Shown here: positions 1 through 64,000 of the stretch, piece by piece | Position numbering within the stretch: the stretch's first letter is position 1 | Layout: each line of letters starts with the position of its first letter | Source: Candidatus Omnitrophota bacterium | GTDB taxonomy: Bacteria; Omnitrophota; Gorgyraeia; Ghiorseimicrobiales; Ghiorseimicrobiaceae | Reading direction: 5' to 3' | NCBI GenBank assembly: GCA_030681595.1 | Contig: JAUXSB010000037.1 | Span: forward strand, 133,708-197,707 | Length of the DNA: 64,000 nt | The notes under the pieces: generated by a model | What the model was told of the DNA's origin: nothing | The model's database searches: none | Seen by the model: the letters and a program-made list of their open reading frames with translations, nothing else | Program-made: the position numbers and the translations under genes

Positions 1-96
1 AGAGTCAAAAAGCCTTAAGCTTTCCCGTAGGACAATCGCTAAATACCGAACCCAACTTAAGATTCTTCCCTCATATCTACGTAAAGAGTAATTTAA

Positions 97-177
97 CCAC
101 GTGCACCTCATCTAAATAACTTTACATTTTAAGCAATGCTTAAAATGTAAAGTTATGGATATTCGCGGTGCACGTGG
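97..177. repeat. REP-like composite palindrome. The inner 41-bp perfect palindrome ATAACTTTACATTTTAAGCA-A-TGCTTAAAATGTAAAGTTAT (116-156) is nested in an outer inverted repeat CCACGTGCACC...GGTGCACGTGG
   Basis: Read directly from the sequence. The same 41-bp palindrome recurs at 10591-10631 and 14055-14095. It lies just 3' of the MOSC gene. Confidence 0.7.
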
Positions 178-183
178 CCTGGC

Positions 184-657
184 TTAATCTGGAGTGATTG
201 GGTCGTTGACAGAGATTTGCCCGCCTTTTATTACCTTAGCGAAAATTCCTTCCTTAGGCATGATGCAAGAACCCACTTTTTTAAAAATCTCGCAATAATC
301 GTGGCATTCCTTACCGATTTGGCTTATTTCTAAGATAACGGAATTATTAATGGTTAGTTTGTCGCCTACCTTGAGATTGGCTAAGTTTATGCCACAAGTG
401 GTGATATTTTCGGCAAAATCTCCGGGTTTAAAGGCCGGGTTTTTTTTCTTATGTTTATGGCAGGTGTTTTGTTTTTCTATACTTTCCCATGAGAGTAAGC
501 TTATTTGCCGGTGAGTGTTGCCACTATGCACATCGCTTTCTATGCCGAAATTTTCGATTAGATTGGCTGTTTTGACCCCGGTTTTAGAAACTCCTTTTTT
601 CGCGCTGATATTTATGGAAAAAACCTGTCCTTTATTATTTTCGTTTAAATTTGCCAC
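184..657 (-). CDS. MOSC domain-containing protein
   Basis: 157-aa ORF with a MOSC-like beta-barrel signature. It sits immediately downstream of moaC and overlaps it by 23 nt, a conserved pairing. Confidence 0.55.
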   Translation of the reverse strand: MANLNENNKGQVFSINISAKKGVSKTGVKTANLIENFGIESDVHSGNTHRQISLLSWESIEKQNTCHKHKKKNPAFKPGDFAENITTCGINLANLKVGDKLTINNSVILEISQIGKECHDYCEIFKKVGSCIMPKEGIFAKVIKGGQISVNDPITPD

Positions 658-1078
658 TCTTGCCGCCTTCTTTTTCTAAAAGTTTTACTTCAATAGACAT
701 GCTTTTATCTAAATATTTACACATATCATAGACGTTGAGCGCGGCAACGGATGCGGCGGTAAGTGCCTCCATTTCAAATCCAGTACGTTGCGCTCCGCTA
801 ACTTCCGCGCGTATTAAAAGCAGATTTTTTTTAAAAGAAAACGAGATGTCTATATGGGAAAAATCGATTGGGTGGCATAGACAGATTAAGTCTTTGGTTT
901 TTTTTGCCGCCAGTATCCCTGCGAGCGTTGAGACGGCTAACACATCGCCTTTTTTAACTTTTCCCTGCATAATTATTCTCAGGGTTTCTGGTCGCATGGA
1001 AACTTCTGCCATAGCCACCGCTCGGCGTTGTGTTATAGGCTTATCAGAAACATTTACCATGGTTATATTTTTTTTCAT
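635..1078 (-). CDS. moaC: Cyclic pyranopterin monophosphate synthase MoaC
   Basis: 147 aa. Carries the typical MoaC segments (MVNVSDK...; GDVLAVSTLAGILAAKKT...; EMEALTAASVAALNVYDMCK). Confidence 0.8.
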   Translation of the reverse strand: MKKNITMVNVSDKPITQRRAVAMAEVSMRPETLRIIMQGKVKKGDVLAVSTLAGILAAKKTKDLICLCHPIDFSHIDISFSFKKNLLLIRAEVSGAQRTGFEMEALTAASVAALNVYDMCKYLDKSMSIEVKLLEKEGGKSGKFKRK

Positions 1079-1152
1079 CTCTCCTCTTTTCTAATCTATT
1101 CCACTTCCGCCAGAACGCTTGTCGGGCATGCCCGCGGTGTAATATGGTTTGT

Positions 1153-2064
1153 TTAGGATTTTAGGATTTTTTCTATATTAGCGCCTAAGATATTCGTTTT
1201 ATCTTCTTGGGAAATGGCTAAATTTTTTACTGCGTCTATTGAGCCGGTAATGTCTTTTTTTGCCGGCCAATCGCTACCCCATAACAGGTGGCTTGGGCCG
1301 AATAAATCTAGGGCGGCGAGAAAATTAGCCTTATTGGTATCGCCGCTAGTATCCACGTAGATATTTTTTAGGTAATCGCTAGGGTTACCTTTTAAATCTT
1401 TAACAAAATTTATCCCGCGCAGCATCTGGTAGGTAGCATCAAAGCGGTGTTTTAGGAATGGAATTACTCCTCCAAAATGAGCAAAGATAAATTTGATGTC
1501 GCTATAATCCCTTAGTATGTCTGCCATAAGGAGCTTACCGATGGAGATAGTTGTATCAAAGACATATTCAATTACCGGCGTAAGTAAAGGGTCTTGCACG
1601 CGTTCATAACCGATGGGGTTAACAATTTGGGAATGAATGAAAAGTGGGATATTTTTTCCCCTTGCTTCTTTGAAAACCGGAAGAAAGATTTTGTCATCTA
1701 AATATTTTCCGTTATAGCTCGAGGCTAAAGAAAGCGCTTTAAAGCCCATCTCTTGCGTCGTCCGCTTGATTTCATCGAGCATATCTTGGCCGTTATCTAT
1801 GGGCAGGATTGCCGCGCCTATAAAACGCCCGGGGTGGCGTTTTATTATCTTTCCGACATTGTCATTATAAATCCGCGCAACCCTGCTGATACTGCCCAAT
1901 TTTAAATGCGCATCCGAGGTAGGGTAACTTAAAACTGCTTTATTGATACCTGCCCCATCCATTATTTTTAGCTGCCCCTCAATATCTGACCAGCCTTTAT
2001 GGAAAAAATGCGCATTGTTGATAATTTCTTCCGGCAGCCAGTGGGAATGGGCGTCAATGATCAT
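1153..2064 (-). CDS. Amidohydrolase-2 family (PF04909-like) TIM-barrel metal-dependent hydrolase/decarboxylase
   Basis: 303 aa. N-terminal 'IDAHSHW' metal-binding motif and amidohydrolase-related fold signatures. Confidence 0.55.
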   Translation of the reverse strand: MIIDAHSHWLPEEIINNAHFFHKGWSDIEGQLKIMDGAGINKAVLSYPTSDAHLKLGSISRVARIYNDNVGKIIKRHPGRFIGAAILPIDNGQDMLDEIKRTTQEMGFKALSLASSYNGKYLDDKIFLPVFKEARGKNIPLFIHSQIVNPIGYERVQDPLLTPVIEYVFDTTISIGKLLMADILRDYSDIKFIFAHFGGVIPFLKHRFDATYQMLRGINFVKDLKGNPSDYLKNIYVDTSGDTNKANFLAALDLFGPSHLLWGSDWPAKKDITGSIDAVKNLAISQEDKTNILGANIEKILKS

Positions 2065-2065
2065 A

Positions 2066-2674
2066 TTATTTGTTGGTTAATTCTACTGTATCGATGTAAA
2101 TTACGCTTTTTGCTTCAGCCAGTGGCTCGAATTGAAAGCTTTTAATGGGAAAATCTAATACGGCATTTGCGTCTGCTGTCTGCGGTTGCCAGTCGCCCCG
2201 GGCGAAAAATTCATTGAATAGGCAAACAATCTGTTTCCAGCCCGTAAAATCATCCGTAATTATAAACCGCCACATTTCATTGCCGTTATCCTTAATATCA
2301 AAGGCGATTCTGGTTTTTGAATTACTACCGTAGGCATAAAAACTTATTGAGCTGTATTTTTCCCATGTTATTGCTTCCGGTGTAACCAACCAGGCGGTAT
2401 TTTTGGCATCTAAGCCGAATCCTTTGGCGATCCACATATAGCCGCCGGATACGGCGTCAAATGTAATTTTTAGGGATTGCGCGCCGGAATTTTTTATATT
2501 TGTATCAGCGGTTACCTCAACCGATGAGCCGCTGCCTGAGCCAAAGTCAACAGTACCATTTTCCCCGCCGCAAACAGGGTTTTCAAAATCTTCAATCAGC
2601 AAATTCTTTTCCTGTGCAAAAGAAGGTATCGCAAGCGAGAAAAATAAAATAAAAATAAGTTTTATAATTTTCAC
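2066..2674 (-). CDS. Secreted protein with CBM/CIA30-like beta-sandwich
   Basis: N-terminal signal peptide (MKIIKLIFILFFSLAIPSFA). The rest resembles a carbohydrate-binding module. Weak call. Confidence 0.3.
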   Translation of the reverse strand: MKIIKLIFILFFSLAIPSFAQEKNLLIEDFENPVCGGENGTVDFGSGSGSSVEVTADTNIKNSGAQSLKITFDAVSGGYMWIAKGFGLDAKNTAWLVTPEAITWEKYSSISFYAYGSNSKTRIAFDIKDNGNEMWRFIITDDFTGWKQIVCLFNEFFARGDWQPQTADANAVLDFPIKSFQFEPLAEAKSVIYIDTVELTNK

Positions 2675-2742
2675 TGTTCTCTCCTTTCTGTTTTTAAATT
2701 TGTCATTGGCCTGCCAGCAGGCAGGGATTTTGTCATTTGTCG

Positions 2743-3516
2743 TTATTTATTCGGATGCGCCTGTTTAAATGGGATCACCGGTGCAGTCCATGGCGTCTGC
2801 TGATTGATTATCGCGATTTCTAACGGGCAGACATTTGCCGGAACTGTCAGCGCGAATTTAACCGCGTTCTCTATTGCTTCGGTTGTCATCAGGCGCGATG
2901 TATCGGCGGTTATCTCTTTTAGTTTGCCTGTTAAGTCTGTATCGGTAACACCCGGAAGTATTGAGGTGATTTTTATGCCGTGGTCGCGTACTTCCCAGAA
3001 CAGCCCCTTTAGAAAAGCTTTTAAGCCGACCTTCAACGAACTATAGACGATAAAGCTTCGCGGAACCGGGTCGCATAAGGTTGAGCCGGAAACCATGTTG
3101 ATGATGCTGCCTGATTTTTGTTTAATCATGTCATTTATAACTAGCCTAATCAGACGCACATAACCTAAGTAGTTGGTGTGGGCTAGTCTTTCAAAATCTT
3201 CTATTGGTTGTTCATGAAATGGGTATTGACTGGAGACGCCGGCATTATTGATTAAAATGTCTATTTTACCGAATTTTTCTTTGGTTTTGTTGACTAAATT
3301 TTCCAAGTCTTCTAGCCTTGTTACGTCGCAAGCCACAGGCAAAACTTCTACCTTATATTTCTTGGCGATTTCAGCGGCAGTTTCCTTTAATGAGCCTTCG
3401 CCGCGTGCCGCAATAGTTAAGTTAACTCCTAAACTTGCGCAGGTTTGTGCAATGGCCTTACCAATGCCGCGGCTTGCGCCGGTAACAATTGCGGTTTTTC
3501 CTTTTAGTCCACTCAT
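2743..3516 (-). CDS. SDR-family oxidoreductase (FabG-like ketoreductase)
   Basis: TGASRGIGKAIA Rossmann motif, NNAG motif and a YxxxK-type catalytic region. 257 aa. Confidence 0.8.
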   Translation of the reverse strand: MSGLKGKTAIVTGASRGIGKAIAQTCASLGVNLTIAARGEGSLKETAAEIAKKYKVEVLPVACDVTRLEDLENLVNKTKEKFGKIDILINNAGVSSQYPFHEQPIEDFERLAHTNYLGYVRLIRLVINDMIKQKSGSIINMVSGSTLCDPVPRSFIVYSSLKVGLKAFLKGLFWEVRDHGIKITSILPGVTDTDLTGKLKEITADTSRLMTTEAIENAVKFALTVPANVCPLEIAIINQQTPWTAPVIPFKQAHPNK

Positions 3517-3528
3517 TTTATATGCCTC

Positions 3529-4650
3529 CTACTTTGAAAATAATAAAGCCCTGGCTGAAAACGCCAGCATAATTAAAGCCGCCCCAAAGACTATGAAATG
3601 CAAGTTAAAGCCTTTTTGTATGGTGATACTTCCTAAGGTAACGCCCAACCCGCCTGCCAAAAAACGCACGCTGCTGTTTAAGCTCGCCGCCTCATTTAAA
3701 AATTCTTTCGGTAAATCCGTAAGCCTTGTGGAAAGTCCTGCGTGGTTGAATGTCCACCCCAACCCCCAGATAAGCATAAGCAAGGCCAAAATGAAAACCG
3801 GAAATTTGAATATCAGTAAAAATACGCTAAAAATCATGCAGATTATTCCCCACTCTATTGTTTTGAACCTGCCTTTTGTGTCTGATAGGTGCCCGCCGAT
3901 GAATTCGCCGAATATTCCGCTAAGGCTGGTTAAAGTAATCAGCATGCTGATTAGAAATTGGCTGAAGTTAAATTCTAGAGAGAAGTAAACGCTTAGCCAT
4001 TGCTGGACTCCGTGGAAAAATATGCTTACAAAAAATATATAGGTAAATATGGAAAATACGGTTTTATTCTTTAAAGCAGGCAGATAGTTAATTTTAAAAC
4101 TCGCGGCTTCCCCCTTAAAGCTGGGCAGTTTTATGTAAATCGCGATCCATAATAAGAATCCGCATATTGCCGGAATAATAAAAATCAACCTCCAGTGGAT
4201 GATTCCGCTTAAAAATAAGCCCAGAAGCGAAGCGATAAAAGTGATGCTAAAGAAAGAGCCGACGCAACGGCCCCGGTTTTCTTCGGTTGTGTGATGGGCG
4301 ATTAGGATTAAGACAAGCGGCGTAACTGATGCCCCGAATATGCCCATAAGAAATCTGGCTAAAAAAAGAGTGTTAATATTTTGCGATAAGCCCGCCAATA
4401 AATTGCTTAAAGAAAAGAAAAGCAGAGCGATTAGTTCTATTTTTTTGACATCGAAAGTACGGGCAAGCGGGCCGTAAAAAAGCGCGGCAATGCCGTAAGG
4501 AAGCATATAAAGCCAGACAATACGGCCGGCAACGATTTGGCTGACGCTAAAATCCGCGGATATTGACGGGATTAATGCTGACGCCGCGGCAACATTAAAC
4601 GATAAAAGCGCGCCTTCCAGGCACAAGATAACAAAGGTTACCTTTTTCAT
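3529..4650 (-). CDS. MFS transporter
   Basis: 373 aa, about 12 predicted TM helices, MFS-type loop motifs. Confidence 0.7.
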   Translation of the reverse strand: MKKVTFVILCLEGALLSFNVAAASALIPSISADFSVSQIVAGRIVWLYMLPYGIAALFYGPLARTFDVKKIELIALLFFSLSNLLAGLSQNINTLFLARFLMGIFGASVTPLVLILIAHHTTEENRGRCVGSFFSITFIASLLGLFLSGIIHWRLIFIIPAICGFLLWIAIYIKLPSFKGEAASFKINYLPALKNKTVFSIFTYIFFVSIFFHGVQQWLSVYFSLEFNFSQFLISMLITLTSLSGIFGEFIGGHLSDTKGRFKTIEWGIICMIFSVFLLIFKFPVFILALLMLIWGLGWTFNHAGLSTRLTDLPKEFLNEAASLNSSVRFLAGGLGVTLGSITIQKGFNLHFIVFGAALIMLAFSARALLFSK

Positions 4651-4657
4651 GAATTTT

Positions 4658-4688
4658 AACCAGTAACACCTACGCGGTGTTACTGGTT
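4658..4688. repeat. REP-like palindrome AACCAGTAACACC-TACGC-GGTGTTACTGGTT
   Basis: Perfect 13-bp arms. The core GTAACACC-TACGC-GGTGTTAC is identical to the copy at 9294-9314. It lies about 7 nt upstream of the MFS start codon. Confidence 0.7.
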
Positions 4689-4693
4689 TTAAC

Positions 4694-5134
4694 TTAGGTT
4701 TTTGCTTCTTTTTCTATGACTTCTTTAAATATTTGTAAATTTTCCTTGGAATGCTTGTTAATGAAGCCTTCAACTTGCTCGTCGTTAAATTTGGCTTTTT
4801 CATCCATTTCGAAATGCTGGATCCAGGTCATCTCTATGCCGTTAAGCTTGGCTGTATAAAGCCAGATAATTTTCATATATTTAAAGGGAAATTTTGGCTC
4901 TTCCCGCTCGGAATAGGTAAAGAATTTATCTTTATGAAGCAGGCGCCAGGACTGCCAGGATTTGCCCTCATCATCAGTCAGGCGAAAAGTGATTTTATTG
5001 CCTTCTTTTTTCACTACTTCCGCCTTCTGGTATTCGCCGCCGAATAGCTCTGTCCAACGCGGTATGTCGTTTGAAATGTCAAAGACTAAATCATAAGGCG
5101 CATCAATAATTATAGAATTACACGTATGTCCCAT
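4694..5134 (-). CDS. SRPBCC-superfamily polyketide cyclase/dehydrase-like protein
   Basis: 146 aa, PF03364/PF10604-like helix-grip fold pattern. Clustered with KS/CLF/ACP. Confidence 0.5.
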   Translation of the reverse strand: MGHTCNSIIIDAPYDLVFDISNDIPRWTELFGGEYQKAEVVKKEGNKITFRLTDDEGKSWQSWRLLHKDKFFTYSEREEPKFPFKYMKIIWLYTAKLNGIEMTWIQHFEMDEKAKFNDEQVEGFINKHSKENLQIFKEVIEKEAKT

Positions 5135-5148
5135 TTATCCCTCATTTT

Positions 5149-5466
5149 TTATTGTTTGCCTGATAAACTCAAAAGTATTGCCAAATTTTCGCTAGCACTT
5201 AGTGAATGCGGCGCATTCTTGGGCATAAAAATAAATACCCCCGGCTTCATCTTAATTTTTTTGCCGTTTAAGATAAAGGTGCCTTTGCCTTTTAGGACGG
5301 TTACGGCCGCTTCGCGTGTAGATGTGTGTTCGGAAATATCGCTACCTTTAGCTAAGCACATTAGCGTGTGATTAGAAATATCGGTCTTAATTAAAACCTT
5401 ACTGAAAACCCCTTGCTTGGGAAATTCCATCATTTGTTCTAGGTTTTCAACTAGCGATTTAATCAT
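5149..5466 (-). CDS. Cupin-domain protein
   Basis: 105 aa small beta-barrel with a cupin_2-like G(x)5HxH...E...PxG..H pattern. Confidence 0.55.
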   Translation of the reverse strand: MIKSLVENLEQMMEFPKQGVFSKVLIKTDISNHTLMCLAKGSDISEHTSTREAAVTVLKGKGTFILNGKKIKMKPGVFIFMPKNAPHSLSASENLAILLSLSGKQ

Positions 5467-5472
5467 ATTTTC

Positions 5473-6267
5473 TTATTCTAAAATAGCCACTACCCTTGCC
5501 CAAGCGGCGCCGGTTTTTTTGATTTTTATGGGCAGGCAGTGGATTTTAAAACCGTAGTCGGGTAGTTTATCTAAATTTGCCAGCCGTTCTATGTGTATAA
5601 ATTCTCTTTTTCGGCCATAAAAATGCGTAGGATACAACGGTTTTTTCTGCTCTAAAAATTCCTTGAGCATAAATTTATACGGACGGTCAATGCCCATTGT
5701 ATCGACGCCGAATATTTTTATGCCTCTGTCTAACAGGTAATCTATAGCTGATATATCTATTCCGGGATAATCCGAGAAGTATTTTGGCCCCCCATATAGT
5801 TTATCCGCGCCGGTGCATAAAAGAACGATATCTAAAGGCTTAATCTGGTAGTTGATTTTTATAAGAGCTGCTTCTATATCTTCAGCGTTAATGGTTTCGT
5901 TTGGTTTTTTATGCGTCAGGTTAAGTCTTGCGCCGTTTTGCATACACCATTCCAGCGGGATTTCCTCCGCGGTTTTTGAGGCGCGGCCTTCCGAGCGTGA
6001 TCCGTAGTGATATGAATAATCAAGGTGCGTTCCGATATGCACTGGTGAATGCACGGTTTCTAGAGATAAAAATTCTTCATCCGGTAAGTCTTCTTTTTTA
6101 AGTATGCGCCTACCTAGTAGATATTTAATTCTACCCGTGATGGTTTTACCCATAATCACGCGGTTAAACTTCTCTACACCAGCCGCGTGGTTTACGCGTT
6201 CAATCTTAACCTTATGCACTTCGAATGCCGTATCATCAATCGGTAAACTCAAGTCAATTATCTGCAT
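5473..6267 (-). CDS. Cyclase-family protein (PF04199; kynurenine-formamidase-like fold)
   Basis: HIGTHLDYSYHYG matches the HxGTHxDxPxH signature of the putative cyclase family. Confidence 0.6.
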   Translation of the reverse strand: MQIIDLSLPIDDTAFEVHKVKIERVNHAAGVEKFNRVIMGKTITGRIKYLLGRRILKKEDLPDEEFLSLETVHSPVHIGTHLDYSYHYGSRSEGRASKTAEEIPLEWCMQNGARLNLTHKKPNETINAEDIEAALIKINYQIKPLDIVLLCTGADKLYGGPKYFSDYPGIDISAIDYLLDRGIKIFGVDTMGIDRPYKFMLKEFLEQKKPLYPTHFYGRKREFIHIERLANLDKLPDYGFKIHCLPIKIKKTGAAWARVVAILE

Positions 6268-6279
6268 TTTAGTTTTTAA

Positions 6280-6306
6280 CCATGTGCACTACCGCAGTGC
6301 ACATGG
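6280..6306. repeat. REP-like palindrome CCATGTGCACT-ACCGC-AGTGCACATGG
   Basis: Perfect 11-bp arms. Intergenic between the ACP and cyclase genes, about 12 nt upstream of the cyclase ATG. Confidence 0.65.
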
Positions 6307-6308
6307 GG

Positions 6309-6557
6309 TTATTTAAGTTTTGAATTAGTGAGTTTTGAATTAATGGTATTTGTGATTTGCTCTATAGTGTTGAATTTAGTTACTTCTTTGGCGCTTAGCT
6401 TTGTGCCAAATTCTTTTTCTAGGGCAATTACTGTTTCTACCATTTCGGTTGAATCAACGCCAATGCTATCTTGAAGCGAGATACCATCTTTTAATTCTTC
6501 AGGTTTAATTTTTAATAGTGTAACCAACACATTTTTTATTCTATTTTTTGTTTCCAT
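6309..6557 (-). CDS. Acyl carrier protein
   Basis: 82 aa. DSIGVDSTEMVE motif with the phosphopantetheine-attachment Ser. Confidence 0.75.
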   Translation of the reverse strand: METKNRIKNVLVTLLKIKPEELKDGISLQDSIGVDSTEMVETVIALEKEFGTKLSAKEVTKFNTIEQITNTINSKLTNSKLK

Positions 6558-6572
6558 TTTTTCTCCCTAAAC

Positions 6573-8033
6573 TTAAATATGTACTTCGCCTTTGGTAGCA
6601 CCTGCTTCCCAGCGGTCTACCCCTGCCATTACGTCCTTAAAGCAGAGCTTAGCTAATTGATCAAAGTCGCTTTCTAAGATACGGTGGATTCTTCCGGGCT
6701 TGGAGAAAAATTCGCGCATACACCAAGAGCCGAGTTCGCCTAATTGTTGGGTTGATAGGTGATCTGTAGGCATAACCGGGTGCAGGAAATCCCATTGCAA
6801 AAAGTTAATTGTTTTCGGGTTAATCCAGCTTTTCTTAAGGCCCATCCTCCACATCGGTGAATTTGGCGATGGTGTGACATAGCCAATCCACAAGATATCC
6901 GGGTCTACTTCGTCGGTAAATTCATATCTTTGCTTGATAATTGCTTCGTTGTCATAGTCAAATCCCATCATGATGTCGGCAACGACAGCTATATTCTGCC
7001 GGCGTAATATGTCTATGGTTTTCTTGATGTGGTCAATGGTAATGCCTTTAGCGATTTTCTTTAACTCTTCAGGGGTAGTGACTTCGATTCCGAATACGCC
7101 GATAAAAAGCCCTGTTTCTTTCATTAGGGGTAATATTGATTCACAGTTTACCCAGTCAATGGCGCGGCCTAAAGAAACCCACTTTATCGGGTTATTGGCG
7201 GCTTTTTTTAGCTCGCAGAACTTCTTTACTCTTTCCGGGTTGGTGTTAAAGTTATCGTCTTGCAAGACTACTACTTTTACCCCGTATTTTTTATGCAGGA
7301 GGTTTAATTCTTCAACTACTCTTTCCGGTGATTTTGCGCGCCATTTCAGGAAGTCACTAGGGCTGCGTGGATCATATTGGTCCCATTCATAACAGAATGT
7401 GCAGGCTGAAGGACATCCACGGGAAGTAACCATATCCACAAACGGTTTCCAGTAGGTATGGCCTACATATTTATCCATTGGGAACAAATCGTATGCCGGA
7501 AGCGGAAGCTTATCTAAGTCCATATTCAGCGGGCTATATGGCCCCATTACAGGTTTGCCGTCAACGCGGCTGGTGACACCAGCGACTTTCGCGATATCTT
7601 TTTTCTTATCTATTGCTTCAATTAAATCAGCGAATGATTCCTCTTCGCCCATTACGACGTAATCAACTGCCGGGTTTGCCTCAAGGGTTTCCGTAGGCAT
7701 TGCTGAATACCAAAGCCCGCCGAAAATAATCTTGGTTTTAGGCAGAACTTCTTTTATGCGTTTAGCTGCTTCGTTAAAATGCGCGACCACAGCGTATCCG
7801 CCGTAAGAATGTAATTGCTCGCCTAACACCACGATATCGGGATTTTTCTCTTTTACCTTGGCGGTCATTTCATCGGCTGGGATTTCAAGGGCCTTACAGT
7901 CTAAGACCTCAACATTGTCATAGCCCTTTTCCCTGACATACGCCGCCCAATGCGCGTATAGCTGGTTTGGTGCCACATGTTTTCCGTGCGTTGCCCAAGC
8001 GCCTACTTTAGGCATTACGAATAAAATTTTCAT
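6573..8033 (-). CDS. B12-binding domain-containing radical SAM protein
   Basis: VTSRGCPSACTFCYE (CxxxCxxC) radical-SAM core preceded by an N-terminal cobalamin-binding-like Rossmann domain. 486 aa. Confidence 0.75.
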   Translation of the reverse strand: MKILFVMPKVGAWATHGKHVAPNQLYAHWAAYVREKGYDNVEVLDCKALEIPADEMTAKVKEKNPDIVVLGEQLHSYGGYAVVAHFNEAAKRIKEVLPKTKIIFGGLWYSAMPTETLEANPAVDYVVMGEEESFADLIEAIDKKKDIAKVAGVTSRVDGKPVMGPYSPLNMDLDKLPLPAYDLFPMDKYVGHTYWKPFVDMVTSRGCPSACTFCYEWDQYDPRSPSDFLKWRAKSPERVVEELNLLHKKYGVKVVVLQDDNFNTNPERVKKFCELKKAANNPIKWVSLGRAIDWVNCESILPLMKETGLFIGVFGIEVTTPEELKKIAKGITIDHIKKTIDILRRQNIAVVADIMMGFDYDNEAIIKQRYEFTDEVDPDILWIGYVTPSPNSPMWRMGLKKSWINPKTINFLQWDFLHPVMPTDHLSTQQLGELGSWCMREFFSKPGRIHRILESDFDQLAKLCFKDVMAGVDRWEAGATKGEVHI

Positions 8034-8050
8034 TGTAACCCCTTTCTTTT

Positions 8051-9280
8051 TTAAGGTTTTTCTATAACCATCGCCGCGTTAATTCCGCCGCGGCCGCGGG
8101 AAATTATCAGTGCTTTGCTTATTTTATGCTCTCGCGCTTCTTTTGCCACGTAATTTAAGCCATTCGGATTTGGATTGTCTAGGTTTATTGTTGGAGGCAG
8201 TAGGCTGTGTTCCATAGCCAAAAGCGTAATGATTAAATCTAATGCTCCAGATGCGCCGAGTAAATTTCCAAACATTGATTTAGGGCAGCTTACCGGAATG
8301 TCTTTCGCTTTATTCCCGAATACTTCCTTAATTGCTTTTACTTCGCTATTATCCCATAAATCTAGCGCAAGGCCGTCTAAGCTGATATAGCCTATATCTT
8401 CCGGGTTAACCTTTGCGTCGGAGAGCGCTGATTTTATCGCGCGGGCTAGTTCTTTACCGTTAGTATCAGGCTGGATGCGGTCATATCCATCGCAGTTTGA
8501 GGCGTATCCGGAAATAACCGCGGATATATTGGCATTACGTTTCTTTGCGCGTATAATCCCTTCCATTACCATAATACCTGCGCCTTCGCCGATAACAAAG
8601 CCGGATTTATTTTTATCAAACGGGCGGTAAGCGGTTTCTGGATGTTCGTTATCCGTTGTAAGCCCGCCGTAGGTATTACAACATAAAAGCGCATAGGGTG
8701 TTACTGGTGCTTCCATCCCACCGGCTAAAATCATATTCAGTTTATTTTTACTCAAGGTTTTACGCGCATAGCCGATTGCTTCAAGAGAACTGGCGCGGTC
8801 GGCAACCACGGTTTTTGAAAATCCCTTTATGCCGTAATAAATAGAAACTTGGCCTTGGGGGGCTGCCGGAAACCATGCTGAAGCCATATAGGGAGAAACC
8901 CCTTCCCTGCCTTCCAGATATAAATCCCGAAGTTCTGTTTCGGCATAGAGCCAGCCGCCGATAGCATTGCCTAAAAATATCCCAATTAAATTAGGGTCTT
9001 CGTTTTTAATATTGATGCCTGCGTCTTGCAAAGCAAGTTCCGAGGCGATTAATGCCATATGGGAAAAGGCGTCTATTTTTTTAAGCAAGCGTTCAGAGAT
9101 ATGGGAATATTTTTCCAGCTCATCAATTTGGCCGGCAATATGCGAGGGGTATTTCGAAGCGTCAAAGCGGGTGATTTTTTTAACAAAGGATCTGCCCGCC
9201 TTAATATTTGCCCAGAATTGTCGTTTGCCTATTCCGCTGGGGGCGACCACGCCTATACCTGTAATTGCAATCTTTTCCAT
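8051..9280 (-). CDS. Beta-ketoacyl synthase family protein, chain-length-factor-like (catalytic Cys and first His absent)
   Basis: KS fold throughout. The active-site position reads VADRASS instead of TACSS (Cys to Arg). The HGTGT motif is replaced by SLDGLA. Confidence 0.7.
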   Translation of the reverse strand: MEKIAITGIGVVAPSGIGKRQFWANIKAGRSFVKKITRFDASKYPSHIAGQIDELEKYSHISERLLKKIDAFSHMALIASELALQDAGINIKNEDPNLIGIFLGNAIGGWLYAETELRDLYLEGREGVSPYMASAWFPAAPQGQVSIYYGIKGFSKTVVADRASSLEAIGYARKTLSKNKLNMILAGGMEAPVTPYALLCCNTYGGLTTDNEHPETAYRPFDKNKSGFVIGEGAGIMVMEGIIRAKKRNANISAVISGYASNCDGYDRIQPDTNGKELARAIKSALSDAKVNPEDIGYISLDGLALDLWDNSEVKAIKEVFGNKAKDIPVSCPKSMFGNLLGASGALDLIITLLAMEHSLLPPTINLDNPNPNGLNYVAKEAREHKISKALIISRGRGGINAAMVIEKP

Positions 9281-9293
9281 GATTTTTAAACCC

Positions 9294-9314
9294 GTAACAC
9301 CTACGCGGTGTTAC
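9294..9314. repeat. REP-like palindrome GTAACACC-TACGC-GGTGTTAC
   Basis: Same core as at 4658-4688. About 13 nt upstream of the KS-beta start, between the two KS genes. Confidence 0.65.
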
Positions 9315-9320
9315 TAATGG

Positions 9321-10592
9321 TTATGCTTTAAATCGTTTCATAATTAATGATGAGTGTATTCCTGAAAAACCACTGCTTGTTTTTAGCATGGTATTTACTT
9401 TTTTTTCGCGCGCGACATTAGGAATATAATCCAAGTCGCATAAAGGGTCTTTTTCTTCCTGATTTATTGTCGGCGGTAAAATATTATTTTGAAAAATCAT
9501 ACAACCAATAGTAAGCTCTATCGCGTTTGCCGCGGCCAAGGGGTGTCCGATCATTGACTTAAGCGAGCTGATCGGCAGTTTATAGGCATAATCGCCGAAA
9601 ACTATTTTATAGGCGCTGGTTTCAAAGATATCGTTCATGCGTGTGGATGAGCCGTGGGCGTTAATATAGTCAATATCAGTTGGTTTAGTCACAGCGTCTT
9701 TAAGCGCAAGAGTAATGCAACTTGCCATAGCGGTTCCATCAGCCGGCAGGTCAGTCATGTGAAAGGCATTGCAACTGGTGCCAAAGCCGATGACCTCGGC
9801 ATAGATATGGGCGTTACGCAAAAGTGCATGTTGTAATTCTTCCAGGATTAATATTCCCGCGCCTTCGGAAAGCACAAAACCGTCGCGCTTTTTATCAAAC
9901 GGGCGTGATGCCGCTTCAGGATTGTTATTGTGTACAGATAAGACATTTACTACGTCAAAGGCGCCGAAGGTTATCGGCGTAAGCGGGGCTTCAGCCGCAC
10001 CGCAAATCATGATATCATGTTCGCCGTCTTGGATAGTTTCTAAACCAAAGCCCAGCGAGTCGGTTCCGGCAGTGCATCCGGTAGAAATTGTATTACAGAC
10101 TCCTTTTAAGCCATACTTAGCCGAGATTTCGATGGATGGCGTATTAAACATTGCCGCGTCATAAAGATCAGGCCTAACTTTCGACGGGTCAATTTCGTGT
10201 TTTCCATTTTCGGTGACTAAAGCGAATTCTTCTTCCATATATTTTGTTCCGCAGATAGCATTGGCAAGGCAGACGCCGATACGCTCGGTATTTTCTTTTG
10301 AGAAGATAAGCCCAGAGTCATTTACCGCCATATAAGCCGCCGCTACTCCAAATTGGACATATCTATCCATGCGCATTGCTTCATCGTGGGTTAGGCCGAG
10401 CTTAAAAGGATTAAAATCCCGGACCTCCGCGGCAATTTTCGTGTTAAATACTGATACATCAAATCCGTCAACTAATCTTACGCCGGATTTACCGGAAATA
10501 AAAGCTTGATAAGCTTCTTCTTTGCCGATACCGTTAGGTGAAATTACGCCAATGCCTGTTATAGCTACTCTTCTTTTTTTCATGATATCCAT
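9321..10592 (-). CDS. Beta-ketoacyl-ACP synthase (KS-alpha-like, catalytically intact)
   Basis: Active-site Cys in STGCTAGTDS, plus the His motifs NAHGSST and MIGHPL. 423 aa. The likely start is the second Met (MKKRRVAITGIG). Confidence 0.8.
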   Translation of the reverse strand: MDIMKKRRVAITGIGVISPNGIGKEEAYQAFISGKSGVRLVDGFDVSVFNTKIAAEVRDFNPFKLGLTHDEAMRMDRYVQFGVAAAYMAVNDSGLIFSKENTERIGVCLANAICGTKYMEEEFALVTENGKHEIDPSKVRPDLYDAAMFNTPSIEISAKYGLKGVCNTISTGCTAGTDSLGFGLETIQDGEHDIMICGAAEAPLTPITFGAFDVVNVLSVHNNNPEAASRPFDKKRDGFVLSEGAGILILEELQHALLRNAHIYAEVIGFGTSCNAFHMTDLPADGTAMASCITLALKDAVTKPTDIDYINAHGSSTRMNDIFETSAYKIVFGDYAYKLPISSLKSMIGHPLAAANAIELTIGCMIFQNNILPPTINQEEKDPLCDLDYIPNVAREKKVNTMLKTSSGFSGIHSSLIMKRFKA

Positions 10593-10631
10593 AACTTTAC
10601 ATTTTAAGCATTGCTTAAAATGTAAAGTTAT
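10591..10631. repeat. 41-bp perfect palindrome (AACTTTACATTTTAAGCA arms), copy 2
   Basis: Identical to 116-156 except for the central base. Abuts the KS-alpha start codon. Confidence 0.7.
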
Positions 10632-11245
10632 TTGCTTGGTTCTCCTTCTTGTCCTTCGATCTGTGATACTTTAAATACGATATTCCCTCCATCCGGGCAG
10701 GTTACCGTATCAATAGAATCCGGATTAGGCATAAAGAAAAATTTTGCTCCGAAGTTAAGCGCAAAGAGCGCGGGAAACGCGGTATGAAATGCCGCGCCGC
10801 AGAACCCGGGGATACATTTAAGCCCGGTGGTTTCCCATTTGTCTCCTACCTTATATCCAAAGTGGCATTTACCGGTTGCTTTAACAACTTCGATAACCAT
10901 TTTTTTAGGTTTCGGGCCTTTATGAGTTTCATCCTTAGGTATGAATTGGACTTTATCGCTGCCCTTTTCAAAAATCTCTGCCTTAAATTCCAATTTTCCA
11001 CCGTCGGGGCAGGTTACTTTTAAAGAGCGTTGGTTATCCATAAACGGAAATTTTGCCCCAAAACTTAAGGCATAGATTATCGGAAATAAAACGTGGGCTA
11101 ATCCAAGGCAGAAAAACTCCGGCGGATGGGTAAAATCATCTAAGATTAGCTCATCGCCGATTTTATAGCCGTGATAGCAATGGCCGAAGACATTGGTTAC
11201 GGTGAGTTTTAGTCTTGGGAATGGGGAATCTATTTTTTTATCCAT
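10628..11245 (-). CDS. Tandem-duplicated TIGR04076-family protein
   Basis: Two repeats each carry a CxxGHxxGD-type motif (GHCYHGYKIGDE...CPDGG; GKCHFGYKVGDK...CPDGG) and the ALFP/ALNFGAKF segments typical of TIGR04076. Confidence 0.5.
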   Translation of the reverse strand: MDKKIDSPFPRLKLTVTNVFGHCYHGYKIGDELILDDFTHPPEFFCLGLAHVLFPIIYALSFGAKFPFMDNQRSLKVTCPDGGKLEFKAEIFEKGSDKVQFIPKDETHKGPKPKKMVIEVVKATGKCHFGYKVGDKWETTGLKCIPGFCGAAFHTAFPALFALNFGAKFFFMPNPDSIDTVTCPDGGNIVFKVSQIEGQEGEPSK

Positions 11246-12241
11246 TTAACTTTTGACAAGAGTTAATAATTCTTCTTTGCTAAAAAACTTTCCCGTTTTT
11301 TCAACCTGATGCACCATCTGGGTTAATTTTTCATTAAGCGGCGCGGAAATGCCGTTTTTTTTGGCTAAATTCACAAATTCTCCGTTGATATAGTCTATTT
11401 CAGATGCCTTGCCTCTTTTTATACTCTGTAAAATTGAGCCGTAAAGCGGCTCGCGGCTTAGATTAAACATAATATTAGAAAAAATCTTTGCTGCTTCATC
11501 GTGTGGCATATTGGCAAGCGCTACATATCGTTTAATGTCAAATTCCGGTAATGATACCGGTTTAATTCCGGCTTTAGCTGTGATATCAAAGGCCTCTTTA
11601 AGCAGTTGAATACTTATTGCGGCCATCTCTACTTCTTTAAATGTCTCTTGCATACTGAAGCCTACGACTGCAGGGATACAATTATTTAAGTTTATGAAGA
11701 GCTTTGTCCATTTCATCCCTTTTATTTGTTCGGAAATAGTAGTTTTAAAGGCGCGGTTTAAAACTTGCTCAACTTCTTTCAGTTTTTCGTCGATTTTTCC
11801 GTTTGATCTACCAATAATCCAGCCGCCCTCAAAGTTATGCGTGATATGGCCGTAATCTAAGTGGGTAGCACCGAACATTACGATACTGGAAATAATATCC
11901 GCGCCTTTAATAGATTGCGCGACAATTTCATCAGCACGTATCCCGTTTTGGGTAGTAAGGATAATGCTATTTTTTAAAAATTCCTCGTTTTGGGCTACTA
12001 CCTCATTTATGTCTTGAGTTTTGACTGCTAAAATTGCTAAGTCAGCAGGTGTATTCAACTTGGTGTCGGCGTCTATCTTAACGTTAATTTTTCCGCGTAC
12101 CCCATCTATCGCAAGCCCGCTTTTCTTGATAGCTTCAGCTTGTTCTTTTTTGGCAATCAGTGCGACATCACAGCCTTTATCTTTTAGATAAGCCGCAACT
12201 ACCCCCCCAATTGCTCCTGCGCCAATAACAATGATTCTCAT
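11246..12241 (-). CDS. 2-dehydropantoate 2-reductase family (ApbA/PanE-like) oxidoreductase
   Basis: N-terminal IVIGAGAIGG Rossmann and a KPR-like C-terminal domain. 331 aa. Confidence 0.65.
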   Translation of the reverse strand: MRIIVIGAGAIGGVVAAYLKDKGCDVALIAKKEQAEAIKKSGLAIDGVRGKINVKIDADTKLNTPADLAILAVKTQDINEVVAQNEEFLKNSIILTTQNGIRADEIVAQSIKGADIISSIVMFGATHLDYGHITHNFEGGWIIGRSNGKIDEKLKEVEQVLNRAFKTTISEQIKGMKWTKLFINLNNCIPAVVGFSMQETFKEVEMAAISIQLLKEAFDITAKAGIKPVSLPEFDIKRYVALANMPHDEAAKIFSNIMFNLSREPLYGSILQSIKRGKASEIDYINGEFVNLAKKNGISAPLNEKLTQMVHQVEKTGKFFSKEELLTLVKS

Positions 12242-12283
12242 ATAGTTATAAGTTATGAGTGATAAGTTATAAGTTCGCTGCTT

Positions 12284-12562
12284 TTATTTCGGATAACCGT
12301 ATTTTTTATAATCAAATCCGCTTTTTTCTAACAATCGCACCATCATACTATAAAACGGCGACGGCACGTCAGAGAAAAAGGCGAAGATTACGTCTTGCTC
12401 TTCAACTTGGCCGGCATTACGCCTAAAGGCATTTTCCTCTGCCCTTTTAGTGACGACGCTTTCGGTAATCCGACGGTGAAAAACCGGAATCTTTTCAATC
12501 ATTGCCTTAAATTTTTGCTGAATCTCGCTATCCCAGTTCATTTTATCTTTTACGCAAACCAC
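12284..12562 (-). CDS. Small PCP_red-like (PF08369) domain protein
   Basis: W..E....KIPVFHRR...V..AEENA pattern resembles the protochlorophyllide-reductase C-terminal domain. 92 aa. Weak call. Confidence 0.3.
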   Translation of the reverse strand: MVCVKDKMNWDSEIQQKFKAMIEKIPVFHRRITESVVTKRAEENAFRRNAGQVEEQDVIFAFFSDVPSPFYSMMVRLLEKSGFDYKKYGYPK

Positions 12563-14043
12563 GACGTAACCAAAGACCTGCCTGTGGGGTTTAGGTCAAT
12601 GTTTACGTGCTTGGTTTGGGTGTATTCTAGGAGTCCTTCTTTGCCGAGTTCGCGGCCAAAACCACTTTCCTTGTATCCGCCAAAGGGCGCTTCGTTATAA
12701 AAGCCGCCGTAGGTATTTATCCAGACGGTTCCGCAGCGAAGTTGCGCTGCCACCTGATTTGCCCGGTTTAAATCTTTGGTCCAGACCATAGCTGCTAAGC
12801 CAAATTTTGTGTCATTGGCGATCTTAATTGCCTGATCTTGTCCGGAAAACTTAATGATAGATAATACCGGCCCAAAAATCTCTTCCTGCGCAATCCGCGC
12901 GTTATTATCCACATCTATAAATATCGTCGGCTCCAAATAAAACCCTTTTTCTAACCGTTTCCCACCTCCGAGGTGGGCAAGGGGGATGATGCCGCCAGAG
13001 ATGAGTTTGGCTTCTTTTTTACCGATTTCGATATAATCTAAAACGGTTTGGCGATGTTCTCTTGAGATAAGCGGGCCAAAGTCGGTATCATAAGATATGG
13101 CATTTCCGATTTTAAGTTTTTTGGTTTTGGCAACCAATAATTCTATAAATTTATCGTAAATTTTATCTTCTAAAATTAGGCGCGATCCGGCTGTGCACAT
13201 CTGTCCTTGATTCATGAATATTGCCGACATTGCCCCGCCCACTGCCGCCTCTATATCACAGTCGGCAAATACAATATTCGGGCTTTTGCCGCCTAATTCA
13301 AGAGAGAGTTTTTTGGTGCTGCCCGAAGCCATTTTCATTATTTCTTTTCCCGCAGTATTTCCTCCGGTAAAAGAAATCATATCTACGAGTTTGCTTTCGG
13401 TTAAGGTCGCGCCTACTTCCTTGCCTGTGCCGGTAATAATATTTACTACACCATTGGGTAAGCCCGCCTCTTGTATTATTTTGGCTAATTCTAAGCAGCT
13501 TAAGGATGCAAGTTGTGAAGGCTTAAAAACAACCGTATTCCCTAAAATAATTGCCGGTGCTATTTTCCAAGCGGCCATTAAAAATGGGTAATTCCATGGG
13601 ATAATCTGGCCGATGACGCCTACTGGCTCTTTGAGGGTAAAGCTTAATGCCGGATTATGAATCGGAATTGTTTCGCCTTTTATTTCGGTTGCGGCCGCGG
13701 CAAAGTATTCAAATGCAGATGCGGCAGTAGGTATATCAATAAAAGTAGTCTGTTTTATGGTTTTTCCGGTATCAAGTGATTCTAATTTAGCCAATTCGTC
13801 AGCCTTTTCTCTTATGAGTTGCGCGATTTTTTGAAGGTAAGGTGCTCGTTCAATAAGCGGCATTTTAGGCCAGTCGCCGGAGTCAAAAGCGAGCCTTGCC
13901 GCTTTAATTGCGGTTTCTGTATCGCGAGCGTCTGCCGCGGGAAATTCCGCTAGAATTTCGCCGGTTGAGGGATTAATGCTTGCAATGGCCTTGCCTGCGT
14001 TAACCCAAGTGTTGTCTATGTACATGTTATATTGTTTAAGCAT
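12550..14043 (-). CDS. NAD(P)+-dependent aldehyde dehydrogenase
   Basis: ALDH family. Catalytic Cys in GQMCTAGSR and Glu in ELGGKSP. 497 aa. Confidence 0.85.
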   Translation of the reverse strand: MLKQYNMYIDNTWVNAGKAIASINPSTGEILAEFPAADARDTETAIKAARLAFDSGDWPKMPLIERAPYLQKIAQLIREKADELAKLESLDTGKTIKQTTFIDIPTAASAFEYFAAAATEIKGETIPIHNPALSFTLKEPVGVIGQIIPWNYPFLMAAWKIAPAIILGNTVVFKPSQLASLSCLELAKIIQEAGLPNGVVNIITGTGKEVGATLTESKLVDMISFTGGNTAGKEIMKMASGSTKKLSLELGGKSPNIVFADCDIEAAVGGAMSAIFMNQGQMCTAGSRLILEDKIYDKFIELLVAKTKKLKIGNAISYDTDFGPLISREHRQTVLDYIEIGKKEAKLISGGIIPLAHLGGGKRLEKGFYLEPTIFIDVDNNARIAQEEIFGPVLSIIKFSGQDQAIKIANDTKFGLAAMVWTKDLNRANQVAAQLRCGTVWINTYGGFYNEAPFGGYKESGFGRELGKEGLLEYTQTKHVNIDLNPTGRSLVTSWFA

Positions 14044-14054
14044 ATTTAATCTCC

Positions 14055-14095
14055 ATAACTTTACATTTTAAGCAATGCTTAAAATGTAAAGTTAT
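14055..14095. repeat. 41-bp perfect palindrome, copy 3
   Basis: Identical to 116-156. It fills the intergenic space, followed by GGAG (RBS) and the ALDH ATG. Confidence 0.7.
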
Positions 14096-15120
14096 TTAAC
14101 GGGAGCTAGCTTCCATAAATCGAAAATACGGTTAAAAGGAGCATACCAGCGCGAGAGTTTTGCCATATCGCCTTTTAATTTAAGCTTACGTTGGGTTGCC
14201 GCGGCAAAAGGATCAAGTCTTCTGTCAAAAACCATGCGCCAGACTGCCGCAGGCCCTGAAATTACGAACTCCGCGTCTTCGTCATTGGTTACGGTATCAA
14301 TCTTACCTTTATTAAAATGAAAATTATAGATTCTGTTTTCTTCGTCAACCTTGATAGCAAGTTTTGTGGTTAAATTAAGCGCCTCCCCCTTTTCCTTTAC
14401 TTCCTTATCCTCATTAACCAAAGAAACTATCTTTTTGATATGCTCTTGCGAAAACAAATCGTATTTTTCACCAATGTCCACCCCCGCCGGATTGAGCGCG
14501 CCCGAACAGCGTTCGGTCAGGCGGGAGTCGGGTTGGCCCGCGGTGGAATTTACTGTTGATGCCATTAAGGCGATGTTTACTTTACAGGCTTCTTCTAATG
14601 CTTCTGCCCAAGAGAATGCTTCTTTAAAATTTGAGCCTACTGAAATTATGCCATGTTTTTTTAAGACAACGATGTTGCTTAGGCTTAGCGCTTCTAAAAC
14701 CGGCAAAACATTTGTTACAACCGGGCCATCCTGTTCAATCACCGGTATATTCGATAGATAAAGGCGCGCTTCATAGCTGAATATATCCAATGTGTTAAAT
14801 TTAGCGTAAAAGGCAGTGGTGAAATTAGGATGGGCATGAATAACCGCGCCAACTTGTTCATTTTTATACGCGCCTAAATGCATAGCGATTTCTGAAGTCG
14901 GCTTATGTGTTGTTTCTTCAAGCGGCACACCGTTTTTATCTACCGGGATAATTTCATCTTTTTCTAAATACCCTAAATAGGCATTATGCGCGGTGACTAA
15001 AAATTTATCCTTATCTATGCGTAAAGAAATATTTCCGCAAGGCCCGTTGATAAAGGAACGATTATGCAGTTCTTTTGCCCAGAAAATTATTTCTTCTTTT
15101 TGTTCTAAAAAATATTTCAT
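14092..15120 (-). CDS. Class-II aldolase/adducin-domain protein fused to a C-terminal SCP2-like domain; candidate 5-deoxyribulose/methylthioribulose-1-P aldolase of a DHAP shunt
   Basis: N-terminal aldolase_II motifs (AVIHAHPNFTTAF). C-terminal SCP2-like region (FVISGPAAVWRMVFD...LKLKGDMAKL). The inter-domain linker carries an in-frame GC-rich repeat insert at 14496-14537. Confidence 0.6.
   Translation of the reverse strand: MKYFLEQKEEIIFWAKELHNRSFINGPCGNISLRIDKDKFLVTAHNAYLGYLEKDEIIPVDKNGVPLEETTHKPTSEIAMHLGAYKNEQVGAVIHAHPNFTTAFYAKFNTLDIFSYEARLYLSNIPVIEQDGPVVTNVLPVLEALSLSNIVVLKKHGIISVGSNFKEAFSWAEALEEACKVNIALMASTVNSTAGQPDSRLTERCSGALNPAGVDIGEKYDLFSQEHIKKIVSLVNEDKEVKEKGEALNLTTKLAIKVDEENRIYNFHFNKGKIDTVTNDEDAEFVISGPAAVWRMVFDRRLDPFAAATQRKLKLKGDMAKLSRWYAPFNRIFDLWKLAPVK
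14496..14537. repeat. GC-rich ~42-bp element (GCGCGCCCGAACAGCGTTCGGTCAGGCGGGAGTCGGGTTGGC) inside a CDS
   Basis: Near-identical copy at 45394-45435 in intergenic DNA, 38 of 42 bases matching. Contains the hairpin CCGAAC..GTTCGG. Strongly GC-rich against AT-rich flanks. Confidence 0.6.
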
Positions 15121-15542
15121 TGTAAGTTTTCGTTTTGCGGCGCAATAGTTCTTATTTTTTTAACAGTAACCTTTTTACCTAAAAATGTCTTCGCGTCTTT
15201 ATCCAAAAATTTGGTGTTTGCGTTTTCGCCTTTTAAGATTTCTACGGGGATCTTATGCCAGTCTGCGAGAATTTTTACGGTATGCGCGCCGCAGGGAAAT
15301 TTATTATCAGAGCCGAATAAATATACTTGTTTAATGCGCCCTGTAAAAAACATATGGCCTAAGGCGTTGTCCGATATGAGCGTAGAGTTGATTCCCGCTT
15401 TCTTAAGTTTGTTTATCAGTATTTTTGGCCCGATTAATTGAGGCCGCATTTCAGAGATAAGGATATTTTCTTTTTTATGTTCTCGGCAAAAATTGTCGCA
15501 AGGTATGCCGTATATTAACGAGTATGTATTTATTTTACCCAT
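15117..15542 (-). CDS. Small eIF-2B/MtnA-family fragment-like protein
   Basis: GKINTYSL and GINSTLISDNALG...FGSD segments resemble motifs of the eIF2B/MtnA fold but are short and permuted. Could be a degenerate paralog. Confidence 0.3.
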   Translation of the reverse strand: MGKINTYSLIYGIPCDNFCREHKKENILISEMRPQLIGPKILINKLKKAGINSTLISDNALGHMFFTGRIKQVYLFGSDNKFPCGAHTVKILADWHKIPVEILKGENANTKFLDKDAKTFLGKKVTVKKIRTIAPQNENLQ

Positions 15543-16537
15543 TTTTTTGCAAATTCCCCGGGGGTGTATATCTGGTCGAAAAAAATAAGGCCCGTGATCA
15601 GGCTTGACGGTACAACATCAAAAGAAGGGTATATCGCTTCCTGGCTTTTTGGGGCAAGACAGCTCTTTTCAAAAACAAGCATTTCTTCTTTTGGACGGTA
15701 TTCAATTTTGATATCTTTTATGCTTTTGGTGTCACCCGGTGGCTGCACAAAACAGTAAAACGGAACACCATAATGTTTTGCCAATATAGCCAGTTGGTAT
15801 GTGCCTAATTTATTTACGATGTCGCCTTTAAGCGTAACGCGGTCAGAGCCGACAAGCACCATATCTATCCGGCATCTTTTTAGAATATCCCCTGCTTGTA
15901 TATCACAGATAAGATATGTGTTGGCATTAGCGCGGTTGAGCTCCCAAGCTGTAAGGCGTGCCCCTTGAAAATATGGGCGGGTTTCTGTGGCAAAGAACTC
16001 AACGGATTTACCTAATTTTTCCGCTTCAGCAAACATTGTAACCAATTCGCCGGAAACGTTGCAATGCGTAAGGATTCTTGCGGATTGCGGCAGTATCCCC
16101 GCGGCCAGCCTGGCACGATGACGGCGGGCATTTTGTATGGAATCGATATAAGTAAGGATTATTATCTTAATCAGGGAAATAAAACTTCCCTCTTCTTTAT
16201 TATTTTTCAGCATGCTGAGGAGTTCATTGTTTAGCTGGCTAAAAGCAAAAGTCGGCCTTGTCTGTATAAATTTTTCTGTGATGGAGCGCGATAATTTGCT
16301 AAAACTTTTGAGGTTTGTTATTTCGTTTTTTTTTGCTTCTAATATCAACGTGTAATAGAACAAAAGCACTTGTCCGAACGCGCGCGTTTTCATTTGCCTA
16401 AGCACGTAAAGCGCACCGTTTAACCCGCTTACTTTAATGTATTCTTGCTTAAACGGAAGCAAGGTTTCGTCTAAAACGGCAATGTGGCCGCCTTTAAATA
16501 TGACTGGGTTAAAAAGAGGTGATTCCGGAATGTTCAT
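15530..16537 (-). CDS. eIF-2B alpha/beta/delta family sugar-1-phosphate isomerase (MtnA-like; methylthioribose- or 5-deoxyribose-1-P isomerase)
   Basis: ETRPYFQGARLTAWEL and VGSDRV..GDIVNKLGTYQLAILAKHYGVPFY motifs typical of MtnA. 335 aa. Confidence 0.7.
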   Translation of the reverse strand: MNIPESPLFNPVIFKGGHIAVLDETLLPFKQEYIKVSGLNGALYVLRQMKTRAFGQVLLFYYTLILEAKKNEITNLKSFSKLSRSITEKFIQTRPTFAFSQLNNELLSMLKNNKEEGSFISLIKIIILTYIDSIQNARRHRARLAAGILPQSARILTHCNVSGELVTMFAEAEKLGKSVEFFATETRPYFQGARLTAWELNRANANTYLICDIQAGDILKRCRIDMVLVGSDRVTLKGDIVNKLGTYQLAILAKHYGVPFYCFVQPPGDTKSIKDIKIEYRPKEEMLVFEKSCLAPKSQEAIYPSFDVVPSSLITGLIFFDQIYTPGEFAKKWVK

Positions 16538-17283
16538 TTATTTTCTAATAATTTAATTGCCTCAAGCGATACTTTTATGATGTTTTGTTCAGCTTCGTAA
16601 TAATTCATATTGGTAAAACCCATCTCTCCAGTGATAACATTATCGGATACCGCGGTAATGGCAGCGCCTTTGCAATTAGATAGCTGAGCAATGGTTAAGA
16701 AGCTGGATGAGACCATGTCTACCGCAATCGCACCCAATGAAGCATATTTTTCTACAATTTCGCGTGTTTCACGAAGCAGCGCGTCTGTTGTCCAAATGGG
16801 CCCTTTATGGTAGCGAAGCCCTAATTTTTCCGCAGCAGATGCTAAAGCATTAGTTAGTTTCGGGTCAGCAACGGTTTTAAAATCGTCTTTAACGTAATAC
16901 GGCGTTACCCCTTCTCCCCTTATTACACTTGTTACAATTATTAGGTCGCCGACCTGTATATCTTCTTTGAGCGCACCACTCGAGCCGCACCTGATTAAAT
17001 TTTCTACACCGCCGTTACATAAGATTTCTGCGCTTATGGCGCTGTCTGCGGAGTACCTTCCGCCATTTCCTGTTGTGACTTTAGTCCCGTTGAAATCTCC
17101 CGAATAAAAAGTATATTCCATAAACGAAAAATTACGCACAGGGTTTTTTATATGTTTTAAGACTGCGTCGCGCCTGTCTGCCGGGCCGGGGACTATTGCA
17201 TATTTTCCGAAATCTCCCGGTTTAATTTGAAGCATATATAACAGTTCTTTCGCGGTTAGGTGGATATCCTTTTTCATTCTCAC
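16534..17283 (-). CDS. PNP/UDP-1 family nucleoside phosphorylase (MTA/5'-dAdo phosphorylase candidate)
   Basis: PNP_UDP_1 fold with a phosphate-binding N-terminal region (VPGPADRRD). 249 aa. Confidence 0.6.
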   Translation of the reverse strand: MRMKKDIHLTAKELLYMLQIKPGDFGKYAIVPGPADRRDAVLKHIKNPVRNFSFMEYTFYSGDFNGTKVTTGNGGRYSADSAISAEILCNGGVENLIRCGSSGALKEDIQVGDLIIVTSVIRGEGVTPYYVKDDFKTVADPKLTNALASAAEKLGLRYHKGPIWTTDALLRETREIVEKYASLGAIAVDMVSSSFLTIAQLSNCKGAAITAVSDNVITGEMGFTNMNYYEAEQNIIKVSLEAIKLLENK

Positions 17284-18794
17284 TTGGAACTCCTTTTTAG
17301 TAATTCCTTATCTATTTTTCCTGTTCGATTTTTAGGAAGCGAATCAATAAATTCAATAGCATGCGGCACCTTAAAATGCGCAAGGTGTTGTTCACAAAAA
17401 ACACGGAGATCTTTTTCGGTTAACGCGCTTTGGTTGCTTTTGACTACAAACGCTTTGACTATCTCTCCGCGGAGTTTATCCGGCATGCCTATTACCGCTG
17501 TCTCGATTATATCTTGATGTTTCTGGATTACGGATTCAACTTCAGGCGCATAAACAAGCTGGCCCGCCGCTTTAATCATTTCTTTTTTTCTCCCGGCAAT
17601 GTAGAGAAAACCGTCTTCATCAAATCTGCCTAAGTCTCCGGTGTGGAACCATCCGTTTTTTAACACGCGGTTTGTTTCTTCCGTGTTTTTGTAATAACCT
17701 TTCATTACTACCCAGCTTTTTATGGCGATTTCACCTATTTCTCCGGGCGCCACAGGTTCGCTAAATTCATCAATGACCGCAATTTGAACCCATGGGGCAG
17801 GTTTTCCTACGCTGGCAATATTTTTGCTGCCTAACGGGATAACGGTATTTGGCGGGCAGGTCTCGGTAAGCCCCCAGCCATTTAATAGATGCGTATTTGG
17901 GCAGTGTTGGTTAAAGCGCGCCAATACTTCAGGCGCGCTTGGCGCGCCAAACACCACCATCCAGCGTAAGCTTGATAAGTCATGTTTCTCAAATTCCTTT
18001 AACTGTAAAATAGCGTAATACATTGATGGTACGATATGAAAACAACTAACCCTGTACTTTTCGATAAGTTTTAAGAATTCAAGCGGAGAAAATCTCTCCA
18101 TCAGGATAAGCGTTATGCCGAAAATAAGAGAATTTTGCAAATATATAAGCCCGCCGCTATGCGAAAGCGGAAGGCAGCAAAGCTTAATGTCCGTGTCTGT
18201 TAAGTCCACAAAATATCTCATTGCTTCGGGAGAGCCATCTAAGTGCCTGTAGTTTAATAGCACCCCTTTGGGTAAACCGCTTGTGCCGGAAGTATACATT
18301 ATTAACGCGTCATCGTCCGGCGATATTTCATTTTCGGTAATTTTTGTTTTTGCTTCGTTTAAGATCTTATCAAAGTCTATACTTGTTTTTATTTCTTCGC
18401 TTGATTCTCCTTTAATGATAACTTTTTGCAAGGGCTCTGCCTCATTTTTTATTTTTGCCAGAGAAATGCCGTGCCGCGGCTGGGCGATTAAGGCTTTGGC
18501 TTCTGAATGCCTAAGGTATAGGATTATTTCCTCTTCCTTGAGCATAAAATCAAGAGGAATAACGACTGCCCCTAAAGAGAATAAGGCAAGATAGCTATAG
18601 ATATATTCCGGCGAGTTTGCCAGGTATATTGCCACCTTATCCTGCTTTTTTATTCCGACTATACTTAAGGCACAGGCGAGTTTAAAGACAATATCTTTTA
18701 GCTGGCTAAAGGATATTGTCTTATCGTTGAAGATTAAAGCAGGTTTGTCCGGGTATTTTTGCGCGTTTTTAATGAGAAAAGATTTTGTATCCAT
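17280..18794 (-). CDS. AMP-dependent acyl-CoA synthetase/ligase
   Basis: AMP-binding motif MYTSGTSGLPKGV and a C-terminal ANL domain. 504 aa. Confidence 0.8.
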   Translation of the reverse strand: MDTKSFLIKNAQKYPDKPALIFNDKTISFSQLKDIVFKLACALSIVGIKKQDKVAIYLANSPEYIYSYLALFSLGAVVIPLDFMLKEEEIILYLRHSEAKALIAQPRHGISLAKIKNEAEPLQKVIIKGESSEEIKTSIDFDKILNEAKTKITENEISPDDDALIMYTSGTSGLPKGVLLNYRHLDGSPEAMRYFVDLTDTDIKLCCLPLSHSGGLIYLQNSLIFGITLILMERFSPLEFLKLIEKYRVSCFHIVPSMYYAILQLKEFEKHDLSSLRWMVVFGAPSAPEVLARFNQHCPNTHLLNGWGLTETCPPNTVIPLGSKNIASVGKPAPWVQIAVIDEFSEPVAPGEIGEIAIKSWVVMKGYYKNTEETNRVLKNGWFHTGDLGRFDEDGFLYIAGRKKEMIKAAGQLVYAPEVESVIQKHQDIIETAVIGMPDKLRGEIVKAFVVKSNQSALTEKDLRVFCEQHLAHFKVPHAIEFIDSLPKNRTGKIDKELLKRSSK

Positions 18795-18840
18795 AGTAAA
18801 ATTTGACTATCAAATTAATAGTAAAATTTTACTATTAATT
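18795..18840. promoter_or_regulatory. Palindromic operator-like site AATAGTAAAATTTTACTATT with an upstream TAGTAAAATTT half-site
   Basis: 20-bp perfect palindrome at 18817-18836, immediately 5' of the acyl-CoA ligase start. A PadR regulator is encoded about 0.7 kb upstream. Confidence 0.35.
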
Positions 18841-18919
18841 ATGACAAATGTCAATAAAATTTAAGTTGAAGTTTAATATGTATAATTAGCTATCGAGTTA
18901 GTATAAAGTATGCGATATT

Positions 18920-19492
18920 TTATTGCGGGGGTATACTAGAGGGTTCTTCCTCGCTTGCGCCTTTTATTCCGGAGATTTTGTTGCCGCCTTCCTTCCATTC
19001 TTTCATTCCTCCTTGATAGATGAGAATGCTCTTATAGCCTAATTTTACCAATTTTTCTGCGGCTTCAGTGCTGACATGGCAGTTGTAATCTTTGCAGTAA
19101 AGCACTATCTTAGCTTCGGGCTTTATAATTTTCGGCGTAATAGATTCTATATCTTCGGTAGGGATATTAATAGAATTGATAATATGCTCTTTTCTGTAAA
19201 AATACGGGGGGAGAGTATTTATAGCGATAAAGGCTTCGTTACTTTTCTGTAATTTTTTAAATTCCTCTAATGAGATTTCACGGTAGCCTTTTTCCATCAG
19301 GAGCTTAATGTTACATATTGGGCAGGCTGCTTGCTCGGAGTGGTTTGCATGGCGATGGTCTTTTGCGGTATTGCTGCTAGTTTCTTGCGTTTTTTCATGT
19401 TTGCCCGACTCTTTTCCTTTAGGGCCGCAGGAAAAAACACACACCAAAGAAAATAATGCTATCGAGAATATAACTATTTTTTTTGTCAGCAT
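18920..19492 (-). CDS. Rhodanese-domain lipoprotein/secreted protein
   Basis: Signal peptide with Cys (lipobox-like FSLVCVFSCG). Rhodanese fold with an active-site loop Cys (LYCKDYNCH). Confidence 0.5.
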   Translation of the reverse strand: MLTKKIVIFSIALFSLVCVFSCGPKGKESGKHEKTQETSSNTAKDHRHANHSEQAACPICNIKLLMEKGYREISLEEFKKLQKSNEAFIAINTLPPYFYRKEHIINSINIPTEDIESITPKIIKPEAKIVLYCKDYNCHVSTEAAEKLVKLGYKSILIYQGGMKEWKEGGNKISGIKGASEEEPSSIPPQ

Positions 19493-20004
19493 ATACTTTT
19501 AATTAAATAATGGCTAAATTTTATTTCAGTATTAATAAGCTCAAGGTTATGCCGGATGATCAGGAAAAGCGGTTCTTTTTTCTTTGCTTTAGCAAGATTA
19601 GATTCGGTTTCGCGAAGCCATTTTTCGATCCGTCCTAGCCAGCTAAGGCGCTGTCTTAGGCGCCGCGCGACCATTTCCTTGTTTGTAAATTTCAAGAAGT
19701 AAAGCGAAATATCAGTATTGATAAAAGGGCGCTCAAGCATAAGAAAATTTTTATAAAGCATTTTTTTGAATGCGGCTTTACCTTTTTTAGTAATATGGTA
19801 GACGAATCTTTCAAGGCGGCCTTTGGTTTTTATGTGTTTCTCTGTAAGCAAGCCTTCTTTCTGCATTCGCTTTAAGGGATAATAAATGGATGTGCTATCT
19901 ATTGAGGCGTATTTTGCCGCTATTTCGCGGATAAGTTTTTTTATTTGATAGCCGTGTTTAGGCCCATCCATTAATAATCCGAGGATAATTAAGTCTTGTA
20001 TCAT
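19486..20004 (-). CDS. PadR-family transcriptional regulator
   Basis: N-terminal winged-HTH (ILGLLMDGPKHGYQIKKLI...YPLKRMQKEGLL) typical of PadR. Confidence 0.75.
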   Translation of the reverse strand: MIQDLIILGLLMDGPKHGYQIKKLIREIAAKYASIDSTSIYYPLKRMQKEGLLTEKHIKTKGRLERFVYHITKKGKAAFKKMLYKNFLMLERPFINTDISLYFLKFTNKEMVARRLRQRLSWLGRIEKWLRETESNLAKAKKKEPLFLIIRHNLELINTEIKFSHYLIKSIC

Positions 20005-20007
20005 GGT

Positions 20008-20081
20008 ATGGAGCGGGTGAACGGAATCGAACCGTCATATATAGCTTGGAAGGCTATTGTTCTACCATTGAACTACACCCG
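20008..20081 (-). tRNA. tRNA-Gly (anticodon UCC), CCA encoded
   Basis: The reverse complement folds as a canonical cloverleaf (GCGGGTG...AATAGC-CTTCCAA-GCTAT...GGTTCGATTCC...CACCCGC-T-CCA). It closely resembles known tRNA-Gly(UCC). Confidence 0.85.
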
Positions 20082-20094
20082 CAAAATTCATATT

Positions 20095-20138
20095 AGGCAG
20101 CGGGAGAAGGCTACTGCACTACCATTGTGCTACGCTCG
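20095..20138 (-). pseudogene. Degenerate tRNA-Gly-like fragment (5' half with an internal deletion)
   Basis: GCGAGCGTAGCACAATGGTAGTGCAGTAGCCTTC matches the 5' 34 nt of the adjacent tRNA-Gly, with compensatory D-stem changes. It then jumps to a 3'-end-like TCCCGCTGCC and has no anticodon or T arm. Confidence 0.4.
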
Positions 20139-20897
20139 CGTCACTTTTAATTCTTCGCGATCAAATTTATTGGTACGAATTTTGGCTAATTCCCAGCTAT
20201 AATCGTATAGATGCAGGCCTTTGCTGACGGCAATGATTTCGCCGTCTTCTACGCCAATTTCGTCGGCCATATAATTTTTGACTAATTGTAAACCTCCGCA
20301 ATTAGAAGGAAACCCGCCCCAGAGGTCCCATGACCTAAAATACAAGATAAAATGCAGTTTGCCGTACCTGATGCGCGTGTCAATCAAGCGCAGGCACGGC
20401 GGGTCTGTTAATTTAATGTCGTTTGGCATCCCGATTTCCATTACCGCCTGATTTGTGCCGTGCCCCTGTGTCTTGTACATATTTATTACTTCCTCGATTT
20501 GGTTGCAATTCAGAGGGATTTCTTCGCAGAGTTCAGAGGAACCTTTACTTTTTACCCTTACTTTAGGGTCGACCAATCTTTCTCCGTACGTATAATCCTC
20601 CGTATTGGTCTTTTGGCCGGTTAAGAGGTAACTCAGGTATGAATTTATATAGTCCATATCGGTCGGTGGAGGAATGTTCATTCCTTCCGGGATAATCGGG
20701 ATTATCTGGCGGGATGGTTTTTTGACGCGGATAGTTACAAAATCAAATTCAAGGCGTTTTTGCCCTTGATAGCTTCCGCGGTCTATGGTATAGATGTGGC
20801 CTTTATCAAGGATTTGGTAGAGGCATTGAAACCATGCGTCATCTAAATCAAAGGCATCGATGTAAACGGGCGTAAGAAAAATCTCTTTTTCCAGCAT
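20130..20897 (-). CDS. Thymidylate-synthase superfamily (ThyA-like) protein, short archaeal/phage-like form
   Basis: DPPCLRLID (PPC catalytic-Cys motif) and RSWDLWGGFPSNCGGLQLVKNYMA align with ThyA's LPPCH and RSxDxxLGxPFNIASYALL. The N-terminal RTG phosphate-binding motif is not evident. Confidence 0.5.
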   Translation of the reverse strand: MLEKEIFLTPVYIDAFDLDDAWFQCLYQILDKGHIYTIDRGSYQGQKRLEFDFVTIRVKKPSRQIIPIIPEGMNIPPPTDMDYINSYLSYLLTGQKTNTEDYTYGERLVDPKVRVKSKGSSELCEEIPLNCNQIEEVINMYKTQGHGTNQAVMEIGMPNDIKLTDPPCLRLIDTRIRYGKLHFILYFRSWDLWGGFPSNCGGLQLVKNYMADEIGVEDGEIIAVSKGLHLYDYSWELAKIRTNKFDREELKVTRA

Positions 20898-20901
20898 AAT
20901 G

Positions 20902-21129
20902 TTATTTTTTAAAGAATCTTACGGCTAATTTTATAGCTACTATTAGTGCAGTTCCAATAATTAACCAAGATATAATAGCGAATAACGTACTACCGATAAA
21001 TACTTTCGCAGAACTAAGGTACGGTGTTCCGCCTTCTCTTTTTGAAAGGGCGGCTATTATTTGCTGTGCTAAAAAAATAGCAATTATCAAAATAGTGCCT
21101 ATGGCAACGAAAGTTTTAGTTTTTTTCAT
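20902..21129 (-). CDS. Small membrane protein (2 TM)
   Basis: 75-aa ORF with two hydrophobic helices. No homology recognised. Confidence 0.3.
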   Translation of the reverse strand: MKKTKTFVAIGTILIIAIFLAQQIIAALSKREGGTPYLSSAKVFIGSTLFAIISWLIIGTALIVAIKLAVRFFKK

Positions 21130-21145
21130 CTTTTTATAGAATTAA

Positions 21146-21249
21146 TGGGCAGGAGAGGGTTCGAACCTCTGAAGCATTGCGCAGCAGATTTCAAGTGTCC
21201 GCCACTACTTCTTTGGCGGACAGTCGCCAACGCTTTGTGGCGACTGCCC
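21146..21249 (-). ncRNA. 104-nt tRNA-like structured RNA of unknown class
   Basis: Minus-strand RNA with a 5' GGGCAGU pairing a 3' CCUGCCC-A, and a perfect T-arm AGAGG-UUCGAAC-CCUCU. Two long internal hairpins (6-bp and 7-bp stems) fit no canonical D or anticodon arm. No CCA is encoded. Confidence 0.3.
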
Positions 21250-21387
21250 TTAAGTTACCTCAAGGCTTGGACTATCTCATCACCATAGCTTTATGTTTCT
21301 TAGCTTTAGGCGGTAGGCGCTTAGTCTCTGCACCTTCACCCCTTCTTGTTTTCACAAGAAAGCAGGGGCGCTTGGCTCAGGATTGCC

Positions 21388-22092
21388 CTAAGATTTTAGG
21401 GTTTCCCTGAATTCACCTACTTTTTCATCTAACCTTTCGGTAAGATGCTGCATTTTATACAGTCTGCCCCCTTTGGCCGCTTGGGTACCTGCCCAATCTT
21501 TTATAAATTTATCTGTCCAACTTTTAATTAATCCAAGTAATCGCTTATCATTATAGCGGATATGCACTAATCCATAAAGTAATTTTCTTTTGCTTAAATT
21601 AAGATTACCTATTCGTATATAAGGTTTTGTAAATTGGTTTAATGGTATTTGTGTTATTTTGTGCCAGTAGATTTTTAACTGATCAATGTTTTGATATGAA
21701 TAAGCATATAAATAAATTCGCAATCGTTCTTCTTGAACGCCGCAAATCTCGCGTAAGAATCGCAGGAAAACTTTTATCATTTCTGGATTGCTGTTAGCAA
21801 AGTCTACTGTATTACCGTGGAATGTCCCTTCTGCCCAATAGAGCATTAATCCAGATATTTTTAGGTTTTGTTCTAAAATACTAAGTTTTTCTTTGGTTTT
21901 AAATTGCGGTTTATGTTTATTGTTGAGATAGTTTGCCTCTGATAATGACCGCCTAGGTATTTTATTTTTATTCATAAAGTTATATAAGGACCAAACGGAA
22001 ATGCCTAACCTATGCGAAACTTCTTCAAGATTAAATTGATTATTCCAGTATAGGTTTTTAATTTTCGCTATGTTGGGGTTTTTGTTTGGCAT
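21388..22092 (-). CDS. HTH plus LAGLIDADG-like putative homing-endonuclease-like protein
   Basis: N-terminal HTH (LEEVSHRLGISVWSLYNFM). The segment GLMLYWAEGTF...KVFLRFLREI resembles a LAGLIDADG motif with its following helix. Located between tRNA genes. Weak call. Confidence 0.35.
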   Translation of the reverse strand: MPNKNPNIAKIKNLYWNNQFNLEEVSHRLGISVWSLYNFMNKNKIPRRSLSEANYLNNKHKPQFKTKEKLSILEQNLKISGLMLYWAEGTFHGNTVDFANSNPEMIKVFLRFLREICGVQEERLRIYLYAYSYQNIDQLKIYWHKITQIPLNQFTKPYIRIGNLNLSKRKLLYGLVHIRYNDKRLLGLIKSWTDKFIKDWAGTQAAKGGRLYKMQHLTERLDEKVGEFRETLKS

Positions 22093-22099
22093 ACTTTTA

Positions 22100-22175
22100 T
22101 GGAGCTGGCGAGAGGATTTGAACCTCCGGCCTGAGGTTTACAAAACCCCTGCTCTACCAACTGAGCTACGCCAGC
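22100..22175 (-). tRNA. tRNA-Thr (anticodon UGU), CCA encoded
   Basis: The reverse complement GCTGGCGTAGCTCAGTTGGTAGAGCAGGGGTTTTGTAAACCTCAGGCCGGAGGTTCAAATCCTCTCGCCAGCTCCA gives a canonical cloverleaf. Confidence 0.85.
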
Positions 22176-22176
22176 G

Positions 22177-23040
22177 TCAACTACATTTTTTAATTGCCGC
22201 GGGGATTTTGCTTACAATATCCGAGGCAATTAAACCCATTTGTGTTTTTTCTTCTGTAGCTAAATCTCCGGCTTTACCGTGGATGTAAACCGCGTATTTT
22301 GCGGCGCTAAACGCGTCAAGCCCTTGCGCTAAAAACGCGCCGATGATTCCGCTTAATACATCGCCCGAGCCGGCTGTGGCCATCCCGGGATTACCGGTTT
22401 TATTTATATAGGTATTTTTTTTATCCGCGACAATCGTATTGTGTCCTTTTAGCACAACCGTAATATTATAATCAGAAGCTACTCTTTTTGCAATAGTTTT
22501 ACGGTTTTTGTTTATTTTGGCTATGCTTAGGCCTGTTAGCCTTGACATTTCCCCTACATGCGGCGTAATTATTTTCGTAACCCATGACCCATGACCCATG
22601 ACCTGTAATATATCTAAATGGCCGACTAAAGCATTAATGGCGTCGGCATCGATAACCATAGGTTTTGAGCAATTTTTTATAATTTTTCGGATTAATTCTT
22701 GCGTAGGATTATTCTGCGAAAGGCCCGGCCCGATAATCAAGAGGTCCGTTTTTTCATCAATAAATTTTATAATTTCCGGATACGCATTTATGCTTAAAGC
22801 CTTATCTTTAGTTTCGGCTAAAGGTTTTAGCATTAGTTCCTTTATTCTCCGGGCAAAGGCGTTATGTAATGAGCGCGGGATGCCCAAGGTAACTAATCCG
22901 GCGCCCGAGCGCAAAGTAGATTCTCCCGTAAGGATTGCCGCGCCCGTTAAGCCGCAGGAGCCGGCTAAAATAAATACGCGCCCAAAATCTCCTTTATGAG
23001 CGCTAGCCTTTCTTCGTAATAATTGCGCTGGCAACTGCAT
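22177..23040 (-). CDS. ADP-dependent NAD(P)H-hydrate dehydratase (YjeF C-terminal/Nnr family)
   Basis: Carbohydrate-kinase-like fold with GPGL, HxGE and GSGDVLSG motifs. 287 aa. Confidence 0.75.
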   Translation of the reverse strand: MQLPAQLLRRKASAHKGDFGRVFILAGSCGLTGAAILTGESTLRSGAGLVTLGIPRSLHNAFARRIKELMLKPLAETKDKALSINAYPEIIKFIDEKTDLLIIGPGLSQNNPTQELIRKIIKNCSKPMVIDADAINALVGHLDILQVMGHGSWVTKIITPHVGEMSRLTGLSIAKINKNRKTIAKRVASDYNITVVLKGHNTIVADKKNTYINKTGNPGMATAGSGDVLSGIIGAFLAQGLDAFSAAKYAVYIHGKAGDLATEEKTQMGLIASDIVSKIPAAIKKCS

Positions 23041-23416
23041 AATCTTTAATGTGTGAAATAGATACCGAAATCTTATATTTTTTATTATTTTTAGCTAAGC
23101 TTATCAAAGGTTTACCTGTTTGGTTATTTGCTACTTCTATATCCTTAAAAGCAAATTTACCTCCGCCAGCAGCTTTAATTACCGCTTCTTTTGCGGCAAA
23201 CCTGCCGGCTAAATGCTCATAAACAAAGCGTTTACTCTTGGCATAGGCGATTTCTTTGTCGGTAAAGACGCGGTTTAAAAAAAGGTCGCCCCATTTTTTG
23301 ATTGATTGCTTTAGCCGCTTTACTTCTACGATATCTATTCCGGTACCGATTATTTCCATTCTAAATACGATTACACCGATCAATAAGCCGGTAAGGCAAT
23401 GGTTTTGGTTTTCCAC
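23003..23416 (-). CDS. acpS: Holo-[ACP] synthase (4'-phosphopantetheinyl transferase AcpS)
   Basis: IIGTGIDIVEV...GRFAAKEAVIKA motifs. The true start is probably the internal Met near 23359 (MEIIGTGID). Confidence 0.75.
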   Translation of the reverse strand: MENQNHCLTGLLIGVIVFRMEIIGTGIDIVEVKRLKQSIKKWGDLFLNRVFTDKEIAYAKSKRFVYEHLAGRFAAKEAVIKAAGGGKFAFKDIEVANNQTGKPLISLAKNNKKYKISVSISHIKDYAVASAIITKKG

Positions 23417-23519
23417 TTAGCCAAAGCCATAAGCCGGTAAGGCAATGGTTTGGTTTTCCACTTAGCCAAAGCCATAAGCCGGTAAGGCAATGGTTTTGGT
23501 TTTCCACTTAGCCAAAGCC
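23383..23519. repeat. Tandem direct repeat, 3 copies of a 45-46-bp unit (ATAAGCCGGTAAGGCAATGGTTTTGGTTTTCCACTTAGCCAAAGCC)
   Basis: Three head-to-tail copies between pdxJ and acpS. They differ only by one T in the T-run. Confidence 0.85.
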
Positions 23520-23528
23520 ATAAATAGG

Positions 23529-24254
23529 TTATACAGATTTGATTAATTCCAGCATTTCTTTGACCGCATTTTCTAAACCCACGAATACCGCTTTAGTGAT
23601 TATCGAATAGCCTATGTTTAATTCTTCGATTTCGGGAATACCGGCTATAAGCTTTGCATTCTTATAATCAAGGCCATGGCCGGCAAAAACCGAGAGCCCG
23701 ATTTTTTTTGCATGTTGCGCGGCTTTGATTATTTGAATCAGCTCTTTACCTTTTTCGTCATTGGTGGCTTGCGCATATTTGCCTGTATGTAATTCTACGG
23801 CATCAGCGTTAATGGATTTGGCGGTTTCAACCTGGTAGATATTCGGTTCGATAAAAAGGCTCACCATGATGCCGTTTGATTTTAGCTTATTTACGGTGTT
23901 TTTAACGCGCGATTTCAGCGAAACTATATCTAAGCCGCCTTCGGTAGTCAGCTCTTCTCTTTTTTCCGGAACCAAAGTAGCCTGGTCAGGCTTGGTTTTT
24001 AAGGCTATAGATACAATCTGCGGATTTATTGACATTTCCAGATTTAGATGCGTGGTTATGTTTTTTCTTAAATCTCTTAAGTCTTCGTCATTAATATGGC
24101 GCCGGTCTTCGCGTAAATGTACCACAATTCCGTCTGCGCCAGCGCCTTCTACTATGCGCGCGGCCTCTAGCAAGTCAGGGTAATTGCCTTTGCGCAGCTG
24201 TCTCAGGCTTGCAATATGGTCAATGTTAACACCTAAACGTTTTTTTTCCGGCAT
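23529..24254 (-). CDS. pdxJ: Pyridoxine 5'-phosphate synthase
   Basis: LGVNIDHIASLRQ N-terminus and PdxJ TIM-barrel motifs. 241 aa. Confidence 0.85.
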   Translation of the reverse strand: MPEKKRLGVNIDHIASLRQLRKGNYPDLLEAARIVEGAGADGIVVHLREDRRHINDEDLRDLRKNITTHLNLEMSINPQIVSIALKTKPDQATLVPEKREELTTEGGLDIVSLKSRVKNTVNKLKSNGIMVSLFIEPNIYQVETAKSINADAVELHTGKYAQATNDEKGKELIQIIKAAQHAKKIGLSVFAGHGLDYKNAKLIAGIPEIEELNIGYSIITKAVFVGLENAVKEMLELIKSV

Positions 24255-24262
24255 AATAAAAA

Positions 24263-25159
24263 TTAGAAGTTATGAATTATTATTTTACGCGTTATCGCGT
24301 CAATAATCTTAACAACATCATGCATTTCTCTGACATCGTGAACGCGGACGATATCAGCACCGTTAGCTATAGATAAAGCAATAGACGCGGCGGTCCCCAT
24401 CAGCCGGCCTTGCGGCTCTTTATTAAGAATTTGACCGATAAAAGATTTACGTGATGTACCGATTAAAACAGGAAATCCCATTTTTTTAAATTCAGCGAGC
24501 CGGCGAATAATCTCCATGTTATGCTCTAAGGTTTTGCCAAAGCCTATACCCGGGTCTATTATTATTTTATCCGAACTTATGCCGGAATCAACAGCAATTT
24601 TTATTCTTTTTTGCAAATAGCCGGTGATTTCCGTAATTAATGACCGGTAGTGCGGGTTATTTTGCATATCTAGCGGTTTTCCCCGCATGTGCATGAGCAC
24701 TACCGCCGCATTATATCTTTTAATTGTTTTCGGCATGTTGTTATCGCCGAAGGCTGTTATATCATTTACAATAGAGGCGCCGTTATCTAGCGCCAACTCG
24801 GCGATTTTTGACTTATATGTATCGATAGAAATCGGGATTTTTATTCTTTTAGCCAAAATCTTTATTGGCGGGATAACCCGTTTTATTTCTTCTTTTTCGG
24901 ATATAGGCTTTGCCCCCGGCCGCGTAGATTCCCCTCCTATGTCCAGAATATCCGCTCCATCCCTAACCATCTGTTCTGCTTTCTTGATGATTTTATCAGT
25001 CGATAGCCGGTAAAGCCCATCTCCGGTAAAAGAGTCCGGGGTTAAATTTAATATCCCCATTATTTGCGTGCGTTTACCTAACTTTAAGGTAAATTTTCGA
25101 GCCTTCAGGATAAACCTATCTTGAGGAAGGGCTTTACTGTTGTTGCAGAGCGGCTTCAT
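24263..25159 (-). CDS. folP: Dihydropteroate synthase
   Basis: GILNLTPDSFTGDG and DIGGESTRPG pterin-binding motifs. Confidence 0.85.
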   Translation of the reverse strand: MKPLCNNSKALPQDRFILKARKFTLKLGKRTQIMGILNLTPDSFTGDGLYRLSTDKIIKKAEQMVRDGADILDIGGESTRPGAKPISEKEEIKRVIPPIKILAKRIKIPISIDTYKSKIAELALDNGASIVNDITAFGDNNMPKTIKRYNAAVVLMHMRGKPLDMQNNPHYRSLITEITGYLQKRIKIAVDSGISSDKIIIDPGIGFGKTLEHNMEIIRRLAEFKKMGFPVLIGTSRKSFIGQILNKEPQGRLMGTAASIALSIANGADIVRVHDVREMHDVVKIIDAITRKIIIHNF

Positions 25160-25215
25160 AGAAAGAATTTTATGCCCGTTCTTTTAAGGAATAGGCAAGG
25201 CCTATCTTTGCAGGA

Positions 25216-27123
25216 TTAGGAAGCGGTTGCTTCAGGGGCTTTATCTTTATCGGTATTAGCGCTTAAGCCGGTGATCTTTCTAACTTCTTCCACATCTAAA
25301 ACTTCTTTTTCCAAGAGAGCATTGGCTAGAGCTGTAAGGCTTTCTTTATTCTGACCTATAATGGTTTTGGCGCGTTCGTAAGCGTGGTAAATTATTTTTC
25401 TTACTTCCTCATCGATAATTTTTGCGGTTTCCTCGCTGTAGTCCCTTTCTGCCATGATATCCCGGCCTAGAAATAATGGGCCATGGTGTGAACCAAGAGT
25501 GATGTTACCAAGCTTTTCGCTCATTCCGAATTCGCATACCATTTTTCGGGCAAGCTTACTTGTGCGCTGCAAATCATCTTGGGCTCCGGTAGTAATTTCA
25601 CCCAATATCGTCTGCTCGGCCACTCTTCCGCCTAAAGATACAGTCAGCATAGCAATTAATTCCTCTTTCGAGTAATTATGCTTATCTTCCTGCGGCGGCA
25701 TGATAGTATAGCCTCCGGCCATACCGCGGGGTATAATTGACACTTTTGTCAGCGGGTTAGCCTCCGGTGTTAAAAGCGATAATAAGGCATGGCCTGCTTC
25801 ATGGTATGCAGTAATCTCCTTTTCCTTCTTAGAGATTATCCTGCTTTTTTTCTCCGGGCCCATGAGTACTCTTTCTATCGCCGCTTCCAGTTCTTTTATG
25901 GTTACCGCTTCTTTATTAAAACGCGCGGCCAATAGTGCTGCTTCATTACAAAGGTTAGCTAAATCTGCTCCTGAGAATCCTGAAGTCTGCTTGGCTATCG
26001 TTTTCAGGTCTACATCGGGAGCAAGTTTGATGTTGCGTATGTGCACCTTTAATATTGCTTCTCTGCCTAAAATATCCGGTAAGTTAACAACGATATGGCG
26101 GTCGAACCTTCCGGGGCGCAACAATGCCGTGTCTAAAGTATCCGGACGGTTGGTTGCGGCAATGATAATCAGGCCTTCAGTGGTATCAAAGCCGTCCATT
26201 TCGGATAAAAGCTGGTTTAAGGTTTGTTCTCTTTCGTCGTGCCCTCCGCCGATACCGGCAAAACGCTGCCTGCCGACAGCGTCAATTTCGTCAATAAATA
26301 CAATACAGCCCTTACCGGAAATTTTTCCCGCACGCCGCCCTTGCTCAAACAGGTCGCGTACCCGGCTAGCGCCTACACCAACAAACATTTCTACGAAATC
26401 AGACCCGCTGATTGAGAAAAACGGTACATCTGCTTCGCCAGCGACAGCTTTAGCCAAGAGGGTTTTACCGCATCCCGGCGGGCCGACCAGTAAAACTCCT
26501 CTGGGGATCTTGCCGCCTAATCTTTGGAATTTTTTAGGGTCTTTTAAAAATTCAATTACTTCCTGCAGTTCTTCCTTGGCTTCTTCTATGCCGGCGACAT
26601 CCTGAAAGGTTATTTTTTTAGCGGATAAGTCTTCTTGTGGTTTAGAGCGTATTTTTCCGAATGACCAGATTTTATTGCCGAGCTGGTTGCCGCGATAGCT
26701 AAAATACCAGAGGAACCCGATGAAAAGAATCATTGGGCCTAAAGAATAAAATAAGCTCGCCCAGAAAGTTCTCAATGGTTTTATTTCAAATTGCGGGATA
26801 TTGTTGCGTAAGAGCGGGATTAATTCCGGGTCAGAATCAGGGATATTAACAATAAATTTTTCTCCATTAAGATATTCCCCTTGAAGCAGGCTTTCGGTTT
26901 TAAAAACCGACTTTATTTTAGGGCTGGTAGGATTTTCTTTGACTAACCGATAAAATTCGCCGTAACCTATCTCTTTGGTGGAGACCCTCATTCCCGCGTT
27001 TGGCAGTTCAAAAATATAAACTATTGTTAATAGTATTATGAAGCTAAAGATGAGCCTTCTTAATAAGTTATTATTTTTAGCAGGTTTTTTATTCTTTTTG
27101 TTGCTGATTTTGTGGTTATTCAT
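25216..27123 (-). CDS. ftsH: ATP-dependent zinc metalloprotease FtsH
   Basis: N-terminal TM region, AAA+ Walker A GPPGCGKT, second region of homology, and the HEAGHA zinc motif. Confidence 0.9.
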   Translation of the reverse strand: MNNHKISNKKNKKPAKNNNLLRRLIFSFIILLTIVYIFELPNAGMRVSTKEIGYGEFYRLVKENPTSPKIKSVFKTESLLQGEYLNGEKFIVNIPDSDPELIPLLRNNIPQFEIKPLRTFWASLFYSLGPMILFIGFLWYFSYRGNQLGNKIWSFGKIRSKPQEDLSAKKITFQDVAGIEEAKEELQEVIEFLKDPKKFQRLGGKIPRGVLLVGPPGCGKTLLAKAVAGEADVPFFSISGSDFVEMFVGVGASRVRDLFEQGRRAGKISGKGCIVFIDEIDAVGRQRFAGIGGGHDEREQTLNQLLSEMDGFDTTEGLIIIAATNRPDTLDTALLRPGRFDRHIVVNLPDILGREAILKVHIRNIKLAPDVDLKTIAKQTSGFSGADLANLCNEAALLAARFNKEAVTIKELEAAIERVLMGPEKKSRIISKKEKEITAYHEAGHALLSLLTPEANPLTKVSIIPRGMAGGYTIMPPQEDKHNYSKEELIAMLTVSLGGRVAEQTILGEITTGAQDDLQRTSKLARKMVCEFGMSEKLGNITLGSHHGPLFLGRDIMAERDYSEETAKIIDEEVRKIIYHAYERAKTIIGQNKESLTALANALLEKEVLDVEEVRKITGLSANTDKDKAPEATAS

Positions 27124-27191
27124 AATGATAGAGTTTTCTCCCGTTCTCGTTATTATTTATGCAAACAAATAGTATATTACATTTTGCTTAT

Positions 27192-28196
27192 TTAAGCAAG
27201 GTTTTTATGACGAAAGTATAATTTGATTAATCCGGCAGTTTTTAAAACAGAAATACCTCCCGGCAGGTCAACAATTGATCCGGTTTTTCTATTTTCTATT
27301 AAATCTTCCAATTCGTATACGTGCCGGTAATCAATGCCTCTTAGGTCACCCTTAATTTTTTCAATACTTAAGCGCAATGCTATGCGCCGTAAGGCCGCGT
27401 GTAATTTTAAAAATTCTTTTGTTTCTAAGTTGATCGGCCCGGAATTTCGCGAAGTTATTATTCTATTCAGGCGATTCTGAGCCATATTTTTTATGTATTC
27501 ATAGTCCAGGCTTATGCTTTGGGCGGTACTGGCTAAAATATCAACGATATTTTTATTGTATTTGATTAGCTCGGGAATAAGCCGGTTGCGGATGCGGTTT
27601 CGAAAATAAGAGTCTTCTTTATTGGTATGGTCGATCCGGTAAGGAATTTTTTTTGTTTTTAAGTACCTTAGGATCTCTATTTTATTTGCTTCAATAACCG
27701 GCCTTATCAGGATGTATTTAGATATCTTTCTTTTAGGCAGTATCGCCGAAAGCCCGTACAATCCTGCGCCTCTTAAGAGGCGCATTAAGATAGTTTCCGC
27801 TTGGTCGTCTTTAGTATGCCCCAGGGCAATTTTTGAAGATTTGGTTTTAGCGGCTACTTTAAATAAAAAATCCTGCCGCGCTTTACGCGCTGTTTCTTCG
27901 AGGGACGCATTGACTTTAATCTTTTTTACATCTATCTGTTTATAGTAAAACGGAATTTTTAATTTTTCCGACAGCCTTTGCGCAAACAATAAATCTCGCA
28001 GGGAATCTTTGCCTCTTAACATATGGTCGAGGTGCGCGCAGGTAAGCCTGAGACGGAACTCTTTTTTAAAAAAATTCAATAAATACAAGAGGCAAACTGA
28101 ATCAGGCCCGCCGGAAAGCGCTATTACTATAGAGTCGTTTTTATCTATTAGCCTGTATTTTTTAATAGTTAGCAGTACTTTGTCGGTAAGTTTCAT
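27192..28196 (-). CDS. tilS: tRNA(Ile)-lysidine synthase
   Basis: SGGPDS PP-loop and TilS N- and C-terminal domains. 334 aa. Confidence 0.8.
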   Translation of the reverse strand: MKLTDKVLLTIKKYRLIDKNDSIVIALSGGPDSVCLLYLLNFFKKEFRLRLTCAHLDHMLRGKDSLRDLLFAQRLSEKLKIPFYYKQIDVKKIKVNASLEETARKARQDFLFKVAAKTKSSKIALGHTKDDQAETILMRLLRGAGLYGLSAILPKRKISKYILIRPVIEANKIEILRYLKTKKIPYRIDHTNKEDSYFRNRIRNRLIPELIKYNKNIVDILASTAQSISLDYEYIKNMAQNRLNRIITSRNSGPINLETKEFLKLHAALRRIALRLSIEKIKGDLRGIDYRHVYELEDLIENRKTGSIVDLPGGISVLKTAGLIKLYFRHKNLA

Positions 28197-28221
28197 TGCG
28201 TGGGAAAACGCTATTGATAAT

Positions 28222-29133
28222 TTATTCGAGGAAAAATACCTCTTTTGCTTCTCCGGTTTTTTCGTTTACCTTGACTACGTGGAATATTTTTGTCTTTTTC
28301 TCTTCAAAGCCAACTTCCCAGAAGCCTTTTTCTGCGTTATCGCTCACAGATAAAAATTCCATTTCTTTTTTACGGTAATCGTTGTGGTTTTTGAAATAGT
28401 ATTCAGCTACAAAAATCGCCTCTTCCTTGCCTATGAGCGGTTCCTGTGGCTCTGTGGCTAGAGAGCTTTCCGCGTCTTCTTTTTTGATGGTCAGCTTTTC
28501 TATGGCACTTTGTTTTATGCTTATTCCTTTCGGCGTTATTTCCGGGCCTTCTCTTAAAGAAACGATATTTATCTTTATCGAGTCAGCTGTAAATGTTCCG
28601 GTGAGAGCTTTGTCTAAAAACGGCGACAGGTCTTGGTAAGAACAGCTTATTTCATAAGCGCCTTTTTTCCAAAATGGCTGATAGCCAGCGACAGGCTTGT
28701 TCTTTATATTATAGCCTTCGGATTTTACTTTTAACCGCGCATATTCTATTTCGTTTCCCGGTAACACCGCGGAATAATCCGTTGGATAAAACGGCCCCTT
28801 GTCATCTTCTAGGAAAAATTTTTCTCCCGAAGGGTTTGTGATTACCAATTTCGTATTTAGGAGCGGGCGTAGTGTCTGGATGTAGCATACGCGCCCGGAA
28901 AGGTTTTCTGCGGATACGGTAATGATAATCTCTTCGCCGATCCTGTATATCGGTTTATCGGTTTTTATGCTGAACCTGACGATTGGCTTTTCTGTTTTAG
29001 AGAAACCGTCAGAGGGAGAAAAAAAGGATAAGGACATACCCGTTAATACACATACCGCTATTCTTTTATACGCCTTTTTTCTATTTATTGTCATTCGCCG
29101 GCCCCTTTTCGTTAATAAATTTCTGTTCTTCAT
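28222..29133 (-). CDS. Hypothetical secreted/lipoprotein
   Basis: Signal peptide. No confident homology. Confidence 0.3.
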   Translation of the reverse strand: MKNRNLLTKRGRRMTINRKKAYKRIAVCVLTGMSLSFFSPSDGFSKTEKPIVRFSIKTDKPIYRIGEEIIITVSAENLSGRVCYIQTLRPLLNTKLVITNPSGEKFFLEDDKGPFYPTDYSAVLPGNEIEYARLKVKSEGYNIKNKPVAGYQPFWKKGAYEISCSYQDLSPFLDKALTGTFTADSIKINIVSLREGPEITPKGISIKQSAIEKLTIKKEDAESSLATEPQEPLIGKEEAIFVAEYYFKNHNDYRKKEMEFLSVSDNAEKGFWEVGFEEKKTKIFHVVKVNEKTGEAKEVFFLE

Positions 29134-29572
29134 ATACCTGTTCCGGAAACATCCTTTCTTCGGAAATCGTATCTTCTAAGGCGGAAACCTTTTCTAATTG
29201 AAACAAGTAGTCCGAGTATTCCTGCGGATTATAATTTGTGCTTCTTAATTCTTCTTTTTGCGCATTTTCGATTTCTAACAATTCATCATCTTTGTCTTTG
29301 TCTAGGCGCTCCCTGATTTTATCTTCTTTGTCGGGATTGCTTAATAAGCTATCTTTAACTTCTTCGGCAATGTCGCCCCGGCCTGATATTTCATCTATCG
29401 TCAGGCGTTCGGATATCCTTTCTAAAATAGTTTTTCTTAATTTTAGAAGCCTGATTTTAGATTCCTGTTTAAAAATCCACATGGCTTCTAACTTTTTCCG
29501 CTCTTGATAATATAGTTGTTTAAGCAGTTCGATATACATATAAATAAGTGACGGCGAGTGGATTTGAACCAC
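29081..29572 (-). CDS. Hypothetical charged coiled-coil protein
   Basis: Highly charged E/K-rich ORF. The annotated 5' end overlaps tRNA-Met, so the true start is probably the internal Met (MYIELLKQ). Confidence 0.3.
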   Translation of the reverse strand: MVQIHSPSLIYMYIELLKQLYYQERKKLEAMWIFKQESKIRLLKLRKTILERISERLTIDEISGRGDIAEEVKDSLLSNPDKEDKIRERLDKDKDDELLEIENAQKEELRSTNYNPQEYSDYLFQLEKVSALEDTISEERMFPEQVYEEQKFINEKGPANDNK

Positions 29573-29622
29573 TGGCCGAGCGGGTATGAGCCGCTTGCTC
29601 TACCAGGCTGAGCTACGCCGCC
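29549..29622 (-). tRNA. tRNA-Met/Ile2 (anticodon CAU; elongator type, 1-72 paired), no CCA encoded
   Basis: The reverse complement GGCGGCGTAGCTCAGCCTGGTAGAGCAAGCGGCTCATACCCGCTCGGCCAGTGGTTCAAATCCACTCGCCGTCA forms a cloverleaf. tilS is nearby, so a lysidine-modified tRNA-Ile2 is possible. Confidence 0.8.
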
Positions 29623-29769
29623 AAAATTTAGTTATTAATTCAAAAAACAGCACCGCTTGTTAATGACGGCACAACTTATGGAGTTGTAAAACGACATAAG
29701 TTGTTTAGCCGGAATTAATCTCGACAACTGCAAGAAGCATTTGGGACAAATTTTCGTAGCGTATTGTTG

Positions 29770-29799
29770 TCGAGCTCTACCAGACTGAGCTATCCCGCC
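29770..29799 (-). pseudogene. tRNA-Met-like 5'-half fragment (acceptor plus D arm only)
   Basis: GGCGGGATAGCTCAGTCTGGTAGAGC is near-identical to the 5' 26 nt of the adjacent tRNA-Met. No anticodon or T arm follows. Hairpins fill the 150 nt between it and the tRNA. Confidence 0.35.
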
Positions 29800-29836
29800 A
29801 TAAATTTTCTAACGGGGTAAACCGCTTTGTTCAATC

Positions 29837-30076
29837 TCAATTTCGAAATAATTTATAGAAAAATTCAAATTTATCGCAGAAATTAGCCAACAATATAAAA
29901 AGTGTTACAGTCGATATTATGGCAAAAAAACTAAAAAATAGCAAGGCTCTTCTGCTTGCATAGATAAGGATAGCTATAACCAATAAAATAGGTATACCGA
30001 TGGTAAAGGCAATCGGCAGGTGCAAGCTTACCCACCATTCGGGTATTTTAATAAGAATATTTTTAAAGTTATCCAT
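29837..30076 (-). CDS. Small membrane protein (2 TM)
   Basis: 79-aa hydrophobic ORF. Confidence 0.3.
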   Translation of the reverse strand: MDNFKNILIKIPEWWVSLHLPIAFTIGIPILLVIAILIYASRRALLFFSFFAIISTVTLFILLANFCDKFEFFYKLFRN

Positions 30077-30149
30077 ATCTGTAGCGGTTAGCGTTTAGCG
30101 GATAGCGGATAGTTTTATTTCCTAAGCGCTACACGCTCTACGCTATGCG

Positions 30150-30935
30150 CTATTTTCTATATGCGTTCAAAAACGAATCGCAATATATCTGCTTATTCAG
30201 AATTAGCTCCGCGGCAATAAGCGCATCCATTAAATCATTATCTAAAGGGTCTAATATCGCGCTGTCTAAGCCGCATCCTTGAGCCATGACCAAGAAAGTA
30301 CGGTTAATTAAGCTCCTCTGATTTGTACCCTGCGAAACATTGCTTAGGCCTACCACGGTTTTGGGCGCTGGATCAGACAAAATTTTAAATTCCCTTATTG
30401 TCTCAAGCACCTCTTGGCCTTGTGATTGCGCGACATTTACCGGAAGGACAATTGGATCAAGGTAGAGATTGTTAACGGGAAAACCATTGTCCTGACAGTA
30501 GGTTATAATCTGTACTGCGAGTTCCAAGCGCTGTAATTTATCCTGCGGCACGCCCTTCTTGCTCATCGCAAGGCCGATTAAGGCGCTATTATATTTTAAT
30601 GCCATAGGGACTAATGTATCGAGTTTCTCCTGGTCGGCATAGGCCGAATTGATTACAGTTTTATTTTTGGCAATAGACAGCCCTGCTTCTATTACGTCCG
30701 GCCTTGTGCTGTCTAAACAAAGAGGGGTATCTACGACTTCCTGAATAGCCTCAACTAGCCATTTCATCGTGTCTTTAGGGTTGGCTGATGCCGGGCCGCA
30801 GTTCACATCGAGTGCCGATGAACCGGCTTTTGTCTGCGCGATAGCTATTTCCTGAATCGCCTTTTTATCTTTATTTTTTATTGCTTCCTGAACATTTTTG
30901 TACATCCCGTTGATGAGTTCGCCGATGATAAACAT
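30150..30935 (-). CDS. acsE: 5-methyltetrahydrofolate:corrinoid/iron-sulfur protein methyltransferase (MeTr)
   Basis: DHPS-like pterin-binding TIM barrel. Strong resemblance to Moorella MeTr (IIGE.INGM...LD.N.GPA...LCLDST...NRTFL.MA..CGLD). 261 aa. Confidence 0.8.
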   Translation of the reverse strand: MFIIGELINGMYKNVQEAIKNKDKKAIQEIAIAQTKAGSSALDVNCGPASANPKDTMKWLVEAIQEVVDTPLCLDSTRPDVIEAGLSIAKNKTVINSAYADQEKLDTLVPMALKYNSALIGLAMSKKGVPQDKLQRLELAVQIITYCQDNGFPVNNLYLDPIVLPVNVAQSQGQEVLETIREFKILSDPAPKTVVGLSNVSQGTNQRSLINRTFLVMAQGCGLDSAILDPLDNDLMDALIAAELILNKQIYCDSFLNAYRK

Positions 30936-31022
30936 CCCTTCGTTCTCCTTATTTTTAAGTAACCAGATGACAGTTGTACCCTTTCGGGCACAGGCCAGAT
31001 ACCAGAAAATTCTGGTTACTGG

Positions 31023-32003
31023 TTACTGGTTGCTGGTTATTGGTTGCATTAATTCATCGATATTTTTCTTAACTATTTCTATGGCTTTTGGGTGGCGCAT
31101 TAAAATGATATCCGCCCCGGCCTGTAAAAACGCGTTTGCAGTGAGAGCTTCCCAGAGGATACCGCGTTCGAGTTCCTTGCCCCAATCCGGGAATTCGGTT
31201 ATACTCGCCTTGGCTTCTTTAGTGCGCCAAGCCTCCTGCCCTACAAAACAGATAAACGGCTGAGAAAGCATTTTATCTCCGCCGAGAGCGGCAATACGCG
31301 CGCGCTCCATTATAGAATAAGCGTATTCTAATCCGTATCCCAAGGCACCCACCGTAGGGTTAATCACTGTCCTGTTTGAGGGCATGCCCATTTCGCTGAT
31401 TAATATATTCAACTGCTTGGCAATATTTATATCTATGGGAGATTCCGCGATAATGTTATGTCCGTAGGCAAGGCAGGCAGCAGCCAGCGTCTTATAATTT
31501 TTCTGTACTGCGTCGCCGATTAAACAGCGCTCGCCTTTCGCTGCTTCCGCGCATTGGGGCAGGATAAGGTTATCCTTCGTCTCATCGTTTGAGCCTAAGA
31601 TAATCAAGGGAATTTTTACCGCGGATAAAATATCTTTTATTAACTTTACCGCATCGGTATCGGATTTATTGCCGTTATCGGGATGCGTCCCGGCAAGCCG
31701 TATCGCGATAAGCTCAGCTTTAAATTCCTTTTCGCATTTGACTGCCCACTCGACCGGATCTTTTAGCGTTTTACCATAGGGTTCTTTTAGGGTATTCGGC
31801 CAGTCTAGGGGTTCAATATCGGAAATCTCAAAAGCGACTACGGGTTTATTGGGTATGTCTGATTCTTCAAAGAGATAAGGTAAACCAGTCTGCCCGCCTA
31901 CCTTAACTGCCCTATCGCGGCTGCCCCCTTCAGCTTTTGTTGCGCCGATACTGATAATATCTACTGTGTTTGACCATTTTTCTTTTAATGCTTCTAACGG
32001 CAT
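31023..32003 (-). CDS. acsD: Corrinoid iron-sulfur protein small (delta) subunit
   Basis: About 325-aa TIM-barrel CFeSP small subunit. Positioned between cooC-like and acsE. The 3' end carries CTGGTTA heptamer repeats. Confidence 0.75.
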   Translation of the reverse strand: MPLEALKEKWSNTVDIISIGATKAEGGSRDRAVKVGGQTGLPYLFEESDIPNKPVVAFEISDIEPLDWPNTLKEPYGKTLKDPVEWAVKCEKEFKAELIAIRLAGTHPDNGNKSDTDAVKLIKDILSAVKIPLIILGSNDETKDNLILPQCAEAAKGERCLIGDAVQKNYKTLAAACLAYGHNIIAESPIDINIAKQLNILISEMGMPSNRTVINPTVGALGYGLEYAYSIMERARIAALGGDKMLSQPFICFVGQEAWRTKEAKASITEFPDWGKELERGILWEALTANAFLQAGADIILMRHPKAIEIVKKNIDELMQPITSNQ

Positions 32004-32800
32004 ACGGCCTCCATTATGCTTGTTATCGCTTCTAAAGCGACAGAACCTTTTTCAAGTTCCATCAGCGGTTTTCCTTCAAGAGAAAGCTTTAATACCTCTT
32101 CATCGTTAGGTACAAATTTTAAATCATCAATTTTTATCTTGGAAAATTCTTTTTTTATTCCTTCTTTGTCTTGGCTATCCTTTGTGCGGTTGACTAAAAC
32201 GATAAATTTTTTTATTTCAATGTTTAACTCTTTTACTAAATCATAAATTCTCTTAGCGGATTTTATGCCCACTGGCGTAGGGTCAGAAATAATCAGGAGG
32301 CAGTCTGCTTTTCTGGTTGTGCGGCGCGAAAGGTGCTCAAGGCCTGCTTCATTATCAATCACCACAAACTTATAGTCTGAAGCAATTTTTGAATTGATGT
32401 TACGCAGGGTATTATTTGCGTAGCAATAACATCCGGGGCCTTCCGGCCTTCCCATAGCTAAGAGGTCTAAAGAGCTGGATTCTTCAATCGCAGATTGTAC
32501 CCGGTATTCAATATACCTGTCTTTGGTCATCCCCGCCGGAATTTTATCAATATTTTTGCTAATTTCGTCAATAATCGCGCCGATATTCTCTTTAGGGGTA
32601 ATTCCTAATACATCACCAAGGTTACTATTCGGGTCGGCATCAATAGCTAAAATGGGGGTTTTTTTATTTTCTGCTAGATACCTTATGACCAGGCCTGCGA
32701 TAGTGGTTTTGCCCGTTCCGCCTTTTCCTGCAACTGCGATAGTATATGACATGTAACCCTTAACTGTTTCCACACCGCGGGGGTGTGTAACCACGTACAC
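31994..32800 (-). CDS. cooC: CooC/AcsF-type nickel-insertion ATPase (MinD/ParA family)
   Basis: Deviant Walker A AVAGKGGTGKTT. The likely true start is MSYTIAVAGKGG near 32752, as the upstream residues overlap a GC-rich palindrome. Confidence 0.7.
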   Translation of the reverse strand: MYVVTHPRGVETVKGYMSYTIAVAGKGGTGKTTIAGLVIRYLAENKKTPILAIDADPNSNLGDVLGITPKENIGAIIDEISKNIDKIPAGMTKDRYIEYRVQSAIEESSSLDLLAMGRPEGPGCYCYANNTLRNINSKIASDYKFVVIDNEAGLEHLSRRTTRKADCLLIISDPTPVGIKSAKRIYDLVKELNIEIKKFIVLVNRTKDSQDKEGIKKEFSKIKIDDLKFVPNDEEVLKLSLEGKPLMELEKGSVALEAITSIMEAVCR

Positions 32801-32811
32801 CCCCGCGGTGT
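32772..32811. repeat. GC-rich perfect palindrome ACACCGCGGGGGTGT-GTAACCACGT-ACACCCCCGCGGTGT
   Basis: 15-bp perfect arms, intergenic between RACo and the cooC-like gene. Shares CACGT/GTAAC motifs with the other REP-like elements. Confidence 0.65.
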
Positions 32812-32817
32812 ATATGG

Positions 32818-34725
32818 TTAAAATTTTATTGATGGAAACTTATCTAAGTCTGTATGCGGGAAAAAAAGTGCCGCGATATATTCATCCATATATTTGGCAT
32901 CCGTAGAAAGCTCAAAATAAGTAATCTTACGGGCTATATCTTCTGCTTTGTGTATGGCGTCGGCAGATAAAAGTATTTCTTTTGCTCCGGCGAGCGAGCT
33001 GTTACCCACAAATCTAAAGCGGCTGCGTTCAATATCGGGGAGAAGCCCTATGGTGATAGCGTTTTCCATATCCACATATGTGCCGAAGCCACCGCATAAG
33101 AATATCTTTTTTACGTCTTTAAAATCCAACCCCATATGTTTTATTAAGATTGACGCGGCGGCATAGATTGCTCCCTTCGCTCGTTTTAAATTGTCAATAT
33201 CAACTTCGTTTATATGGATGTTATCGGTTAAGACGAATTCTCTGCCAAATTCACCGTTTTGTATGCGTTCGCTTTTTATATCGTTTATTTTTCCATTTTT
33301 ATCCATTATGCCTATCTTGAGCATCTCTGCCAGAATATCAATATAACCCGAGCCGCAGATGCCCCGCGGCGGCTCATCGGCAATGGTGGTAAAGCTTGCG
33401 CTAAGGTTTTTTTTGTCAATTTTAACTTTTTGTATCGCGCCTTTTGAGGCGCGCATGCCGCAGCTGACCCCTGAGCCTTCAAATGCCGGCCCGGCGCTAG
33501 CGGCGGCAGATATCATCCATTCGCGGTTACCGAGGGCAATTTCGCCGTTTGTGCCGACATCAATTAAGAGGCATAAGTCTTCTTCTCTGTCCATTCCGCA
33601 GGCAAGGACCCCAGCGGTAATATCGCCTCCGACATAACTGGATATGCCCGGAACACAGGACAATAGCCCCCGTGGGTTAATTTTTATTCCTGTTTCCTGC
33701 GCGCGGATTACAGGCACAAAGTTAGCGGTTGGTACATATGGGTCGCGCCTGATGTAGGTAGGGTCAACGCGCAATAATAAATGTATCATCGTGGTATTTC
33801 CCGCGCACATACAGCAGGTCACGTTATTCAAATCAATGTTATTTTCTCTGATTAAGTCTTGAATGATATCATTCATCCCATCGATAACTGCATGATGCAA
33901 GCGTTCCAATCCCTCTTCTTTTTGGGCGTAGACAATACGAGTTATGACATCGCTGCCGAATGTTGCCTGTTGGTTAAAGCTGGCTTTGGTGCCGAGGACT
34001 TTTTTAGTGTTTAAATCTATGAGTTGCCCGGAAATAGTGGTTGTGCCGATATCAAAGGCAATACCGTAATTATTTTTAGCGGTATTGCCTTGTTCAATGA
34101 GGATGATTTCTGTCGTATCGTTCCTGTTGCCCAGCATAACAGTAACCTTAAAATCAGCAGAACGCAGCATGCTGCCTAAGCGGCGGATATTGGCCAAGCC
34201 TGTCTGCATTATGGGGACATCTTTAATTTTGCGGATTTCCCGGTAGAGGCGTTCTAAGTCGCTAATTTTATCTTCTGTAGTCGGCTTAGGCAGTTTCAGG
34301 TATAGTTTTGTGGCCAGCGGCGAATGAAGAAAAATATCTTTTTTAATTAATGCTTCGCTTTTTTCTATGGATTCCGGAGTGGAATATACGCCTTTTAAGC
34401 GGGACAAATAAGCTTCTTCTTCGCTTATTTTACTTAAATCCAGGCGGGAGGTTTCAGGGATTTCTACTTCAATATCTGATAACGCCGTCGTCAGGCAGGC
34501 TAAGTATAACCCTTGCCTGCGTTCTTCAGCGGTAATTCTACCTGTGGGCAGGGTACTAACCTGGCCTTTTTTTATCAGGACTTTGCATCTTCCGCAGACA
34601 CCGTCACCGGCGCAGCTGGAGTTAAGGTTTAAGCCTAAAGAAATAGCCGCGGATAAAAGGGTTTTGCCCTTATCTATGGCGACTGTTTTGTTATCCGGAT
34701 GAAAAGTAACTTTAAATTTTTCCAT
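32818..34725 (-). CDS. Corrinoid activation/regeneration protein (RACo/AcsV-like: [2Fe-2S] ferredoxin domain plus ASKHA ATPase)
   Basis: N-terminal plant-type ferredoxin Cys pattern (CAGDGVCGRCKV). C-terminal actin-like ATPase region. About 635 aa, typical for RACo. Confidence 0.7.
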   Translation of the reverse strand: MEKFKVTFHPDNKTVAIDKGKTLLSAAISLGLNLNSSCAGDGVCGRCKVLIKKGQVSTLPTGRITAEERRQGLYLACLTTALSDIEVEIPETSRLDLSKISEEEAYLSRLKGVYSTPESIEKSEALIKKDIFLHSPLATKLYLKLPKPTTEDKISDLERLYREIRKIKDVPIMQTGLANIRRLGSMLRSADFKVTVMLGNRNDTTEIILIEQGNTAKNNYGIAFDIGTTTISGQLIDLNTKKVLGTKASFNQQATFGSDVITRIVYAQKEEGLERLHHAVIDGMNDIIQDLIRENNIDLNNVTCCMCAGNTTMIHLLLRVDPTYIRRDPYVPTANFVPVIRAQETGIKINPRGLLSCVPGISSYVGGDITAGVLACGMDREEDLCLLIDVGTNGEIALGNREWMISAAASAGPAFEGSGVSCGMRASKGAIQKVKIDKKNLSASFTTIADEPPRGICGSGYIDILAEMLKIGIMDKNGKINDIKSERIQNGEFGREFVLTDNIHINEVDIDNLKRAKGAIYAAASILIKHMGLDFKDVKKIFLCGGFGTYVDMENAITIGLLPDIERSRFRFVGNSSLAGAKEILLSADAIHKAEDIARKITYFELSTDAKYMDEYIAALFFPHTDLDKFPSIKF

Positions 34726-34797
34726 TAAATGAGCGCATAATCCCGAAGCTTCGGGATTATTTGCGCGAATTTATCCCGTATTGTACGAAACGGGGGC

Positions 34798-36129
34798 TTA
34801 TAGATTTCTTAAAAAGCTTGGGATACCAGCAGCCTCTTTTGGCCCGACCACTACTTTAAATCCGCTTTTTTCTTCTAAATCCCCGCTCATTACCGCAACA
34901 TAGCCGGGAATAATAATCTGTTTATGGTTTACTTTTTGCGGAATTTCAAATTTATTTATGGATTCGCTGATTTTTTCCGGAGTAAATTTTTCCGCTGCCC
35001 AGGCTGTCAAAACCGACATCCCCTCCGTGTCAACGCTTACTAAGTAAGACGGGATTTTGCTTGCTTCTAGTTCACTTAGGACAGTATAATAAGTAAGGGA
35101 AAAATTAGTTGTAATTAGAACCGGTGAATTAACGCTTACTTGCCCTATCGGGTATGCCTTGGGTTCAACTTGCAGCGGTTTCTGCGGGTCGGTATAGATA
35201 TTTTGACGTAATGTAAGAAGCGGAAGTATCTCTTCCGGCGCAAAACCTTCCAATAGAACTATTGCCGAATATTTTAACACATAAATACCCGCTTCAATTA
35301 TCTGTTCGTAATTATCCTTATTTTTCACTACGCTAATAGCCGGATATCCAAAGGGGCGAAAGTTTTTCTTCAGCGCAAGCCGCCTGATTTGAGTTAAGTC
35401 CCAGATTTTTTCATTTATAGGCTTATCGGATGTATCCAGGAGGAGCTCGCTCGCTCCTTCGGAACTAACCGCGCCAGAGAGCTCTGAAAGTTTTTCCAGG
35501 TTTTCTTCTTTTATGGCTAAGGGCAAAGAGAATTCTTTAGCGATTTTAGCTAATTCTTTATAGTTATTTTTATCAGCGGCATAGACGAGAGGCTTGCGGT
35601 TTGCGGTAAGTTGCGCGGCAGGCCTGATGCTTTCGGCGTCGCTTGAATACAAAACCAAACCCAGCTTAGTTAATTCGGAAACTTTTTTTACCGCGTTTAT
35701 GAATTTGGCCTTATCTGCGGATACCTGTTTTATGGCGATAAGGTTAACCGAAATATTCTGCCCGATGCGTTCAAAATGCAGCTTATTTATTTGAGAGATA
35801 CGGTTTGAAAGCTCCGCGTCCGAAAGACTATCCTCTAAAATAATGCCGATACCCGCCGGCCGGAAGAATTTTTCTTCGTGCCTAAAAAGCACGTTCTCAT
35901 TACCGATTTCTAATTTGTTCTCTCCAGCGCCTACGGTAACAAGTTTTATCGGCGGCTGGGCTGAGCTTTCCAGGAGAACCTTGGCTTCTTTGGTAATCTC
36001 AAGGCACTTAGTGAGCTCCACGGCTTTTTTGGCTAATTGCATCGCGAAAGCAAGGCAAGTGGGGAACCCGCATTTACGGCAATTGGTTTTGGGCAAAAGT
36101 TTATAAATATCCAATCCGGAAAGCGCCAT
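34798..36129 (-). CDS. acsC: Corrinoid iron-sulfur protein large (gamma) subunit
   Basis: N-terminal [4Fe-4S] motif CRKCGFPTCLAFA, a TIM barrel and a C-terminal corrinoid-binding Rossmann domain. 443 aa. Confidence 0.8.
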   Translation of the reverse strand: MALSGLDIYKLLPKTNCRKCGFPTCLAFAMQLAKKAVELTKCLEITKEAKVLLESSAQPPIKLVTVGAGENKLEIGNENVLFRHEEKFFRPAGIGIILEDSLSDAELSNRISQINKLHFERIGQNISVNLIAIKQVSADKAKFINAVKKVSELTKLGLVLYSSDAESIRPAAQLTANRKPLVYAADKNNYKELAKIAKEFSLPLAIKEENLEKLSELSGAVSSEGASELLLDTSDKPINEKIWDLTQIRRLALKKNFRPFGYPAISVVKNKDNYEQIIEAGIYVLKYSAIVLLEGFAPEEILPLLTLRQNIYTDPQKPLQVEPKAYPIGQVSVNSPVLITTNFSLTYYTVLSELEASKIPSYLVSVDTEGMSVLTAWAAEKFTPEKISESINKFEIPQKVNHKQIIIPGYVAVMSGDLEEKSGFKVVVGPKEAAGIPSFLRNL

Positions 36130-36212
36130 GTAAAAATCCTCCTCTGATTATATTACAAGAAACTTCGTCCCGCCAAAGGCGGGATTCAGAACTTTCCTTA
36201 CGAAGTTTCAGT

Positions 36213-36243
36213 GGTTGGGAAAGTATTTTATACTTTCCCAACC
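36213..36243. repeat. Perfect 14-bp inverted repeat GGTTGGGAAAGTAT-TTT-ATACTTTCCCAACC
   Basis: Overlaps the stop codon of the FwdE-like gene, about 85 nt upstream of the acsC start. No T-tract on either strand. Confidence 0.6.
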
Positions 36244-36644
36244 ATAAAAAATTTATCGGGTTGTTGTCGGTATATTTTTTTAGCTAATTTTTCGCAGGCC
36301 GAATGCCCGTCAGTTGATTCCAGCGTTTTAAGTATCTCATCGCGTAAGCGTACTCTAATTTTTTTATTGGTTTTACTACTTATAAAATTAACGAAAATAT
36401 CTTTTGATTTTAAAATCTTGATGTTACCTTTCCCTAAAGTGCAGCCTGTGGATAATTGCAGGCCGTCGATAAGGCAGGAGCGCGGCTTTTTGTGTAGGCC
36501 GCTTATTTCGGCCTCTAAGCCAAAGTATTTATCAGCGCTTATCTTTTTTAAGCCGTATTCCCCCATTAATAAGCCTAACACCAGCCATGGTCCCAGATGG
36601 CCGTGAAATCGTATTCCTTCTGTTAAGCTTATTTTGTTCTTCAT
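36228..36644 (-). CDS. FmdE/FwdE-family protein
   Basis: FHGHLGPWLVLG matches the FwdE-domain signature. 138 aa. Confidence 0.55.
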   Translation of the reverse strand: MKNKISLTEGIRFHGHLGPWLVLGLLMGEYGLKKISADKYFGLEAEISGLHKKPRSCLIDGLQLSTGCTLGKGNIKILKSKDIFVNFISSKTNKKIRVRLRDEILKTLESTDGHSACEKLAKKIYRQQPDKFFMVGKV

Positions 36645-37321
36645 TAGCGGTTAATCAGGTTAGCAAGGTACCCTGCGCCGAATCCATTGTCAATATTTAC
36701 TACTGCTATACCCGGAGAGCAGCTGTTTAACATGGTTAAGAGGGCCGAAATTCCTTTAAAACTTGCTCCGTAACCAACGCTGGTAGGGACGGCGATTACC
36801 GGGCATTTAACCATACCGCTGACAATACTCGCCAGCGCCCCTTCCATCCCCGCTACAACTACAATTACCGAAGCTTGCCCTAAGAGTTTATTGTGATACA
36901 GCAGGCGGTGTATTCCGGCAACGCCGGCATCGTAAATGCGCGTGACCGGGCTGCCTAAGATTTCGCAGGTTAAAGCGGCTTCTTCGGCAACACCTAAATC
37001 GGCCGTGCCCGCGCTAGCGACTAAAACCAACCCTTTTTTTAATATTTTTTCTTTATCTTGGCAGAGATATGCGAGCTTTGCCGGAGGGCTGTATTTAAGC
37101 CTGGGGTAGGATTTTTTAAGATATGAGTATATATCTTTTTCTATGCGGGTTAAAATCAGGTCATGTTTTTGGCCTAAGATAACCCGCGCAATATCCTTAA
37201 TTTGTTTTTTTGTTTTCCCGGGGCAATATACGGCTTCAGGGTAACCGCGCCTCTTTTTCCTGTCTATATCAACTTTTGCAAACCCCAGCTCACGGTATCC
37301 TTTATTATACTTCATTCTCAA
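36644..37321 (-). CDS. larB: LarB-like (PurE-like AIR-carboxylase fold; nickel-pincer cofactor biosynthesis) protein
   Basis: N-terminal DIDRKKRRGYPEAVYCPGKT matches the LarB N-domain. C-terminal PurE-like domain (VAGMEGALASIVSG...VIAVPTSVGYG). Confidence 0.55.
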   Translation of the reverse strand: MRMKYNKGYRELGFAKVDIDRKKRRGYPEAVYCPGKTKKQIKDIARVILGQKHDLILTRIEKDIYSYLKKSYPRLKYSPPAKLAYLCQDKEKILKKGLVLVASAGTADLGVAEEAALTCEILGSPVTRIYDAGVAGIHRLLYHNKLLGQASVIVVVAGMEGALASIVSGMVKCPVIAVPTSVGYGASFKGISALLTMLNSCSPGIAVVNIDNGFGAGYLANLINR

Positions 37322-37343
37322 TGAACATATAAAAAAACAATAT

Positions 37344-37646
37344 TTATTTTAAAATTAACCAAAGCATAAAAGCAATCAAGGCAAAAGAAGCTATATAGAA
37401 ATCATTAAAGTATATAAAATCGGCTATTCTTTCGGGAAACGAATATTTTATATGCTTAACCCGGGTTTTGAATTCAATATGTTCCAGTTGTTTTATATGG
37501 TTAATCTGGTCTCTTCTAAATCTTAGGTGGGTACCGGCAATTTTATAGGCGGGTATTGCTCCCTGTTCGGCAAGTTCAATTAGTTCTTGCTCGGAAACAT
37601 CTAAAATTTGCGCTACTTCCCTTACGGTTAAAAGCTTATGCGTCAC
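37344..37646 (-). CDS. HTH_17 (excisionase/MerR-like) DNA-binding protein with C-terminal TM helix
   Basis: LTVREVAQILDVSEQELIELAEQGAIPAYKIAGTHLRFRRDQI is an HTH_17 motif. Hydrophobic C-terminus. Confidence 0.5.
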   Translation of the reverse strand: MTHKLLTVREVAQILDVSEQELIELAEQGAIPAYKIAGTHLRFRRDQINHIKQLEHIEFKTRVKHIKYSFPERIADFIYFNDFYIASFALIAFMLWLILK

Positions 37647-37658
37647 TCTTTAGCCTCT

Positions 37659-38168
37659 TTATTTTATAGCTCCGCTGGCGACCCATTCATCAATTTTAGT
37701 ACGCTCAAATTTCCATCGCTCGCCGTCTTTATAGGCGGGAACTTTACCGGAATTTGCCCAGTCTACAACAGAATTAATGTCAACTTCTAAATACCGGGCT
37801 AAATCTTCTACGCTTAAGATGTCTTCAAGCATATGGCAGTTCCCTTCAAATTTAGCGCCTTCGGATATTGAAAGTTTTGGAGTTTTAATCGTACCTTCAA
37901 CGAGCGCTGGAGCAAGAAGGGTAATTTTTTCTTTTGCTAGGATTTCGCCTTTTACATGGCCGGAAATGGTAATAGAGTCGCCGATGATGCGGGCATTGAC
38001 TGAGGCGGTATCGCTAATCGTCAGGCTCCCCCTTGTTTCAAGCACGCCTTCAAACTTTCCATTAATACGCAGGTTAACCGGGTCTTTAAAGCAAAGAGAG
38101 CCTTGCATACTTGCGTCTACATCAAGGACTTTTTCTTCCGTGCCGTGCCTCTTGTCTCTTAGTGCCAT
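37659..38168 (-). CDS. Bactofilin-domain protein fused to a C-terminal HTH_17 domain
   Basis: Beta-helical bactofilin repeats (GSLTISDTASVNARIIGDSITISGHVKGEIL...) followed by DLARYLEVDINSVVDWANSGKVPAYKDGERWKF. The ORF track starts at a GTG at 38177. The ATG at 38168 has a GGGAGG RBS 8 nt upstream. Confidence 0.55.
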   Translation of the reverse strand: MALRDKRHGTEEKVLDVDASMQGSLCFKDPVNLRINGKFEGVLETRGSLTISDTASVNARIIGDSITISGHVKGEILAKEKITLLAPALVEGTIKTPKLSISEGAKFEGNCHMLEDILSVEDLARYLEVDINSVVDWANSGKVPAYKDGERWKFERTKIDEWVASGAIK

Positions 38169-38231
38169 AAAGTTCACCTCCCTTTAATGACGGTGCAACT
38201 TAGACGTACTACGTATCCACAGGTTAAATAT

Positions 38232-38666
38232 TTATTTATTTTTGGTAATCAAATGCTCTACACGGCGCAGAATAAGTAACACCATCAATACTAATATGGT
38301 AGTTACATATCCGGCATACAAAAAGCCGCACCCTATGCATAAGCCTATAGCCGAAACTATCCAAATACTGGCAGCCGTAGTTAAGCCTTTAATCCCCTCG
38401 TTATCTTTTATGATTGCCCCTGCTCCGATAAATCCGATTCCCGTCACAACGCCCGCGGCAATACGGCCCGGATCAAGGTTACCTATAGCTTTATATATAT
38501 CAAAAATATATATGGATGTCAACATAATCAATGTCGAACCAAGACAGACTAGTATGTGCGTACGCAAGCCGGCTACCCTGCGCTGGATTTCTCTTTCTAG
38601 GCCGATTAATCCGCCTAAAACTACAGAGGTCAATAGACGAAGAAGCACATCACTTTGTGATAGCAT
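38232..38666 (-). CDS. MgtC/SapB-family membrane protein
   Basis: 144 aa, 4-5 TM helices, MgtC-family N-terminal motif (LGGLIGLEREI). Confidence 0.7.
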   Translation of the reverse strand: MLSQSDVLLRLLTSVVLGGLIGLEREIQRRVAGLRTHILVCLGSTLIMLTSIYIFDIYKAIGNLDPGRIAAGVVTGIGFIGAGAIIKDNEGIKGLTTAASIWIVSAIGLCIGCGFLYAGYVTTILVLMVLLILRRVEHLITKNK

Positions 38667-38819
38667 ACACCCTCCTTAATGAGCCCACAACTTACAGAAG
38701 CGAAGTTGATGTAAGTTGTTTGGGCGAATTGATCCCGCCGAATGTATGGAAATTATCGTAGAAAATTTCCATACATATTATGAGGCGAGATAGATAAAAA
38801 TTACAGTCAAATATGCGAT

Positions 38820-39851
38820 TTAGCTTGGCTTTGTATTTAAGGTTAAATTAGAAATAGCCCCTTTTTTATACAGCTGATAACCTAAGCCGGCAACCATAGC
38901 GGCATTATCCAAACAATATTTTGCTTCTGCTAAATAAACATTTATGCCGTATTCTGAAGATGCGTTATTTAATTTTTGCCTGAGCCGTTTATTGCAGGCA
39001 ACCCCTCCGCCTACAACCAGCGATTTTACCTTTTTCATTAAACAGGCAAGCATTGATTTTTTGGCGATATCGTCAAAAACCGCTTCCTGAAAAGCATAAG
39101 CGATGTTTGCTTTTTCTTGATACTTGATACTTGCCTGTCCCGAAACATTCGGGGATACTTGATACTTAACTTTATACATGACCGCTGTCTTTATGCCGCT
39201 GAAACTGAAATTTAATTTTTTTTCTAAATTCCCGCAGAGAAACTTTATTTTACTCGGCTCACCGAATGCGGCAAGCCGCTCAATTAACGGCCCTCCGGGG
39301 TAACCTAAGCCTAAAATTTTTGCCACTTTATCAAATGCTTCGCCTGCGGCATCGTCTACAGTCCGGCCCAAAAGGGTAAAATTAGCAAAATTTTTGACTA
39401 AAAATAAACTCGTATGCCCACCGGAGACAACCAGCCCAATAAAAGGAAAAGGTATTTTTTGTAAAAATAAGGGCGCATAAAGATGGGCTTTAATATGATC
39501 AACGCCTATTAAAGGTAAATTATGCGCAAAACTTATGGCTTTGGCAAATGACAAGCCTACCAAAAGGGATCCATTTAGCCCCGGGCCATAAATAACTGAA
39601 ATTACGCCGAGATCGGATATTTTAACCTTTGCTTTTTTAAGCGCTTCCTTGGCTAGAGGATAAATAAACTCTAGATGTGCCCGTGAGGCTATTTCAGGGA
39701 TAACCCCGCCATATTTTCTATGCAATGAAAGGCTTGAAGAAACCAGATTAGAAAGAACGTTTTTGCCGTTTTCGACTATCGCTATCGAAGTTTCGTCACA
39801 GGATGTTTCAACGCCTAATACTAACATATTAATCAGCCAATTCTGAAACAA
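38820..39851 (-). CDS. tsaD: tRNA N6-threonylcarbamoyladenosine synthase TsaD
   Basis: LGVETSCDETSIAIV N-terminus and Kae1/TsaD ASKHA fold. Confidence 0.85.
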   Translation of the reverse strand: MFQNWLINMLVLGVETSCDETSIAIVENGKNVLSNLVSSSLSLHRKYGGVIPEIASRAHLEFIYPLAKEALKKAKVKISDLGVISVIYGPGLNGSLLVGLSFAKAISFAHNLPLIGVDHIKAHLYAPLFLQKIPFPFIGLVVSGGHTSLFLVKNFANFTLLGRTVDDAAGEAFDKVAKILGLGYPGGPLIERLAAFGEPSKIKFLCGNLEKKLNFSFSGIKTAVMYKVKYQVSPNVSGQASIKYQEKANIAYAFQEAVFDDIAKKSMLACLMKKVKSLVVGGGVACNKRLRQKLNNASSEYGINVYLAEAKYCLDNAAMVAGLGYQLYKKGAISNLTLNTKPS

Positions 39852-40638
39852 AAACGAATTTTACGCCTTCGGCCTTCTCGATTTCGGGCATTAACCTTTT
39901 TAAGGCCGCTAAAGTCGGCCTGCGGTCGTGCCCTATCCCTATAGCAGAACCACTTAGCTTTGCTTTGCGAACTAATAGGCGTATTTGTTGTTCAATATAT
40001 GCTTCATCAAGGATATTATCTATGAATACGGAGCGCCAAGCAAAGTTGACTCCTATAGTTTTCGCTATAGTTTTGCATACAGATTTACTGGTCATGCTGT
40101 CTAAAAAAAACAGCTTTTTCTTTTTAATCTCCTCGAAGATTATCCTTATCGCGGCCTCATCTTGTGTTAATTTTGACCCCATGTGGTTAGAGACGCCGGA
40201 GGCATAAGATAAATTTATCAAGCCCTTATTTAAAATAGCAATAATTTTGTCCTTGCTCATTCCCGACATAACCGTATCCTGCTCTAAGCGGACTTTTTCT
40301 GATGCCTGCGGCTCCATTGGTAAATGCAGTATGATTTCTTTATTTAACCGATGCGCCTCAACGGATACTTCGTTAGAGTAGGTTAGGTTAGGCAGTACGG
40401 CTACAGTCAGAGGGTAACTTATCTCTTTAAGTATGCTTAAGTTATTAAGGTTATATCCCCAGTCATCCAAGACAATGGCAATTCTAGCTAAGCGAACAGG
40501 CACTTTAGTTTTTTCGGTTGTTTTTATTTTAGGCTTAGGGAGGGGGGCGTGGGCGCGTTCCTTTTTTATGAAACTGAGTATTATCAGGAATTGGGTAATT
40601 ATAATAAGGCAAAACAGGAAAATAACCTTGTTCTTCAT
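39829..40638 (-). CDS. Divergent polysaccharide deacetylase (YibQ-like, PF04748)
   Basis: N-terminal TM anchor. IAIVLDDWGYN...HLPMEP motifs typical of the family. Confidence 0.55.
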   Translation of the reverse strand: MKNKVIFLFCLIIITQFLIILSFIKKERAHAPLPKPKIKTTEKTKVPVRLARIAIVLDDWGYNLNNLSILKEISYPLTVAVLPNLTYSNEVSVEAHRLNKEIILHLPMEPQASEKVRLEQDTVMSGMSKDKIIAILNKGLINLSYASGVSNHMGSKLTQDEAAIRIIFEEIKKKKLFFLDSMTSKSVCKTIAKTIGVNFAWRSVFIDNILDEAYIEQQIRLLVRKAKLSGSAIGIGHDRRPTLAALKRLMPEIEKAEGVKFVFVSELAD

Positions 40639-40640
40639 AT

Positions 40641-41927
40641 CTATTTTTTCGCCTGCCCGTAGGCAAGGATTCCTTTTAGAATGCTTACCGCAGATACAAT
40701 TTGAAAGTCTTTTTTATAGGTTTCATCTTTTTTAGGCTCGCCCTTAGGCTCGGAATCTATCTTTTCAAAAACCTCATCGGTAATAACCGCCTCTTCTTTT
40801 TTCTTTTCTAACTCACCCGGCGCGCCGGGTATATCTATTTGTTCTATCGTAACATCAGGCACAATGCCGGAATTATGTATTGAGCGGCCGGAAGGCGTAA
40901 AATATTTGCTGGTAGTAAGCTTGATCGCTGAGCCGTCAGAAAGAGGTATTAGTGTCTGAACGGAACCTTTACCGAATGATTTTGTGCCGACCAGCAAGGC
41001 GCGCTTGTAATCCTGGAGGCAGCCTGCTAGAATCTCGCTGCCGGAAGCGCTGCCTTCATTTATCAGAACCACTATCGGTATATCCAAAATCGGAGAATTA
41101 TCTTTGGATTTAAATTCTATTTTATTTTTAGCATCCCTTCCTTGGGTCCAAACAACAATTTTGTTTTTCTCAATAAATTTTTCGCTAACATCTACGGCCA
41201 CGGTAAGAAGCCCTCCGGGGTTATTGCGCAAGTCAATAATCAGCGCTTGCATTTTTTCTTTCTTTAGATTTTCCAGCGTTTTAGCCAGTTCGCTTTTGGT
41301 GTCTTCCCTAAATTCTGACAGGCGGATATAGGCAATGCCGTCCTCTAATATCCGCGCTTCTTTTATGTCTTTTATTTTAATGATATCGCGCTTAATGGTG
41401 AAATCTAATAATTTGCTTTCTTTTTCACGTAAAACCGTGATTGTGACTTCAGTCCCGGGTTTTCCGCGCATTTTTTTGACAGCATCGGTGAGCGAGAAAT
41501 TACGGGTAACTTCATTGTTTATTTTAACGATCCTGTCCTGGCTTTTTATGCCGGCCTTCCAAGCCGGCGTATCTTCAATGGGGGTTACTACCGTAATCAG
41601 GCCGTCTTTTAAGGTAATTTCTATGCCTAAACCGCCGAATTTTCCCTGGGTATCAACTTTCAGTTCATTGTAAGTTTCGGGGTCTAAAAACTGGCTGTGC
41701 GCGTCCAGGGAAGATAACATGCCTTTAAGGGCGCCGTAAACTAAATCCTTGTTTTGGATTTCTTCCGCGTAGTCATTTTTAATATACGTGAAAACATCGG
41801 CGAATATATCCAGCTGGTTATATACGTCGTCCCTATCTTTTTTCTCTTCTACGCCTTGAATATAACTGCTAAAACACAATAATCCAAACACCAAAATGAA
41901 AAAAACCGCAAAAACTTTTTTACGCAT
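40641..41927 (-). CDS. ctpA: Carboxyl-terminal processing protease (S41, PDZ-containing)
   Basis: Signal/TM N-terminus, PDZ domain, and S41 catalytic region (GSASGSEILAG...K). Confidence 0.85.
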   Translation of the reverse strand: MRKKVFAVFFILVFGLLCFSSYIQGVEEKKDRDDVYNQLDIFADVFTYIKNDYAEEIQNKDLVYGALKGMLSSLDAHSQFLDPETYNELKVDTQGKFGGLGIEITLKDGLITVVTPIEDTPAWKAGIKSQDRIVKINNEVTRNFSLTDAVKKMRGKPGTEVTITVLREKESKLLDFTIKRDIIKIKDIKEARILEDGIAYIRLSEFREDTKSELAKTLENLKKEKMQALIIDLRNNPGGLLTVAVDVSEKFIEKNKIVVWTQGRDAKNKIEFKSKDNSPILDIPIVVLINEGSASGSEILAGCLQDYKRALLVGTKSFGKGSVQTLIPLSDGSAIKLTTSKYFTPSGRSIHNSGIVPDVTIEQIDIPGAPGELEKKKEEAVITDEVFEKIDSEPKGEPKKDETYKKDFQIVSAVSILKGILAYGQAKK

Positions 41928-43353
41928 TTTTAATCCTTTCCTTGAGCATCTCCGTTACCATATTCGGATTAGCTTTTCCTTTAGTTTGTTTCATGGCTTG
42001 GCCGATTAAAAACATAAGCGCGTTGGCCTTTCCGTTTTTATAGTCCGTAACGCTTTTTTCGTTAACGTTGATTATTTGCGTGATTATTTGTTCTAATTCT
42101 CCGGAGTCTGAAATCTGGGATAAATTTTTTTCGCTAATGATTAGGTCAGGGGATTTTTGGGTTTCAAACATTTCGCTCAAGACGGTTTTTGCCGTCAGGC
42201 TATTAATCTTTCCCGTATCCGCCAGATTTAATAAAAGCGTAAATTTCTCAGGGGTAATTGGAATGTCTTTCGGTTCTATGCTCCTATTGTTTATTTCGGA
42301 AAGAAACGCCCCGATTATCCAGTTGGACAGATTTTTATAGTTTTTATATCCCCGGGAGCATTTTTCAAAAAAATCCGCGAGGGATTTATCCGAGGTTAAA
42401 ATATTTGCTTCGTAGGGAGCTAAGCTAAATTCTTTAACGAAGCGTAAAAGCTTCTCCTGAGGCAGTTCGGGGATGGTTTCTTTTATTATTTTTATATCTG
42501 CGCTTTTAAAAATAAAAGGAACCAGGTCGGGCTCCGGAAAATAGCGGTAGTCATGCGCCTCTTCTTTGCTGCGCATAACGGCGGTTTTCTGTTTTTTTTC
42601 ATCCCAGAGCAGGGTTTGTTGCGTGACCTTGCCGCCCGCTTCTAAAATAGCGAGCTGCCTTTTTATTTCATATTCAAGGCCGGATTTTACCGCTTTAAAG
42701 GAATTCATGTTTTTTAATTCGGTTTTTACTCCCAGTTTTTTTTCGCCGCATGGACGCAGAGATATATTAGCATCGCACCGTAAGCTTCCTTTTTCCATAT
42801 CGCAGTCGGAAACATCCAGATACCTGATTATTGATTTTAGTGTAGTAAGGTATTGATATGCTTCGTCAGGTGAATTTAGTTCGGGTTCGCTTACAATTTC
42901 TAAAAGCGGAATCCCGGCGCGGTTATAGTCAACATAGCTGGCACTACTATCAGTTCCTTCATGTATCAATTTACCGGCGTCTTCTTCTAAATGGACGCGT
43001 TTAATGGTTATTCTTTTTGTGCCGTTTTCTATCGCGATATCTAAGTAGCCGGACTGTGCCAATGGTTGGTCATATTGAGAAATCTGATAATTTTTTGGCA
43101 GGTCCGGGTAGAAATAATTCTTACGGTCAAATTTTGTATATTCCGGTATTTTACAGTTTAAGGCAACTCCGACTTTGATCCCGTATTCCAAAACAGTTTT
43201 ATTTAAAACCGGCAGGCTTCCCGGAAAGCCAAGGCATACCGGGCAGACTTGGGAATTTGGCAGGCGCCCGAATTCAGTAGAACATCCGCAGAATGCCTTG
43301 GTTTTTGTTTTTAATTGTACGTGGACTTCTAATCCGATTACTGTTTCAAGCAT
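41920..43353 (-). CDS. gatB: Asp/Glu-tRNA amidotransferase subunit B
   Basis: GatB N-terminal (GLEVHVQL) and C-terminal YqeY-like domains. 477 aa. Confidence 0.9.
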   Translation of the reverse strand: MLETVIGLEVHVQLKTKTKAFCGCSTEFGRLPNSQVCPVCLGFPGSLPVLNKTVLEYGIKVGVALNCKIPEYTKFDRKNYFYPDLPKNYQISQYDQPLAQSGYLDIAIENGTKRITIKRVHLEEDAGKLIHEGTDSSASYVDYNRAGIPLLEIVSEPELNSPDEAYQYLTTLKSIIRYLDVSDCDMEKGSLRCDANISLRPCGEKKLGVKTELKNMNSFKAVKSGLEYEIKRQLAILEAGGKVTQQTLLWDEKKQKTAVMRSKEEAHDYRYFPEPDLVPFIFKSADIKIIKETIPELPQEKLLRFVKEFSLAPYEANILTSDKSLADFFEKCSRGYKNYKNLSNWIIGAFLSEINNRSIEPKDIPITPEKFTLLLNLADTGKINSLTAKTVLSEMFETQKSPDLIISEKNLSQISDSGELEQIITQIINVNEKSVTDYKNGKANALMFLIGQAMKQTKGKANPNMVTEMLKERIKNA

Positions 43354-43358
43354 ATTAT

Positions 43359-43402
43359 ATTGAGAAATGTAAAACTAACGGAACTTCTTCGCATACGAAA
43401 TT
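43359..43402. repeat. 44-nt repeated intergenic element ATTGAGAAATGTAAAACTAACGGAACTTCTTCGCATACGAAATT (copy 1, gatA-gatB spacer)
   Basis: A second copy at 45252-45295 matches about 39 of 44 bases. It contains the internal inverted repeat GTAAAACTA/TAGTTTTAC. The adjacent GCGTACCTCTATAA segment also recurs, at 45558-45571. Confidence 0.6.
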
Positions 43403-43421
43403 CCAGTAGTTTTACGTACCT

Positions 43422-44894
43422 CTATAATTTGGGTTTTATTTTTCTCCAATTTGTTTGGCTTTCATAAGCAAATGCTGCTTTAAATAGCATTTCTTCGTCA
43501 AATGGCTTGGCAATTATCTGCAGTCCTACGGGTAATTTCTCTTTTGTAAAGCCGCAGGGAATAGAAATCGCCGGAACGCCCGCTAAATTTACCGAAATCG
43601 TATATATATCCGAAAGGTACATTTTTAGAGGGTCGGTGGCCTTTTCTCCTATTTTAAAGGCCGGTGTGGGAGAAGTCGGGGTAATAATACAGTCAATTTC
43701 TTTAAAGGCCGTATCGAAATCACGTTTTATTAAAGTGCGCACCTTTTGCGCCCGAAGATAATAGGCGTCATAGTAGCCGCTGGATAAGACATACGTTCCT
43801 AATATAATACGCCGCTTTGCTTCGTTTCCGAAACCTTCACCGCGGCTGTTCTTATACATATCGATTAATCCGGAGCTGTTCATTTGGCGAAAGCCATATT
43901 GAACTCCGTCAAAACGCGCCAGGTTTGAACTTGCTTCGGCGGTGGCGACAATGTAATAAACCGCGACCGCATATTCGGTATGCGGCAGCGATATTTCGAT
44001 GAATTTAGCACCTTTGGTTTTTAAGGTTGCTATCGCTTCATCCATAGCAGCCTTAACTTCATTATCCATGCCGTGCGTAAAATACTCTTTAGGTAAGCCC
44101 ACGCGTAGATTCTTTATTTCTCCGTTTAGGGATTTCGTAAAGTCCGGAACTTCAATGTTGGCGGAGGTGGAATCTTTAGGGTCGTAGCCGGAAATAATAT
44201 TCATCATCACGGCGCAATCACGCACATCCTTAGTGATAGGGCCGATTTGGTCAAGGCTTGAGGCAAAGGCAATCAATCCGTAGCGCGAAACCCTGCCGTA
44301 GGTCGGCTTAAGCCCAACTACCCCGCAGAATGCCGCCGGCTGCCGGATTGAACCGCCGGTGTCTGAACCAAGGCTTATTATTGTTTCATCCGCCGCTACT
44401 GCCGCGGCAGACCCTCCGCTTGATCCGCCGGGAACGCATTCGAGATTATGCGGGTTTCTCGTTGGGCCATAAGATGAATTTTCCGTTGATGAGCCAAAGG
44501 CAAATTCGTCCATATTGGTCTTACCCCAAAGGATTGCCCCGGCATCCTTTAGCCGCCGTATTACTTCAGCATCATATGGCGGTTTAAACCCGGAGAGGAT
44601 TTTAGAAGCACAGGTCGTTTCGTCATCTTTTACGCAGATATTATCTTTAATAGAAACCGGTATTCCCGAAAGGGGCCCGGAGCGGATAGTAAGGTTACAG
44701 TTTTCTGTTTGCGGCTTTGGCCAATGGAAGCCAAACCACTGCCCTCTGGCTTGCGGCTTCTTAGCAAAGGCATGGACTTTTTTCTCTACTGCTTCAACGC
44801 GTTTGGCTAAAGAGCTAACGAGCTCTTCTGTGCCATGCTTTTGCCCGGTAATTTCGCCGGCGGTGAGGGAAAAAAGGTCTTTTTTGTTATCCAT
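43422..44894 (-). CDS. gatA: Glutamyl-tRNA(Gln) amidotransferase subunit A
   Basis: Amidase signature family ([12 protein letters not shown]). 490 aa. Confidence 0.9.
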
Positions 44895-44909
44895 CTATAA
44901 AAATATTCC

Positions 44910-45197
44910 TTAGTCAATTACCTTGGGGACTTTAAAAAAGTTCCCTTCTTTTGAAGGAGCGTTTTTAAGCGTATCTTCCGTTTTGAGTGAAGGAGTTAAT
45001 TCGTCCTGCCTAAAAACATTATGCAGGGGCAGTACATGGCTGGTCGGTTCAATCCCGCTGATATCTAACGCCTTTAGCTTATCAATAAAATCAACAATTT
45101 TTTGAAGCTGAATAGCAAGGATTTCCAGTTCTTCGTCGTTTAGTTTTATTCTCGCCAAATCCGCGGTATATTTTACTTCACTTTTCGATATGGGCAT
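44910..45197 (-). CDS. gatC: Asp/Glu-tRNA amidotransferase subunit C
   Basis: 95-aa GatC-like ORF, positioned 5' of gatA in the conserved gatCAB order. Confidence 0.75.
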   Translation of the reverse strand: MPISKSEVKYTADLARIKLNDEELEILAIQLQKIVDFIDKLKALDISGIEPTSHVLPLHNVFRQDELTPSLKTEDTLKNAPSKEGNFFKVPKVID

Positions 45198-45221
45198 TTT
45201 CTCCTCGCAATATATCTAACT

Positions 45222-45249
45222 AATATATCACTAATCCCTAAAAAGTCAA
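45222..45249 (-). promoter_or_regulatory. Candidate sigma70 promoter for gatCAB (TTGACT-16-TATATT on the minus strand)
   Basis: Hexamers read from the sequence about 25-50 nt upstream of the gatC ATG. Confidence 0.3.
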
Positions 45250-45251
45250 CT

Positions 45252-45295
45252 ATTGAGAAACGTAAAACTAATGGGATTTCTTCGCACACGAAATT
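45252..45295. repeat. 44-nt repeated intergenic element, copy 2
   Basis: ATTGAGAAACGTAAAACTAATGGGATTTCTTCGCACACGAAATT, matching 43359-43402. Confidence 0.6.
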
Positions 45296-45393
45296 TTTTG
45301 CCGTCTATTTCATCTTACGTCTTTAGGTGTTACGCTCCATAGAAGATTGTCGCTACACCTCCGCCGTAATTCCTCATAGACCCGCCAGACCGA

Positions 45394-45435
45394 CCGCGCC
45401 CGAACGACGTTCGGTCGGGCGGGAGTCGGGCTGGC
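45394..45435. repeat. GC-rich ~42-bp element, copy 2 (CCGCGCCCGAACGACGTTCGGTCGGGCGGGAGTCGGGCTGGC)
   Basis: Matches 14496-14537. Embedded in a roughly 190-bp GC-rich island in the gatC-upstream intergenic region. Followed by the inverted repeat CCAATGGT...ACCATTGG. Confidence 0.6.
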
Positions 45436-45661
45436 TTTTGCCAATGGTTCGACTACGCTCACCATTGGCACTGAGCGGAGTCCTGAGCTTGTCGAAGGAC
45501 GAAGTCGAAGTGCCAAAAAATTTCTTATTGTGCGCTTTCATAAATTCCATTATTTTTGCGTACCTCTATAAGATGCGGGTATTTTTTAGTTCTTGTCCTT
45601 ACGCCGCAGAAGTAGTTTTTGAAAGCGCTTTCAGAAATAATGGGATTTTTGTCCTTAGCCA

Positions 45662-45690
45662 TTGAAATTACTTATGGCGTGTGCTATATT
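45662..45690 (+). promoter_or_regulatory. Candidate sigma70 promoter TTGAAA-17-TATATT
   Basis: Consensus-like hexamers with 17-nt spacing, about 35 nt upstream of the riboswitch-like element. Confidence 0.35.
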
Positions 45691-45724
45691 TATTAAAGAT
45701 ACGAAAAACGTTCTTTAAAAATCA

Positions 45725-45830
45725 ATCAGCAAAGGTAAACTATCTGAAAGGGTAGGGCGCAAAGCCGCGAGTCTAACTCTCTATAAATAATGGAGATACG
45801 ATTGTCGGGCTGCCGTATTCCAGCGTTCGT
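45725..45830 (+). ncRNA. Candidate c-di-GMP-I (GEMM) riboswitch aptamer
   Basis: AAAGGUAAACUAUCUGAAAGGGUAGGGCGCAAAGCCGCGAGUCUAA parallels the Vibrio Vc2 aptamer segment AGGGCAAACCAUUCGAAAGAGUGGGACGCAAAGCCUCCGGCCUAA. Shared elements: GNRA-loop hairpin, GCAAAGCC junction, CUAA. A second hairpin and an intrinsic terminator follow. Confidence 0.45.
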
Positions 45831-45847
45831 GGAATCCGTAAAGCGTA

Positions 45848-45873
45848 GCCCATTCTTTCGAGTGGGCTTTTTT
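45848..45873 (+). terminator. Intrinsic terminator/attenuator hairpin GCCCATTC-TTTC-GAGTGGGC plus T6
   Basis: 8-bp stem (one G-U) followed by TTTTTT, lying between the aptamer-like region and the downstream ORF start. Confidence 0.5.
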
Positions 45874-45947
45874 CGTTTGTCCGCCGCATATCGCGGCGGA
45901 TGCCTTTGCTGGTCATTTTCTTAGAAATGAGCTAGGTGGAGGCAAAA

Positions 45948-46241
45948 ATGAAAAGAATAACGTTAACTGGGGTGTTACTGGTAACGATACTGATTATTAG
46001 CAGTGGATTAGTTTATGCGGGCGATAGCCAGACAATCGGCATTTCCTGCACTATTCCTTTAATTCCCGGTGTAAATGCCCCGCTTAATACGACAGAAGTA
46101 CCGGCTATAGTAGAAGAAGATATTAGTTTTCAGGCCGAAGCAGCAGCTGTGGAAACAGCCAATGAAGGCAAGCAGTTGCAGATAGTAGAAAAACAAAAAG
46201 GTTCGGATAATTTAGAGCTTTATACTTATTATCAAAAATAA
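45948..46241 (+). CDS. Small secreted protein (signal peptide)
   Basis: AGGTGGAGG RBS 7 nt before the ATG. MKRITLTGVLLVTILIISSGLVYAGDS looks like a signal peptide. 97 aa. Confidence 0.45.
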   Translation: MKRITLTGVLLVTILIISSGLVYAGDSQTIGISCTIPLIPGVNAPLNTTEVPAIVEEDISFQAEAAAVETANEGKQLQIVEKQKGSDNLELYTYYQK

Positions 46242-46283
46242 TTCTTAAAAAATTCCCACCTGCCACGGAAGGGATTAAAATAG

Positions 46284-46316
46284 AAAACGCACGGGTTAAA
46301 AACCGTGCGTTTTTTT
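46284..46316. terminator. Bidirectional rho-independent terminator AAAACGCACGG-GTTAAAAA-CCGTGCGTTTTTTT
   Basis: Perfect 11-bp stem flanked by an A-run on one side and a T-run on the other. Sits between convergent genes. Confidence 0.7.
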
Positions 46317-46336
46317 ATGCCCATCATTATTGCTAA

Positions 46337-49147
46337 TTATTTTATTTTCTTAAGCGGAATATTATAACTAACACTAACCCCCTCACCCAGTTCAATCTCT
46401 TTTGAAATTGCCGCCTGCGGCAGGTACTCTATCGGCAGGGTATTTATATCCATATTAAAATTGTGTTTTCCGGGTGAAATTCTTCTAAAGAAATAACGCC
46501 CGGAATCATCAGTAGATATTTCTATGTTGTCATCAAGGGTTATTTTTACTTTACCTACCCCCTTATCTTTAGGGCTTAATTTTCCGTCACCGTCGTTATC
46601 TAAGAATATTACGCCGATAATTTCAGAATTAGCGCTGATTCCGAAATTAACCTCACTCGCCCTGCCATGACGCAGAGGCACAGATTGCGCTGCCGGGACC
46701 GTCAAGATGTAACCGCTTGGTATGGTCGTTGTATCAACGGAAATATCTACCTGTTTAGCTTTTATTTTATTGAAACGGAAACGGCCAAAGATATCGGTAG
46801 TTGCCGACTTCTCAGGGCCAAGATAAACCTTAACTCCTTCAACCGGCGGTTCGTCATTCTGCCTTAGGCCGTCGGAATTTAAATCTTTATAGATTATCCC
46901 CTCTATATTTCCAATTGTAGGCCATTTTATTCCTGTATCCCAGAGATAGCGCATTCCGGCGCGGAAATCCACCTCGTTTCTTTTAAGCACATCGGCTTTA
47001 TCCGCCCAGACATTTCGCATCCTGCCGGAAATATATGCCTCGGTACCCGGGCTGGGCCTGTAATTTAGCTCCGAGTAACCCTCTAGGTAATCTTCGCCTG
47101 AGAGAAAACTTAAAGTTGCTTCGGCGTCTTGTTCGTCGCGGTAGCTTAGCCTGATATTCCCGGTAAATTTAGAGTCAAGAAATTGCCTTGACCAGTCAAT
47201 TCCGGTTTCCCATGCGTGCGGCTTGGCGAGCTTTCCGGTCATTTTTTCTCTGGTCCAGTTCATTTCTTTACTGATACGGTAATATAGGCCGGCGACAAGC
47301 GGTAAACTAAAGCCGGAAATCAATTTATTTGCCTGATAACTTAAGCTTGTGGCGCTAAAGTTACTTGCGTCGGTAAATTGATAGGTAAAATAAGACGAAA
47401 GTTTTCTTAATTTTTCAAAAGTATGCGAGAATGATATCAAACCGTTATGGCTGCGGAATTCAGAGATACCACCCAGCTCATTTTGCAGCGAGTAATCGAA
47501 CTGCAAGGTGGTAAAATCATCAAATTTATAATTATTCTTAAAGTCAAAATCTTCGTTAAAACGCGTGGGATTATCTTCACTGGGAAATAACCTGTTACGG
47601 AAGATGTCTAAGCGCAGTGCGCTTTTTAGCTTAGGTGTGATATCGCTTTCAAGATTAAAGAGGCCGCCTAATTCTCCCGCGCGTGAAGCAAGCCCGACAA
47701 TAGTGTAAAAGTCCTGATCAATATCTCTTAATTCGCTTGAAAACCTTAAATGCGGCTGGAGGTATTTTACGGTTAATAGCTGGGCATAGTAGTCAGTATC
47801 ATTAGCGAATTCATATTCATAACCCCAGTCTTTGAAACCTTTAGTTAATTGAAAATCGTAAGTATAATCCGGGAGATATCCTTCGCGGTCATTACCCCAG
47901 CCGTGGAATACTGATATTCCATAGAAGTCTTTCTTGCCGGGCTTAAAGGAGACGCTTGCTCCGGAAAGAAACCTGTCTCGTAAATCTGATAGCCCCGGTG
48001 AGAGGTTTCCGAATCTGCCGCCCCCTTCTCTTCCCCAGAATACTTCATAATTTAGATTATCACCTAAGATCGGATTATCAATAATGCCTAAAGGCGACCC
48101 AAGGTTAACTCCCCTTAGGGCGTTTGAGCCTGAAGCAAGATTCCGGACAGTCGGAGCAAAATCAAAGGCACGCAGGGAAAAATCTTTAAAATTAAGCCAT
48201 TCGCCGTCGTCTAACCCAACAGTAAAATAAGTAAGGTCCGTAGTTTCTCGTAATGACCTGACAATAAGCGAAGAATCCAGCTTACCGTAAGGGATAGCAC
48301 CGGTAAGCCCCAAAGAATGGCCATACGAATATGACTGACGATCTAACTTATCGAAACTTGGGCCCTGTTCAAAGGATGACCAATCAATGCTATAACGCAG
48401 CTTGAAATTTTTCTCCCTCGCTTCTTCGGCGAGCATTTCTTCTTCGTAGGTGGGGCCTTCGGGTTTGGGTTGCACTCCTAAAACTTGTAAGGTCCAACGA
48501 CCGTTATCATCCCAGACATGCAGGTAGGTATAGCCGATATTTTTGCCGGTAACTGAAAGTTCATCGGTATTTTTTTTCTCTAAAGTTAGAATCTCCGGCT
48601 GGGTTGCCAAAAACCTCCTGATATTCTTACCCGAAACAATAATGCTTTTGCCTTGTTCTATTTCGAAAGGCTGAATTAGATCAGCGAAATTTTCGTCAAG
48701 GTATAGTATTTTGGGCGCGGCTGGTATTTGTGGCAGCGTGGATTTTACTTTTTTAACAAGAGCCGGTGCGGTAGATGAGGCCGCCTTTTCCTTAAGGCGG
48801 AAATCCGCTTCCTTTTCTAATTTTTCTATTTCCAAGAGCTCCAAGGTGTCGCTTACCTCGACTAGGCGCGAGCTTTTTTCTTCTTCGGGGGTTATTTCTT
48901 GTCGGTGTAGGTCTAGCGACAATTCTCCCTTTTCAATTATGCGGATATATTTAATAGCAGGCTGGTAGCCCGGCTCAACAAGCAGGGCTTTTTTAAATTC
49001 ATGCAGGGCCTCGTCGTATCTGCCGGCGTTATATAATTGTATGCCGATTTCGCATAAAAAAGCGGGAGCTTCTCTAAAAGCGTAAAGGGTTATATGAGAC
49101 GAGGTTAAAAGTACGGATATAGCCAGCGTTATAAATATTTTTTTCAT
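46337..49147 (-). CDS. Large outer-membrane-type protein: signal peptide, TPR-like region, pilus/secretin-N-like domain, beta-barrel-like core, two C-terminal SdrD-B/Cna-B-like domains
   Basis: PEILTLEKKNTDELSVTGKNIGYTYLHVWDDNGRWTLQV matches the pilus-formation/secretin N-domain pattern. Alternating aromatic beta-strands in the core. Two DxDGDG...TTD..G.Y.F repeats near the C-terminus. 936 aa. Confidence 0.45.
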   Translation of the reverse strand: MKKIFITLAISVLLTSSHITLYAFREAPAFLCEIGIQLYNAGRYDEALHEFKKALLVEPGYQPAIKYIRIIEKGELSLDLHRQEITPEEEKSSRLVEVSDTLELLEIEKLEKEADFRLKEKAASSTAPALVKKVKSTLPQIPAAPKILYLDENFADLIQPFEIEQGKSIIVSGKNIRRFLATQPEILTLEKKNTDELSVTGKNIGYTYLHVWDDNGRWTLQVLGVQPKPEGPTYEEEMLAEEAREKNFKLRYSIDWSSFEQGPSFDKLDRQSYSYGHSLGLTGAIPYGKLDSSLIVRSLRETTDLTYFTVGLDDGEWLNFKDFSLRAFDFAPTVRNLASGSNALRGVNLGSPLGIIDNPILGDNLNYEVFWGREGGGRFGNLSPGLSDLRDRFLSGASVSFKPGKKDFYGISVFHGWGNDREGYLPDYTYDFQLTKGFKDWGYEYEFANDTDYYAQLLTVKYLQPHLRFSSELRDIDQDFYTIVGLASRAGELGGLFNLESDITPKLKSALRLDIFRNRLFPSEDNPTRFNEDFDFKNNYKFDDFTTLQFDYSLQNELGGISEFRSHNGLISFSHTFEKLRKLSSYFTYQFTDASNFSATSLSYQANKLISGFSLPLVAGLYYRISKEMNWTREKMTGKLAKPHAWETGIDWSRQFLDSKFTGNIRLSYRDEQDAEATLSFLSGEDYLEGYSELNYRPSPGTEAYISGRMRNVWADKADVLKRNEVDFRAGMRYLWDTGIKWPTIGNIEGIIYKDLNSDGLRQNDEPPVEGVKVYLGPEKSATTDIFGRFRFNKIKAKQVDISVDTTTIPSGYILTVPAAQSVPLRHGRASEVNFGISANSEIIGVIFLDNDGDGKLSPKDKGVGKVKITLDDNIEISTDDSGRYFFRRISPGKHNFNMDINTLPIEYLPQAAISKEIELGEGVSVSYNIPLKKIK

Positions 49148-49150
49148 CGT

Positions 49151-52100
49151 TTAATATTTATTTCCGCCAAAAATAACTTTTTTATCTGCCGTAACAAACC
49201 ATATCTGATTTGCGATCCTGACCCTCCAAAAAGGCTTATACGGAGAATCCGAGACCTTCCCCGGCTGCCAGACGAGTTCGGCGGAAACTTTATTATAACC
49301 TATTTTCTTATAGCGCCTTGCTTTACGCTGCGCAAGCTGTATCGCCTCAGATTTTTTAAGTATGCGATAAGGTGCGGGCTTTTTTACCCAAGAAGCCTCC
49401 TTAAAAGATAAGTACTTGCCCTCAAGGATTAAAGCTACTGATGCCAACTGGCGCTTACCCCATATTTTATCAAAAGGAATCAAATAATAAAAGCTATTTT
49501 TTGAATTAAGTATTCTTACTTTATAAGGCCGGCGCATACGCGTATCGTTAAAGGCGGCGTTAAATTCATCGTCTTTTAAGAGTACCGGGTCAATAATTGC
49601 TTTCCAGTCAAAATTTTCAAGTTGCCTTAAGATGGCCGGATCCAATTCTTTGTCGGGCGATACTTCAGCGCTTTTTCTTGCTAAAGAGCATAATTTTCTA
49701 TTTAATTTTTTAAGCGGTATCCGGCGGATGCTTGTCTTTGCGCGGGTCTCTTCTTCGGGAGGCTCAGCCACAGCGATGTATTTCGCGTTCCAGTTATCAT
49801 TTGTTGCCATGGGTAGATAATAGGTATTTTGTAATTCCGCGGCAGTCTTATAGGAATTCTCCCCTATCCCGGAAACAGCCGGATCATTCAGCCAGAAACC
49901 ATAGACACTGAAATTCGCGGGTTGAAAAAGATTCTGGTTCGCGTTGGGGTCTTGGCTTGCGGCAGCACCTTTTACGACCATCCAGTTATCATATCTGCCG
50001 AAGGTAGGAATAACTACCGGGATATTTTTTATTAAAGCCCCGGGAACTTCATAATCCATCCAATGGGCAATATCGCGCAGGGCATTAGCGATATTTGTTC
50101 CGGAAATAATCTCAAAATTATAAACTTGGGGTTTAAAATAATTTAAGGTACTTTTTACTTGCTCGGCGGTTAAGTCGTTTACCCCGATTGAAGTGTAGCC
50201 ATATAATTGGTTTTGGGTTAGGGTCGCGTCTTGGCTTAGGTAATCTAAAACCATCTTACAGGAGGCAGGAGCGCTGTAATAACTTTTTTCCTCTTGATAC
50301 CATGGTATCGGTAAAACAAGTACCCATTCAGGGTTTACCGGGTCAAGCGGAATAGAGTCTATGCTATCTAATTTTCCGTCATCGTCGGTATCCTTGTCCA
50401 AGGGGTCGGTGTTTTGAGCTAATTCGTTTATATCTGTTAGGCCGTCGTTATCGCGGTCAATATCGATATTATCGGCAATGCCGTCTTTGTCTAGGTCTAA
50501 AACGATGGTTAAATTAGCTTCTATTTGTGTTGGTACCAACTCGCCCAAATTATCAGAATTATAGCCTTCGGCTAAATTTCCCGGCCTGCCCTTTATGCTG
50601 ATCATTGCCCATGTATCATTATCGTTAACGATTCGAATAAGATTACTGCCCAGTGATTCTATGGCTTGATAAGCCGCTTCTCTATATAAAGAAGGCACGC
50701 CTAACCCCGCATCAAGGGCAACCGAGGCAAGGATAATTTTTTCGCTTGCGATATTTAGAATAAAGTTTTTTAAATAAAGCAGGGCGTCAGAATCGGAAGA
50801 TGAGTCAAAATTGTGTACTTCCTCAACTAAACCGGTTTTTGGATCAATAATGGCAAAATTAAAACCCCTGCCGCTAGCATAACCGATTTTATCGTAAAAC
50901 CGTTCACCGTTTTTAAAAAACTGGGCATTTATGTAGGAAACCGCCGTTAAGGTAAGGTTTACGGGTAGATTTACGTATTGGCCCTGTTTTTTGTACCTGT
51001 CGCCGACGGTAAAGTATGCCTGGCGTTTTGTACGGTTTATATCCAAAAGGCCATAGTATTCTTCATTGCTGATATTGTCCGGGTTGGCATAGGGGTTGTA
51101 ATTTCCGCTTGCGTCATGGGTGAATGGCGAAGACATTTTCCACCACTCATCGTTTAATTCAAAAAAACTCACCCCTAAACACGGCTCATTGGGCCTGTCT
51201 GCTGAAAAATGGAAATATACCTCATCAAAAAGGCCGGCGGCAAAGTCTGCCTGCATTTGGGGGTTCTCGTTAGATATGCGGCTGTCATAGGCGTCGGTCC
51301 CTGCTTCTGAAATAAACATCGGTTTAGGGGAAATTTGCCCCCATTCATAAAAAAGGCCGCCGAAACTACCGGAGCGGTAAACATTCAACCCCCAGATATC
51401 TATTGAAGGGCATCGCTTGGCGACAAAATACTCAATTACCGTATTACCGTAGTCTTCTCCTTCTTTTGGGATGGTAAAATATATTGAATCAGCCAAAATA
51501 GAAGTAACCGGATGATAGGGGTCTAATTGCTTAATCTTTTGCGCCGCCTGTTCGGTAAAGTTTAAAACATCTTCAAAATTAATAAAACTAAGATAATAAA
51601 AATTAAGATTCCATTCATTGCCGATCTGCCAGGCAAGTATTGCCGGATGGTTTTTAAAATTGGAAACAACCTGATCAATGTTGGCTGAATTAGCAATAGA
51701 ATCATCCACACACATAATTACCATAATGCCGTTTCTGTAGAGTTCGTCTAAAATTTCGCTGAAAGTTAGTAAATCCGTTCCAAAATCAAGATAGGTCCTT
51801 ACGGTATTTACCCCCATATCTTTCATCAGGGCAATATCCTGTTTGTACCAATTTTTAAATTCTATTTCGCGGCTGACAATGTCGCCGGCACCCGGGTTAC
51901 CGATTGAAGCCGGCGACCAGCATATGCCTTTAATCTTATAGGGAATAGGCCCGCTATTAGAAGAAGGCCTTTGCATTAAAAGCTGCCTTCCCTTTACTTC
52001 AATAGAGCTTATACCTTGGGGAGGAGTTTGGGTAGTGTAATATATAGAATCAACGGCAGGACGGTTTAAGCTACCCATTATGTAGCCCGCGCTATTTTTA

Positions 52101-52447
52101 AAACGTACAAAGACAGTTTTTAAGCCTTCAGTGTTACTTAATAGCCAGTTTTTACTCGCCTGATACGGCTCCCAGAGGGACCAATTTTGCCCGTCATTTG
52201 AGAAAGACGTTTCCGTAACAGCATATTGCGGGTCAAATGCCGCAAGATTTAGGATAACGCTCTGTGAGGAGGTAACCAGCGCGCCATTATTAATATTGAT
52301 ATTGCCGCGAAGGTAGTTATTATCGTAAGAAAAGGCTGTTGTCGTAAAGGCAGTAGTAATAAAGAAGGATAAAAAAACGGCCAAAAACAATAAAAAAAGA
52401 GGCGCCCTGTTTTCCGCGGCCCTCTTCCTTAAAAATATTTTTTCCAT
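49151..52447 (-). CDS. Large secreted multidomain protein: GH-like TIM barrel, thrombospondin-type-3 Ca-binding repeats, degenerate peptidase-C39-like domain, PepSY-like tail
   Basis: Signal/TM N-terminus. MGVNTVRTY...NEP motifs look glycoside-hydrolase-like. DLDKDGIADNIDIDRDNDGLTDINE...DKDTDDDGKLDSIDS are TSP3-like repeats. YYSAPASCKMVLDY...NWMVVKG resembles C39_2 with the Cys shifted and His changed to Asn. 1098 aa. Confidence 0.45.
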   Translation of the reverse strand: MEKIFLRKRAAENRAPLFLLFLAVFLSFFITTAFTTTAFSYDNNYLRGNININNGALVTSSQSVILNLAAFDPQYAVTETSFSNDGQNWSLWEPYQASKNWLLSNTEGLKTVFVRFKNSAGYIMGSLNRPAVDSIYYTTQTPPQGISSIEVKGRQLLMQRPSSNSGPIPYKIKGICWSPASIGNPGAGDIVSREIEFKNWYKQDIALMKDMGVNTVRTYLDFGTDLLTFSEILDELYRNGIMVIMCVDDSIANSANIDQVVSNFKNHPAILAWQIGNEWNLNFYYLSFINFEDVLNFTEQAAQKIKQLDPYHPVTSILADSIYFTIPKEGEDYGNTVIEYFVAKRCPSIDIWGLNVYRSGSFGGLFYEWGQISPKPMFISEAGTDAYDSRISNENPQMQADFAAGLFDEVYFHFSADRPNEPCLGVSFFELNDEWWKMSSPFTHDASGNYNPYANPDNISNEEYYGLLDINRTKRQAYFTVGDRYKKQGQYVNLPVNLTLTAVSYINAQFFKNGERFYDKIGYASGRGFNFAIIDPKTGLVEEVHNFDSSSDSDALLYLKNFILNIASEKIILASVALDAGLGVPSLYREAAYQAIESLGSNLIRIVNDNDTWAMISIKGRPGNLAEGYNSDNLGELVPTQIEANLTIVLDLDKDGIADNIDIDRDNDGLTDINELAQNTDPLDKDTDDDGKLDSIDSIPLDPVNPEWVLVLPIPWYQEEKSYYSAPASCKMVLDYLSQDATLTQNQLYGYTSIGVNDLTAEQVKSTLNYFKPQVYNFEIISGTNIANALRDIAHWMDYEVPGALIKNIPVVIPTFGRYDNWMVVKGAAASQDPNANQNLFQPANFSVYGFWLNDPAVSGIGENSYKTAAELQNTYYLPMATNDNWNAKYIAVAEPPEEETRAKTSIRRIPLKKLNRKLCSLARKSAEVSPDKELDPAILRQLENFDWKAIIDPVLLKDDEFNAAFNDTRMRRPYKVRILNSKNSFYYLIPFDKIWGKRQLASVALILEGKYLSFKEASWVKKPAPYRILKKSEAIQLAQRKARRYKKIGYNKVSAELVWQPGKVSDSPYKPFWRVRIANQIWFVTADKKVIFGGNKY

Positions 52448-52479
52448 TACTTGGTAATTTTTTTCTAGCGCTATTTTTT

Positions 52480-53358
52480 CTATTTTAGCTCTCCCACACT
52501 TAAAATCCTTCCTCCTGTGCCAATTTCAATCTGGGCTTCTTTGGTAACTACTGGGCCGCCTTTACCTATTTTTAATTCCGCCAAAGCCAAGCCGAAATCT
52601 AAGGTAATCACTAAATCATACTTACCCGGCGCTAAATTTTCTTTCCATATGCCGGTTAACTGTGCCTTATCATTAGGAAAGGTGTAAATTTTATCAAATT
52701 CCCCGCGGGCGACAACCATACCCTGCCTATCCATAAGATTAAATGTGCCTCCGGCAGTAATATCTACGTTGCCGGTATTGGCAAAATCTAACTTTATGGA
52801 AAGCGGCGCATCTTTGCCGGCATTTTCTACCTTAAAATTATCTAAAACCCCGGTGCGTTTTATAGTCCCCTCTGCTTCAACATAAAATAAAGTAGCGATT
52901 CTTACATTTAAACCTATGCCTGCGGCAGTCCCTTCCGCGGTTTCCTCTAATTTGCTTAGCGCGATTTCAAAAAATAGCGCGGCATAATAACCGCCAAGGG
53001 ATCCTTCCGGCATTCTGATGGTATAACTTATTCTCTGGCGGCTATGCGGCCTAAGGATAAAATCTGCCGGGCTAAAGCTTATCCAAGGGCTTGCGGAATT
53101 ATTCAGGCTCGCCGCAGGCAGGAATTCCTTTGTGCCGTCTTGCGACGGAACATAATGCCAGTCTTCTAAGTATAACTGTATATGACGTTCCTCGTCTGAA
53201 GGGTTTTCCAAGGTTATTTCTCCAGAGTTTTGCTTCCCTGGAACAATGGAAACTCTCACTTTTGGCTTATCCATAAAAGGAAGGCTTATTGCCAAGCAAG
53301 AGTTGGCAAATGAAAGAAAAAAACTCAAAAAAAGAATTATTTTTTTAAAATGCCGCAT
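52480..53358 (-). CDS. Secreted protein, possibly a pilus-chaperone-like Ig-fold protein
   Basis: Signal peptide. Beta-rich pattern (VSIVPGKQNSGEITLENPSD...LFFEIA) loosely resembles PapD-like chaperones. Weak call. Confidence 0.25.
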   Translation of the reverse strand: MRHFKKIILFLSFFLSFANSCLAISLPFMDKPKVRVSIVPGKQNSGEITLENPSDEERHIQLYLEDWHYVPSQDGTKEFLPAASLNNSASPWISFSPADFILRPHSRQRISYTIRMPEGSLGGYYAALFFEIALSKLEETAEGTAAGIGLNVRIATLFYVEAEGTIKRTGVLDNFKVENAGKDAPLSIKLDFANTGNVDITAGGTFNLMDRQGMVVARGEFDKIYTFPNDKAQLTGIWKENLAPGKYDLVITLDFGLALAELKIGKGGPVVTKEAQIEIGTGGRILSVGELK

Positions 53359-53456
53359 TTACTTCCTTTTTTAGAGAATGGGGATAGCGTTACATTAAAT
53401 ACACGCTACCCCCATTTATGTGTAAAAGCGTTATTTTTACATTCTTCTCTTTAGAA

Positions 53457-54095
53457 TTACGGTGTAAGCGTAATCGTTACCACGCCGCTGTAAAGACCAG
53501 CTTGTTTATCCGCACCAACAGGAACAACTCCCGTGTTATCCGGTTTTAAAGGATTACCGGTGCCAATCCCGTAATAGATTCTCATCCAACCCGGAGAAAT
53601 AGCGGTCTTGGTATATGCTTTACCAGTCATCGCAGCAGCGTAGCTTACCGCGCCGCCTGTTAACGGAGTATCGGTTGTGCTAGTTCCGCTTCCCGTTACT
53701 TTCACAAAAGTAGCATTGATGTTATTGTTTAGGTTGTTAATTCCATTGGCAATGCTTGTTCCGGTCTGCGTGAGCGTCCAAACTGTTCCGGTATTATCGG
53801 TAACTCCGATATCCACGGCGTAGTAAATCGCAGGTGACGGGACAAAGATTTTATTTACAGTGTCGTAAACTAAAGTGCCAAAGGCCATCGGTGAAAGAGC
53901 TGGCAAGGCTAGCCACGTATCTGCTGCGCCGCCAGTACCTACAGTAACTTTAGAAATACCTACGCTCAACGAACTGGAAACCGATTGAACGGTAGCAGTT
54001 ACATTGATGGTCTGTGAAACTGCGGCAAAAGAAACCGCGCACAGTGTTAATACCATAACTACAGCCATAATCGTTGTAAATAGCTTAGTTTTCAT
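53457..54095 (-). CDS. SCPU-domain/Csu-type fimbrial-subunit-like secreted protein
   Basis: Signal peptide, T/G/V-rich beta strands, and a C-terminal ...AGLYSGVVTITLTP motif like the SCPU (spore-coat-U/Csu pilin) terminus. 212 aa. Confidence 0.4.
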   Translation of the reverse strand: MKTKLFTTIMAVVMVLTLCAVSFAAVSQTINVTATVQSVSSSLSVGISKVTVGTGGAADTWLALPALSPMAFGTLVYDTVNKIFVPSPAIYYAVDIGVTDNTGTVWTLTQTGTSIANGINNLNNNINATFVKVTGSGTSTTDTPLTGGAVSYAAAMTGKAYTKTAISPGWMRIYYGIGTGNPLKPDNTGVVPVGADKQAGLYSGVVTITLTP

Positions 54096-54136
54096 TATGA
54101 TTCACCCCCTTTCCTATGAATTTTTGAAATTTTTCC

Positions 54137-54177
54137 GTGTTTAATCTGTGTAATCTGCTTTTAACTTAGTGTAATCG
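54137..54177 (-). promoter_or_regulatory. GATTACAC direct-repeat boxes (minus strand: GATTACAC-N14-GATTACACAGATTAAACAC)
   Basis: Lies 40-80 nt upstream of the SCPU-like gene. The same GATTACACAGATTAAA core recurs at 58405-58420. Confidence 0.4.
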
Positions 54178-54180
54178 TTT

Positions 54181-55605
54181 TTATATCTCCAATAAAGAAT
54201 AAGTAATCCGCGTAGAGTAATCCCCGGCCTTTAAATCTTTAGGACATTCTAATTCATAAATAATCTTAAATTTGTCAGGGGAGCCTTGATTGTCAGAGCT
54301 GAAGAGAATAGCGTCTCCTTTTTTGACAACTCCTTTATCGGAAAACCTCAAGTTTCCTTTTGTATTGATACTTTCTGTGCGTAGGTGAAAATAATCATTA
54401 GGTATAGTATTGCCCTGTTTGTCGGTTAAGTCGGAAAGCACGTTCTGGGTTATCTGGTATGGCTTGGCTAAATTTGTCTTTACCTCTATGGTTACCTCAT
54501 TTATCCGGGGAGGAGTCTCGGCTTTTAAATCCGTAAAAGCTATGCCCCAGCCTGTTTCCGAGGTAATTTCTAAGTCAAAGATTTTATCGTTCTCAACTTG
54601 AAGATGTAATGTTTCAAGCAGGCCGCTTTCGATATTACCTGTGCCCTCAAGGATATATTTTATTTTTGTAGCATATTTTCCGGGTTTTTCTGATGAGATA
54701 TCGCTAAGTACATAGCTAACCACGAAATTATCGCTTGCTCCATCCGGGCTTGAGCTATAAATTAGCTGTTCTTTCTTTGTCAGCACCGTCGGCTCAAGTA
54801 CAGCAACACCTTTTTTGTTTTCGCTAACCGCAAAACTCACTACTTCTAACGGCAACTCTATTCCTTCGTTGGACATAAGCGCTTCAGAAATGACTTGGGC
54901 AATTTTAAATTGCCTACCTAAACCGCCGATTATCTGAAAAGAAACTTCAAAACTGTGCTTTTGCGCATCTGCCTGTTTTAAGAAAACATTTTTTGAGCTA
55001 TCCTGAGTCTGGATTTTTATCGCTCCCTCTTGGGAGATTTCTACGAAGATATTTAGAATTAACGTACTTGATGATACTCCTGATTCTATCGGCTCTAAAG
55101 TGTAACTTATCCTTCCACGGTAGGAGCCGGCAGCTATATTTTCCGGAATAAGGCGGTATGCCAACTGGAATGAGTCTTGAGCGCCTTGTGGGTTAGATGT
55201 GTAGATAACGGTTCTGTTAGGACTTATGGGTATTTCATTAATAACTGAAAGGGTTCCATAGGTATTTGTTCCGCGGATAGCATAGACAAGCAGGTCTCCG
55301 TAAGGGATTTCCGCGCCGGTTTCATCGGCAAGCGGTTCTAATATTTGCTGGATAACTCTGTATTGCTTAGCAATGTCAGTAGTAGCTCTAACCGTAACTT
55401 CTTTATTCAGCGGGGGTTGGTTTTTTGCGGAAATGTTGCCGAATCGTATATCTTGTCCGCCCTCAAAAGGAGTAACAGATATACTAAAAGCGGCAAAAGA
55501 TTTACCGGCAGTTATAGTTAAAATAACCAGGAGAAAGGTTAAAAAAGGATAAATTTTTGTAGGTAGGGTATTTTTCTCTTTCATCTCGGGATGCCTTTCA
55601 AACAT
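54181..55605 (-). CDS. Secreted protein with three internal ~95-aa repeats
   Basis: Three paralogous segments (AKQYRVIQQILEPL...; LGRQFKIAQVISEAL...; LAKPYQITQNVLSDL...), each ending in a (S/T)Y.L motif. The first ATG overlaps a -10-like hexamer, so the likely start is the second Met at 55584 (MKEKNTLPTKIYPFLTFLLVIL). Confidence 0.45.
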   Translation of the reverse strand: MFERHPEMKEKNTLPTKIYPFLTFLLVILTITAGKSFAAFSISVTPFEGGQDIRFGNISAKNQPPLNKEVTVRATTDIAKQYRVIQQILEPLADETGAEIPYGDLLVYAIRGTNTYGTLSVINEIPISPNRTVIYTSNPQGAQDSFQLAYRLIPENIAAGSYRGRISYTLEPIESGVSSSTLILNIFVEISQEGAIKIQTQDSSKNVFLKQADAQKHSFEVSFQIIGGLGRQFKIAQVISEALMSNEGIELPLEVVSFAVSENKKGVAVLEPTVLTKKEQLIYSSSPDGASDNFVVSYVLSDISSEKPGKYATKIKYILEGTGNIESGLLETLHLQVENDKIFDLEITSETGWGIAFTDLKAETPPRINEVTIEVKTNLAKPYQITQNVLSDLTDKQGNTIPNDYFHLRTESINTKGNLRFSDKGVVKKGDAILFSSDNQGSPDKFKIIYELECPKDLKAGDYSTRITYSLLEI

Positions 55606-55632
55606 GATAATCCTTTTTCAAGGATTTGTCAA
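55604..55632 (-). promoter_or_regulatory. Candidate sigma70 promoter TTGACA-17-TATCAT (minus strand), flanked by the inverted repeat CGGGATGC/GCATCCCG
   Basis: Perfect -35 with 17-nt spacer. The -10 overlaps the first in-frame ATG of the downstream ORF. Confidence 0.35.
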
Positions 55633-55856
55633 TGGATTTGTGTTTCTCAACACATCTCCCGCATCCCGTTAACTTCGGAATCCGTGGCGCGGATTTTATT
55701 TGATTGCTCTGACCCTTTGAGCAAATAAAGTATAACATACTAATTTATAATGTCAATATATTTTTTACTACCTAAAGAAAACGCTTTCTTTTATAACTTA
55801 GGACTATAACTTAATGCATTCCAACAGGTTTTAGCTAAACACTTTACTATTTATTC

Positions 55857-57611
55857 TTATTGTCCAAAACAATAGAGACTGCTATTTTCACAAACATAAA
55901 CATTACCATTGTAAATGAACGGCTCACCAAAACCAAAAGTACTAAAATAAGTGTAATTCCATTTTAGAGCGCCAGTTTTAGCATCAAGAACAGTAAAATA
56001 TGATCCTGAAACAAAAGCAAGCCCGTTCGATATACCTATGCCGGCATAGCTTGGGGTAGACCATTTAATAGCACCGGTATTAGCGTCAAAAGCTTGTAAA
56101 CCCCGGCCTCCATTGTTAACATTAGCATAGACTATCCCATCAGCAACTGCAACCATATTTACATCGATGTGGTTTGTGTTTTTCCACTTTAGCGATCCGG
56201 TATTGGCATCTAAGGCACATAATGCTCCATCCCGTGTACCGTTCCCTTCGGTGCCAAAATAAACCATCCCATTAGCTATGGAAATCCCACTCACATGTTT
56301 ATTAACTTCAGGAATGATGTATCTCCATTTTAATACCCCAGTTACGGCGTCCAAAGCACATACATTATAATTACCAAGGGAGCTTGACCAGCCGTCTCCT
56401 ACATAAACCACGCCGTTGGATATTGCGCAATGTGTGGTAAATCCAAACTGAGAAGGGCTAGCGTAAACCCATTTCAGTGTGCCGGTAATAGCGTCTAGAG
56501 CATAGAGTTTTGTTCCTATGGGGACGTAAGCAACGTTGTTAAAAACAGCCACATTGCTATAATCAGCCGAAGTTCGATTTTTGGTGTCGTATTTCCATTT
56601 TAAAACACCTGTATTGGCATCAAAAGCAAACAATACATTTGGATATGTCGCTCCGTTATCTACACTAGCGACTCCAGTCACATATAAGACTCCCCCTGCA
56701 ACAGTGGGAGTCTTATCATCAAGATATTCGTAGGTGGCTTGAGAATAGCTCCATTTCAGAAGTCCTGTAGTTGCATTTATGGCAAGAAGTTTACCATTGC
56801 CGTAGCCATAGATATAAGCAACATTATTCGCTATAATTGGCGGTTGACTCAAATATGTGCCTGTATTATACGTCCATTTTAGTTTTAGTGGAAAGATCGT
56901 CGGACCATTAGGATAGCTTCCTGTCCTTCCTAAATCATATTTCCACATTGTTCCGTCTGACGAGGCAAGTACGGGAAGGGTAAAATTCTTAGCATTGCTT
57001 GTAATCCCCGCTACATAGACGCTAATGGAAAGTGTTCCGCCGGCTACTCCCGAAGGAACATAGACCTTAATCTGGGTATTGGTCCATGAATAGTAACTGG
57101 TTACTTGCGTATTTCCAAATTTGACATAGCTACTGCCGCGGCTCGCTCCAAAGCCAAAACCATTGATGGTAACTAAAGTGGTTAAATTACCCGAGGCAGG
57201 CGATATGCTTGCAACATAAGGAGCGGAAATTACCTAAATGGTATAATTTGTAGAGGGGCTTAAAGCGCCGTATGCGGCAATGTGCAAGGGGTTAGAAACA
57301 GCTTGCCCGTACCAGATTTTGTCTAATGACAGGCCGGTATTTTTGCTGCTCGCCTTAAGGCTGAAATTATTATCCAAAAGATATAGGTCGCTATTCCCTG
57401 TAAGCGGTGCCAAAATCGCGCAATAACCTTTACCGGCAATCGCGCTAAATCCATACCATTGTGTTTGTTGATAGGGAACGTTACCGGTACTAGGCGAAAC
57501 ATCCGTTAATAATGCTGTCTCGATAGCCGAATAAGCGGGTATTACAATGAAAAAACTTAATACGAGTATTAAGATAACTAAAGCCGGTTTCAGGAATTGT
57601 TTTTTAAACAT
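55857..57611 (-). pseudogene. Signal-peptide / IPT-TIG / PQQ beta-propeller protein interrupted by an in-frame TAG (57234-57236)
   Basis: ORF 57234-57611 (signal peptide plus N-domain) and ORF 55857-56948 (PQQ repeats) share one frame. The 285 nt between them translate without stops into an IPT/TIG-like domain (VISAPYVASISPASGNLTTLVTINGFGFGASRGSSYVKFGNTQV...). No RBS or start precedes the second part. Confidence 0.45.
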
Positions 57612-57642
57612 AGCCGCCTCCCTTTTTTTGCGCTCCTTTAAT

Positions 57643-58260
57643 CTAATTTAAATTGACTGGATACTCTAACTTTTTCTTTACGGTTGTGACAAATTCACTA
57701 ATCGCGAAAGGCTTATAGATGCAGTCTGTAATATTTAACCGGTCAGCTTTTTCTTCGGCTGTCGTATCCATATATCCGGTGATAAGGATTTCTTGCGGCA
57801 AGGCTTGTTGAGATTTACAATAAAAGTCCCTGATTTTTTCTATGGTATCAACACCATCCATTCCGGGCATTCTAATATCCATGATAATCAAGTCAAAGGC
57901 CGATCGTTTTACTTTTTCCAACGCCTCTTCGCCGCTTTTGGCTGATTCACTATCATAGCCGAAGGCTTTTAACAGTTTTGTAATTGACTTTAGCACAAGC
58001 TGGTCATCGTCAACAATCAAGATATGTTTAAGGTCAGGCTCGGTTTCTTTACCTTCTGTTAACGGCTCATCCGGAGACGGATTAATAAATCCCGATTCTT
58101 TCATGGTAAGCCATTTATCTAAACTGGATTTACGAAATCGTAGTTGTTTACCGATTTTTACTGAAGGAATTTTTCCTGTTTCGGAAAGTTTATAGAGCGT
58201 GCTTTTAGAGATGTTTAGATGCGCGGAAACTTCATTTAACGTGAAAAACTCATTTTCCAT
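57643..58260 (-). CDS. Response regulator with reversed architecture: N-terminal HTH_17 DNA-binding domain plus C-terminal receiver domain
   Basis: LNEVSAHLNISKSTLYKLSETGKIPSVKIGKQLRFRKSSLDKWL is the HTH. Then ILIVDDDQLVLKSI...DLIIMDIRMPGMDG is the REC domain with its phospho-Asp. 205 aa. Confidence 0.65.
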   Translation of the reverse strand: MENEFFTLNEVSAHLNISKSTLYKLSETGKIPSVKIGKQLRFRKSSLDKWLTMKESGFINPSPDEPLTEGKETEPDLKHILIVDDDQLVLKSITKLLKAFGYDSESAKSGEEALEKVKRSAFDLIIMDIRMPGMDGVDTIEKIRDFYCKSQQALPQEILITGYMDTTAEEKADRLNITDCIYKPFAISEFVTTVKKKLEYPVNLN

Positions 58261-58384
58261 ATCGTGCGGATTTATAGCAGTTTTTATCCACTTTTTACAG
58301 ATTTTAGTTTAACTAAAATATAGTGGTTTGTCAAGCAAAAATTTTGAAGCTTTCCCGAATTTACGCAAGAATCGGCAAGCTTCT

Positions 58385-58432
58385 GATTACGCCGATTAAA
58401 ATTTGATTACACAGATTAAATCTACGGCGTAA
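58385..58432 (+). promoter_or_regulatory. GATTA(C/A) box cluster (GATTAC-GCC-GATTAAAA-TTT-GATTACACAGATTAAATC) bracketed by the inverted repeat TTACGCCG/CGGCGTAA
   Basis: Sits in the divergent intergenic region between the HTH-REC regulator gene and the + strand ORF at 58609. Shares the 16-nt core with 54137-54177. Confidence 0.4.
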
Positions 58433-58608
58433 AATCGGTGCAATCTTCTTAAAGTCTATGTAATCAAGTTCTTTCCGTTTTACGATAAATCTGGGAAAGA
58501 ACTTAAAATTTTCCTTGACCCGCCACAAAGATTGGCGAGGTCTGTGGAAAATTGTGAAAACAATTTTCCTTGACTTATCTATCAGCTCGCATATAATAAA
58601 CTAGTATT

Positions 58609-59067
58609 ATGGATAATCAAACCCAAGAAAAAAATCCCGGCACTCTTTCGGCAATAGATAAGCCGCCGAGGAAACCTTTTAAGGTGGTTAAATACGCCAT
58701 CATCCTTCTCCTCGGGGTTTTCGCGGCGAAGTTTTTATTCTCTTTTTTAGATGCTAGGTTATCGGAACAAAAAAAAGCGCAAAAACCTCGCCAGAAAAGT
58801 ACTATAAACACGGCCGAGAAAGTTATCGCGCCGCCACCTCCTTTAAAGAAGGTGATCGTCGAGCGTATAAAACCCACGGAAAAGACAATCCCTCCGGAAT
58901 TGGTATTAAACGGCATTGCTGCCAGCGGCTCTGACGGTTGGGCGATTATTGATGATAGAGTCGTTAAGGCGGGTGATACGATTAAAGGAGCCGAAGTTGT
59001 GGGGATTTACGCTGACCGCGTAGACTTAAAGTTTGAAGGCGGAACCTTTTCTCTTTCAATTAAGTAA
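58609..59067 (+). CDS. Membrane-anchored protein with C-terminal GspC-HR/PilP-like beta domain
   Basis: One TM helix, a Pro-rich linker, then LVLNGIAASGSDGWAIIDDRVVKAGDTIKGAEVVGIYADRVDLKFEGGTFSL. 152 aa. Weak call. Confidence 0.3.
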   Translation: MDNQTQEKNPGTLSAIDKPPRKPFKVVKYAIILLLGVFAAKFLFSFLDARLSEQKKAQKPRQKSTINTAEKVIAPPPPLKKVIVERIKPTEKTIPPELVLNGIAASGSDGWAIIDDRVVKAGDTIKGAEVVGIYADRVDLKFEGGTFSLSIK

Positions 59068-59084
59068 TTATCTCACCGGAAATC

Positions 59085-60179
59085 TTAGACTAACTTTCTA
59101 ACAGCACTCGTAATTAACCCTGAAGGTATATTTTGTTTGATTAGCGTTTGGCCAATTTGTTTCATTAAGACAAACCTATTTCTGCCCTGGATAAATTTCT
59201 TATCAAAAGTGTGGGCTTTGATTATTTTTTCCAGGTTTAACCCCTTTATCTTTACCGGTAAGCCGATATTGCGCAATAAATTTTTTATTCTGTCTAAAGT
59301 TTTTTCCGGGTTATAAAGCAGGCCTAAAGATGAGGAAATTTCAGCGGCCGCTAACATCCCCAGCCCGACTGCCTGCCCATGGCTATAAGCCTTAAACCCC
59401 CCCGCCGCTTCAATGGCATGCCCTATGGTGTGGCCGAAATTAAGAATCGTCCTTATGCTTTTTGTTTCTTTTTCATCTTGCCCTACTATTTTTGCCTTAA
59501 TTAAAACGCATTTATTAATGATGTACTCAAGGCAGTTTTCATCTAAGCCCAGCGCTTTTTGATAGTTTTTCTCAAGATATTCAAATAGAGCTTTATCTTT
59601 TATCAGGCCGTATTTAATTGCTTCGGCTAAGCCGCAACGTATCTCATTCTTAGGCAGAGTTTGAAGAAAAGATATATCACTAAATACTAACCTTGGCTGA
59701 TAGAAAGCGCCTACAAGGTTTTTTCCGCAGGTTAAATCAATTCCTACTTTTCCCCCTATGCTTGAGTCAATCTGCGCAAGCAGTGTTGTGGGTAGCTGAA
59801 TATACGGGATACCACGTTTGTAGACGCTGGCGACAAAACCCGCCAAGTCCCCTACTACGCCTCCCCCTAAGGCGATGATAAACGGCTGTTTTAGCCTTGC
59901 GTAACGCGAGATCTTATCTATAAGCCTAAAGGCTATGCCTTGAGATTTACTTTTTTCCGAATCAGGCACTGTTTGAAACACGCAGGATATATTGGATTTT
60001 TTTAACGCGCTTATCAATTGGGGGCCGGCTATTTTTTTTACTCGCGGGTTAGTAATAATAATCGCGTCATTTCCAAGCCCAAGCTTTTTAATATGTTTGG
60101 CTAAAGAAGTGGTGATTTTATTGCCGATAATTATTTGATAGCTTCTTTTTCCTAAGTTGACACTTATTGTTTTTGTCAT
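59085..60179 (-). CDS. aroB: 3-dehydroquinate synthase
   Basis: GGGVVGDLAGFVA glycine-rich NAD motif and DHQS metal-binding region. 364 aa. Confidence 0.85.
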   Translation of the reverse strand: MTKTISVNLGKRSYQIIIGNKITTSLAKHIKKLGLGNDAIIITNPRVKKIAGPQLISALKKSNISCVFQTVPDSEKSKSQGIAFRLIDKISRYARLKQPFIIALGGGVVGDLAGFVASVYKRGIPYIQLPTTLLAQIDSSIGGKVGIDLTCGKNLVGAFYQPRLVFSDISFLQTLPKNEIRCGLAEAIKYGLIKDKALFEYLEKNYQKALGLDENCLEYIINKCVLIKAKIVGQDEKETKSIRTILNFGHTIGHAIEAAGGFKAYSHGQAVGLGMLAAAEISSSLGLLYNPEKTLDRIKNLLRNIGLPVKIKGLNLEKIIKAHTFDKKFIQGRNRFVLMKQIGQTLIKQNIPSGLITSAVRKLV

Positions 60180-60769
60180 AGCAAGAGCGCCTTAATTAGA
60201 ATGTTAACGATTGGCCAGACAATAGAGTCAAGTAACCCCAGCCAGATAAGCACGATTAAAATCAGCATTCCGAATTGTTCTAATCTCGCGATTACAAAAG
60301 TCAAATTTCTCGGCAGTAACCCTACAAGTACCCGGGAACCGTCCAGCGGCGGGATAGGGATTAAATTAAAAACAGCAAGAAATAGATTAATAACAACAAA
60401 CAGTTCCAACACCTGCCTAATAAATGGAGAAAATAGCGTCATTTTAAGGATTAAGCTGACTAAGAAGGCTAAAAGAATATTGGATAACGGGCCGGATAAG
60501 CCGACTAATATCATATCCCTTCGGGGGTGTTTAAAATTCCAGAAATTAATCGGAACCGGCTTTGCCCAACCGAAGATGATTGGAGCGCGCATAACCGTAA
60601 GCAGTAAAGGTAATAATACGGTGCCTACAGGGTCGATATGTGCCAGAGGGTTTAAGGTAAGGCGTCCGGCATATTTGGCGGTTGGGTCCCCTAGCTTATA
60701 GGCGCACCAGCCATGGGCGAACTCATGAATTACTACCGCCATAAAAAATATCGCCAGAGATAGGATCAT
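60176..60769 (-). CDS. Site-2 protease family (M50) membrane metalloprotease
   Basis: HEFAHGW (HExxH) in the first TM region. Multi-TM. Confidence 0.7.
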   Translation of the reverse strand: MILSLAIFFMAVVIHEFAHGWCAYKLGDPTAKYAGRLTLNPLAHIDPVGTVLLPLLLTVMRAPIIFGWAKPVPINFWNFKHPRRDMILVGLSGPLSNILLAFLVSLILKMTLFSPFIRQVLELFVVINLFLAVFNLIPIPPLDGSRVLVGLLPRNLTFVIARLEQFGMLILIVLIWLGLLDSIVWPIVNILIKALLL

Positions 60770-61512
60770 TTTACCGGCTCTACTCTATCAACCGCAATAA
60801 GGGAGATTTTTTGGCCGGGGAGTTCAAGGATATTACCGAAAACATTAACGCTGTATCCGGAATAATTATTTAGGAGCTCTTTCTTTTCTGACTTAAGATA
60901 ATAAATGATTTTTCCGTCTTTGATTAATTTATGGCTTCCTCTTCTTTTAAAGAATATGCCCATCGGCTTAAGTATGCCGCTTGCTAAAGGAGTACCCTCT
61001 TTAAGTTCTTTGTCATTTTGAGCAGATTCTTCTATTTTTTCCGGCTCAGGGTTTACCTGCGAATAATAGCCGACAAATTTTTTATGCACCCAGCCAAAAG
61101 TATGCCCTTGGGGCGCTGATATTCCGTACCATCCAGGTTCAGTTTTTATAATTTCGACTTCTAAGCCTTTAGATGCCTGCCCGAGTATATCTGCTTCTTG
61201 CGAAGGAGAAGAGCGCAAATTTACCCTCTCAGCCGCAACAATGCCGTTTTTAACATATTTACGGTTAATAAAACATAAGACGGTTTTGGGCAAGTAGACT
61301 TTATACCAGTCGAACCTTTCGCCGGATACCGTTATTTTAGTTTCCTTTTTAAGCCTTGCCAGAGATTCACTGTTTGTGCTTGCTTGTGAGCGTAAATTAA
61401 TATTATCTGCATTAATATTGCCGATAAACGGGAAGTCTGCCGCATAGGCATTTACAAAGATAGCGCATGCTAAAGAGAGCAAACAGAGAATATTTTTTTC
61501 CAGCTTTGTCAT
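60766..61512 (-). CDS. Secreted protein with two bacterial SH3 (SH3b)-like domains
   Basis: Signal peptide. Two repeats of the ...VNLRS.PS.....LG.A.KG..V.I... pattern. Confidence 0.45.
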   Translation of the reverse strand: MTKLEKNILCLLSLACAIFVNAYAADFPFIGNINADNINLRSQASTNSESLARLKKETKITVSGERFDWYKVYLPKTVLCFINRKYVKNGIVAAERVNLRSSPSQEADILGQASKGLEVEIIKTEPGWYGISAPQGHTFGWVHKKFVGYYSQVNPEPEKIEESAQNDKELKEGTPLASGILKPMGIFFKRRGSHKLIKDGKIIYYLKSEKKELLNNYSGYSVNVFGNILELPGQKISLIAVDRVEPVK

Positions 61513-61790
61513 TTTTTCGCTCCGGCGGTAGACTTGGCTCCCGCAGCTGGCTTGGCTCCCGCAGATGGCGTAGCAGCGGCTCCTGCAGCACCTTCGGCGA
61601 CTGGCGTTACTTTTGCCTTCTCTTTTTTAAATTTGATTCTTATAGTCTTGATTTTAGGCAGGCCGACAACAGAGTCGCCTTCTTTCCATAGGTTTTTATC
61701 CATAAGGTACTTGATTCTTTCAATGCGTTTTAATACTGTTCTTTGTTTTCTTGTTTTTCCTAATGACTTTAACGATGGATGCAGAGACAT
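61509..61790 (-). CDS. Small basic protein-like (Ala/Gly/Lys-rich tail)
   Basis: MSLHPSLKSLGKTRKQRTVLKRIERI... N-terminus is reminiscent of the 'small basic protein' family. C-terminal low-complexity AGAK repeats. Weak call. Confidence 0.3.
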   Translation of the reverse strand: MSLHPSLKSLGKTRKQRTVLKRIERIKYLMDKNLWKEGDSVVGLPKIKTIRIKFKKEKAKVTPVAEGAAGAAATPSAGAKPAAGAKSTAGAKK

Positions 61791-61822
61791 TTTTATTCCT
61801 TTCTTATTTTTTTATTTTGTTT

Positions 61823-62392
61823 TTAAAGTTTACGGATAAGACAATCGCCGTAGATCCGTTTTAATTGCTTAAGGCTTAACTGGGCAGTATCCTTATTTTC
61901 AAATGAACCGACACAAACAATTACAAATTTATTTTTCGCTAATAAATATGCCTGAAAACCTTTCTTTCCCAAGGTTGTTTTTTCCTTTTCGGCAAGCGCC
62001 CTGTTTTTAAAAGAAGCTACCTGTACAGTATAGGCATTTTCCACATCCAACTTTTCATCTCGGCCTAAATCCTGCGGAGCGTTTTTCCCTTCTTTTTTAT
62101 CGACGGGCGTAGCGATTATCTTAACCGTAGGCTCCGGTAAGGCATTAGCGTGGCTTAGGGGGGCTTTAAGCGTTATATTTTTATTTTCGCCCAGGTTTAT
62201 TTTCTTGCCTTTTTCTATGCCTAAGGCGTAAGAAGCGATAAAAATAACAATGAAACAAATGCCTAAAATTATATTTTTTTCGTAAGCAGCGATTTTTTCA
62301 AAAAAAGCTCCCGAAGGATTCCTTACTGCGGTCTTTTCATTATCAGCCGCGGAAAAAAGCTCTAATTGCGCAGGTTTTGCTTTCGTAAACAT
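61823..62392 (-). CDS. SPOR-domain protein
   Basis: TM helix plus C-terminal SPOR-like YTVQVASFKNRALAEKEKTTLGKKGFQAYL. Confidence 0.6.
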   Translation of the reverse strand: MFTKAKPAQLELFSAADNEKTAVRNPSGAFFEKIAAYEKNIILGICFIVIFIASYALGIEKGKKINLGENKNITLKAPLSHANALPEPTVKIIATPVDKKEGKNAPQDLGRDEKLDVENAYTVQVASFKNRALAEKEKTTLGKKGFQAYLLAKNKFVIVCVGSFENKDTAQLSLKQLKRIYGDCLIRKL

Positions 62393-62412
62393 ATATGTAT
62401 TATATTTACTAA

Positions 62413-63468
62413 CTATTTTAACTGCAAGTATTTTTTTGATTTTTTAGCCAACCTTAAAAAGGAGTCTACAACTTCCGGGTCAAACTGCGTACCTTTATAT
62501 TTTTCTATTTCCCCAATCGCCTCCTTTATGCTGATTCGTTCCCTGTAGGGCCGGCCGTAAACCATTGCTTCAAAAGCATCTGCCACTGCCATAATACGGG
62601 CGCCGATAGGAATCTGGCCTTTTTTTAATCCGGAAGGATATCCTGTGCCGTCATATTTTTCATGGTGATGCATAATTATCGGTAATGCCGGGCGGAGTAC
62701 CTGTAAATGCTTGATAATTTCAACGCCCTTTAATGGATGATCTTTAATAATATTGAACTCTTGGCAGGTTAGTTTTTCCGGTTTAGCGAGTATCTCAGAA
62801 GGGATATTAATCTTTCCGGCATCATGTAAAAGAGTCGCATATTCTAAGCTGCATATTTCTTCTTCGCCTAAATGCATTTCTCGGGCGAGTGAAAGGACAA
62901 GGCGTAAAAAATTAGAAGTATGGGTGTAGCCGCGGGCGGAGCGGATATCCAAAAGCGTAACCAAAGACTTAATGCTTCCCATGATTGTCCTTTGCTGTTC
63001 TTCATACAGCTGCAGGTTCCTTATCGCCATTATCGCTTGAGATGAAATATTAAGGAGTATCTCCTGGTCAAATTGTTCAAAAGGCTCGGTTTTTTTACTC
63101 CGCCGCATGATTATAATACCCATGAGGTCTTCTCCGATCAAAGGAATACCAATAATGTTTCCATTATATGTAGCGCTTCCGGAGCGGATAATTTTTAGCT
63201 CAAGGCGGTTGGTAATTGAAATACGTTTATTAATTACGCATCTTTTTCTCGGAGTAACTACCGCTCTTAGGTAAGAATATTTTTTTATAGGGTCAAGCAG
63301 GGCAATGGAACAATAATCTACAGACATAATCTGGCTGGTTAGGCGCGCAAGGCGTAAAAGCAGGTTTTTTAAATCAAAGGTGGAGTTAATAAGGCGATAG
63401 ACAGCATGCATTGCCGCAAAAGCCGTCTTATACTTTTTCATAAGGATCGAATAATTTTTTATACTCAT
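62413..63468 (-). CDS. GAF-domain plus HD-GYP phosphodiesterase
   Basis: HD motif (LLHDAGKI) and HHEKYDGTGYPSGL (GYP motif), preceded by a GAF-like domain. 351 aa. Confidence 0.75.
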   Translation of the reverse strand: MSIKNYSILMKKYKTAFAAMHAVYRLINSTFDLKNLLLRLARLTSQIMSVDYCSIALLDPIKKYSYLRAVVTPRKRCVINKRISITNRLELKIIRSGSATYNGNIIGIPLIGEDLMGIIIMRRSKKTEPFEQFDQEILLNISSQAIMAIRNLQLYEEQQRTIMGSIKSLVTLLDIRSARGYTHTSNFLRLVLSLAREMHLGEEEICSLEYATLLHDAGKINIPSEILAKPEKLTCQEFNIIKDHPLKGVEIIKHLQVLRPALPIIMHHHEKYDGTGYPSGLKKGQIPIGARIMAVADAFEAMVYGRPYRERISIKEAIGEIEKYKGTQFDPEVVDSFLRLAKKSKKYLQLK

Positions 63469-64000
63469 CTAATGCCTGCCTGTCTGTCATTCCGGCGATA
63501 TGGTCGCAAATCAACCTCCTTAACGAATCTTTCTGGATATCCTGCTCTAGCAGATAAGGCAATTGCTCCGGCTTTGCTAAATATACATTAAACAATTCCT
63601 GGATAAAGCGCTTTGCCTTATAAGACATGCGGATAACACGGTGGTGCCGGTAGAGCTTTTCCATAAGAAACTTCCTTAAAGGCGCTCTTTCCTGCTCTAG
63701 GCTTTCACTAAAGGAAATAACTTGGGATTTAAGCTGCTTTGCGTCAAGTGCTGAGCTTAAGCTTAGCACTTTAAGCCGGCGTTCCGACTCTGCTATTATA
63801 TCTGTTACTTGAAGATCAATCAAGGATTTTATAACTTGGTATTTGCGCCTTGCTTCATCAAGTTCGCCGTATTTTTTATTTATCTGGCGCAGCATTCTTG
63901 CCCAAAGGCCCACGTTTTCCAGGTCTTTTTCCGAAATTAACCGTGATGTTATCCCGTCGTCTAAATCATGGTTGTCGTATGCGATTTCGTCGGCGAGGTC
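63428..64000 (-). CDS. dGTP triphosphohydrolase-like protein, C-terminal part (5' end beyond the window)
   Basis: ICDHIAGMTDRQALDEYKKL matches the dGTPase C-terminal signature. The ORF stays open to the window edge. Confidence 0.5.
   Translation of the reverse strand, partial: DLADEIAYDNHDLDDGITSRLISEKDLENVGLWARMLRQINKKYGELDEARRKYQVIKSLIDLQVTDIIAESERRLKVLSLSSALDAKQLKSQVISFSESLEQERAPLRKFLMEKLYRHHRVIRMSYKAKRFIQELFNVYLAKPEQLPYLLEQDIQKDSLRRLICDHIAGMTDRQALDEYKKLFDPYEKV

Follow-up and report, generated by a model that had tools for sequence, protein, structure and literature searches.

An extended DHAP-shunt-like module with an aldolase-SCP2 fusion, predicted to serve a B12-binding radical-SAM enzyme in an Omnitrophota gene cluster

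The 64,000-nucleotide stretch of Omnitrophota DNA analysed here (the window) encodes, in a single minus-strand run, an acyl-AMP/CoA ligase, a nucleoside phosphorylase, an MtnA-type isomerase with a small paralogue, a class II aldolase with a fused SCP2-fold domain, and an aldehyde dehydrogenase (ALDH; Table 1). Our preferred reading, to which we give a probability of roughly 45%, is that these genes form an extended DHAP-shunt module serving the B12-binding radical-SAM enzyme of a type-II-PKS-like polyketide/lipid cluster. The substrate would be a 5'-deoxy-nucleoside, most likely 5'-deoxyadenosine set free by the radical-SAM enzyme. The phosphorylase would split it into adenine and 5-deoxyribose-1-phosphate; the isomerase, probably acting together with the small paralogue, which is catalytically dead, would convert the latter to a 1-phospho-ketose; from this the metal-dependent aldolase would yield DHAP and an aldehyde, acetaldehyde in the case of 5'-deoxyadenosine; and the adjacent ALDH would turn the aldehyde into an acid that the ligase, where present, may feed back to the pathway as a thioester. 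The enzyme families, their intact catalytic residues, the operon layout and the recurrent association with radical-SAM, ALDH and PKS-like genes are observed; the substrate, the direction of flux and the roles of the ligase and the SCP2 domain are what we infer. The module is uncharacterised in the literature searched and is a variant of known DHAP-shunt chemistry.

Table 1. Features of the module and the surrounding cluster (positions in the window).
Feature	Coordinates	Strand	Matches and remarks
Promoter-like site TTGACA-17-TAAAAT	18826..18854	-	~30 nt upstream of ligase ATG
Acyl-AMP/CoA ligase	17280..18794	-	AMP-binding 1.5e-86 + AMP-binding_C; first gene of operon
Nucleoside phosphorylase (PNP), hexameric NP-I (DeoD/Udp/SsMTAP) type	16534..17283	-	PNP_UDP_1 3.8e-35
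MtnA/DrdI-type aldose-1-phosphate to ketose-1-phosphate isomerase	15530..16537	-	IF-2B 5.8e-45
Small IF-2B-like protein, 141 aa	15117..15542	-	IF-2B 1.1e-05
Aldolase-SCP2 fusion, 342 aa	14092-15120	-	Aldolase_II 1.4e-33 + SCP2 2.5e-10
Class II (FucA/DrdA-type) metal-dependent aldolase domain, residues 1-190	14551..15120	-	Aldolase_II
SCP2-fold domain, residues ~216-342	14095..14475	-	SCP2; disordered linker is residues 192-215
41-nt perfect palindrome	14055..14095	.	Between aldolase stop and ALDH ribosome-binding site
NAD(P)+ aldehyde dehydrogenase (ALDH)	12550..14043	-	Aldedh 6.2e-178
B12-binding radical-SAM enzyme	6573..8033	-	B12-binding 5.3e-13 + Radical_SAM 4.4e-22
Rest of cluster	1153..12562	-	92-aa DUF2621-like, ketopantoate-reductase-like, tandem TIGR04076, KS, CLF-like KS, B12-rSAM, ACP, PF04199 cyclase, cupin, SRPBCC cyclase, MFS, SDR ketoreductase, secreted 202-aa protein, LigW-like Amidohydro_2 decarboxylase

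The first-pass annotation had described a PNP-family phosphorylase, an MtnA-like isomerase and a class II aldolase as neighbours, and the ORFs do lie on the minus strand where it had placed them, with Pfam matches that agree far beyond chance; its three enzymes stand but its extent does not, as the unit also has the ALDH after it and the ligase before it. The phosphorylase, isomerase, small ORF and aldolase genes overlap, by ATGA at the PNP/isomerase and small ORF/aldolase junctions and by 13 nt between the isomerase and the small ORF, which indicates one operon and translational coupling. The phosphorylase probably starts at the ATG at 17277 and not at the GTG at 17283, since at least 90% of orthologues share this Met and it is preceded by AGGAG at a distance of 13 nt. 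The promoter-like site, weak evidence of a ligase promoter, is correctly placed and is the top consensus match (11/12) within 11000-20200, an interval in which the total of such sites is not above shuffle expectation. The palindrome downstream of the aldolase has arms of 20+20 nt that are 100% complementary, would fold as RNA into a hairpin of -25.3 kcal/mol (z -6.8), and recurs as two further identical copies at 119-153 and 10594-10628.

The radical-SAM gene lies 6 kb downstream of the module in the same operon direction, and its placement beside the shunt genes, pointed out earlier, turns out to be general: in 51 of 58 well-flanked loci from many species (88%; all co-location percentages refer to these loci), a B12-radical-SAM gene lies within 10 kb of the fusion, conservation that argues for a functional rather than an accidental link. 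It sometimes sits between the shunt genes, and 'minimal' loci retain it together with the module while having no PKS genes within 10 kb. The enzyme is BchE-like (203.7 bits, far below cut-off), and its best 120 homologues share 74-93% identity, almost every one being exactly 486 aa long. Genomes of at least 264 species, for the most part Omnitrophota, carry the fusion, which answers in the affirmative whether it is conserved in homologues; its loci usually lie within a KS/CLF/ACP/cyclase cluster, related loci repeat the gene set, and the isomerase accompanies the fusion in 98%. 5'-Deoxyadenosine is a toxic leftover of radical-SAM chemistry that is normally broken down by genes of this kind, and dedicated by-product salvage, as the first-pass annotation suggested, is plausible, although it leaves the SCP2 domain unexplained. 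Nor does salvage explain the tie to one radical-SAM enzyme, cells normally having several.

The isomerase has T. maritima MtnA as its top PDB match (1.1e-42) and scores 208.8 bits with PRK05720 and 197.6 with TIGR00512, both under cut-off, against 108.6 for ribose-1,5-bisphosphate isomerase. All 76 of 76 orthologues have Cys159, and conservation extends to the G.D Asp motif; a shortening by 7 residues after the Cys loop is family-wide. The 141-aa ORF, previously taken for an eIF2B-like 'fragment', is instead a conserved gene, present in 48 of the 58 loci (83%) and labelled 'hypothetical protein' by NCBI, whose residues 17-141 match residues 170-310 of the isomerase family (hhalign probability 99.3%, E 2.6e-20). 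Where the isomerase has its catalytic Asp motif, the alignment shows a gap of 6 residues; the small protein does not include the catalytic Cys region, and is conserved only at G12, E31-x-R33-P34, G38 and D58. Judged from this alignment, it is a paralogue of the isomerase C-terminal domain, conserved but non-catalytic, and probably a partner subunit of the isomerase.

The phosphorylase is most similar in the PDB to S. pyogenes uridine phosphorylase (2.9e-30) and Sulfolobus MTA phosphorylase (4.5e-24). Orthology to MtnP is ruled out (TIGR01694 24 bits vs cut-off 275), and hence, of the earlier comparison with DrdA, MtnA and MtnP, the aldolase and isomerase types hold but MtnP gives way to a hexameric DeoD/Udp/SsMTAP-type enzyme. 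The phosphate Arg/Gly/Ser motifs and a purine-type 'SDN' motif are retained, the canonical ribose-binding 'VEME' is replaced by 'VDMV' (invariant in 54 orthologues), and an N-terminal His is kept, a residue that touches a 5'-OH in hexameric relatives. The retained His and the replaced ribose-binding Glu suggest that the substrate may not be plain 5'-deoxyadenosine. The His would suit ordinary carbon salvage from nucleosides or AMP, in which ribose-1-phosphate (or ribose-1,5-bisphosphate made from AMP) is converted to a ketose phosphate and then to DHAP plus glycolaldehyde or phosphoglycolaldehyde and finally an acid, as in archaeal pentose-bisphosphate routes, recycling the AMP of the ligase. 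Weak NCBIfam matches of the phosphorylase to AMP-nucleosidase-type models, its co-occurrence with an AMP-forming ligase, and a haloarchaeal ribulose-1-P aldolase among the weaker NCBIfam aldolase matches (57.7 bits) point the same way. Yet the isomerase is far better as an MtnA type, the core persists without phosphorylase and ligase, and both the radical-SAM linkage and the SCP2 domain go unexplained, so that we regard nucleoside or AMP salvage as very improbable. The phosphorylase is missing from 31% of the loci, a loss that cells could bear if a common small nucleoside were the substrate, since a housekeeping enzyme could then serve as well.

In the aldolase domain, the metal-binding His triad singled out for checking by the first-pass annotation is present (H95, H97 and H156) and, like the catalytic E77 and the GN.S phosphate motif (G29, N30, S32), shows no variation across 21 fusion proteins whose identity falls as low as 37%; the AF2 model has pLDDT >90 across most of the domain. 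Because the class II aldolase fold also hosts dehydratase, decarboxylase and epimerase chemistries, the protein might conceivably be an MtnB-like dehydratase, or one of the other two, acting on a polyketide or sugar intermediate: its best single-sequence PDB match is the MtnB-like Aquifex aq_1979 protein, and where alignment by eye pairs a residue with FucA Tyr113 the family mostly has Phe, followed by an invariant Glu117. This seems improbable, as the family profile prefers FucA (8.9e-26) and DrdA (9.3e-26) by many orders of magnitude over the epimerase (~1e-12) and human MtnB (2.5e-7), and is thus closest to true aldolases; moreover, an ALDH as immediate neighbour fits an aldehyde product, and neither an enolase-phosphatase nor a dioxygenase partner was found.

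That ALDH, with its ELGGKS and QGQMCTAGS catalytic Glu/Cys motifs, directly follows the fusion in 54 of the 58 loci (93%; median gap 47 nt); oxidation of the aldolase's aldehyde product is its predicted role. The ligase is best matched in NCBIfam by long-chain-fatty-acid--CoA ligase PRK06187 (458.8 bits vs cut-off 476), looks like a medium/long-chain rather than an acetate-activating type, and occurs in 36/40 loci with the phosphorylase and in 0/18 without it. None of the module enzymes reaches an NCBIfam equivalog cut-off; this, a phosphorylase that is not MtnP and a ligase of medium/long-chain likeness are observations that speak against salvage. The linkage of ALDH and ligase to the module would also suit a route from 5'-methylthioadenosine (MTA) through 2-(methylthio)acetaldehyde to 2-(methylthio)acetate, loaded by the ligase as an unusual KS/CLF starter. 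The enzyme logic is that of the MTA branch of the DHAP shunt, and MTA phosphorylase is the second-best PDB relative of the phosphorylase; but the cluster has no MTA-generating gene, its tight radical-SAM partner yields 5'-deoxyadenosine, the ligase is missing from AT4-type and PNP-less loci, and the SCP2 domain is left unexplained, and we think such a starter supply improbable too.

The unusual C-terminal SCP2-like domain, noticed at first pass and now backed by its fold, is modelled with pLDDT 93.8. The model matches SCP2 of T. thermophilus (TM 0.75-0.79), followed by UbiJ-SCP2 and alkylsulfatase C-domains, which share the fold and offer a hydrophobic chain to a soluble partner that does the catalysis. 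Here, in contrast, the SCP2 domain is fused to a sugar-phosphate aldolase and forms its own sequence subfamily with invariant S224, H227, N236, D303 and Q310; sixteen residues of the domain are invariant. Searched alone against 1.84 billion representatives, it gave only 87 matches, many of them ~330-aa proteins with the domain at the fusion's SCP2 position and the rest mostly shorter pieces, so that by sequence the subtype is found almost only in the aldolase fusion. By analogy with UbiJ SCP2 in ubiquinone synthesis, it may tether the aldolase to an intermediate or partner of hydrophobic nature. The strict conservation of the SCP2 domain, in which many polar residues are invariant, is an observation against salvage, as a small polar sugar phosphate gives such a domain no obvious function. 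FucA homology ends at about residue 185, and linker and SCP2 stand where FucA has its C-terminal tail, reportedly the aldehyde-side wall of the active site.

It is tempting to speculate that the B12-radical-SAM enzyme instead adds the 5'-deoxyadenosyl group to a lipid or polyketide carbon, in a two-carbon homologation: phosphorylase, isomerase and aldolase would trim the nucleoside to DHAP plus R-CH2-CHO, the ALDH would give R-CH2-COOH, the ligase would activate it for KS/CLF, and SCP2 would hold the hydrophobic R group. This would account for the SCP2 fusion and its replacement of the FucA tail, the lipid-chain holders among the nearest SCP2 relatives, the ALDH, the ligase type and its co-occurrence with the phosphorylase, the divergence of all enzymes, and the shortened loop beside the isomerase Cys; lipid-export genes (MMPL, LolA-like, DUF1302) also directly follow the module in 16-18 of 85 loci. 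In the hopanoid side chain pathway (HpnH/HpnG) and the futalosine pathway (MqnE/MqnB), which offer precedents, a radical-SAM enzyme likewise works with a base-removing enzyme of the PNP_UDP_1 family, although these adenosyl-transfer pathways have no isomerase or aldolase step and the HpnG and futalosine-hydrolase models are far under cut-off on the phosphorylase here (54 and 25 bits). A further precedent is SinC, a B12-radical-SAM enzyme of the sinefungin pathway able to place an adenosyl group on a substrate carbon (bioRxiv 10.64898/2026.05.21.726688). Nevertheless we consider homologation unlikely, because a housekeeping enzyme could hardly take a bulky adenosylated lipid in the loci without a cluster phosphorylase, the conserved cluster genes were not seen to include a corrinoid adenosyltransferase, the BchE/methylase-like radical-SAM enzyme has no specific similarity to known adenosylating enzymes, and the substrate class is without precedent.

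The preferred reading, a shunt extended by one oxidation, of the aldehyde, finds its parallels in several systems. DHAP shunt, or 5-deoxyribose salvage, is known as R. rubrum MtnP-MtnA-Ald2, E. coli ExPEC MtnK-MtnA-Ald2 and B. thuringiensis DrdK-DrdI-DrdA, with a phosphorylase variant in Clostridium phytofermentans; phosphorylase, isomerase and aldolase together make up the 5'-deoxyadenosine/MTA route (PMC6079011). The module shares the three folds in one operon, the predicted chemistry and intact catalytic residues, but differs in its hexameric DeoD/Udp phosphorylase, SCP2-bearing aldolase, non-catalytic half-isomerase, attached ALDH and often ligase, scores below equivalog cut-offs, and location in a PKS-like cluster beside a B12-radical-SAM gene. 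Thus the enzyme types and catalytic residues of the 'known three-step shunt' proposed earlier are confirmed, but not a bare shunt, as ALDH and ligase follow the logic of the fluoroacetate route. That route uses phosphorylase, isomerase, aldolase and aldehyde dehydrogenase in the same four-step conversion of a nucleoside to a carboxylic acid and DHAP (PMC3999930), whereas here the enzyme subfamilies and host phylum differ, and, by ORF clustering, none of the conserved cluster ORFs resembles a fluorinase or a chlorinase. Precedent for encoding SAM by-product salvage enzymes inside a natural-product cluster is provided by nocuolin A, whose methionine-salvage paralogues NocA (MtnB-like) and NocB (MtnD-like) are a dehydratase and a dioxygenase (PMC9486936) rather than an aldolase and an ALDH, with neither SCP2 nor a radical-SAM partner. 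Non-actinobacterial type II PKS/FAS-like clusters include 'ladderane'-type antiSMASH calls in Omnitrophota and aryl-polyene-type clusters with LolA-like/MMPL exporters (PMC10132072; PMC9902471); they resemble the present cluster in KS, Cys-less CLF-like KS, ACP, KR and cyclases and, in some relatives, an MMPL/LolA-like export triad, but no published cluster with a shunt module was found in the literature searched. Recycling may not be the whole story: a lipid-binding domain on the aldolase and a dead half-copy of the isomerase hint at more, and the SCP2 fusion, together with the divergence of all four enzymes, leaves room for a lipid-bearing substrate.

The genes for the shunt enzymes are arranged as a single operon, in which ATGA overlaps link the phosphorylase to the isomerase and a 141-aa IF-2B-like ORF to the Aldolase_II-SCP2 fusion, the isomerase and the small ORF overlap by 13 nt, and the region's best promoter-like match lies directly 5' of the acyl-AMP ligase gene. 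The first-pass annotation had placed a phosphorylase, an MtnA-like isomerase and a class II aldolase side by side here, and this gene set is borne out at its stated positions, with overlapping starts and stops and with Pfam E-values for the three main enzymes (1e-33 to 1e-45) that exclude chance matches. Downstream of the aldehyde dehydrogenase (ALDH) come, in order, genes for a 92-aa protein, a ketopantoate-reductase-like protein, a tandem TIGR04076 protein, a ketosynthase (KS), a Cys-less KS resembling a chain-length factor (CLF) and the B12-binding radical-SAM (rSAM) enzyme, followed by an acyl carrier protein (ACP), a PF04199 cyclase, a cupin, an SRPBCC cyclase, an MFS transporter, an SDR, a secreted protein and a LigW-like Amidohydro_2 decarboxylase. 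Upstream, the PadR regulator and the secreted rhodanese-domain protein may be part of the cluster, and the CdhD-type subunits encoded farther away are consistent with an anaerobic host of the Wood-Ljungdahl type.

Features of the operon and its surroundings, in window positions
Feature	Position	Strand	Remarks
Palindrome, copy 1	119-153		
B12-binding rSAM enzyme	6573-8033	minus	
Second KS (KSb)	8051-9280		CLF-like
Palindrome, copy 2	10594-10628	minus	directly 5' of the RBS and start codon of KS
205-aa protein	10628-11245		two TIGR04076 repeats
92-aa protein	12284-12562		DUF2621-like
ALDH	12550-14043	minus	
Palindrome, copy 3	14055-14095	minus	directly 5' of the RBS and start codon of ALDH
Aldolase_II-SCP2 fusion	14092-15120	minus	
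141-aa IF-2B-like ORF	15117-15542	minus	
IF-2B/MtnA-like isomerase	15530-16537	minus	
PNP_UDP_1 phosphorylase	16534-17283	minus	
Acyl-AMP ligase	17280-18794	minus	
Secreted rhodanese-domain protein	18920-19492		upstream of operon
PadR regulator	19486-20004		upstream of operon
Thymidylate-synthase-like protein	20130-20897		weak match (41 bits); beyond PadR/rhodanese genes
234-aa ORF	21388-22092		no Pfam match; beyond PadR/rhodanese genes
CdhD-type CO dehydrogenase/acetyl-CoA synthase subunits	30150-32003		farther upstream

The palindrome, perfect over 41 nt (ATAACTTTACATTTTAAGCA-N-TGCTTAAAATGTAAAGTTAT), occurs in three identical copies; its predicted RNA hairpin has an energy of -25.3 kcal/mol (z -6.8), and it is missing from the matching intergenic site in L006, a related locus that is 76% identical. 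Candidate identities are a REP-like repeat and an intercistronic element for RNA stability or processing.

To place the operon in context, ORFs were called in 85 related loci from other genomes and matched to the window proteins, and shares were taken from the 58 loci that are well flanked. Near the fusion gene we found the isomerase in 98% of these, the ALDH in 93%, the B12-rSAM in 88%, the small ORF in 83%, the phosphorylase in 69% and the acyl-AMP ligase in 62%, with KS, CLF, ACP and cyclase genes in 52-60%, a count limited by the 10-kb flank. From this co-occurrence, the core unit is the rSAM enzyme, the isomerase (with or without the small subunit), the aldolase-SCP2 fusion and the ALDH, and the phosphorylase and the ligase are frequent accessories. 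One recurrent layout is that of the window (ligase-PNP-isomerase-small-aldolase/SCP2-ALDH-(rSAM)-...-KS-KS-ACP-cyclase, where PNP is the phosphorylase), and in loci of this type the TIGR04076-repeat, DUF2621-like and ketopantoate-reductase-like genes are kept between ALDH and KS. A second runs KS-KS-ACP-cyclases-MFS-SDR-rSAM-Amidohydro_2-(PNP, class IV aminotransferase or nothing)-isomerase-(small)-aldolase/SCP2-ALDH. A third, minimal layout lacks a KS within 10 kb and consists of the ligase, rSAM and the module, then genes for an MMPL/sterol-sensing-domain transporter and for LolA-like/DUF1329 and DUF1302 proteins. That triad lies directly 3' of the module in 16-18 of the 85 loci (L021, L024, L028, L032, L043 and L052 among them) and suggests that a lipid-like product is sent to the outer membrane; it is not present in the window, where an MFS transporter is found. 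The cluster product is probably hydrophobic and exported. In L023, L032, L043 and L052 the rSAM gene sits among the shunt genes themselves, and synteny across the related loci rules out a chance adjacency of the two.

The aldolase domain keeps the residues expected of a class II metal-dependent aldolase. None of its metal ligands (H95, H97 and H156), the catalytic E77 and the G29/N30/S32 of the GN.S phosphate site varies among 21 fusion proteins as little as 37% identical, and all align with the motifs of DrdA and FucA, so that the His triad on which the aldolase call of the first-pass annotation depended is in place. A family profile searched against the PDB matched Streptococcus FucA (8.9e-26) and the 5-deoxyribulose-1-phosphate aldolase DrdA (9.3e-26) ahead of an epimerase (~1e-12) and human MtnB (2.5e-7), which by sequence puts the domain nearer to true aldolases than to dehydratases, epimerases or decarboxylases of the same fold; identity as an MtnB dehydratase is disfavored by this comparison and by the neighboring ALDH. 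The best NCBIfam equivalog score is 92.7 against a cut-off of 203. FucA Tyr113' and the Phe206/Tyr209 tail, which contribute to the active site on its aldehyde side, are not retained: the position aligned by eye with Tyr113' is mostly Phe in the fusion family, and the C-terminal tail has no counterpart, as homology stops at about FucA residue 185 and a linker and the SCP2 domain follow instead. Non-aldolase chemistry of the aldolase-fold domain is among the less likely readings.

The SCP2 domain, which the first-pass annotation had singled out as unusual, is strictly conserved in homologs. A scan with a single genome per species found fusion relatives encoded in at least 264 genomes, and in all 80 loci that were kept (by record title 46 Omnitrophota, 23 Planctomycetia/Planctomycetales, six Desulfobacterota-type, one Methanosarcinales bin and four unclassified) the match spans essentially the full length of the fusion. 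Searched alone against 1.84 billion representatives, the domain returned only 87 matches, many of them proteins of ~330 aa aligned at the SCP2 position of the fusion and the remainder mostly shorter pieces. With a Pfam E-value of 2.5e-10, a pLDDT of 93.8 when modeled alone and TM-scores of 0.75-0.79 to Thermus SCP2 (followed by UbiJ-SCP2 and alkylsulfatase C-domains as structural relatives), the domain has a genuine alpha/beta SCP2 fold. Residues 192-215 are predicted to form a disordered linker between the two domains in the full-length model (pLDDT 87.2, pTM 0.78), and Foldseek with this model against the PDB gave single-domain aldolase matches only and no two-domain analogue. The window belongs to a Candidatus Omnitrophota MAG, and its fusion protein matches, at 100% identity, an NCBI entry on a 300-kb contig titled just 'class II aldolase/adducin family protein'.

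The gene order of L018, from a Methanosarcinales MAG, and of the 23 loci labeled Planctomycetia/Planctomycetales is shared with Omnitrophota loci, and L047 mirrors L044, from Ca. Velamenicoccus archaeovorus. These Methanosarcinales and Planctomycetia/Planctomycetales labels may stem from mis-binning or a coarse classification and need not mean a true spread; it is speculation that the Methanosarcinales bin contains a co-binned Omnitrophota epibiont. One metagenomic protein of 694 aa (P0065) combines Radical_SAM_N2, B12-binding and truncated Radical_SAM domains with a truncated Aldolase_II domain and SCP2. If real, this rSAM-aldolase fusion would be striking; the domains that flank the junction are truncated, however, and the protein was set aside as a probable artefact of assembly or gene calling.

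The isomerase has Thermotoga maritima MtnA as its best PDB match (1.1e-42), its Cys159 is invariant in 76 of 76 orthologues and the Asp of the G.D motif is kept. It scores 197.6 bits against the TIGR00512 (MtnA) cut-off of 279, and the family as a whole has a 7-residue deletion beside or after the Cys loop. A ribose-1,5-bisphosphate isomerase acting in an AMP route was rejected, since MtnA models score better (208.8 versus 108.6 bits), and ordinary nucleoside or AMP salvage is among the less likely functions of the module.

The small ORF is not the fragment it was first taken to be. It is kept in 48 of the 58 well-flanked loci, is translationally coupled and has its own, if few, conserved residues (G12, E31-x-R33-P34, G38, D58), on which grounds a pseudogene was rejected. 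It evolves fast (median identity to the window copy 29%), so a word-index protein search recovered only two relatives and an HMM built from the syntenic copies was needed. In profile-profile alignment it matches isomerase residues 170-310 (probability 99.3%, E 2.6e-20), the catalytic Asp motif falls precisely in a 6-residue gap, and the Cys region is without counterpart; it is best read, from these alignments, as a non-catalytic paralogue of the isomerase. As IF-2B-family proteins pair through the very domain that it matches, it is probably a partner subunit.

The phosphorylase is of the hexameric NP-I type, its best PDB relatives being uridine phosphorylase (2.9e-30) and the hexameric Sulfolobus MTA phosphorylase (4.5e-24). 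It has the purine-type 'VSDN' motif in common with the latter, but an invariant 'VDMV' replaces the ribose-binding 'VEME' and it is no MtnP orthologue (TIGR01694, 24 bits against a cut-off of 275). Supply of an MTA-derived starter by the module is among the less likely readings. NCBIfam equivalog cut-offs are reached by none of the module's enzymes, which are diverged members of their families. The ligase has medium/long-chain character by NCBIfam scoring and tracks the phosphorylase, occurring in 36 of 40 loci that have the latter and in none of the 18 (31%) that lack it, although these loci are phylogenetically non-independent. In 12 of the 58 loci a class IV (BCAT/ADC-lyase-like) aminotransferase stands in the phosphorylase's place (for example at 7833-8642 of L001), and these are also without the ligase; a further six have neither gene. 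The ALDH adjoins the fusion in 54 of 58 loci (median gap, 47 nt).

The B12-rSAM enzyme has Pfam B12-binding and Radical_SAM domains, with the CxxxCxxC motif read as CPSACTFC, and reached no subfamily cut-off. It is tightly constrained: the top 120 database clusters (P0124-P0243) are 74-93% identical and nearly all exactly 486 aa long, whereas the aldolase-SCP2 and isomerase proteins of related loci are just ~42% identical to the window copies. Many loci have a second rSAM type, ~50% identical and of 489-491 aa, at a different position, after the ALDH. Around the rSAM gene lies a set of the type II PKS/FAS-like kind, with FabF-like scores for the two KS proteins, an ACP, the PF04199 cyclase and the SRPBCC protein. 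The first KS (KSa) has the active-site Cys (TGCTAG); the second has Arg there (ADRASS) and is thus a CLF-like, non-condensing partner. Actinobacterial chain-length factors typically have Gln at this position.

In the DHAP shunt, or 5-deoxyribose salvage, a phosphorylase, an MtnA-type isomerase and a class II aldolase together convert 5'-deoxyadenosine or MTA to DHAP and an aldehyde, and a variant initiated by a phosphorylase has been described; 5'-deoxyadenosine is released by radical-SAM enzymes and is inhibitory to them (PMC6079011). With the ALDH added, the module reproduces one by one the steps of the fluoroacetate route (PMC3999930), and in the nocuolin A cluster salvage paralogues are likewise embedded in a biosynthetic cluster (PMC9486936). 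Taken together, the known route, the match to fluoroacetate, the inhibition and the nocuolin A precedent make removal of the rSAM by-product 5'-deoxyadenosine the most economical reading of the module, to which we would assign a probability of about 0.45. The by-product would be cleared as adenine, DHAP and acetaldehyde, and the acetaldehyde would be converted to acetate, possibly to be recaptured by the ligase. With respect to a halogenated-nucleoside pathway, ORF clustering revealed no additional conserved family the size of a SAM-dependent fluorinase or chlorinase in the clusters or in that of the window. The salvage function originally proposed for these genes is partly supported: the enzyme types, catalytic residues and rSAM linkage agree with it; the phosphorylase is not MtnP, and the equivalog scores are sub-threshold.

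The occasional absence of the phosphorylase fits by-product removal, as a small, common substrate could also be handled by a housekeeping enzyme. However, with a small sugar phosphate as substrate there is no obvious use for an SCP2 domain that is conserved and has invariant polar residues, and the reading accounts neither for the dead half-isomerase and the phosphorylase's altered ribose site nor for the medium/long-chain character of the ligase and the adjacent lipid exporters. All of these would fit a different scheme, in which the B12-rSAM places an adenosyl group on a carbon of a lipid or polyketide intermediate and the ribose is then trimmed to DHAP by the shunt-type enzymes, so that C5'-C4' stay on the substrate as -CH2-CHO, a two-carbon extension then oxidized to -CH2-COOH; the SCP2 domain would grip the hydrophobic substrate and the half-isomerase would reshape the isomerase pocket. 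Such a transfer is carried out by SinC, itself a B12-rSAM (bioRxiv 10.64898/2026.05.21.726688), but we saw no corrinoid adenosyltransferase conserved in the cluster and no link of its rSAM to known adenosylating enzymes, and with nearly a third of the loci lacking a phosphorylase we regard adenosylation as unlikely.

How cells dispose of 5'-deoxyadenosine has been elucidated recently, and the process is usually viewed as housekeeping. Here, a diverged disposal route is physically tied to one B12-rSAM and to a polyketide/lipid cluster conserved across the largely uncultured Omnitrophota, and found also in some MAGs labeled Planctomycetia or Desulfobacterota. In Omnitrophota, KS-CLF pairs of the type II PKS-like kind and BGC calls of the 'ladderane' type have been noted only in surveys (PMC10132072; PMC9902471), and no account of the system turned up in the literature searched on the fusion, on Velamenicoccus polyketides and on MtnA in clusters with a B12-rSAM. 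The chemistry is already known; what is undescribed in the literature searched is the architecture, namely an SCP2-fused aldolase, a pseudo-isomerase subunit, an ALDH extension and a B12-rSAM linkage inside a PKS-like cluster, across a phylum. For the aldolase-SCP2 arrangement itself, neither the PDB comparison nor that literature yielded a solved or described counterpart. If the module is dedicated to salvage, by-product removal can be an integral part of a biosynthetic pathway, and its genes would serve as markers for a large family of uncharacterized clusters. If instead the SCP2 domain points to a substrate that bears a lipid, SAM's adenosyl group would have a new use as a two-carbon donor, and adenosylation, if true, would amount to a previously unknown route of 'radical carboxymethylation / two-carbon homologation'. 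Either reading offers assayable hypotheses for a cluster present in hundreds of genomes.

Follow-up and report, generated by a model that had tools for sequence, protein, structure and literature searches.

Rickettsia palindromic elements (RPEs) and Coxiella QMITE1 occur in-frame within genes (PMC10969869). RPEs are about 100-150 bp long, are present in dozens of copies belonging to ten families, are restricted to Rickettsia and have a CGTC end (PMC3733652). Intragenic REPs and REPtrons are also known (PMC3733652), REPs are insertion hot spots (PMC1525189), and TnpA_REP carries out ssDNA cleavage and strand transfer (PMC3333891). The 54-nt element described here, from a metagenome-assembled genome (MAG) of Omnitrophota, is a further example of this known kind of selfish repeat and no new type of system.

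Two copies of a 54-nt repeat, 46/54 identical, were found in the window, i.e. the whole 64-kb stretch of DNA that was analysed. The copies, and the host gene of the first, are as follows.

14483..14536, + strand: copy A, CCCGCC...GGGTTGG on the + strand, read on the − strand as 18 codons of aldolase-SCP2
14092..15120, − strand: host gene of copy A, a class II aldolase (Aldolase_II, aa 10-182) fused to SCP2 (aa 242-322)
45381..45434, + strand: copy B, intergenic, a near-perfect palindrome of ~24 bp per arm

The preliminary description had reported a GC-rich insert in-frame in a linker, with a second copy in intergenic DNA, and both were located (14496-14537 and 45394-45435). The repeat is real, but the 42 nt described as 38/42 identical are 37/42 identical over that span and form part of a repeat of 54 nt. 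A repeat search gave 55 nt at 85% identity, which was trimmed to 54 nt by means of a third copy, found at the 3′ end of kdsA in L017 and 53/54 identical to copy B. L017 seems to belong to a different contig of the Omnitrophota MAG that contains the window: the accession numbers MDP1853817.1 and MDP1853330.1, each from an Omnitrophota MAG, differ by less than 500, which suggests a single genome. The count so far is therefore two copies in the window and one on a further contig. A 35-nt core was found at both sites in the window at three mismatches or fewer, with 0.00 expected in 100 dinucleotide shuffles. A covariance model built from the three copies returned three full-length matches (76-88 bits) in 288 kb, comprising the window and its relatives (about 225 kb).

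Neither the covariance model (288 kb) nor blastn-short (window and relatives) detected further, diverged copies. GTDB representative genomes scanned with CGTTCGGTCNGGCGGGAGTCGGG gave 0 matches, which implies that the MAG is not among its species representatives and that the collection contains no close family member. A scan of metagenomes with a 20-mer core gave 12 matches, of which only L017 is real; the other 11 were rejected as chance, being on contigs of 58-75% GC with no similarity beyond the core. Viral contigs gave 0 matches. Six-frame peptides of the element found nothing at E ≤10 among 5.8 billion proteins, a search in which 18 residues cannot reach significance.

The limits of the element are sharp, with the same two ends, to the base, at three unrelated sites. 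Its terminal inverted repeat, CCAGACCGAC...GTCGGGCTGG, pairs at 9/10 positions, and the left end has four extra bases (CCCG). No target-site duplication was found at copy B (flanks ATAGA / CTTTT) or in L017 (CCTA / TCTC), and the apparent CCCGC repeat at site A is the element's own conserved first five bases and not a duplication. No flank is common to all three copies on either strand. IS608-style insertion 3′ of a fixed target pentanucleotide was rejected, since B and L017 have no common flank. A hairpin CCGAAC/GTTCGG, noted earlier in both copies, is indeed present, yet it is only the apex of an imperfect palindrome of ~24 bp. The 54-mer folds as a single hairpin, without two sub-terminal hairpins, at -34.1 kcal/mol (+ strand) and -31.7 kcal/mol (− strand) for copy B and at -29.2 and -18.3 kcal/mol, respectively, for copy A. 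The copy B 55-mer has a z of about -4 on either strand. Five of the eight differences between the copies are GC to AT in copy A, a decayed copy that has drifted towards AT and in which much of the sense-strand hairpin is gone.

The element is exactly 18 codons long, and copy B and the kdsA copy are open in all six frames. Where a gene tolerates the insertion, the sole effect is thus an addition of 18 residues. Copy A is translated as Q196-G213 (QPDSRLTERCSGALNPAG), between Aldolase_II and SCP2, in a protein of 342 aa (324 aa without the insert, 330-332 aa in close orthologues). An identical 342-aa protein, insert included, is recorded both from NCBI and from a Logan assembly, and an assembly artefact is therefore unlikely. 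The 18 codons are absent from all 18 aligned aldolase-SCP2 orthologues (39-86% identity), and excision of the 54 nt yields ...NSTAG/VDIGEKYDLF, matching ...VSTAGVDTVKKYDLF of L003 and L005. Excision also rebuilds TCCACC-GCGGG-GGTGGA, a counterpart of which is present in every orthologue with 70% identity or more. The insertion is thus lineage-specific, as had been proposed, and not a conserved linker. A net insertion of +30 nt, obtained from a MAFFT protein alignment, was rejected; that estimate was misleading because the linker is hypervariable, and a hairpin-based realignment gives a clean 54-nt insertion. The insert falls in the sole segment of the protein model with pLDDT <50 (aa 191-215), and copy A is predicted to lie in a disordered inter-domain linker.

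A second empty site was found for the kdsA copy. The gene with the element ends AVYPVRD[QPDSRPTERRSGAVGLAG]RSS-stop, and at the protein level the KdsA orthologue P0040 ends AIYPVRD/RSS-stop, exactly the terminus predicted by excision. This copy lies four codons ahead of the stop, in the C-terminal tail, and the two genic copies (aldolase-SCP2 and kdsA) have the same orientation and the same frame. The idea that an inversion in L017 (12-nt inverted repeat) had displaced the C-terminus of kdsA was rejected, as P0040 shows ...YPVRDRSS-stop to be the ancestral end. The kdsA copy, which is read in the frame used for copy A and has an exact empty site, bears out the earlier suggestion of an RPE-like selfish palindromic repeat tolerated in-frame. 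Two other suggestions did not hold. The element had been thought to explain the aldolase-SCP2 fusion, but the two-domain architecture occurs in element-free homologues down to ~39% identity; judged from these homologues, the fusion is ancient and not due to the element. As to an RNA motif of foreign origin, Rfam returned only noise at sites A and B (zero gathering-level matches; best permissive E 0.9-2.8, far under gathering scores), and no phage or plasmid match was found. GC-richness by itself is no sign of foreign origin, because the apices of the genome's own REP-like hairpins are GC-rich.

Copy A interrupts the loop of one such small REP-like hairpin, TCCACC-CCCGC-GGTGGA, at the stem-loop junction, and each close orthologue has this hairpin in the DNA that codes for its linker. 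Its two parts, the other REP-like hairpins in the window and a solo hairpin are listed below.

14477..14482, no strand assigned: left arm TCCACC of the interrupted hairpin
14537..14547, no strand assigned: loop CCCGC (14537-14541) and right arm GGTGGA (14542-14547) of the interrupted hairpin
4658..4688, + strand: intergenic REP-like hairpin, AACCAGTAACACC-TACGC-GGTGTTACTGGTT, of the family targeted at site A
9294..9314, + strand: intergenic REP-like hairpin, GTAACACC-TACGC-GGTGTTAC, with an orthologous copy in L001
32771..32812, no strand assigned: two REP-like hairpins of opposite loop orientation, dimer-like, CACACC-loop-GGTGTG and TACACC-CCCGC-GGTGTA
12961..12977, no strand assigned: REP-like hairpin in-frame in an aldehyde dehydrogenase gene, CCCACC-TCCGA-GGTGGG
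6280..6306, − strand: solo hairpin in the gap between PP-binding and cyclase genes, CCATGTGCAC-TGCGGTA-GTGCACATGG

The site A junction is ambiguous by 5 nt, because the 5 nt of the hairpin loop, CCCGC, are also those with which the element begins. All three copies are inside a hairpin or within 5 nt of one (the two other than copy A at 2 and 5 nt); 10% of window positions qualify, so that three of three corresponds to p of about 0.001 under a criterion chosen post hoc.

The REP-like family has six perfect copies, compared with 0.01 in shuffles. The hairpin in the aldehyde dehydrogenase gene belongs to a 10-codon segment missing in L001. At the spot of the solo hairpin, a Y1_Tnp gene of L001 is flanked on both sides by REP-like hairpins, as inverted copies, and the same syntenic spot in L033 has Y1_Tnp with one perfect hairpin found, at the 3′ end. 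In this window the conserved Y1 locus is a solo hairpin only, and no Y1 transposase gene is encoded in its 64 kb. The L001 Y1 protein scores 36 bits against Pfam Y1_Tnp (cutoff 23) and 53 bits against NCBIfam RAYT, below the cutoff of 80 bits. It is flanked by small ATTCCACC-CCCGC-GGTGGAAT hairpins and not by the 54-mer, which the covariance-model scan found to be absent from L001 and L033. The small target hairpins carry GTAG, in the form GTAGACC-TACGC-GGTCTAC in L003, L030 and L033. At orthologous positions the stem sequence of REP-like hairpins changes yet stays paired, and the loops flip.

As a separate observation, the REP-like hairpins are conserved in structure and not in sequence, occur in coding DNA and adjoin a syntenic Y1 transposase. 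They may be the richer lead on RAYT-type systems outside Proteobacteria.

Copy B is 184 nt upstream of gatC (44910..45197, − strand), in a locally GC-rich stretch. The features of site B, and an intact copy of the R70 repeat elsewhere, are as follows.

45291..45541, no strand assigned: 251-nt block carrying copy B and further hairpins, which splits a 69-nt palindromic repeat (R70) at its apex
45440-45469, within the block: hairpin GCCAATGGT...ACCATTGGC, 5 nt from the element
45251..45290, − strand: right half of the split R70
45542..45570, − strand: left half of the split R70
43358..43426, − strand: intact reference copy of R70, at the gatA-gatB junction

The block is bounded by AATTT on each side. 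Syntenic relatives L019 and L020 are without ~370 nt that include the whole block. The remainder of the block does not recur in the window or the relatives, and the block has no match in plasmid and phage collections.

On balance we favour reading the 54-mer as a low-copy, non-autonomous, non-coding palindromic mobile element, with at least three copies in one genome and a putative mobilising enzyme. Its moving form would be a hairpin of single-stranded DNA, on which a recombinase that recognises hairpins would act in trans. The likeliest candidate would be a Y1/HUH (RAYT or IS200-like) transposase, such as the lineage carries together with its REP-like hairpins. Integration may take place where DNA extrudes as a hairpin, as the stem-loop junction at copy A and the hairpins 2 and 5 nt from the other copies would suggest. 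The CCCGC match of element and target occurs at site A alone and could equally reflect microhomology-driven copying.

Such copying is the basis of the first alternative, in which the 54-mer needs no transposase and is propagated through template switching during replication or through ectopic gene conversion. At a fork stalled by a hairpin, the nascent strand would anneal through CCCGC microhomology to a second locus that forms a hairpin, copy the sequence there and return. The 5-nt identity between the left end of the element and the site A target loop is consistent with this, as are the position of all three sites at or beside hairpins, the mosaic of nested palindromes at site B and the lack of a transposase in the window. 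Moreover, stem changes that are kept paired and loops that flip suggest active palindrome-correcting processes in the lineage. However, random switches would not reproduce two identical ends in three copies, the return junctions at B and L017 are without microhomology, and both empty sites are restored precisely, with no flanking base lost or gained. Template switching is considered unlikely.

The mobile-element reading can also be extended. The element and the REP-like hairpins might constitute one active system, in which a Y1/HUH enzyme specific to the lineage would cleave and join DNA at the CCCGC loops, an extension that we regard as quite doubtful. The 54-mer would then have been joined 5′ of CCCGC at donor and target alike, and the same enzyme would explain the paired, both-sided stem changes, the loop flips and the in-frame hairpins in at least two adjacent genes. 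If true, this would amount to hairpin-loop-specific integration that remodels protein linkers in frame, undescribed for RAYT or REP systems.

It is improbable that the 54-mer is a fragment (a solo end or internal hairpin) of a larger hairpin-targeting insertion sequence or MITE, such as a REP-targeting element of the IS110 or IS3 family or the 251-nt site B block itself. The 54-mer does lie inside a block that splits another palindrome, with AATTT on both sides, and several IS families are known to target REPs (PMC1525189). Yet sites A and kdsA hold just 54 nt, with exact empty sites, and the remainder of the block recurs in neither the window, the relatives nor the plasmid and phage collections. 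Nor would larger elements be expected to leave footprints that are palindromic and the same at each independent site.

We consider it very improbable that the sequence is kept for a function, whether as a structured RNA or DNA signal (a regulator, processing or pause site) or as a peptide module, QPDSRxTERxSGA...AG. The strong fold of copy B (z about -4) and its location in a promoter or 5′ region would fit a signal, but the sense strand of copy A folds less stably than that of B (-18.3 against -31.7 kcal/mol) and Rfam gives no match. The two genic copies share orientation and frame, as a peptide module might, although this arises in two copies by chance about 1 in 6 times. Moreover, 5 of the 18 residues of copy A differ from those of B, the segment is in no orthologue of either protein, and the inserts sit in a disordered linker and a C-terminal tail.

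The AT-rich mitochondrial genome of yeast contains short GC-rich palindromic mobile clusters, at times in coding sequence. These GC clusters are elements of a eukaryotic organelle, some of them bypassed rather than translated, and resemble the 54-mer in their short GC-rich palindromic mobile form while differing from it in sequence. Skipping of the insert, by programmed translational bypassing of the yeast mitochondrial byp type or by removal from the mRNA, is scarcely credible here: a GC-rich hairpin inside ORFs of an AT-richer genome is superficially like the bypass elements derived from such clusters, but the length of the insert is divisible by three and the frame that is read stays open in each genic copy, so that bypassing is not required, and 54 nt is far below the size of a self-splicing intron.

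As a mobile element, the 54-mer would add a well-documented case from the uncultured phylum Omnitrophota, with two exact empty sites, to the short list of gene-sparing palindromic insertions. It is unusually small and is nested in another intragenic hairpin repeat. Flexible linkers and C-terminal tails can, on this evidence, gather layered selfish DNA that is turned into protein sequence. For annotation, the element accounts for an odd low-complexity insert in a conserved enzyme, and is no evidence on the origin of the fusion.

Among known systems, MITEs such as QMITE1, ERIC and BOX are likewise small, non-autonomous, readable through ORFs and bounded by inverted-repeat ends (PMC10969869; see also PMC5896051). 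Classical MITEs, however, have target-site duplications and a recognisable parent IS, whereas the 54-mer has no duplication at three sites and no known parent IS. In PATEs derived from IS200/IS605 a target of 4-5 nt immediately 5′ of the left end is conserved, and the two ends form distinct hairpins; the 54-mer has neither feature. IS1397/ISKpn1, IS621 and ISPpu9/10 insert into REP hairpins (PMC1525189), as copy A does at the stem-loop junction of a REP-like hairpin, but these are ISs of 1-2 kb with their own transposase and the 54-mer is a 54-nt passenger.

The comparison with REPs and REPINs is closer in form. The 54-mer is likewise a GC-rich hairpin without target duplication, sometimes in genes at tolerated sites, and a Y1 transposase flanked by hairpins, as in REPtrons, is present in the lineage (PMC3733652, PMC3333891). 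However, it is longer than the 20-40 bp of a REP and is no dimer of two self-palindromic REPs; it has no terminal GTAG or CGTC, of which E. coli TnpA_REP requires GTAG; and it has not been seen flanking any Y1 gene. REPs number tens to hundreds per genome, and the 54-mer is known so far from two copies in 64 kb and one on another contig. It is the small hairpins interrupted by copy A that fit the REP family well. From RPEs the 54-mer differs in its host, Omnitrophota, in its size, in its three known copies and, judged from descriptions of RPEs, probably also in sequence. The RPE tag CGTC is at neither of its ends, and its only CGTC is in the apical loop. Like RPEs, the 54-mer is palindromic and non-autonomous, occurs both between genes and in-frame in unrelated housekeeping genes, and adds a peptide at tolerated positions (PMC10969869).

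The repeat was initially described as a 42-nt element at 14496-14537 with a relative at 45394-45435. Both places were confirmed, but identity over these coordinates is 37/42 rather than the 38/42 first reported, and alignment of three copies sets the limits of the element at 54 nt (CCCGCC...YTGG), not 42:

14483-14536: copy A of the 54-nt element, in the aldolase-SCP2 gene
45381-45434: copy B of the 54-nt element, upstream of gatC
818-871 of L017, a contig read as the same MAG: third copy, in kdsA

A repeat search of the window likewise extended the pairwise similarity of A and B beyond 42 nt (55 nt, 85% identity). A 35-nt core was found with ≤3 mismatches at exactly two places in the window and at none in 100 dinucleotide shuffles. 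In a scan of metagenomes, a 20-nt core matched 12 contigs, with a full-length copy in L017 (43% GC) only; the other 11, at 58-75% GC, were discarded as chance matches. Searches of GTDB representatives, viral contigs, plasmids, phages and Rfam gave no match to the 54-nt element. Copy B and the L017 copy are identical at 53/54 positions, A and B at 46/54; relative to the B/L017 form, copy A is changed at eight positions, five of them from GC to AT.

The hairpin CCGAAC/GTTCGG noted in the preliminary description is present, but it is merely the apex of a long imperfect palindrome. As 54-mers, the copies have folding energies of -34.1 kcal/mol (+ strand) and -31.7 kcal/mol (- strand) for B, with z ~ -4 for its 55-mer on either strand. 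Copy A reaches -29.2 kcal/mol (+ strand) but just -18.3 kcal/mol on the - strand, which is the sense strand and has lost ~13 kcal/mol of stability. This loss and the eight changes fit an older copy drifting in the linker, and pressure against a strong mRNA hairpin has possibly contributed to its decay.

The host gene of copy A is as follows:

14092..15120, - strand: aldolase-SCP2 ORF, with Aldolase_II at aa 10-182 and SCP2 at aa 242-322

Its product is identical to MDP1853817.1, from a 300-kb contig; the window belongs to a Candidatus Omnitrophota MAG. Copy A lies between the two domains and is translated as Q196-G213, QPDSRLTERCSGALNPAG; in an AlphaFold model from 19 homologues, pLDDT falls below 50 solely at aa 191-215, the native linker plus the insert. 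The insert is lineage-specific, as none of the 18 aldolase-SCP2 homologues in the alignment (39-86% identity) has the segment. The early suggestion that the element accounts for the fusion is wrong, since these same 18 proteins already have both domains. A net gain of 10 residues in a first protein alignment was set aside, the linker being hypervariable and the DNA comparison cleaner (exactly 54 nt). Excision of the 54 nt yields ...TVNSTAG/VDIGEKYDLF, in agreement with ...TVSTAGVDTVKKYDLF of the relatives L003 and L005, and rebuilds the coding-strand hairpin TCCACC-GCGGG-GGTGGA. Since the element begins with the same five bases as the target loop, CCCGC, the junction can be placed only to within 5 nt. 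In the more distant aldolase-SCP2 homologue P0014 (encoded in L035; 53% identity), the aldolase domain contains a separate GC-rich insertion of ~13 residues, partly palindromic, RPRPSPERPDERRGV, at a different position; this shares the Pro/Arg-richness of the translated 54-mer, yet is not alignable to it.

The third copy occupies the 3′ end of kdsA in the same orientation and frame as copy A (...AVYPVRD-QPDSRPTERRSGAVGLAG-RSS, then stop), beyond the DAHP_synth_1 domain (aa 11-272). The orthologue P0040 (81% identity) ends in ...AIYPVRDRSS, the exact product of removing 18 codons, and the remaining KdsA orthologues among the matches listed (265-281 aa) all lack them. The flanks (CCTA/TCTC) carry no target-site duplication, and just 2 nt away from this copy there is a 7-bp hairpin. 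The L017 KdsA is identical to MDP1853330.1, which comes from an Omnitrophota MAG (187-kb contig). As this accession is fewer than 500 from MDP1853817.1, both proteins probably belong to one MAG, which would therefore hold at least three copies. A perfect 12-nt inverted repeat (L017 709-720 and 872-883, CCCCGTTAGAGA and TCTCTAACGGGG), one arm of which is kdsA coding sequence, encloses 151 nt with the kdsA stop, the 7-bp hairpin and the element.

Copy B is intergenic, as first described: gatC and a gene under a c-di-GMP-I riboswitch diverge here, and the copy lies between them, 184 nt upstream of gatC. Around 370 nt including the element are absent from the syntenic relatives L019 and L020, and the flanks (ATAGA/CTTTT) show no target-site duplication. 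The site is a mosaic:

43358-43426: R70, a 69-nt palindromic repeat, intact at the gatA-gatB junction
45251-45290 and 45542-45570: R70 halves, split at the apex
45291-45541: 251-nt block splitting R70; holds the 54-mer and, 5 nt from it, a second hairpin

R70 is an AT-richer palindrome, with fragments in the gatC-gatA interval of the relative L018 (409-434, 518-580). The riboswitch (45724-45817, + strand, 70 bits) lies in a region kept in L019 and L020; the 101-aa ORF downstream of it (45936-46241) has no Pfam match.

At the spot of copy A, the coding sequence of every aldolase orthologue of ≥70% identity forms a palindrome, perfect or nearly so, with none in the more distant L034 and L035. 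On the coding strand these hairpins are:

L003 and L005: ACCGTGTCAACC-GCGGG-GGTTGACACGGT
L001: CGTCTCAGCCC-CCG-GGGCTGAGACG
L030: TATCAACC-TACGC-GGTTGATA
L031: ACCAATACCCACCC-CAG-GGGTGGGTATTGGT
L032: TTCAACC-CCCGC-GGTAGAA
L033: TTCCACC-CCCGC-GGTGGAA
14477-14547: window, after removing 14483-14536

Pairing is kept despite differences in stem sequence, and the 5-nt loop occurs in either orientation. Compensatory evolution or palindrome correction may lie behind this variation, or the hairpins may have been replaced by whichever REP variant is current in each genome. The architecture stem-ACC-[C/T][A/C]CGC-GGT-stem is also intergenic in the window (4658, 9294 and a pair at 32771-32812). Beside the aldolase-SCP2 gene, the aldehyde dehydrogenase gene is a second one with an intragenic hairpin repeat:

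12961-12977: REP-like hairpin CCCACC-TCCGA-GGTGGG, in frame in the aldehyde dehydrogenase ORF 12550..14043 (- strand)

The 10-codon segment of which this hairpin is part is shared with L003 (~6548) and L004 (~2240), where the hairpin reads TAGACC-TACGC-GGTCTA, and is absent from L001. Under a strict scan the window yielded six perfect REP-like copies, where shuffles gave 0.01; the ten more distant gatA loci, L019-L028, had none. Moreover, a Y1_Tnp gene in L001 (18779-19520) is flanked on either side by REP-like hairpins in inverted orientation; its product is above the Pfam Y1_Tnp threshold and under the NCBIfam RAYT cutoff. L033 has a Y1 gene (15812-16510) at the same syntenic position, the PP-binding/cyclase interval. 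The window has only a solo hairpin there (6280-6306) and no Y1 homologue anywhere in its 64 kb, a state that would fit loss of the transposase through recombination between its flanking repeats. These small hairpins agree with published accounts of GTAG-type REPs and REPtrons, which describe occurrence in the PVC superphylum, complementary stem changes among subfamilies and occasional intragenic copies (PMC3733652).

Other features of the window include a perfect 49-nt AT-rich palindrome, ATAACTTTACATTTTAAGCAATGCTTAAAATGTAAAGTTAT, in three copies of 88-100% identity (110-158, 10585-10633 and 14049-14097). At least the third is intergenic; the palindrome makes up another intergenic repeat family and may be terminator-like. 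A group I intron (21248-21469 within 21146-21494, - strand; Rfam, 103 bits) splits an apparent tRNA-Tyr(GTA) gene directly after the anticodon, where ARAGORN made no call. A tandem repeat at 23383-23523 has three copies of a 45-46-nt unit (ATAAGCCGGTAAGGCAATGGTTTTGGTTTTCCACTTAGCCAAAGCC...), with ORFs 23003..23416 and 23529..24254 on either side.

Taken together, three unrelated sites in one genome hold a discrete palindromic unit of 54 nt whose ends are the same in every copy; two of these sites, aldolase and kdsA, have exact empty sites, and none of the three has a target duplication. The 54-mer is most likely a non-autonomous mobile element, and the proposal of a mobile selfish repeat gains support, the family being new within a known kind, very small and low in copy number. 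All three copies lie inside or ≤5 nt from a hairpin, a criterion chosen post hoc that ~10% of window positions satisfy (p ~0.001). We suggest that the 54-mer moves as hairpin single-stranded DNA, on which a hairpin-recognising HUH/Y1 enzyme of the RAYT/IS200 type would act in trans, with integration at extruded hairpins. In E. coli, single-stranded REPs are bound by TnpA_REP, whose strand cleavage and joining leave no duplications (PMC3333891), and insertion hot spots include REPs (PMC1525189). Against such an enzyme, the 54-mer has no GTAG tag, no copy was seen beside a Y1 gene, the window holds no Y1 gene and no IS608-type flank is common to the copies. The strongest alternative does without a transposase and invokes template switching at stalled hairpins; microhomology (CCCGC) at site A speaks for it, the invariant element ends against it. 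It is unlikely that the 54-mer is a fragment of a larger element, or that a selected RNA or peptide function maintains it. In the B and L017 forms every one of the six frames is open, and translational bypassing of the insert is improbable; the element stays in frame because 54 = 18 x 3 and because it is GC-rich, with survival at tolerant sites only. Nor is an assembly artefact likely; the same aldolase-SCP2 protein is recorded from a Logan assembly.

The insertion nested in an intragenic REP-like hairpin adds to what was first described; this nesting, and the behaviour of the hairpin family in coding DNA, might merit specialist follow-up. In its behaviour the 54-mer is closest to Rickettsia palindromic elements (RPEs), intragenic REPs and in-frame MITEs such as QMITE1 (PMC10969869; PMC3733652). 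However, it belongs to none of these families: it carries neither the CGTC nor the GTAG tag, its size is wrong for a REP or an RPE, it shows no target duplication, and its host phylum is another one.

Follow-up and report, generated by a model that had tools for sequence, protein, structure and literature searches.

Small, ORF-less group I introns interrupt the anticodon loop of several bacterial tRNA genes, classically cyanobacterial tRNA-Leu(UAA) (position 34/35) and tRNA-fMet (33/34); further examples are tRNA-Ile(CAU) in Azoarcus and tRNA-Arg(CCU) in Agrobacterium. Collaborative homing of an intron together with an endonuclease gene outside it reportedly occurs in phages: in cyanophage S-PM2, F-CphI is paired with the psbA intron, and in T4, mobE is paired with the I-TevIII intron. 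Phage T4 also carries SegB, a free-standing homing endonuclease of the GIY-YIG type that resides in a tRNA gene cluster, with no intron involved. A free-standing endonuclease targeting an intron insertion site thus has precedent (review PMC3984707). More recently, introns at position 35/36 were described in tRNA-Asn, tRNA-Asp and tRNA-Tyr of Patescibacteria (Nakagawa et al., 2026, PMC13011429), and GTP-dependent self-splicing has been demonstrated for introns at this site other than the one described here (PMC13011429). The only Omnitrophota genome in that survey had a tRNA-fMet intron at 33/34. The survey, in which intron interiors only were examined, found that homing endonuclease genes are absent from most bacterial tRNA introns and considered these introns largely immobile for this reason (PMC13011429).

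Here, a window of 64,000 nucleotides from Candidatus Omnitrophota was analysed and compared with related loci. It contains a tRNA-Tyr gene split by a small group I intron and, immediately 5' of it, a gene that probably encodes a homing endonuclease collaborating with this intron.

Organization of the locus

On the minus strand, the cluster reads tRNA-Thr(UGU), a 234-aa ORF, tRNA-Tyr(GUA), an ORF with two predicted transmembrane (TM) segments, a ThyA-like gene, a truncated tRNA-Gly and tRNA-Gly(UCC) (Table 1). The tRNA-Gly(UCC), tRNA-Thr and tRNA-Met(CAU) genes of a preliminary description of this DNA were all called by ARAGORN on that strand. The end of tRNA-Thr and the start codon of the 234-aa ORF are separated by 7 nt. 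The GenBank entry for this ORF is a shortened, 195-aa hypothetical protein. The split tRNA-Tyr was missed by default ARAGORN and by the Rfam tRNA models, and the intron mode of ARAGORN was required for its detection. Since standard annotation misses such a gene, genomes of this kind can appear to be without tRNA-Tyr.

Table 1. Features of the locus, with positions counted from the first nucleotide of the window.
Feature	Position	Strand	Basis or remark
tRNA-Gly(UCC), functional	20009..20082	-	ARAGORN; Rfam 75.1 bits; 100% identical in the relative L081
Truncated tRNA-Gly(UCC)-like element, 44 nt, short form	20096..20139	-	tRNA positions 1-35 joined to UCCCGCUGCC
ThyA-superfamily gene, 255 aa	20130..20897	-	Pfam PF00303; conserved Cys of DPPC motif
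75-aa ORF, two predicted TM segments	20902..21129	-	Variable slot
tRNA-Tyr(GUA) 3' exon, 46 nt	21146..21191	-	ARAGORN intron mode; sequence
Group I intron, 267 nt, no internal ORF	21192..21458	-	Rfam RF00028; covariation
Optional P9.1/P9.2 extension, two hairpins, ~49 nt in intron 3' tail	21198..21246	-	Comparison of relatives
tRNA-Tyr(GUA) 5' exon, 36 nt	21459..21494	-	ARAGORN intron mode; sequence; alignment of 48 homologues
234-aa ORF, N-terminal HTH and C-terminal LAGLIDADG-like domain	21388..22092	-	Motif LKISGLMLYWAEGT
tRNA-Thr(UGU)	22100..22175	-	ARAGORN; Rfam tRNA 71.3 bits; first gene of Thr-Tyr-Gly cluster
tRNA-Met(CAU)	29548-29622	-	ARAGORN

A tRNA-Tyr gene split by a group I intron

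Positions 21146-21494 of the minus strand constitute a single gene, tRNA-Tyr(GUA), interrupted by a 267-nt ORF-less group I intron in the anticodon loop, between U35 and A36. ARAGORN in intron mode reported tRNA-Tyr(gta) with a 267-nt intron, the 5' exon ending in actgt, the intron in cttg and the 3' exon starting with aaatc. The Rfam model RF00028 (Intron_gpI) was matched over its full length (1-253), the score of 103 bits exceeding the gathering score of 50 (E = 5e-27). The 5' exon, whose last nucleotide is U35, comprises the acceptor 5' strand GGGCAGG, a 3-bp D stem, the anticodon stem strand GCAGA and the loop nucleotides CUGU, and it sits within the 3' end of the 234-aa ORF, 245 nt upstream of a 104-nt element (21146-21249) singled out in the preliminary description. 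The 3' exon contributes A36-A38, the 3' strand of the anticodon stem, a long variable arm, the T arm (GGTTCGAACC), the acceptor 3' strand and the discriminator A. After removal of the intron, a type II cloverleaf with anticodon GUA, the 3-bp D stem and the long variable arm was obtained by ARAGORN in intron mode.

The intron comprises P1, in which a U35-G wobble marks the 5' splice site, P2 with a GAAA loop, the P3-P8 core and P9 with a GUAA loop, and its terminal G is at 21192. In an alignment of 48 homologous pre-tRNAs, the insertion site, the U-G pair at the 5' splice site (U36-G44, pre-tRNA numbering) and the terminal G were each present in 48/48, all introns ending in G/AAAUC. P7 was invariant and covariation was detected in every helix, which upheld the P3-P8 core including the P3/P7 pseudoknot; 97.3% of cells were paired and 46 pairs were changed on both sides, whereas slid partners were only 33-51% paired. 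The acceptor, D, anticodon and T stems of tRNA-Tyr were 100% paired with covariation in the same 48 sequences. Introns of this family are 181-290 nt long, all small and ORF-less, with optional extensions in P5, P6, P7-P3 and P9.1/P9.2. In their core (AAUUCAGGGAAACC ... GAGCCAAGC ... GAAGGUGCAGAGACUAAG ... GAUAGUCC), the Omnitrophota introns appear to resemble Azoarcus-type IC3 introns. The intron would self-splice out of the tRNA-operon transcript, restoring a standard 82-nt type II tRNA-Tyr.

The 234-aa ORF and its family

The conserved part of the ORF comprises residues 1-199 (21496-22092) and ends 36 bp from the intron site. The remaining 35 codons are read-through, the frame running on across the tRNA-Tyr 5' exon and 71 nt into the intron. 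Expression of the ORF is uncertain, as no Shine-Dalgarno sequence was seen before it and no stop codon precedes tRNA-Tyr in the window. In an AF2 model (pLDDT 90), the motif helix spans residues 72-88. E88 and G89, an acidic residue followed by Gly at the helix end, belong to the 27 residues that are invariant across 58 sequences of the family. Among PHROG families, the HTH matched that of phage HNH endonucleases (E = 2e-6).

The ORF had been called HTH/LAGLIDADG-like beforehand; the HTH and a LAGLIDADG-like motif are indeed present, but no LAGLIDADG profile was matched. Pfam gave no LAGLIDADG family for the ORF or its 58 relatives, NCBIfam gave none for the ORF, searches of PDB sequences (phmmer and profile) yielded no LAGLIDADG link, and hhalign against I-CreI gave no match. 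Foldseek searches with the model against PDB and a viral library returned non-significant matches only, and the predicted order of helices and strands contains helices that the canonical alpha-beta-beta-alpha-beta-beta-alpha fold does not have. A LAGLIDADG-like C-terminal domain is suggested by the predicted fold only.

The family has no name, is missing from Pfam and NCBIfam, and comprises more than 580 proteins; species genomes of Omnitrophota and Patescibacteria contain at least 319 of its loci. Its members are almost always located directly 5' of tRNA-Tyr. Across 80 genome loci, the distance from the end of the conserved domain to the 5' end of a tRNA was usually no more than about 50 nt; this tRNA was tRNA-Tyr or, in some Patescibacteria, tRNA-Thr(GGU).

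Distribution of the ORF and the intron

To obtain an unbiased sample, 50 loci were picked via the ThyA-like gene, regardless of the ORF. Both ORF and intron were present in 5, the intron only in 5, the ORF only in 0 and neither in 40 (Fisher p = 1.2e-4, calculated on loci that are not phylogenetically independent). The ORF and the intron, found in ~10% and ~20% of the loci of the sampled clade, respectively, are therefore both sporadic and co-occur. Half of the intron-bearing loci in this sample were without the ORF, and one locus (L121) had a truncated copy of the ORF. Among loci selected by the ORF, 35/68 carried the intron too. In most Patescibacteria loci the ORF persists beside an intron-less tRNA-Tyr, which indicates its independence of the intron. 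The arrangement expected of collaborative homing, an endonuclease-like gene outside the intron, adjoining a gene with an ORF-less intron and co-distributed with it, was accordingly found here.

The anticodon stem was also related to the distribution. An NCAGA/UCUGN stem occurred in 46/47 classified intron-bearing loci, in 34/36 loci without ORF and intron, and in 0/33 ORF-bearing, intron-less loci. Carriers of the ORF thus had either the intron or a non-CAGA anticodon stem, with 0/33 exceptions. Phylogeny confounds this pattern, since the 33 intron-less carriers were mostly Patescibacteria or distant Omnitrophota, whose ORF-free relatives lie outside the sample.

These data bear on what the ORF does. 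It might be a domesticated DNA- or RNA-binding protein without active nuclease, kept for host benefit as a WhiA-like regulator of the tRNA operon or as an intron-folding maturase. With only ~10% of the clade loci carrying it, the ORF is dispensable, and the 5 intron-bearing loci without the ORF, together with the 33 ORF-bearing loci without the intron, indicate that it is not a required splicing factor. Moreover, E88, the acidic residue that closes the motif helix, is invariant, whereas WhiA has presumably lost its counterpart, and the truncated copy in L121 fits the decay cycle of a selfish gene. We consider domestication unlikely.

Less likely still is that the ORF and the intron are independent elements, co-occurring through the shared ancestry of their carriers with no functional or mobility link. 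The phylogenetic non-independence of the sampled loci and the Patescibacteria with the ORF but no intron are compatible with this, as is the correlation between ORF and host identities (rho = 0.56), which points to largely vertical inheritance. However, in the loci picked via an unrelated gene the intron was present in 5/5 ORF carriers versus 5/45 non-carriers, and the 35 intron-bearing loci among the 68 ORF-selected carriers were exactly those with the CAGA stem. In addition, ORF and host-gene identities were discordant in both directions (e.g., 95% vs. 72% and 61% vs. 76%), pointing to lateral movement, and a distance of only 36 bp is well inside typical co-conversion tracts.

The ThyA-like gene and partial tRNA copies

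The presence of a ThyA-superfamily gene with a PPC motif, as described beforehand, was borne out. PF00303 matched its C-terminal half only (41.3 bits vs. cut-off 24.3, E = 1.3e-10), the NCBIfam equivalog TIGR03283 scored 102, below its cut-off of 174.55 (E = 2.6e-29), and DPPC was invariant in 15 relatives. The gene showed 77-93% amino acid identity in 17 of the related loci compared and in 80 metagenome loci, and was better conserved than the neighbouring housekeeping gene (50-60%). It was syntenic with the tRNA cluster in ~100 loci, usually just downstream of tRNA-Gly; in the window it has been relocated to between tRNA-Tyr and tRNA-Gly. By these comparisons, it is a conserved core gene of this Omnitrophota clade, serving ordinary core metabolism and not a phage remnant. 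The ORF with two TM segments between the tRNA genes was also recovered; tblastn against 82 related loci gave no match to it. This slot downstream of tRNA-Tyr is variable, L081 having three unrelated ORFs there.

A 5'-half copy of tRNA-Gly had been noted 13 nt upstream of tRNA-Gly(UCC), with an altered D stem. The copy is there, its D stem being GCAC/GUGC versus GUUC/GAAC in the gene, and the stop codon of the ThyA-like ORF falls inside it. Its interpretation as a decayed copy of the adjoining gene was rejected, because the fragment agrees at 33/34 positions with the functional tRNA-Gly of L035, which belongs to another Omnitrophota lineage. The junction GCCUUC/UCCCGC was also found upstream of tRNA-Gly in L005, L013, L021, L087/L088, L125 and L145, and variant copies, of a long form, in L156 and L158, with none in L081. 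The window copy showed no significant folding (z = +0.4), and an association with the intron was unsupported in the unbiased set (2 intron-bearing loci with one shared sequence, 1 intron-free locus and 1 of unassigned status). The truncated tRNA-Gly is a separate, recurrent element. The 5'-half copy with hairpins said to precede tRNA-Met was likewise found: the acceptor and D arm are repeated at 29774-29799, and hairpins follow. This unit (29623-29799) was rejected as a known RNA, its sole match being a weak one to YrlA (15.8 bits vs. gathering score 69), and it was not found in four other Omnitrophota TilS loci.

The preliminary description suggested that the region may be a phage module or the scar of an integrated phage-like element that had brought ThyA, the endonuclease and the tRNA fragments. 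Partial tRNA copies do adjoin tRNA genes, the content between tRNA-Tyr and the ThyA-like gene is variable, and PHROG thymidylate-synthase families match the ThyA-like gene. We nevertheless regard this origin as very improbable: the conservation and synteny of the ThyA-like gene rule out a phage module of ThyA and endonuclease, no integrase was found by Pfam among the window ORFs, no att-like direct repeats flank a cargo region, and 13 nt separate the partial tRNA-Gly from the gene, a spacing that fits neither an att scar nor a position at the far end of an island. At this locus, mobility would reside in the intron and in the endonuclease-like gene beside it rather than in a prophage.

The 104-nt element

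The element at 21146-21249 is not a gene; it consists of the last 58 nt of the intron (positions 210-267) and the 46-nt tRNA-Tyr 3' exon. Accordingly, the T arm, the 3' acceptor strand and the absence of an encoded CCA were noted correctly, but the element is not an independent unit. Its "non-canonical internal hairpins" exist but are the P9.1/P9.2 extension of the intron, which is missing in the closest relative, L081, and occurs at the same position in 7/48 introns with compensatory changes. The 6/7-bp acceptor-like helix is a coincidence, GGGCA belonging to the intron tail GAGGGCACUUG; pairing of this tail with the acceptor 3' strand was rejected since the tail is constant while the acceptor stems of relatives vary (GGACAGG, GGGGAGA, GGACGGG). 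An intron-containing tRNA, offered earlier as a fallback, was right in kind, but the boundaries and the tRNA identity had been missed. Despite the perfect T arm and the possible 6-bp closing helix, the idea that the element is a tRNA-like small RNA in its own right, similar for instance to a Y RNA, a tmRNA or tRNA-Sec, can practically be dismissed. Its 5' end falls inside the full-length group I intron match with no other Rfam family there (no tmRNA, tRNA-Sec or Y RNA at E <= 1 or at gathering scores, and no tmRNA by ARAGORN). The 46 nt at its 3' end supply the second half of a tRNA-Tyr that begins upstream, the closing helix and the acceptor stem show no covariation among relatives, and 49 nt of the element are missing in L081.

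Proposed homing of the ORF and the intron

The reading we favour, and consider fairly probable, is that the split tRNA-Tyr is accompanied by a free-standing homing endonuclease collaborating with the ORF-less intron. The 234-aa protein, with its HTH and single LAGLIDADG-like domain, would act as a homodimer and cut tRNA clusters without the ORF. Repair from a carrier genome, with the flanking tRNA genes as homology arms, would transfer the ORF, together with the intron located 36 bp from it, to the cut allele, a scheme known as "collaborative" or "trans" homing. More speculatively, the target may be the near-palindromic tRNA-Tyr anticodon arm CAGA-CUGUAAA-UCUG; the intron at the centre of this target would shield carrier genomes, and carriers without the intron could be shielded by their divergent anticodon stems.

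A broader reading, less likely than not, is offered tentatively. The ORF family may be an overlooked mobility engine of "ORF-less" tRNA introns, dwelling in the spacer 5' of tRNA-Tyr in Omnitrophota and Patescibacteria, cutting the palindromic anticodon arm and dragging the intron, perhaps even whole tRNA-cluster alleles, between genomes. On this view, the recurrent truncated tRNA-Gly, which carries two hairpins inserted at 35/36, would represent either a by-product of such traffic or a new small structured RNA element.

Comparison with known systems

The intron of the window, being small and ORF-less, is like the classic anticodon-loop introns of cyanobacterial tRNA-Leu(UAA) and tRNA-fMet. 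It shares the insertion site, the U-G pair at the 5' splice site and the terminal G with the 35/36 introns of Patescibacteria, and the guide sequence GCAGC with the single published tRNA-Tyr intron, from a Doudnabacteria genome (PMC13011429). It differs from known tRNA introns in its host phylum, Omnitrophota, for which no report of tRNA-Tyr introns was found in the literature searched, in its optional extensions, in its occurrence at ~20% of the loci of the sampled clade and in the linked endonuclease-like gene outside the intron. In this locus and ~40 relatives, such a gene lies just outside the split tRNA and co-occurs with the intron; if it is active, the immobility inferred in the survey needs to be revised.

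Compared with the single-motif LAGLIDADG homodimers I-CreI and I-CeuI and the LAGLIDADG-derived regulator WhiA, the ORF has no detectable sequence-profile similarity, extra helices between the strands, an N-terminal HTH and a gene outside any intron or intein. Its family, occurring in at least 319 species-level genomes, is a candidate new sequence-specific nuclease, which may have a defined target of 15-17 bp. Like SegB, the ORF would be a selfish endonuclease gene lodged among tRNA genes and favouring the inheritance of its own tRNA region.

The locus resembles phage collaborative homing in the co-occurrence of the two elements and in the proposed logic, by which the intron interrupts the target and both are copied together by repair. 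The phage enzymes are of the Endo VII or HNH type, whereas the putative enzyme here is LAGLIDADG-like. Further, the gene described here lies directly against the 5' end of the split gene, only 36 bp separating its conserved end from the intron site. Unlike the phage cases, it resides on bacterial chromosomes and beside a tRNA gene rather than a protein gene and, if active, would illustrate, on a chromosome and at a tRNA gene, what has been proposed as the initial stage in the assembly of mobile introns.

A group I intron in the tRNA-Tyr gene

It is close to certain that the tRNA-Tyr gene of the window is split by an intron. Default ARAGORN called three minus-strand tRNAs, for Gly(UCC), Thr(UGU) and Met(CAU), and its intron mode called a tRNA-Tyr(GUA) interrupted by a 267-nt intron, with "actgt" before it and "aaatc" after it. 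The preliminary description, which had read 21146-21249 as a 104-nt tRNA-like RNA with an intron-containing tRNA as a fallback, was partly confirmed, and its interpretation found partial support: the fallback was correct, the phage scar also proposed there was not. From the intron-mode call it follows that the 104-nt element joins the 3'-terminal 58 nt of the intron to the 3' exon (46 nt); to reach the 5' exon one must go 245 nt farther upstream, to a place within the 3' end of a 234-aa ORF (hereafter the ORF). An Rfam scan of the element returned no family besides the group I intron, which argues against an RNA of its own. Its acceptor-like helix is a coincidence, because GGGCA lies in the tail of the intron, GAGGGCACUUG, which is unchanged beside acceptor stems as different as GGACAGG, GGGGAGA and GGACGGG. 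The "non-canonical internal hairpins" do exist, as the optional P9.1/P9.2 extension of the intron rather than as part of a 104-nt RNA. The features are listed in the table below.

Features of the window and of related loci (L-numbers)
Feature	Position	Strand	Evidence or remark
tRNA-Gly(UCC)	20009-20082	-	default ARAGORN
Truncated tRNA-Gly, window copy (short form)	20096-20139	-	33/34 identical to functional tRNA-Gly of L035
Truncated tRNA-Gly, long forms	L158 3059-3176; L156 5793-5918; L145 3599-3720; L087 921-1041; L005 6238-6359		just upstream of complete tRNA-Gly
ThyA-like ORF	20130-20897	-	PF00303 over C-terminal half
tRNA-Tyr 3' part	21191-21146	-	AAA UCUGC, long variable arm, AGAGG UUCGAAC CCUCU, CCUGCCC A (sequence reading)
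P9.1/P9.2 extension	21198-21246	-	optional
Group I intron, full-length match	21248-21469	-	Rfam RF00028, 103 bits (gathering score 50), E = 5e-27
tRNA-Tyr 5' half	21494-21459	-	GGGCAGG UA CCC AAGCGGCCAAA GGG G GCAGA CUGU (sequence reading)
234-aa ORF	21388-22092	-	starts 7 nt after tRNA-Thr
tRNA-Thr(UGU)	22100-22175	-	default ARAGORN
Short tandem repeat	22572-22598	+	CCATGACC x3, within NAD(P)HX dehydratase gene (raw sequence/ORF list)
Duplicated stretch	~23361-23507	-	upstream of acpS; NHCLTGLWLWLSGKP twice in one frame (raw sequence/ORF list)
tRNA-Met(CAU)	29548-29622	-	default ARAGORN
177-nt tRNA-Met-like unit	29623-29799	-	adjoins tRNA-Met
c-di-GMP-I riboswitch aptamer	45724-45817	+	Rfam RF01051, 70.2 bits (gathering score 35)

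The window sequence served to draw up a structure that comprised the acceptor, D, anticodon and T stems together with P1-P9, P9.1 and P9.2, P3/P7 forming a pseudoknot, and pairing was then counted on an alignment of 48 homologous pre-tRNAs from loci of the ORF family, loci of the ThyA-like gene and the closest relative, L081. All introns (181-290 nt) occupied the identical insertion site. Pairing was found in 97.3% of cells, against 33-51% with the partners slid, and 46 pairs had changed on both sides. All 48 sequences had the U-G wobble at the 5' splice site, P7 was invariant and every intron ended in G. Judged by this comparison of sequences, the tRNA-Tyr intron is a conserved ribozyme. P9.1/P9.2 occurred, with compensatory changes, in seven of the 48 introns and was missing from L081 (~85% nucleotide identity; intron of 219 nt); gains and losses of the peripheral elements are independent of the core. 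Other modules included a hairpin pair (~36 nt) that follows P7 and precedes the 3' strand of P3 (L002, L007, L008, L019; alignment A4 columns 248-283) and long P5 extensions (L001, L007, L019; columns 104-140). Separately, directly after tRNA-Tyr in a candidate-phylum MAG, probably Patescibacteria (L059, 1810-2071), ARAGORN intron mode detected a tRNA-Arg(GCG) whose intron measures 188 nt, in agreement with the 34/35 introns that PMC13011429 records for Arg(GCG).

A putative homing endonuclease gene between tRNA-Thr and tRNA-Tyr

The ORF had 580 homologues at E <= 1e-3; hardly any carried a name, and Omnitrophota MAGs supplied many of them. One was 100% identical, with an annotation 39 residues shorter. 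A scan of species genomes located 319 loci of the family, in Omnitrophota and Patescibacteria. Pfam and NCBIfam detected only a weak N-terminal HTH, which matched phage HNH endonuclease families (PHROGs, E = 2e-6). The AlphaFold model of residues 1-199 reached pLDDT 90; its Foldseek matches were not significant, with LAGLIDADG and intein endonucleases recurring among them. The motif helix terminates in YWAEG, of which E88 and G89 are invariant. We call the domain LAGLIDADG-like, not a demonstrated family member, because sequence profile searches gave no support for membership and the model contains extra helices. The ORF is a likely but unproven homing endonuclease gene.

Across the 80 genome loci, the end of the conserved domain usually lay within ~50 nt of the 5' end of a tRNA, which was Tyr or, in eight Patescibacteria loci, Thr(GGU). 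The stop codon preceded the tRNA in 29 loci and fell within the tRNA or intron in 53, often at the anticodon-loop CUG-UAA and in differing reading frames. Since the stops of relatives are placed in this way, the 35 C-terminal residues in the window are read-through rather than a functional tail.

Distribution of the ORF and the intron

For a sample independent of the ORF, loci were retrieved through the ThyA-like gene, and 50 of these covered the Thr-Tyr interval. The base state of the clade was CarbK, Thr, 9-30 nt, Tyr, Gly, ThyA. ORF and intron occurred together in five loci (one ORF truncated, L121), the ORF alone in none, the intron alone in five and neither in 40 (Fisher p = 1.2e-4); the two are therefore each sporadic, and linked. 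ORF identity correlated with that of the neighbouring housekeeping gene (rho = 0.56), and discordant pairs were found in both directions (e.g., 95% vs 72%, 61% vs 76%), a pattern consistent with descent that is largely vertical plus some lateral transfer. Three loci, L121 among them, seem to show the ORF slot in decay or with another occupant: a truncated copy (residues 7-70 only) beside an intron-bearing tRNA-Tyr (L121, 3333-3524), a 25-residue remnant at a locus where tRNA-Tyr was not detected (L100, 4893-4967), and a 636-nt Thr-Tyr spacer without similarity to the ORF (L084, 4621-5256).

Proposed cleavage target

As a hypothesis, the enzyme would target the tRNA-Tyr anticodon arm. In the spliced tRNA this arm, N-CAGA-CUGUAAA-UCUG-N, is a near-palindrome, with the intron site half a nucleotide off centre. 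The CAGA stem was present in all but one of 47 classified intron-bearing loci and in 34 of the 36 loci lacking both ORF and intron, which are therefore potential homing sites, and in none of the 33 loci with the ORF and no intron. A homodimeric enzyme might recognise the arm, with immunity coming from either the intron or a divergent stem; we regard this as possible, somewhat short of an even chance. Most of those 33 loci belong to Patescibacteria or distant Omnitrophota, so that phylogeny is a serious confound of the stem pattern.

Partial tRNA copies and the ThyA-like gene

The preliminary description had also proposed the scar of an integrated phage element, citing the ThyA-like gene and partial tRNA copies. 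The ThyA-like ORF matched solved ThyA structures at E ~1e-8, and TIGR03283 below its cut-off. Across 80 metagenome loci, as well as 17 of the 82 loci retrieved first, its identity was 77-93%, which makes it better conserved than its neighbour CarbK (50-60%), and it usually lay just downstream of tRNA-Gly. A phage remnant was rejected on these grounds, and the gene is a core gene. The window shares with L081, L015 and four metagenome loci (L083, L084, L094, L095) a local rearrangement that places the gene between Tyr and Gly. What fills the slot between tRNA-Tyr and this gene (20898-21145 in the window, 10902-12388 in L081) varies, making it a small hot spot: it held a 75-aa 2-TM ORF in the window, unrelated ORFs of 52, 199 and 175 aa in L081 despite 85% identity of the two genomes, and a two-component system beside the ThyA-like gene in many other loci.

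A 5'-half fragment does precede tRNA-Gly, though not as a degraded copy of that gene, given its match at 33 of 34 positions to the functional tRNA-Gly of L035. The same architecture with the junction GCCUUC|UCCCGC was found upstream of tRNA-Gly in L005, L013, L021, L087/L088, L125 and L145, with variants in L156 and L158. In long forms, tRNA-Gly positions 1-35 lead into a 75-85-nt insert at 35/36 that forms two hairpins with compensatory changes; CAAGCYAY (positions 36-43) comes next, and the complete gene follows after a short spacer. Short forms, including that of the window, end after UCCCGC. The hairpin strands of long forms repeat acceptor-stem strands in reversed order (UCCCGC...GCGGGA). 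The element was absent from L081, and the window fragment folded no better than shuffled sequence. It might be a paralogue, now decayed, that formerly had an insert at 35/36; it might instead serve as a leader or in processing, or be a by-product of recombination during the exchange of tRNA clusters.

The 5'-half copy with hairpins described beside tRNA-Met was likewise recovered: the unit begins with 22/26 nt of the tRNA-Met acceptor and D arm and continues through two hairpins into a G-U-rich closing stem and then a U run. L081 carries two tandem copies (2268-2590) with compensatory changes in the hairpins. The unit was absent at four other Omnitrophota TilS loci, and Rfam assigned no family (weak YrlA match, 15.8 bits).

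Comparison with known systems

Group I introns at 35/36 are known from tRNA-Asn and tRNA-Asp of Patescibacteria, where self-splicing was shown (Nakagawa et al. 2026, PMC13011429). The single tRNA-Tyr(GUA) 35/36 intron listed there, from a Doudnabacteria genome, has the same start (...ACUGU|aaaaaUGCAGC) as the introns described here, and the sole Omnitrophota genome of the survey had an fMet 33/34 intron. Endonuclease genes were sought only inside introns in that study; its conclusion was that they are missing from most tRNA introns, with horizontal transfer uncommon (PMC13011429). In phages, free-standing endonucleases targeting the intron insertion site ("collaborative homing"), as well as trans homing, have been described (PMC3984707), and an intron-encoded enzyme with specificity for the tRNA-fMet anticodon region is known (reference B105 in PMC3984707). 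The tRNA-Tyr intron is thus of an already known kind, and the LAGLIDADG-like gene flanking it in bacterial tRNA operons is a new variation.
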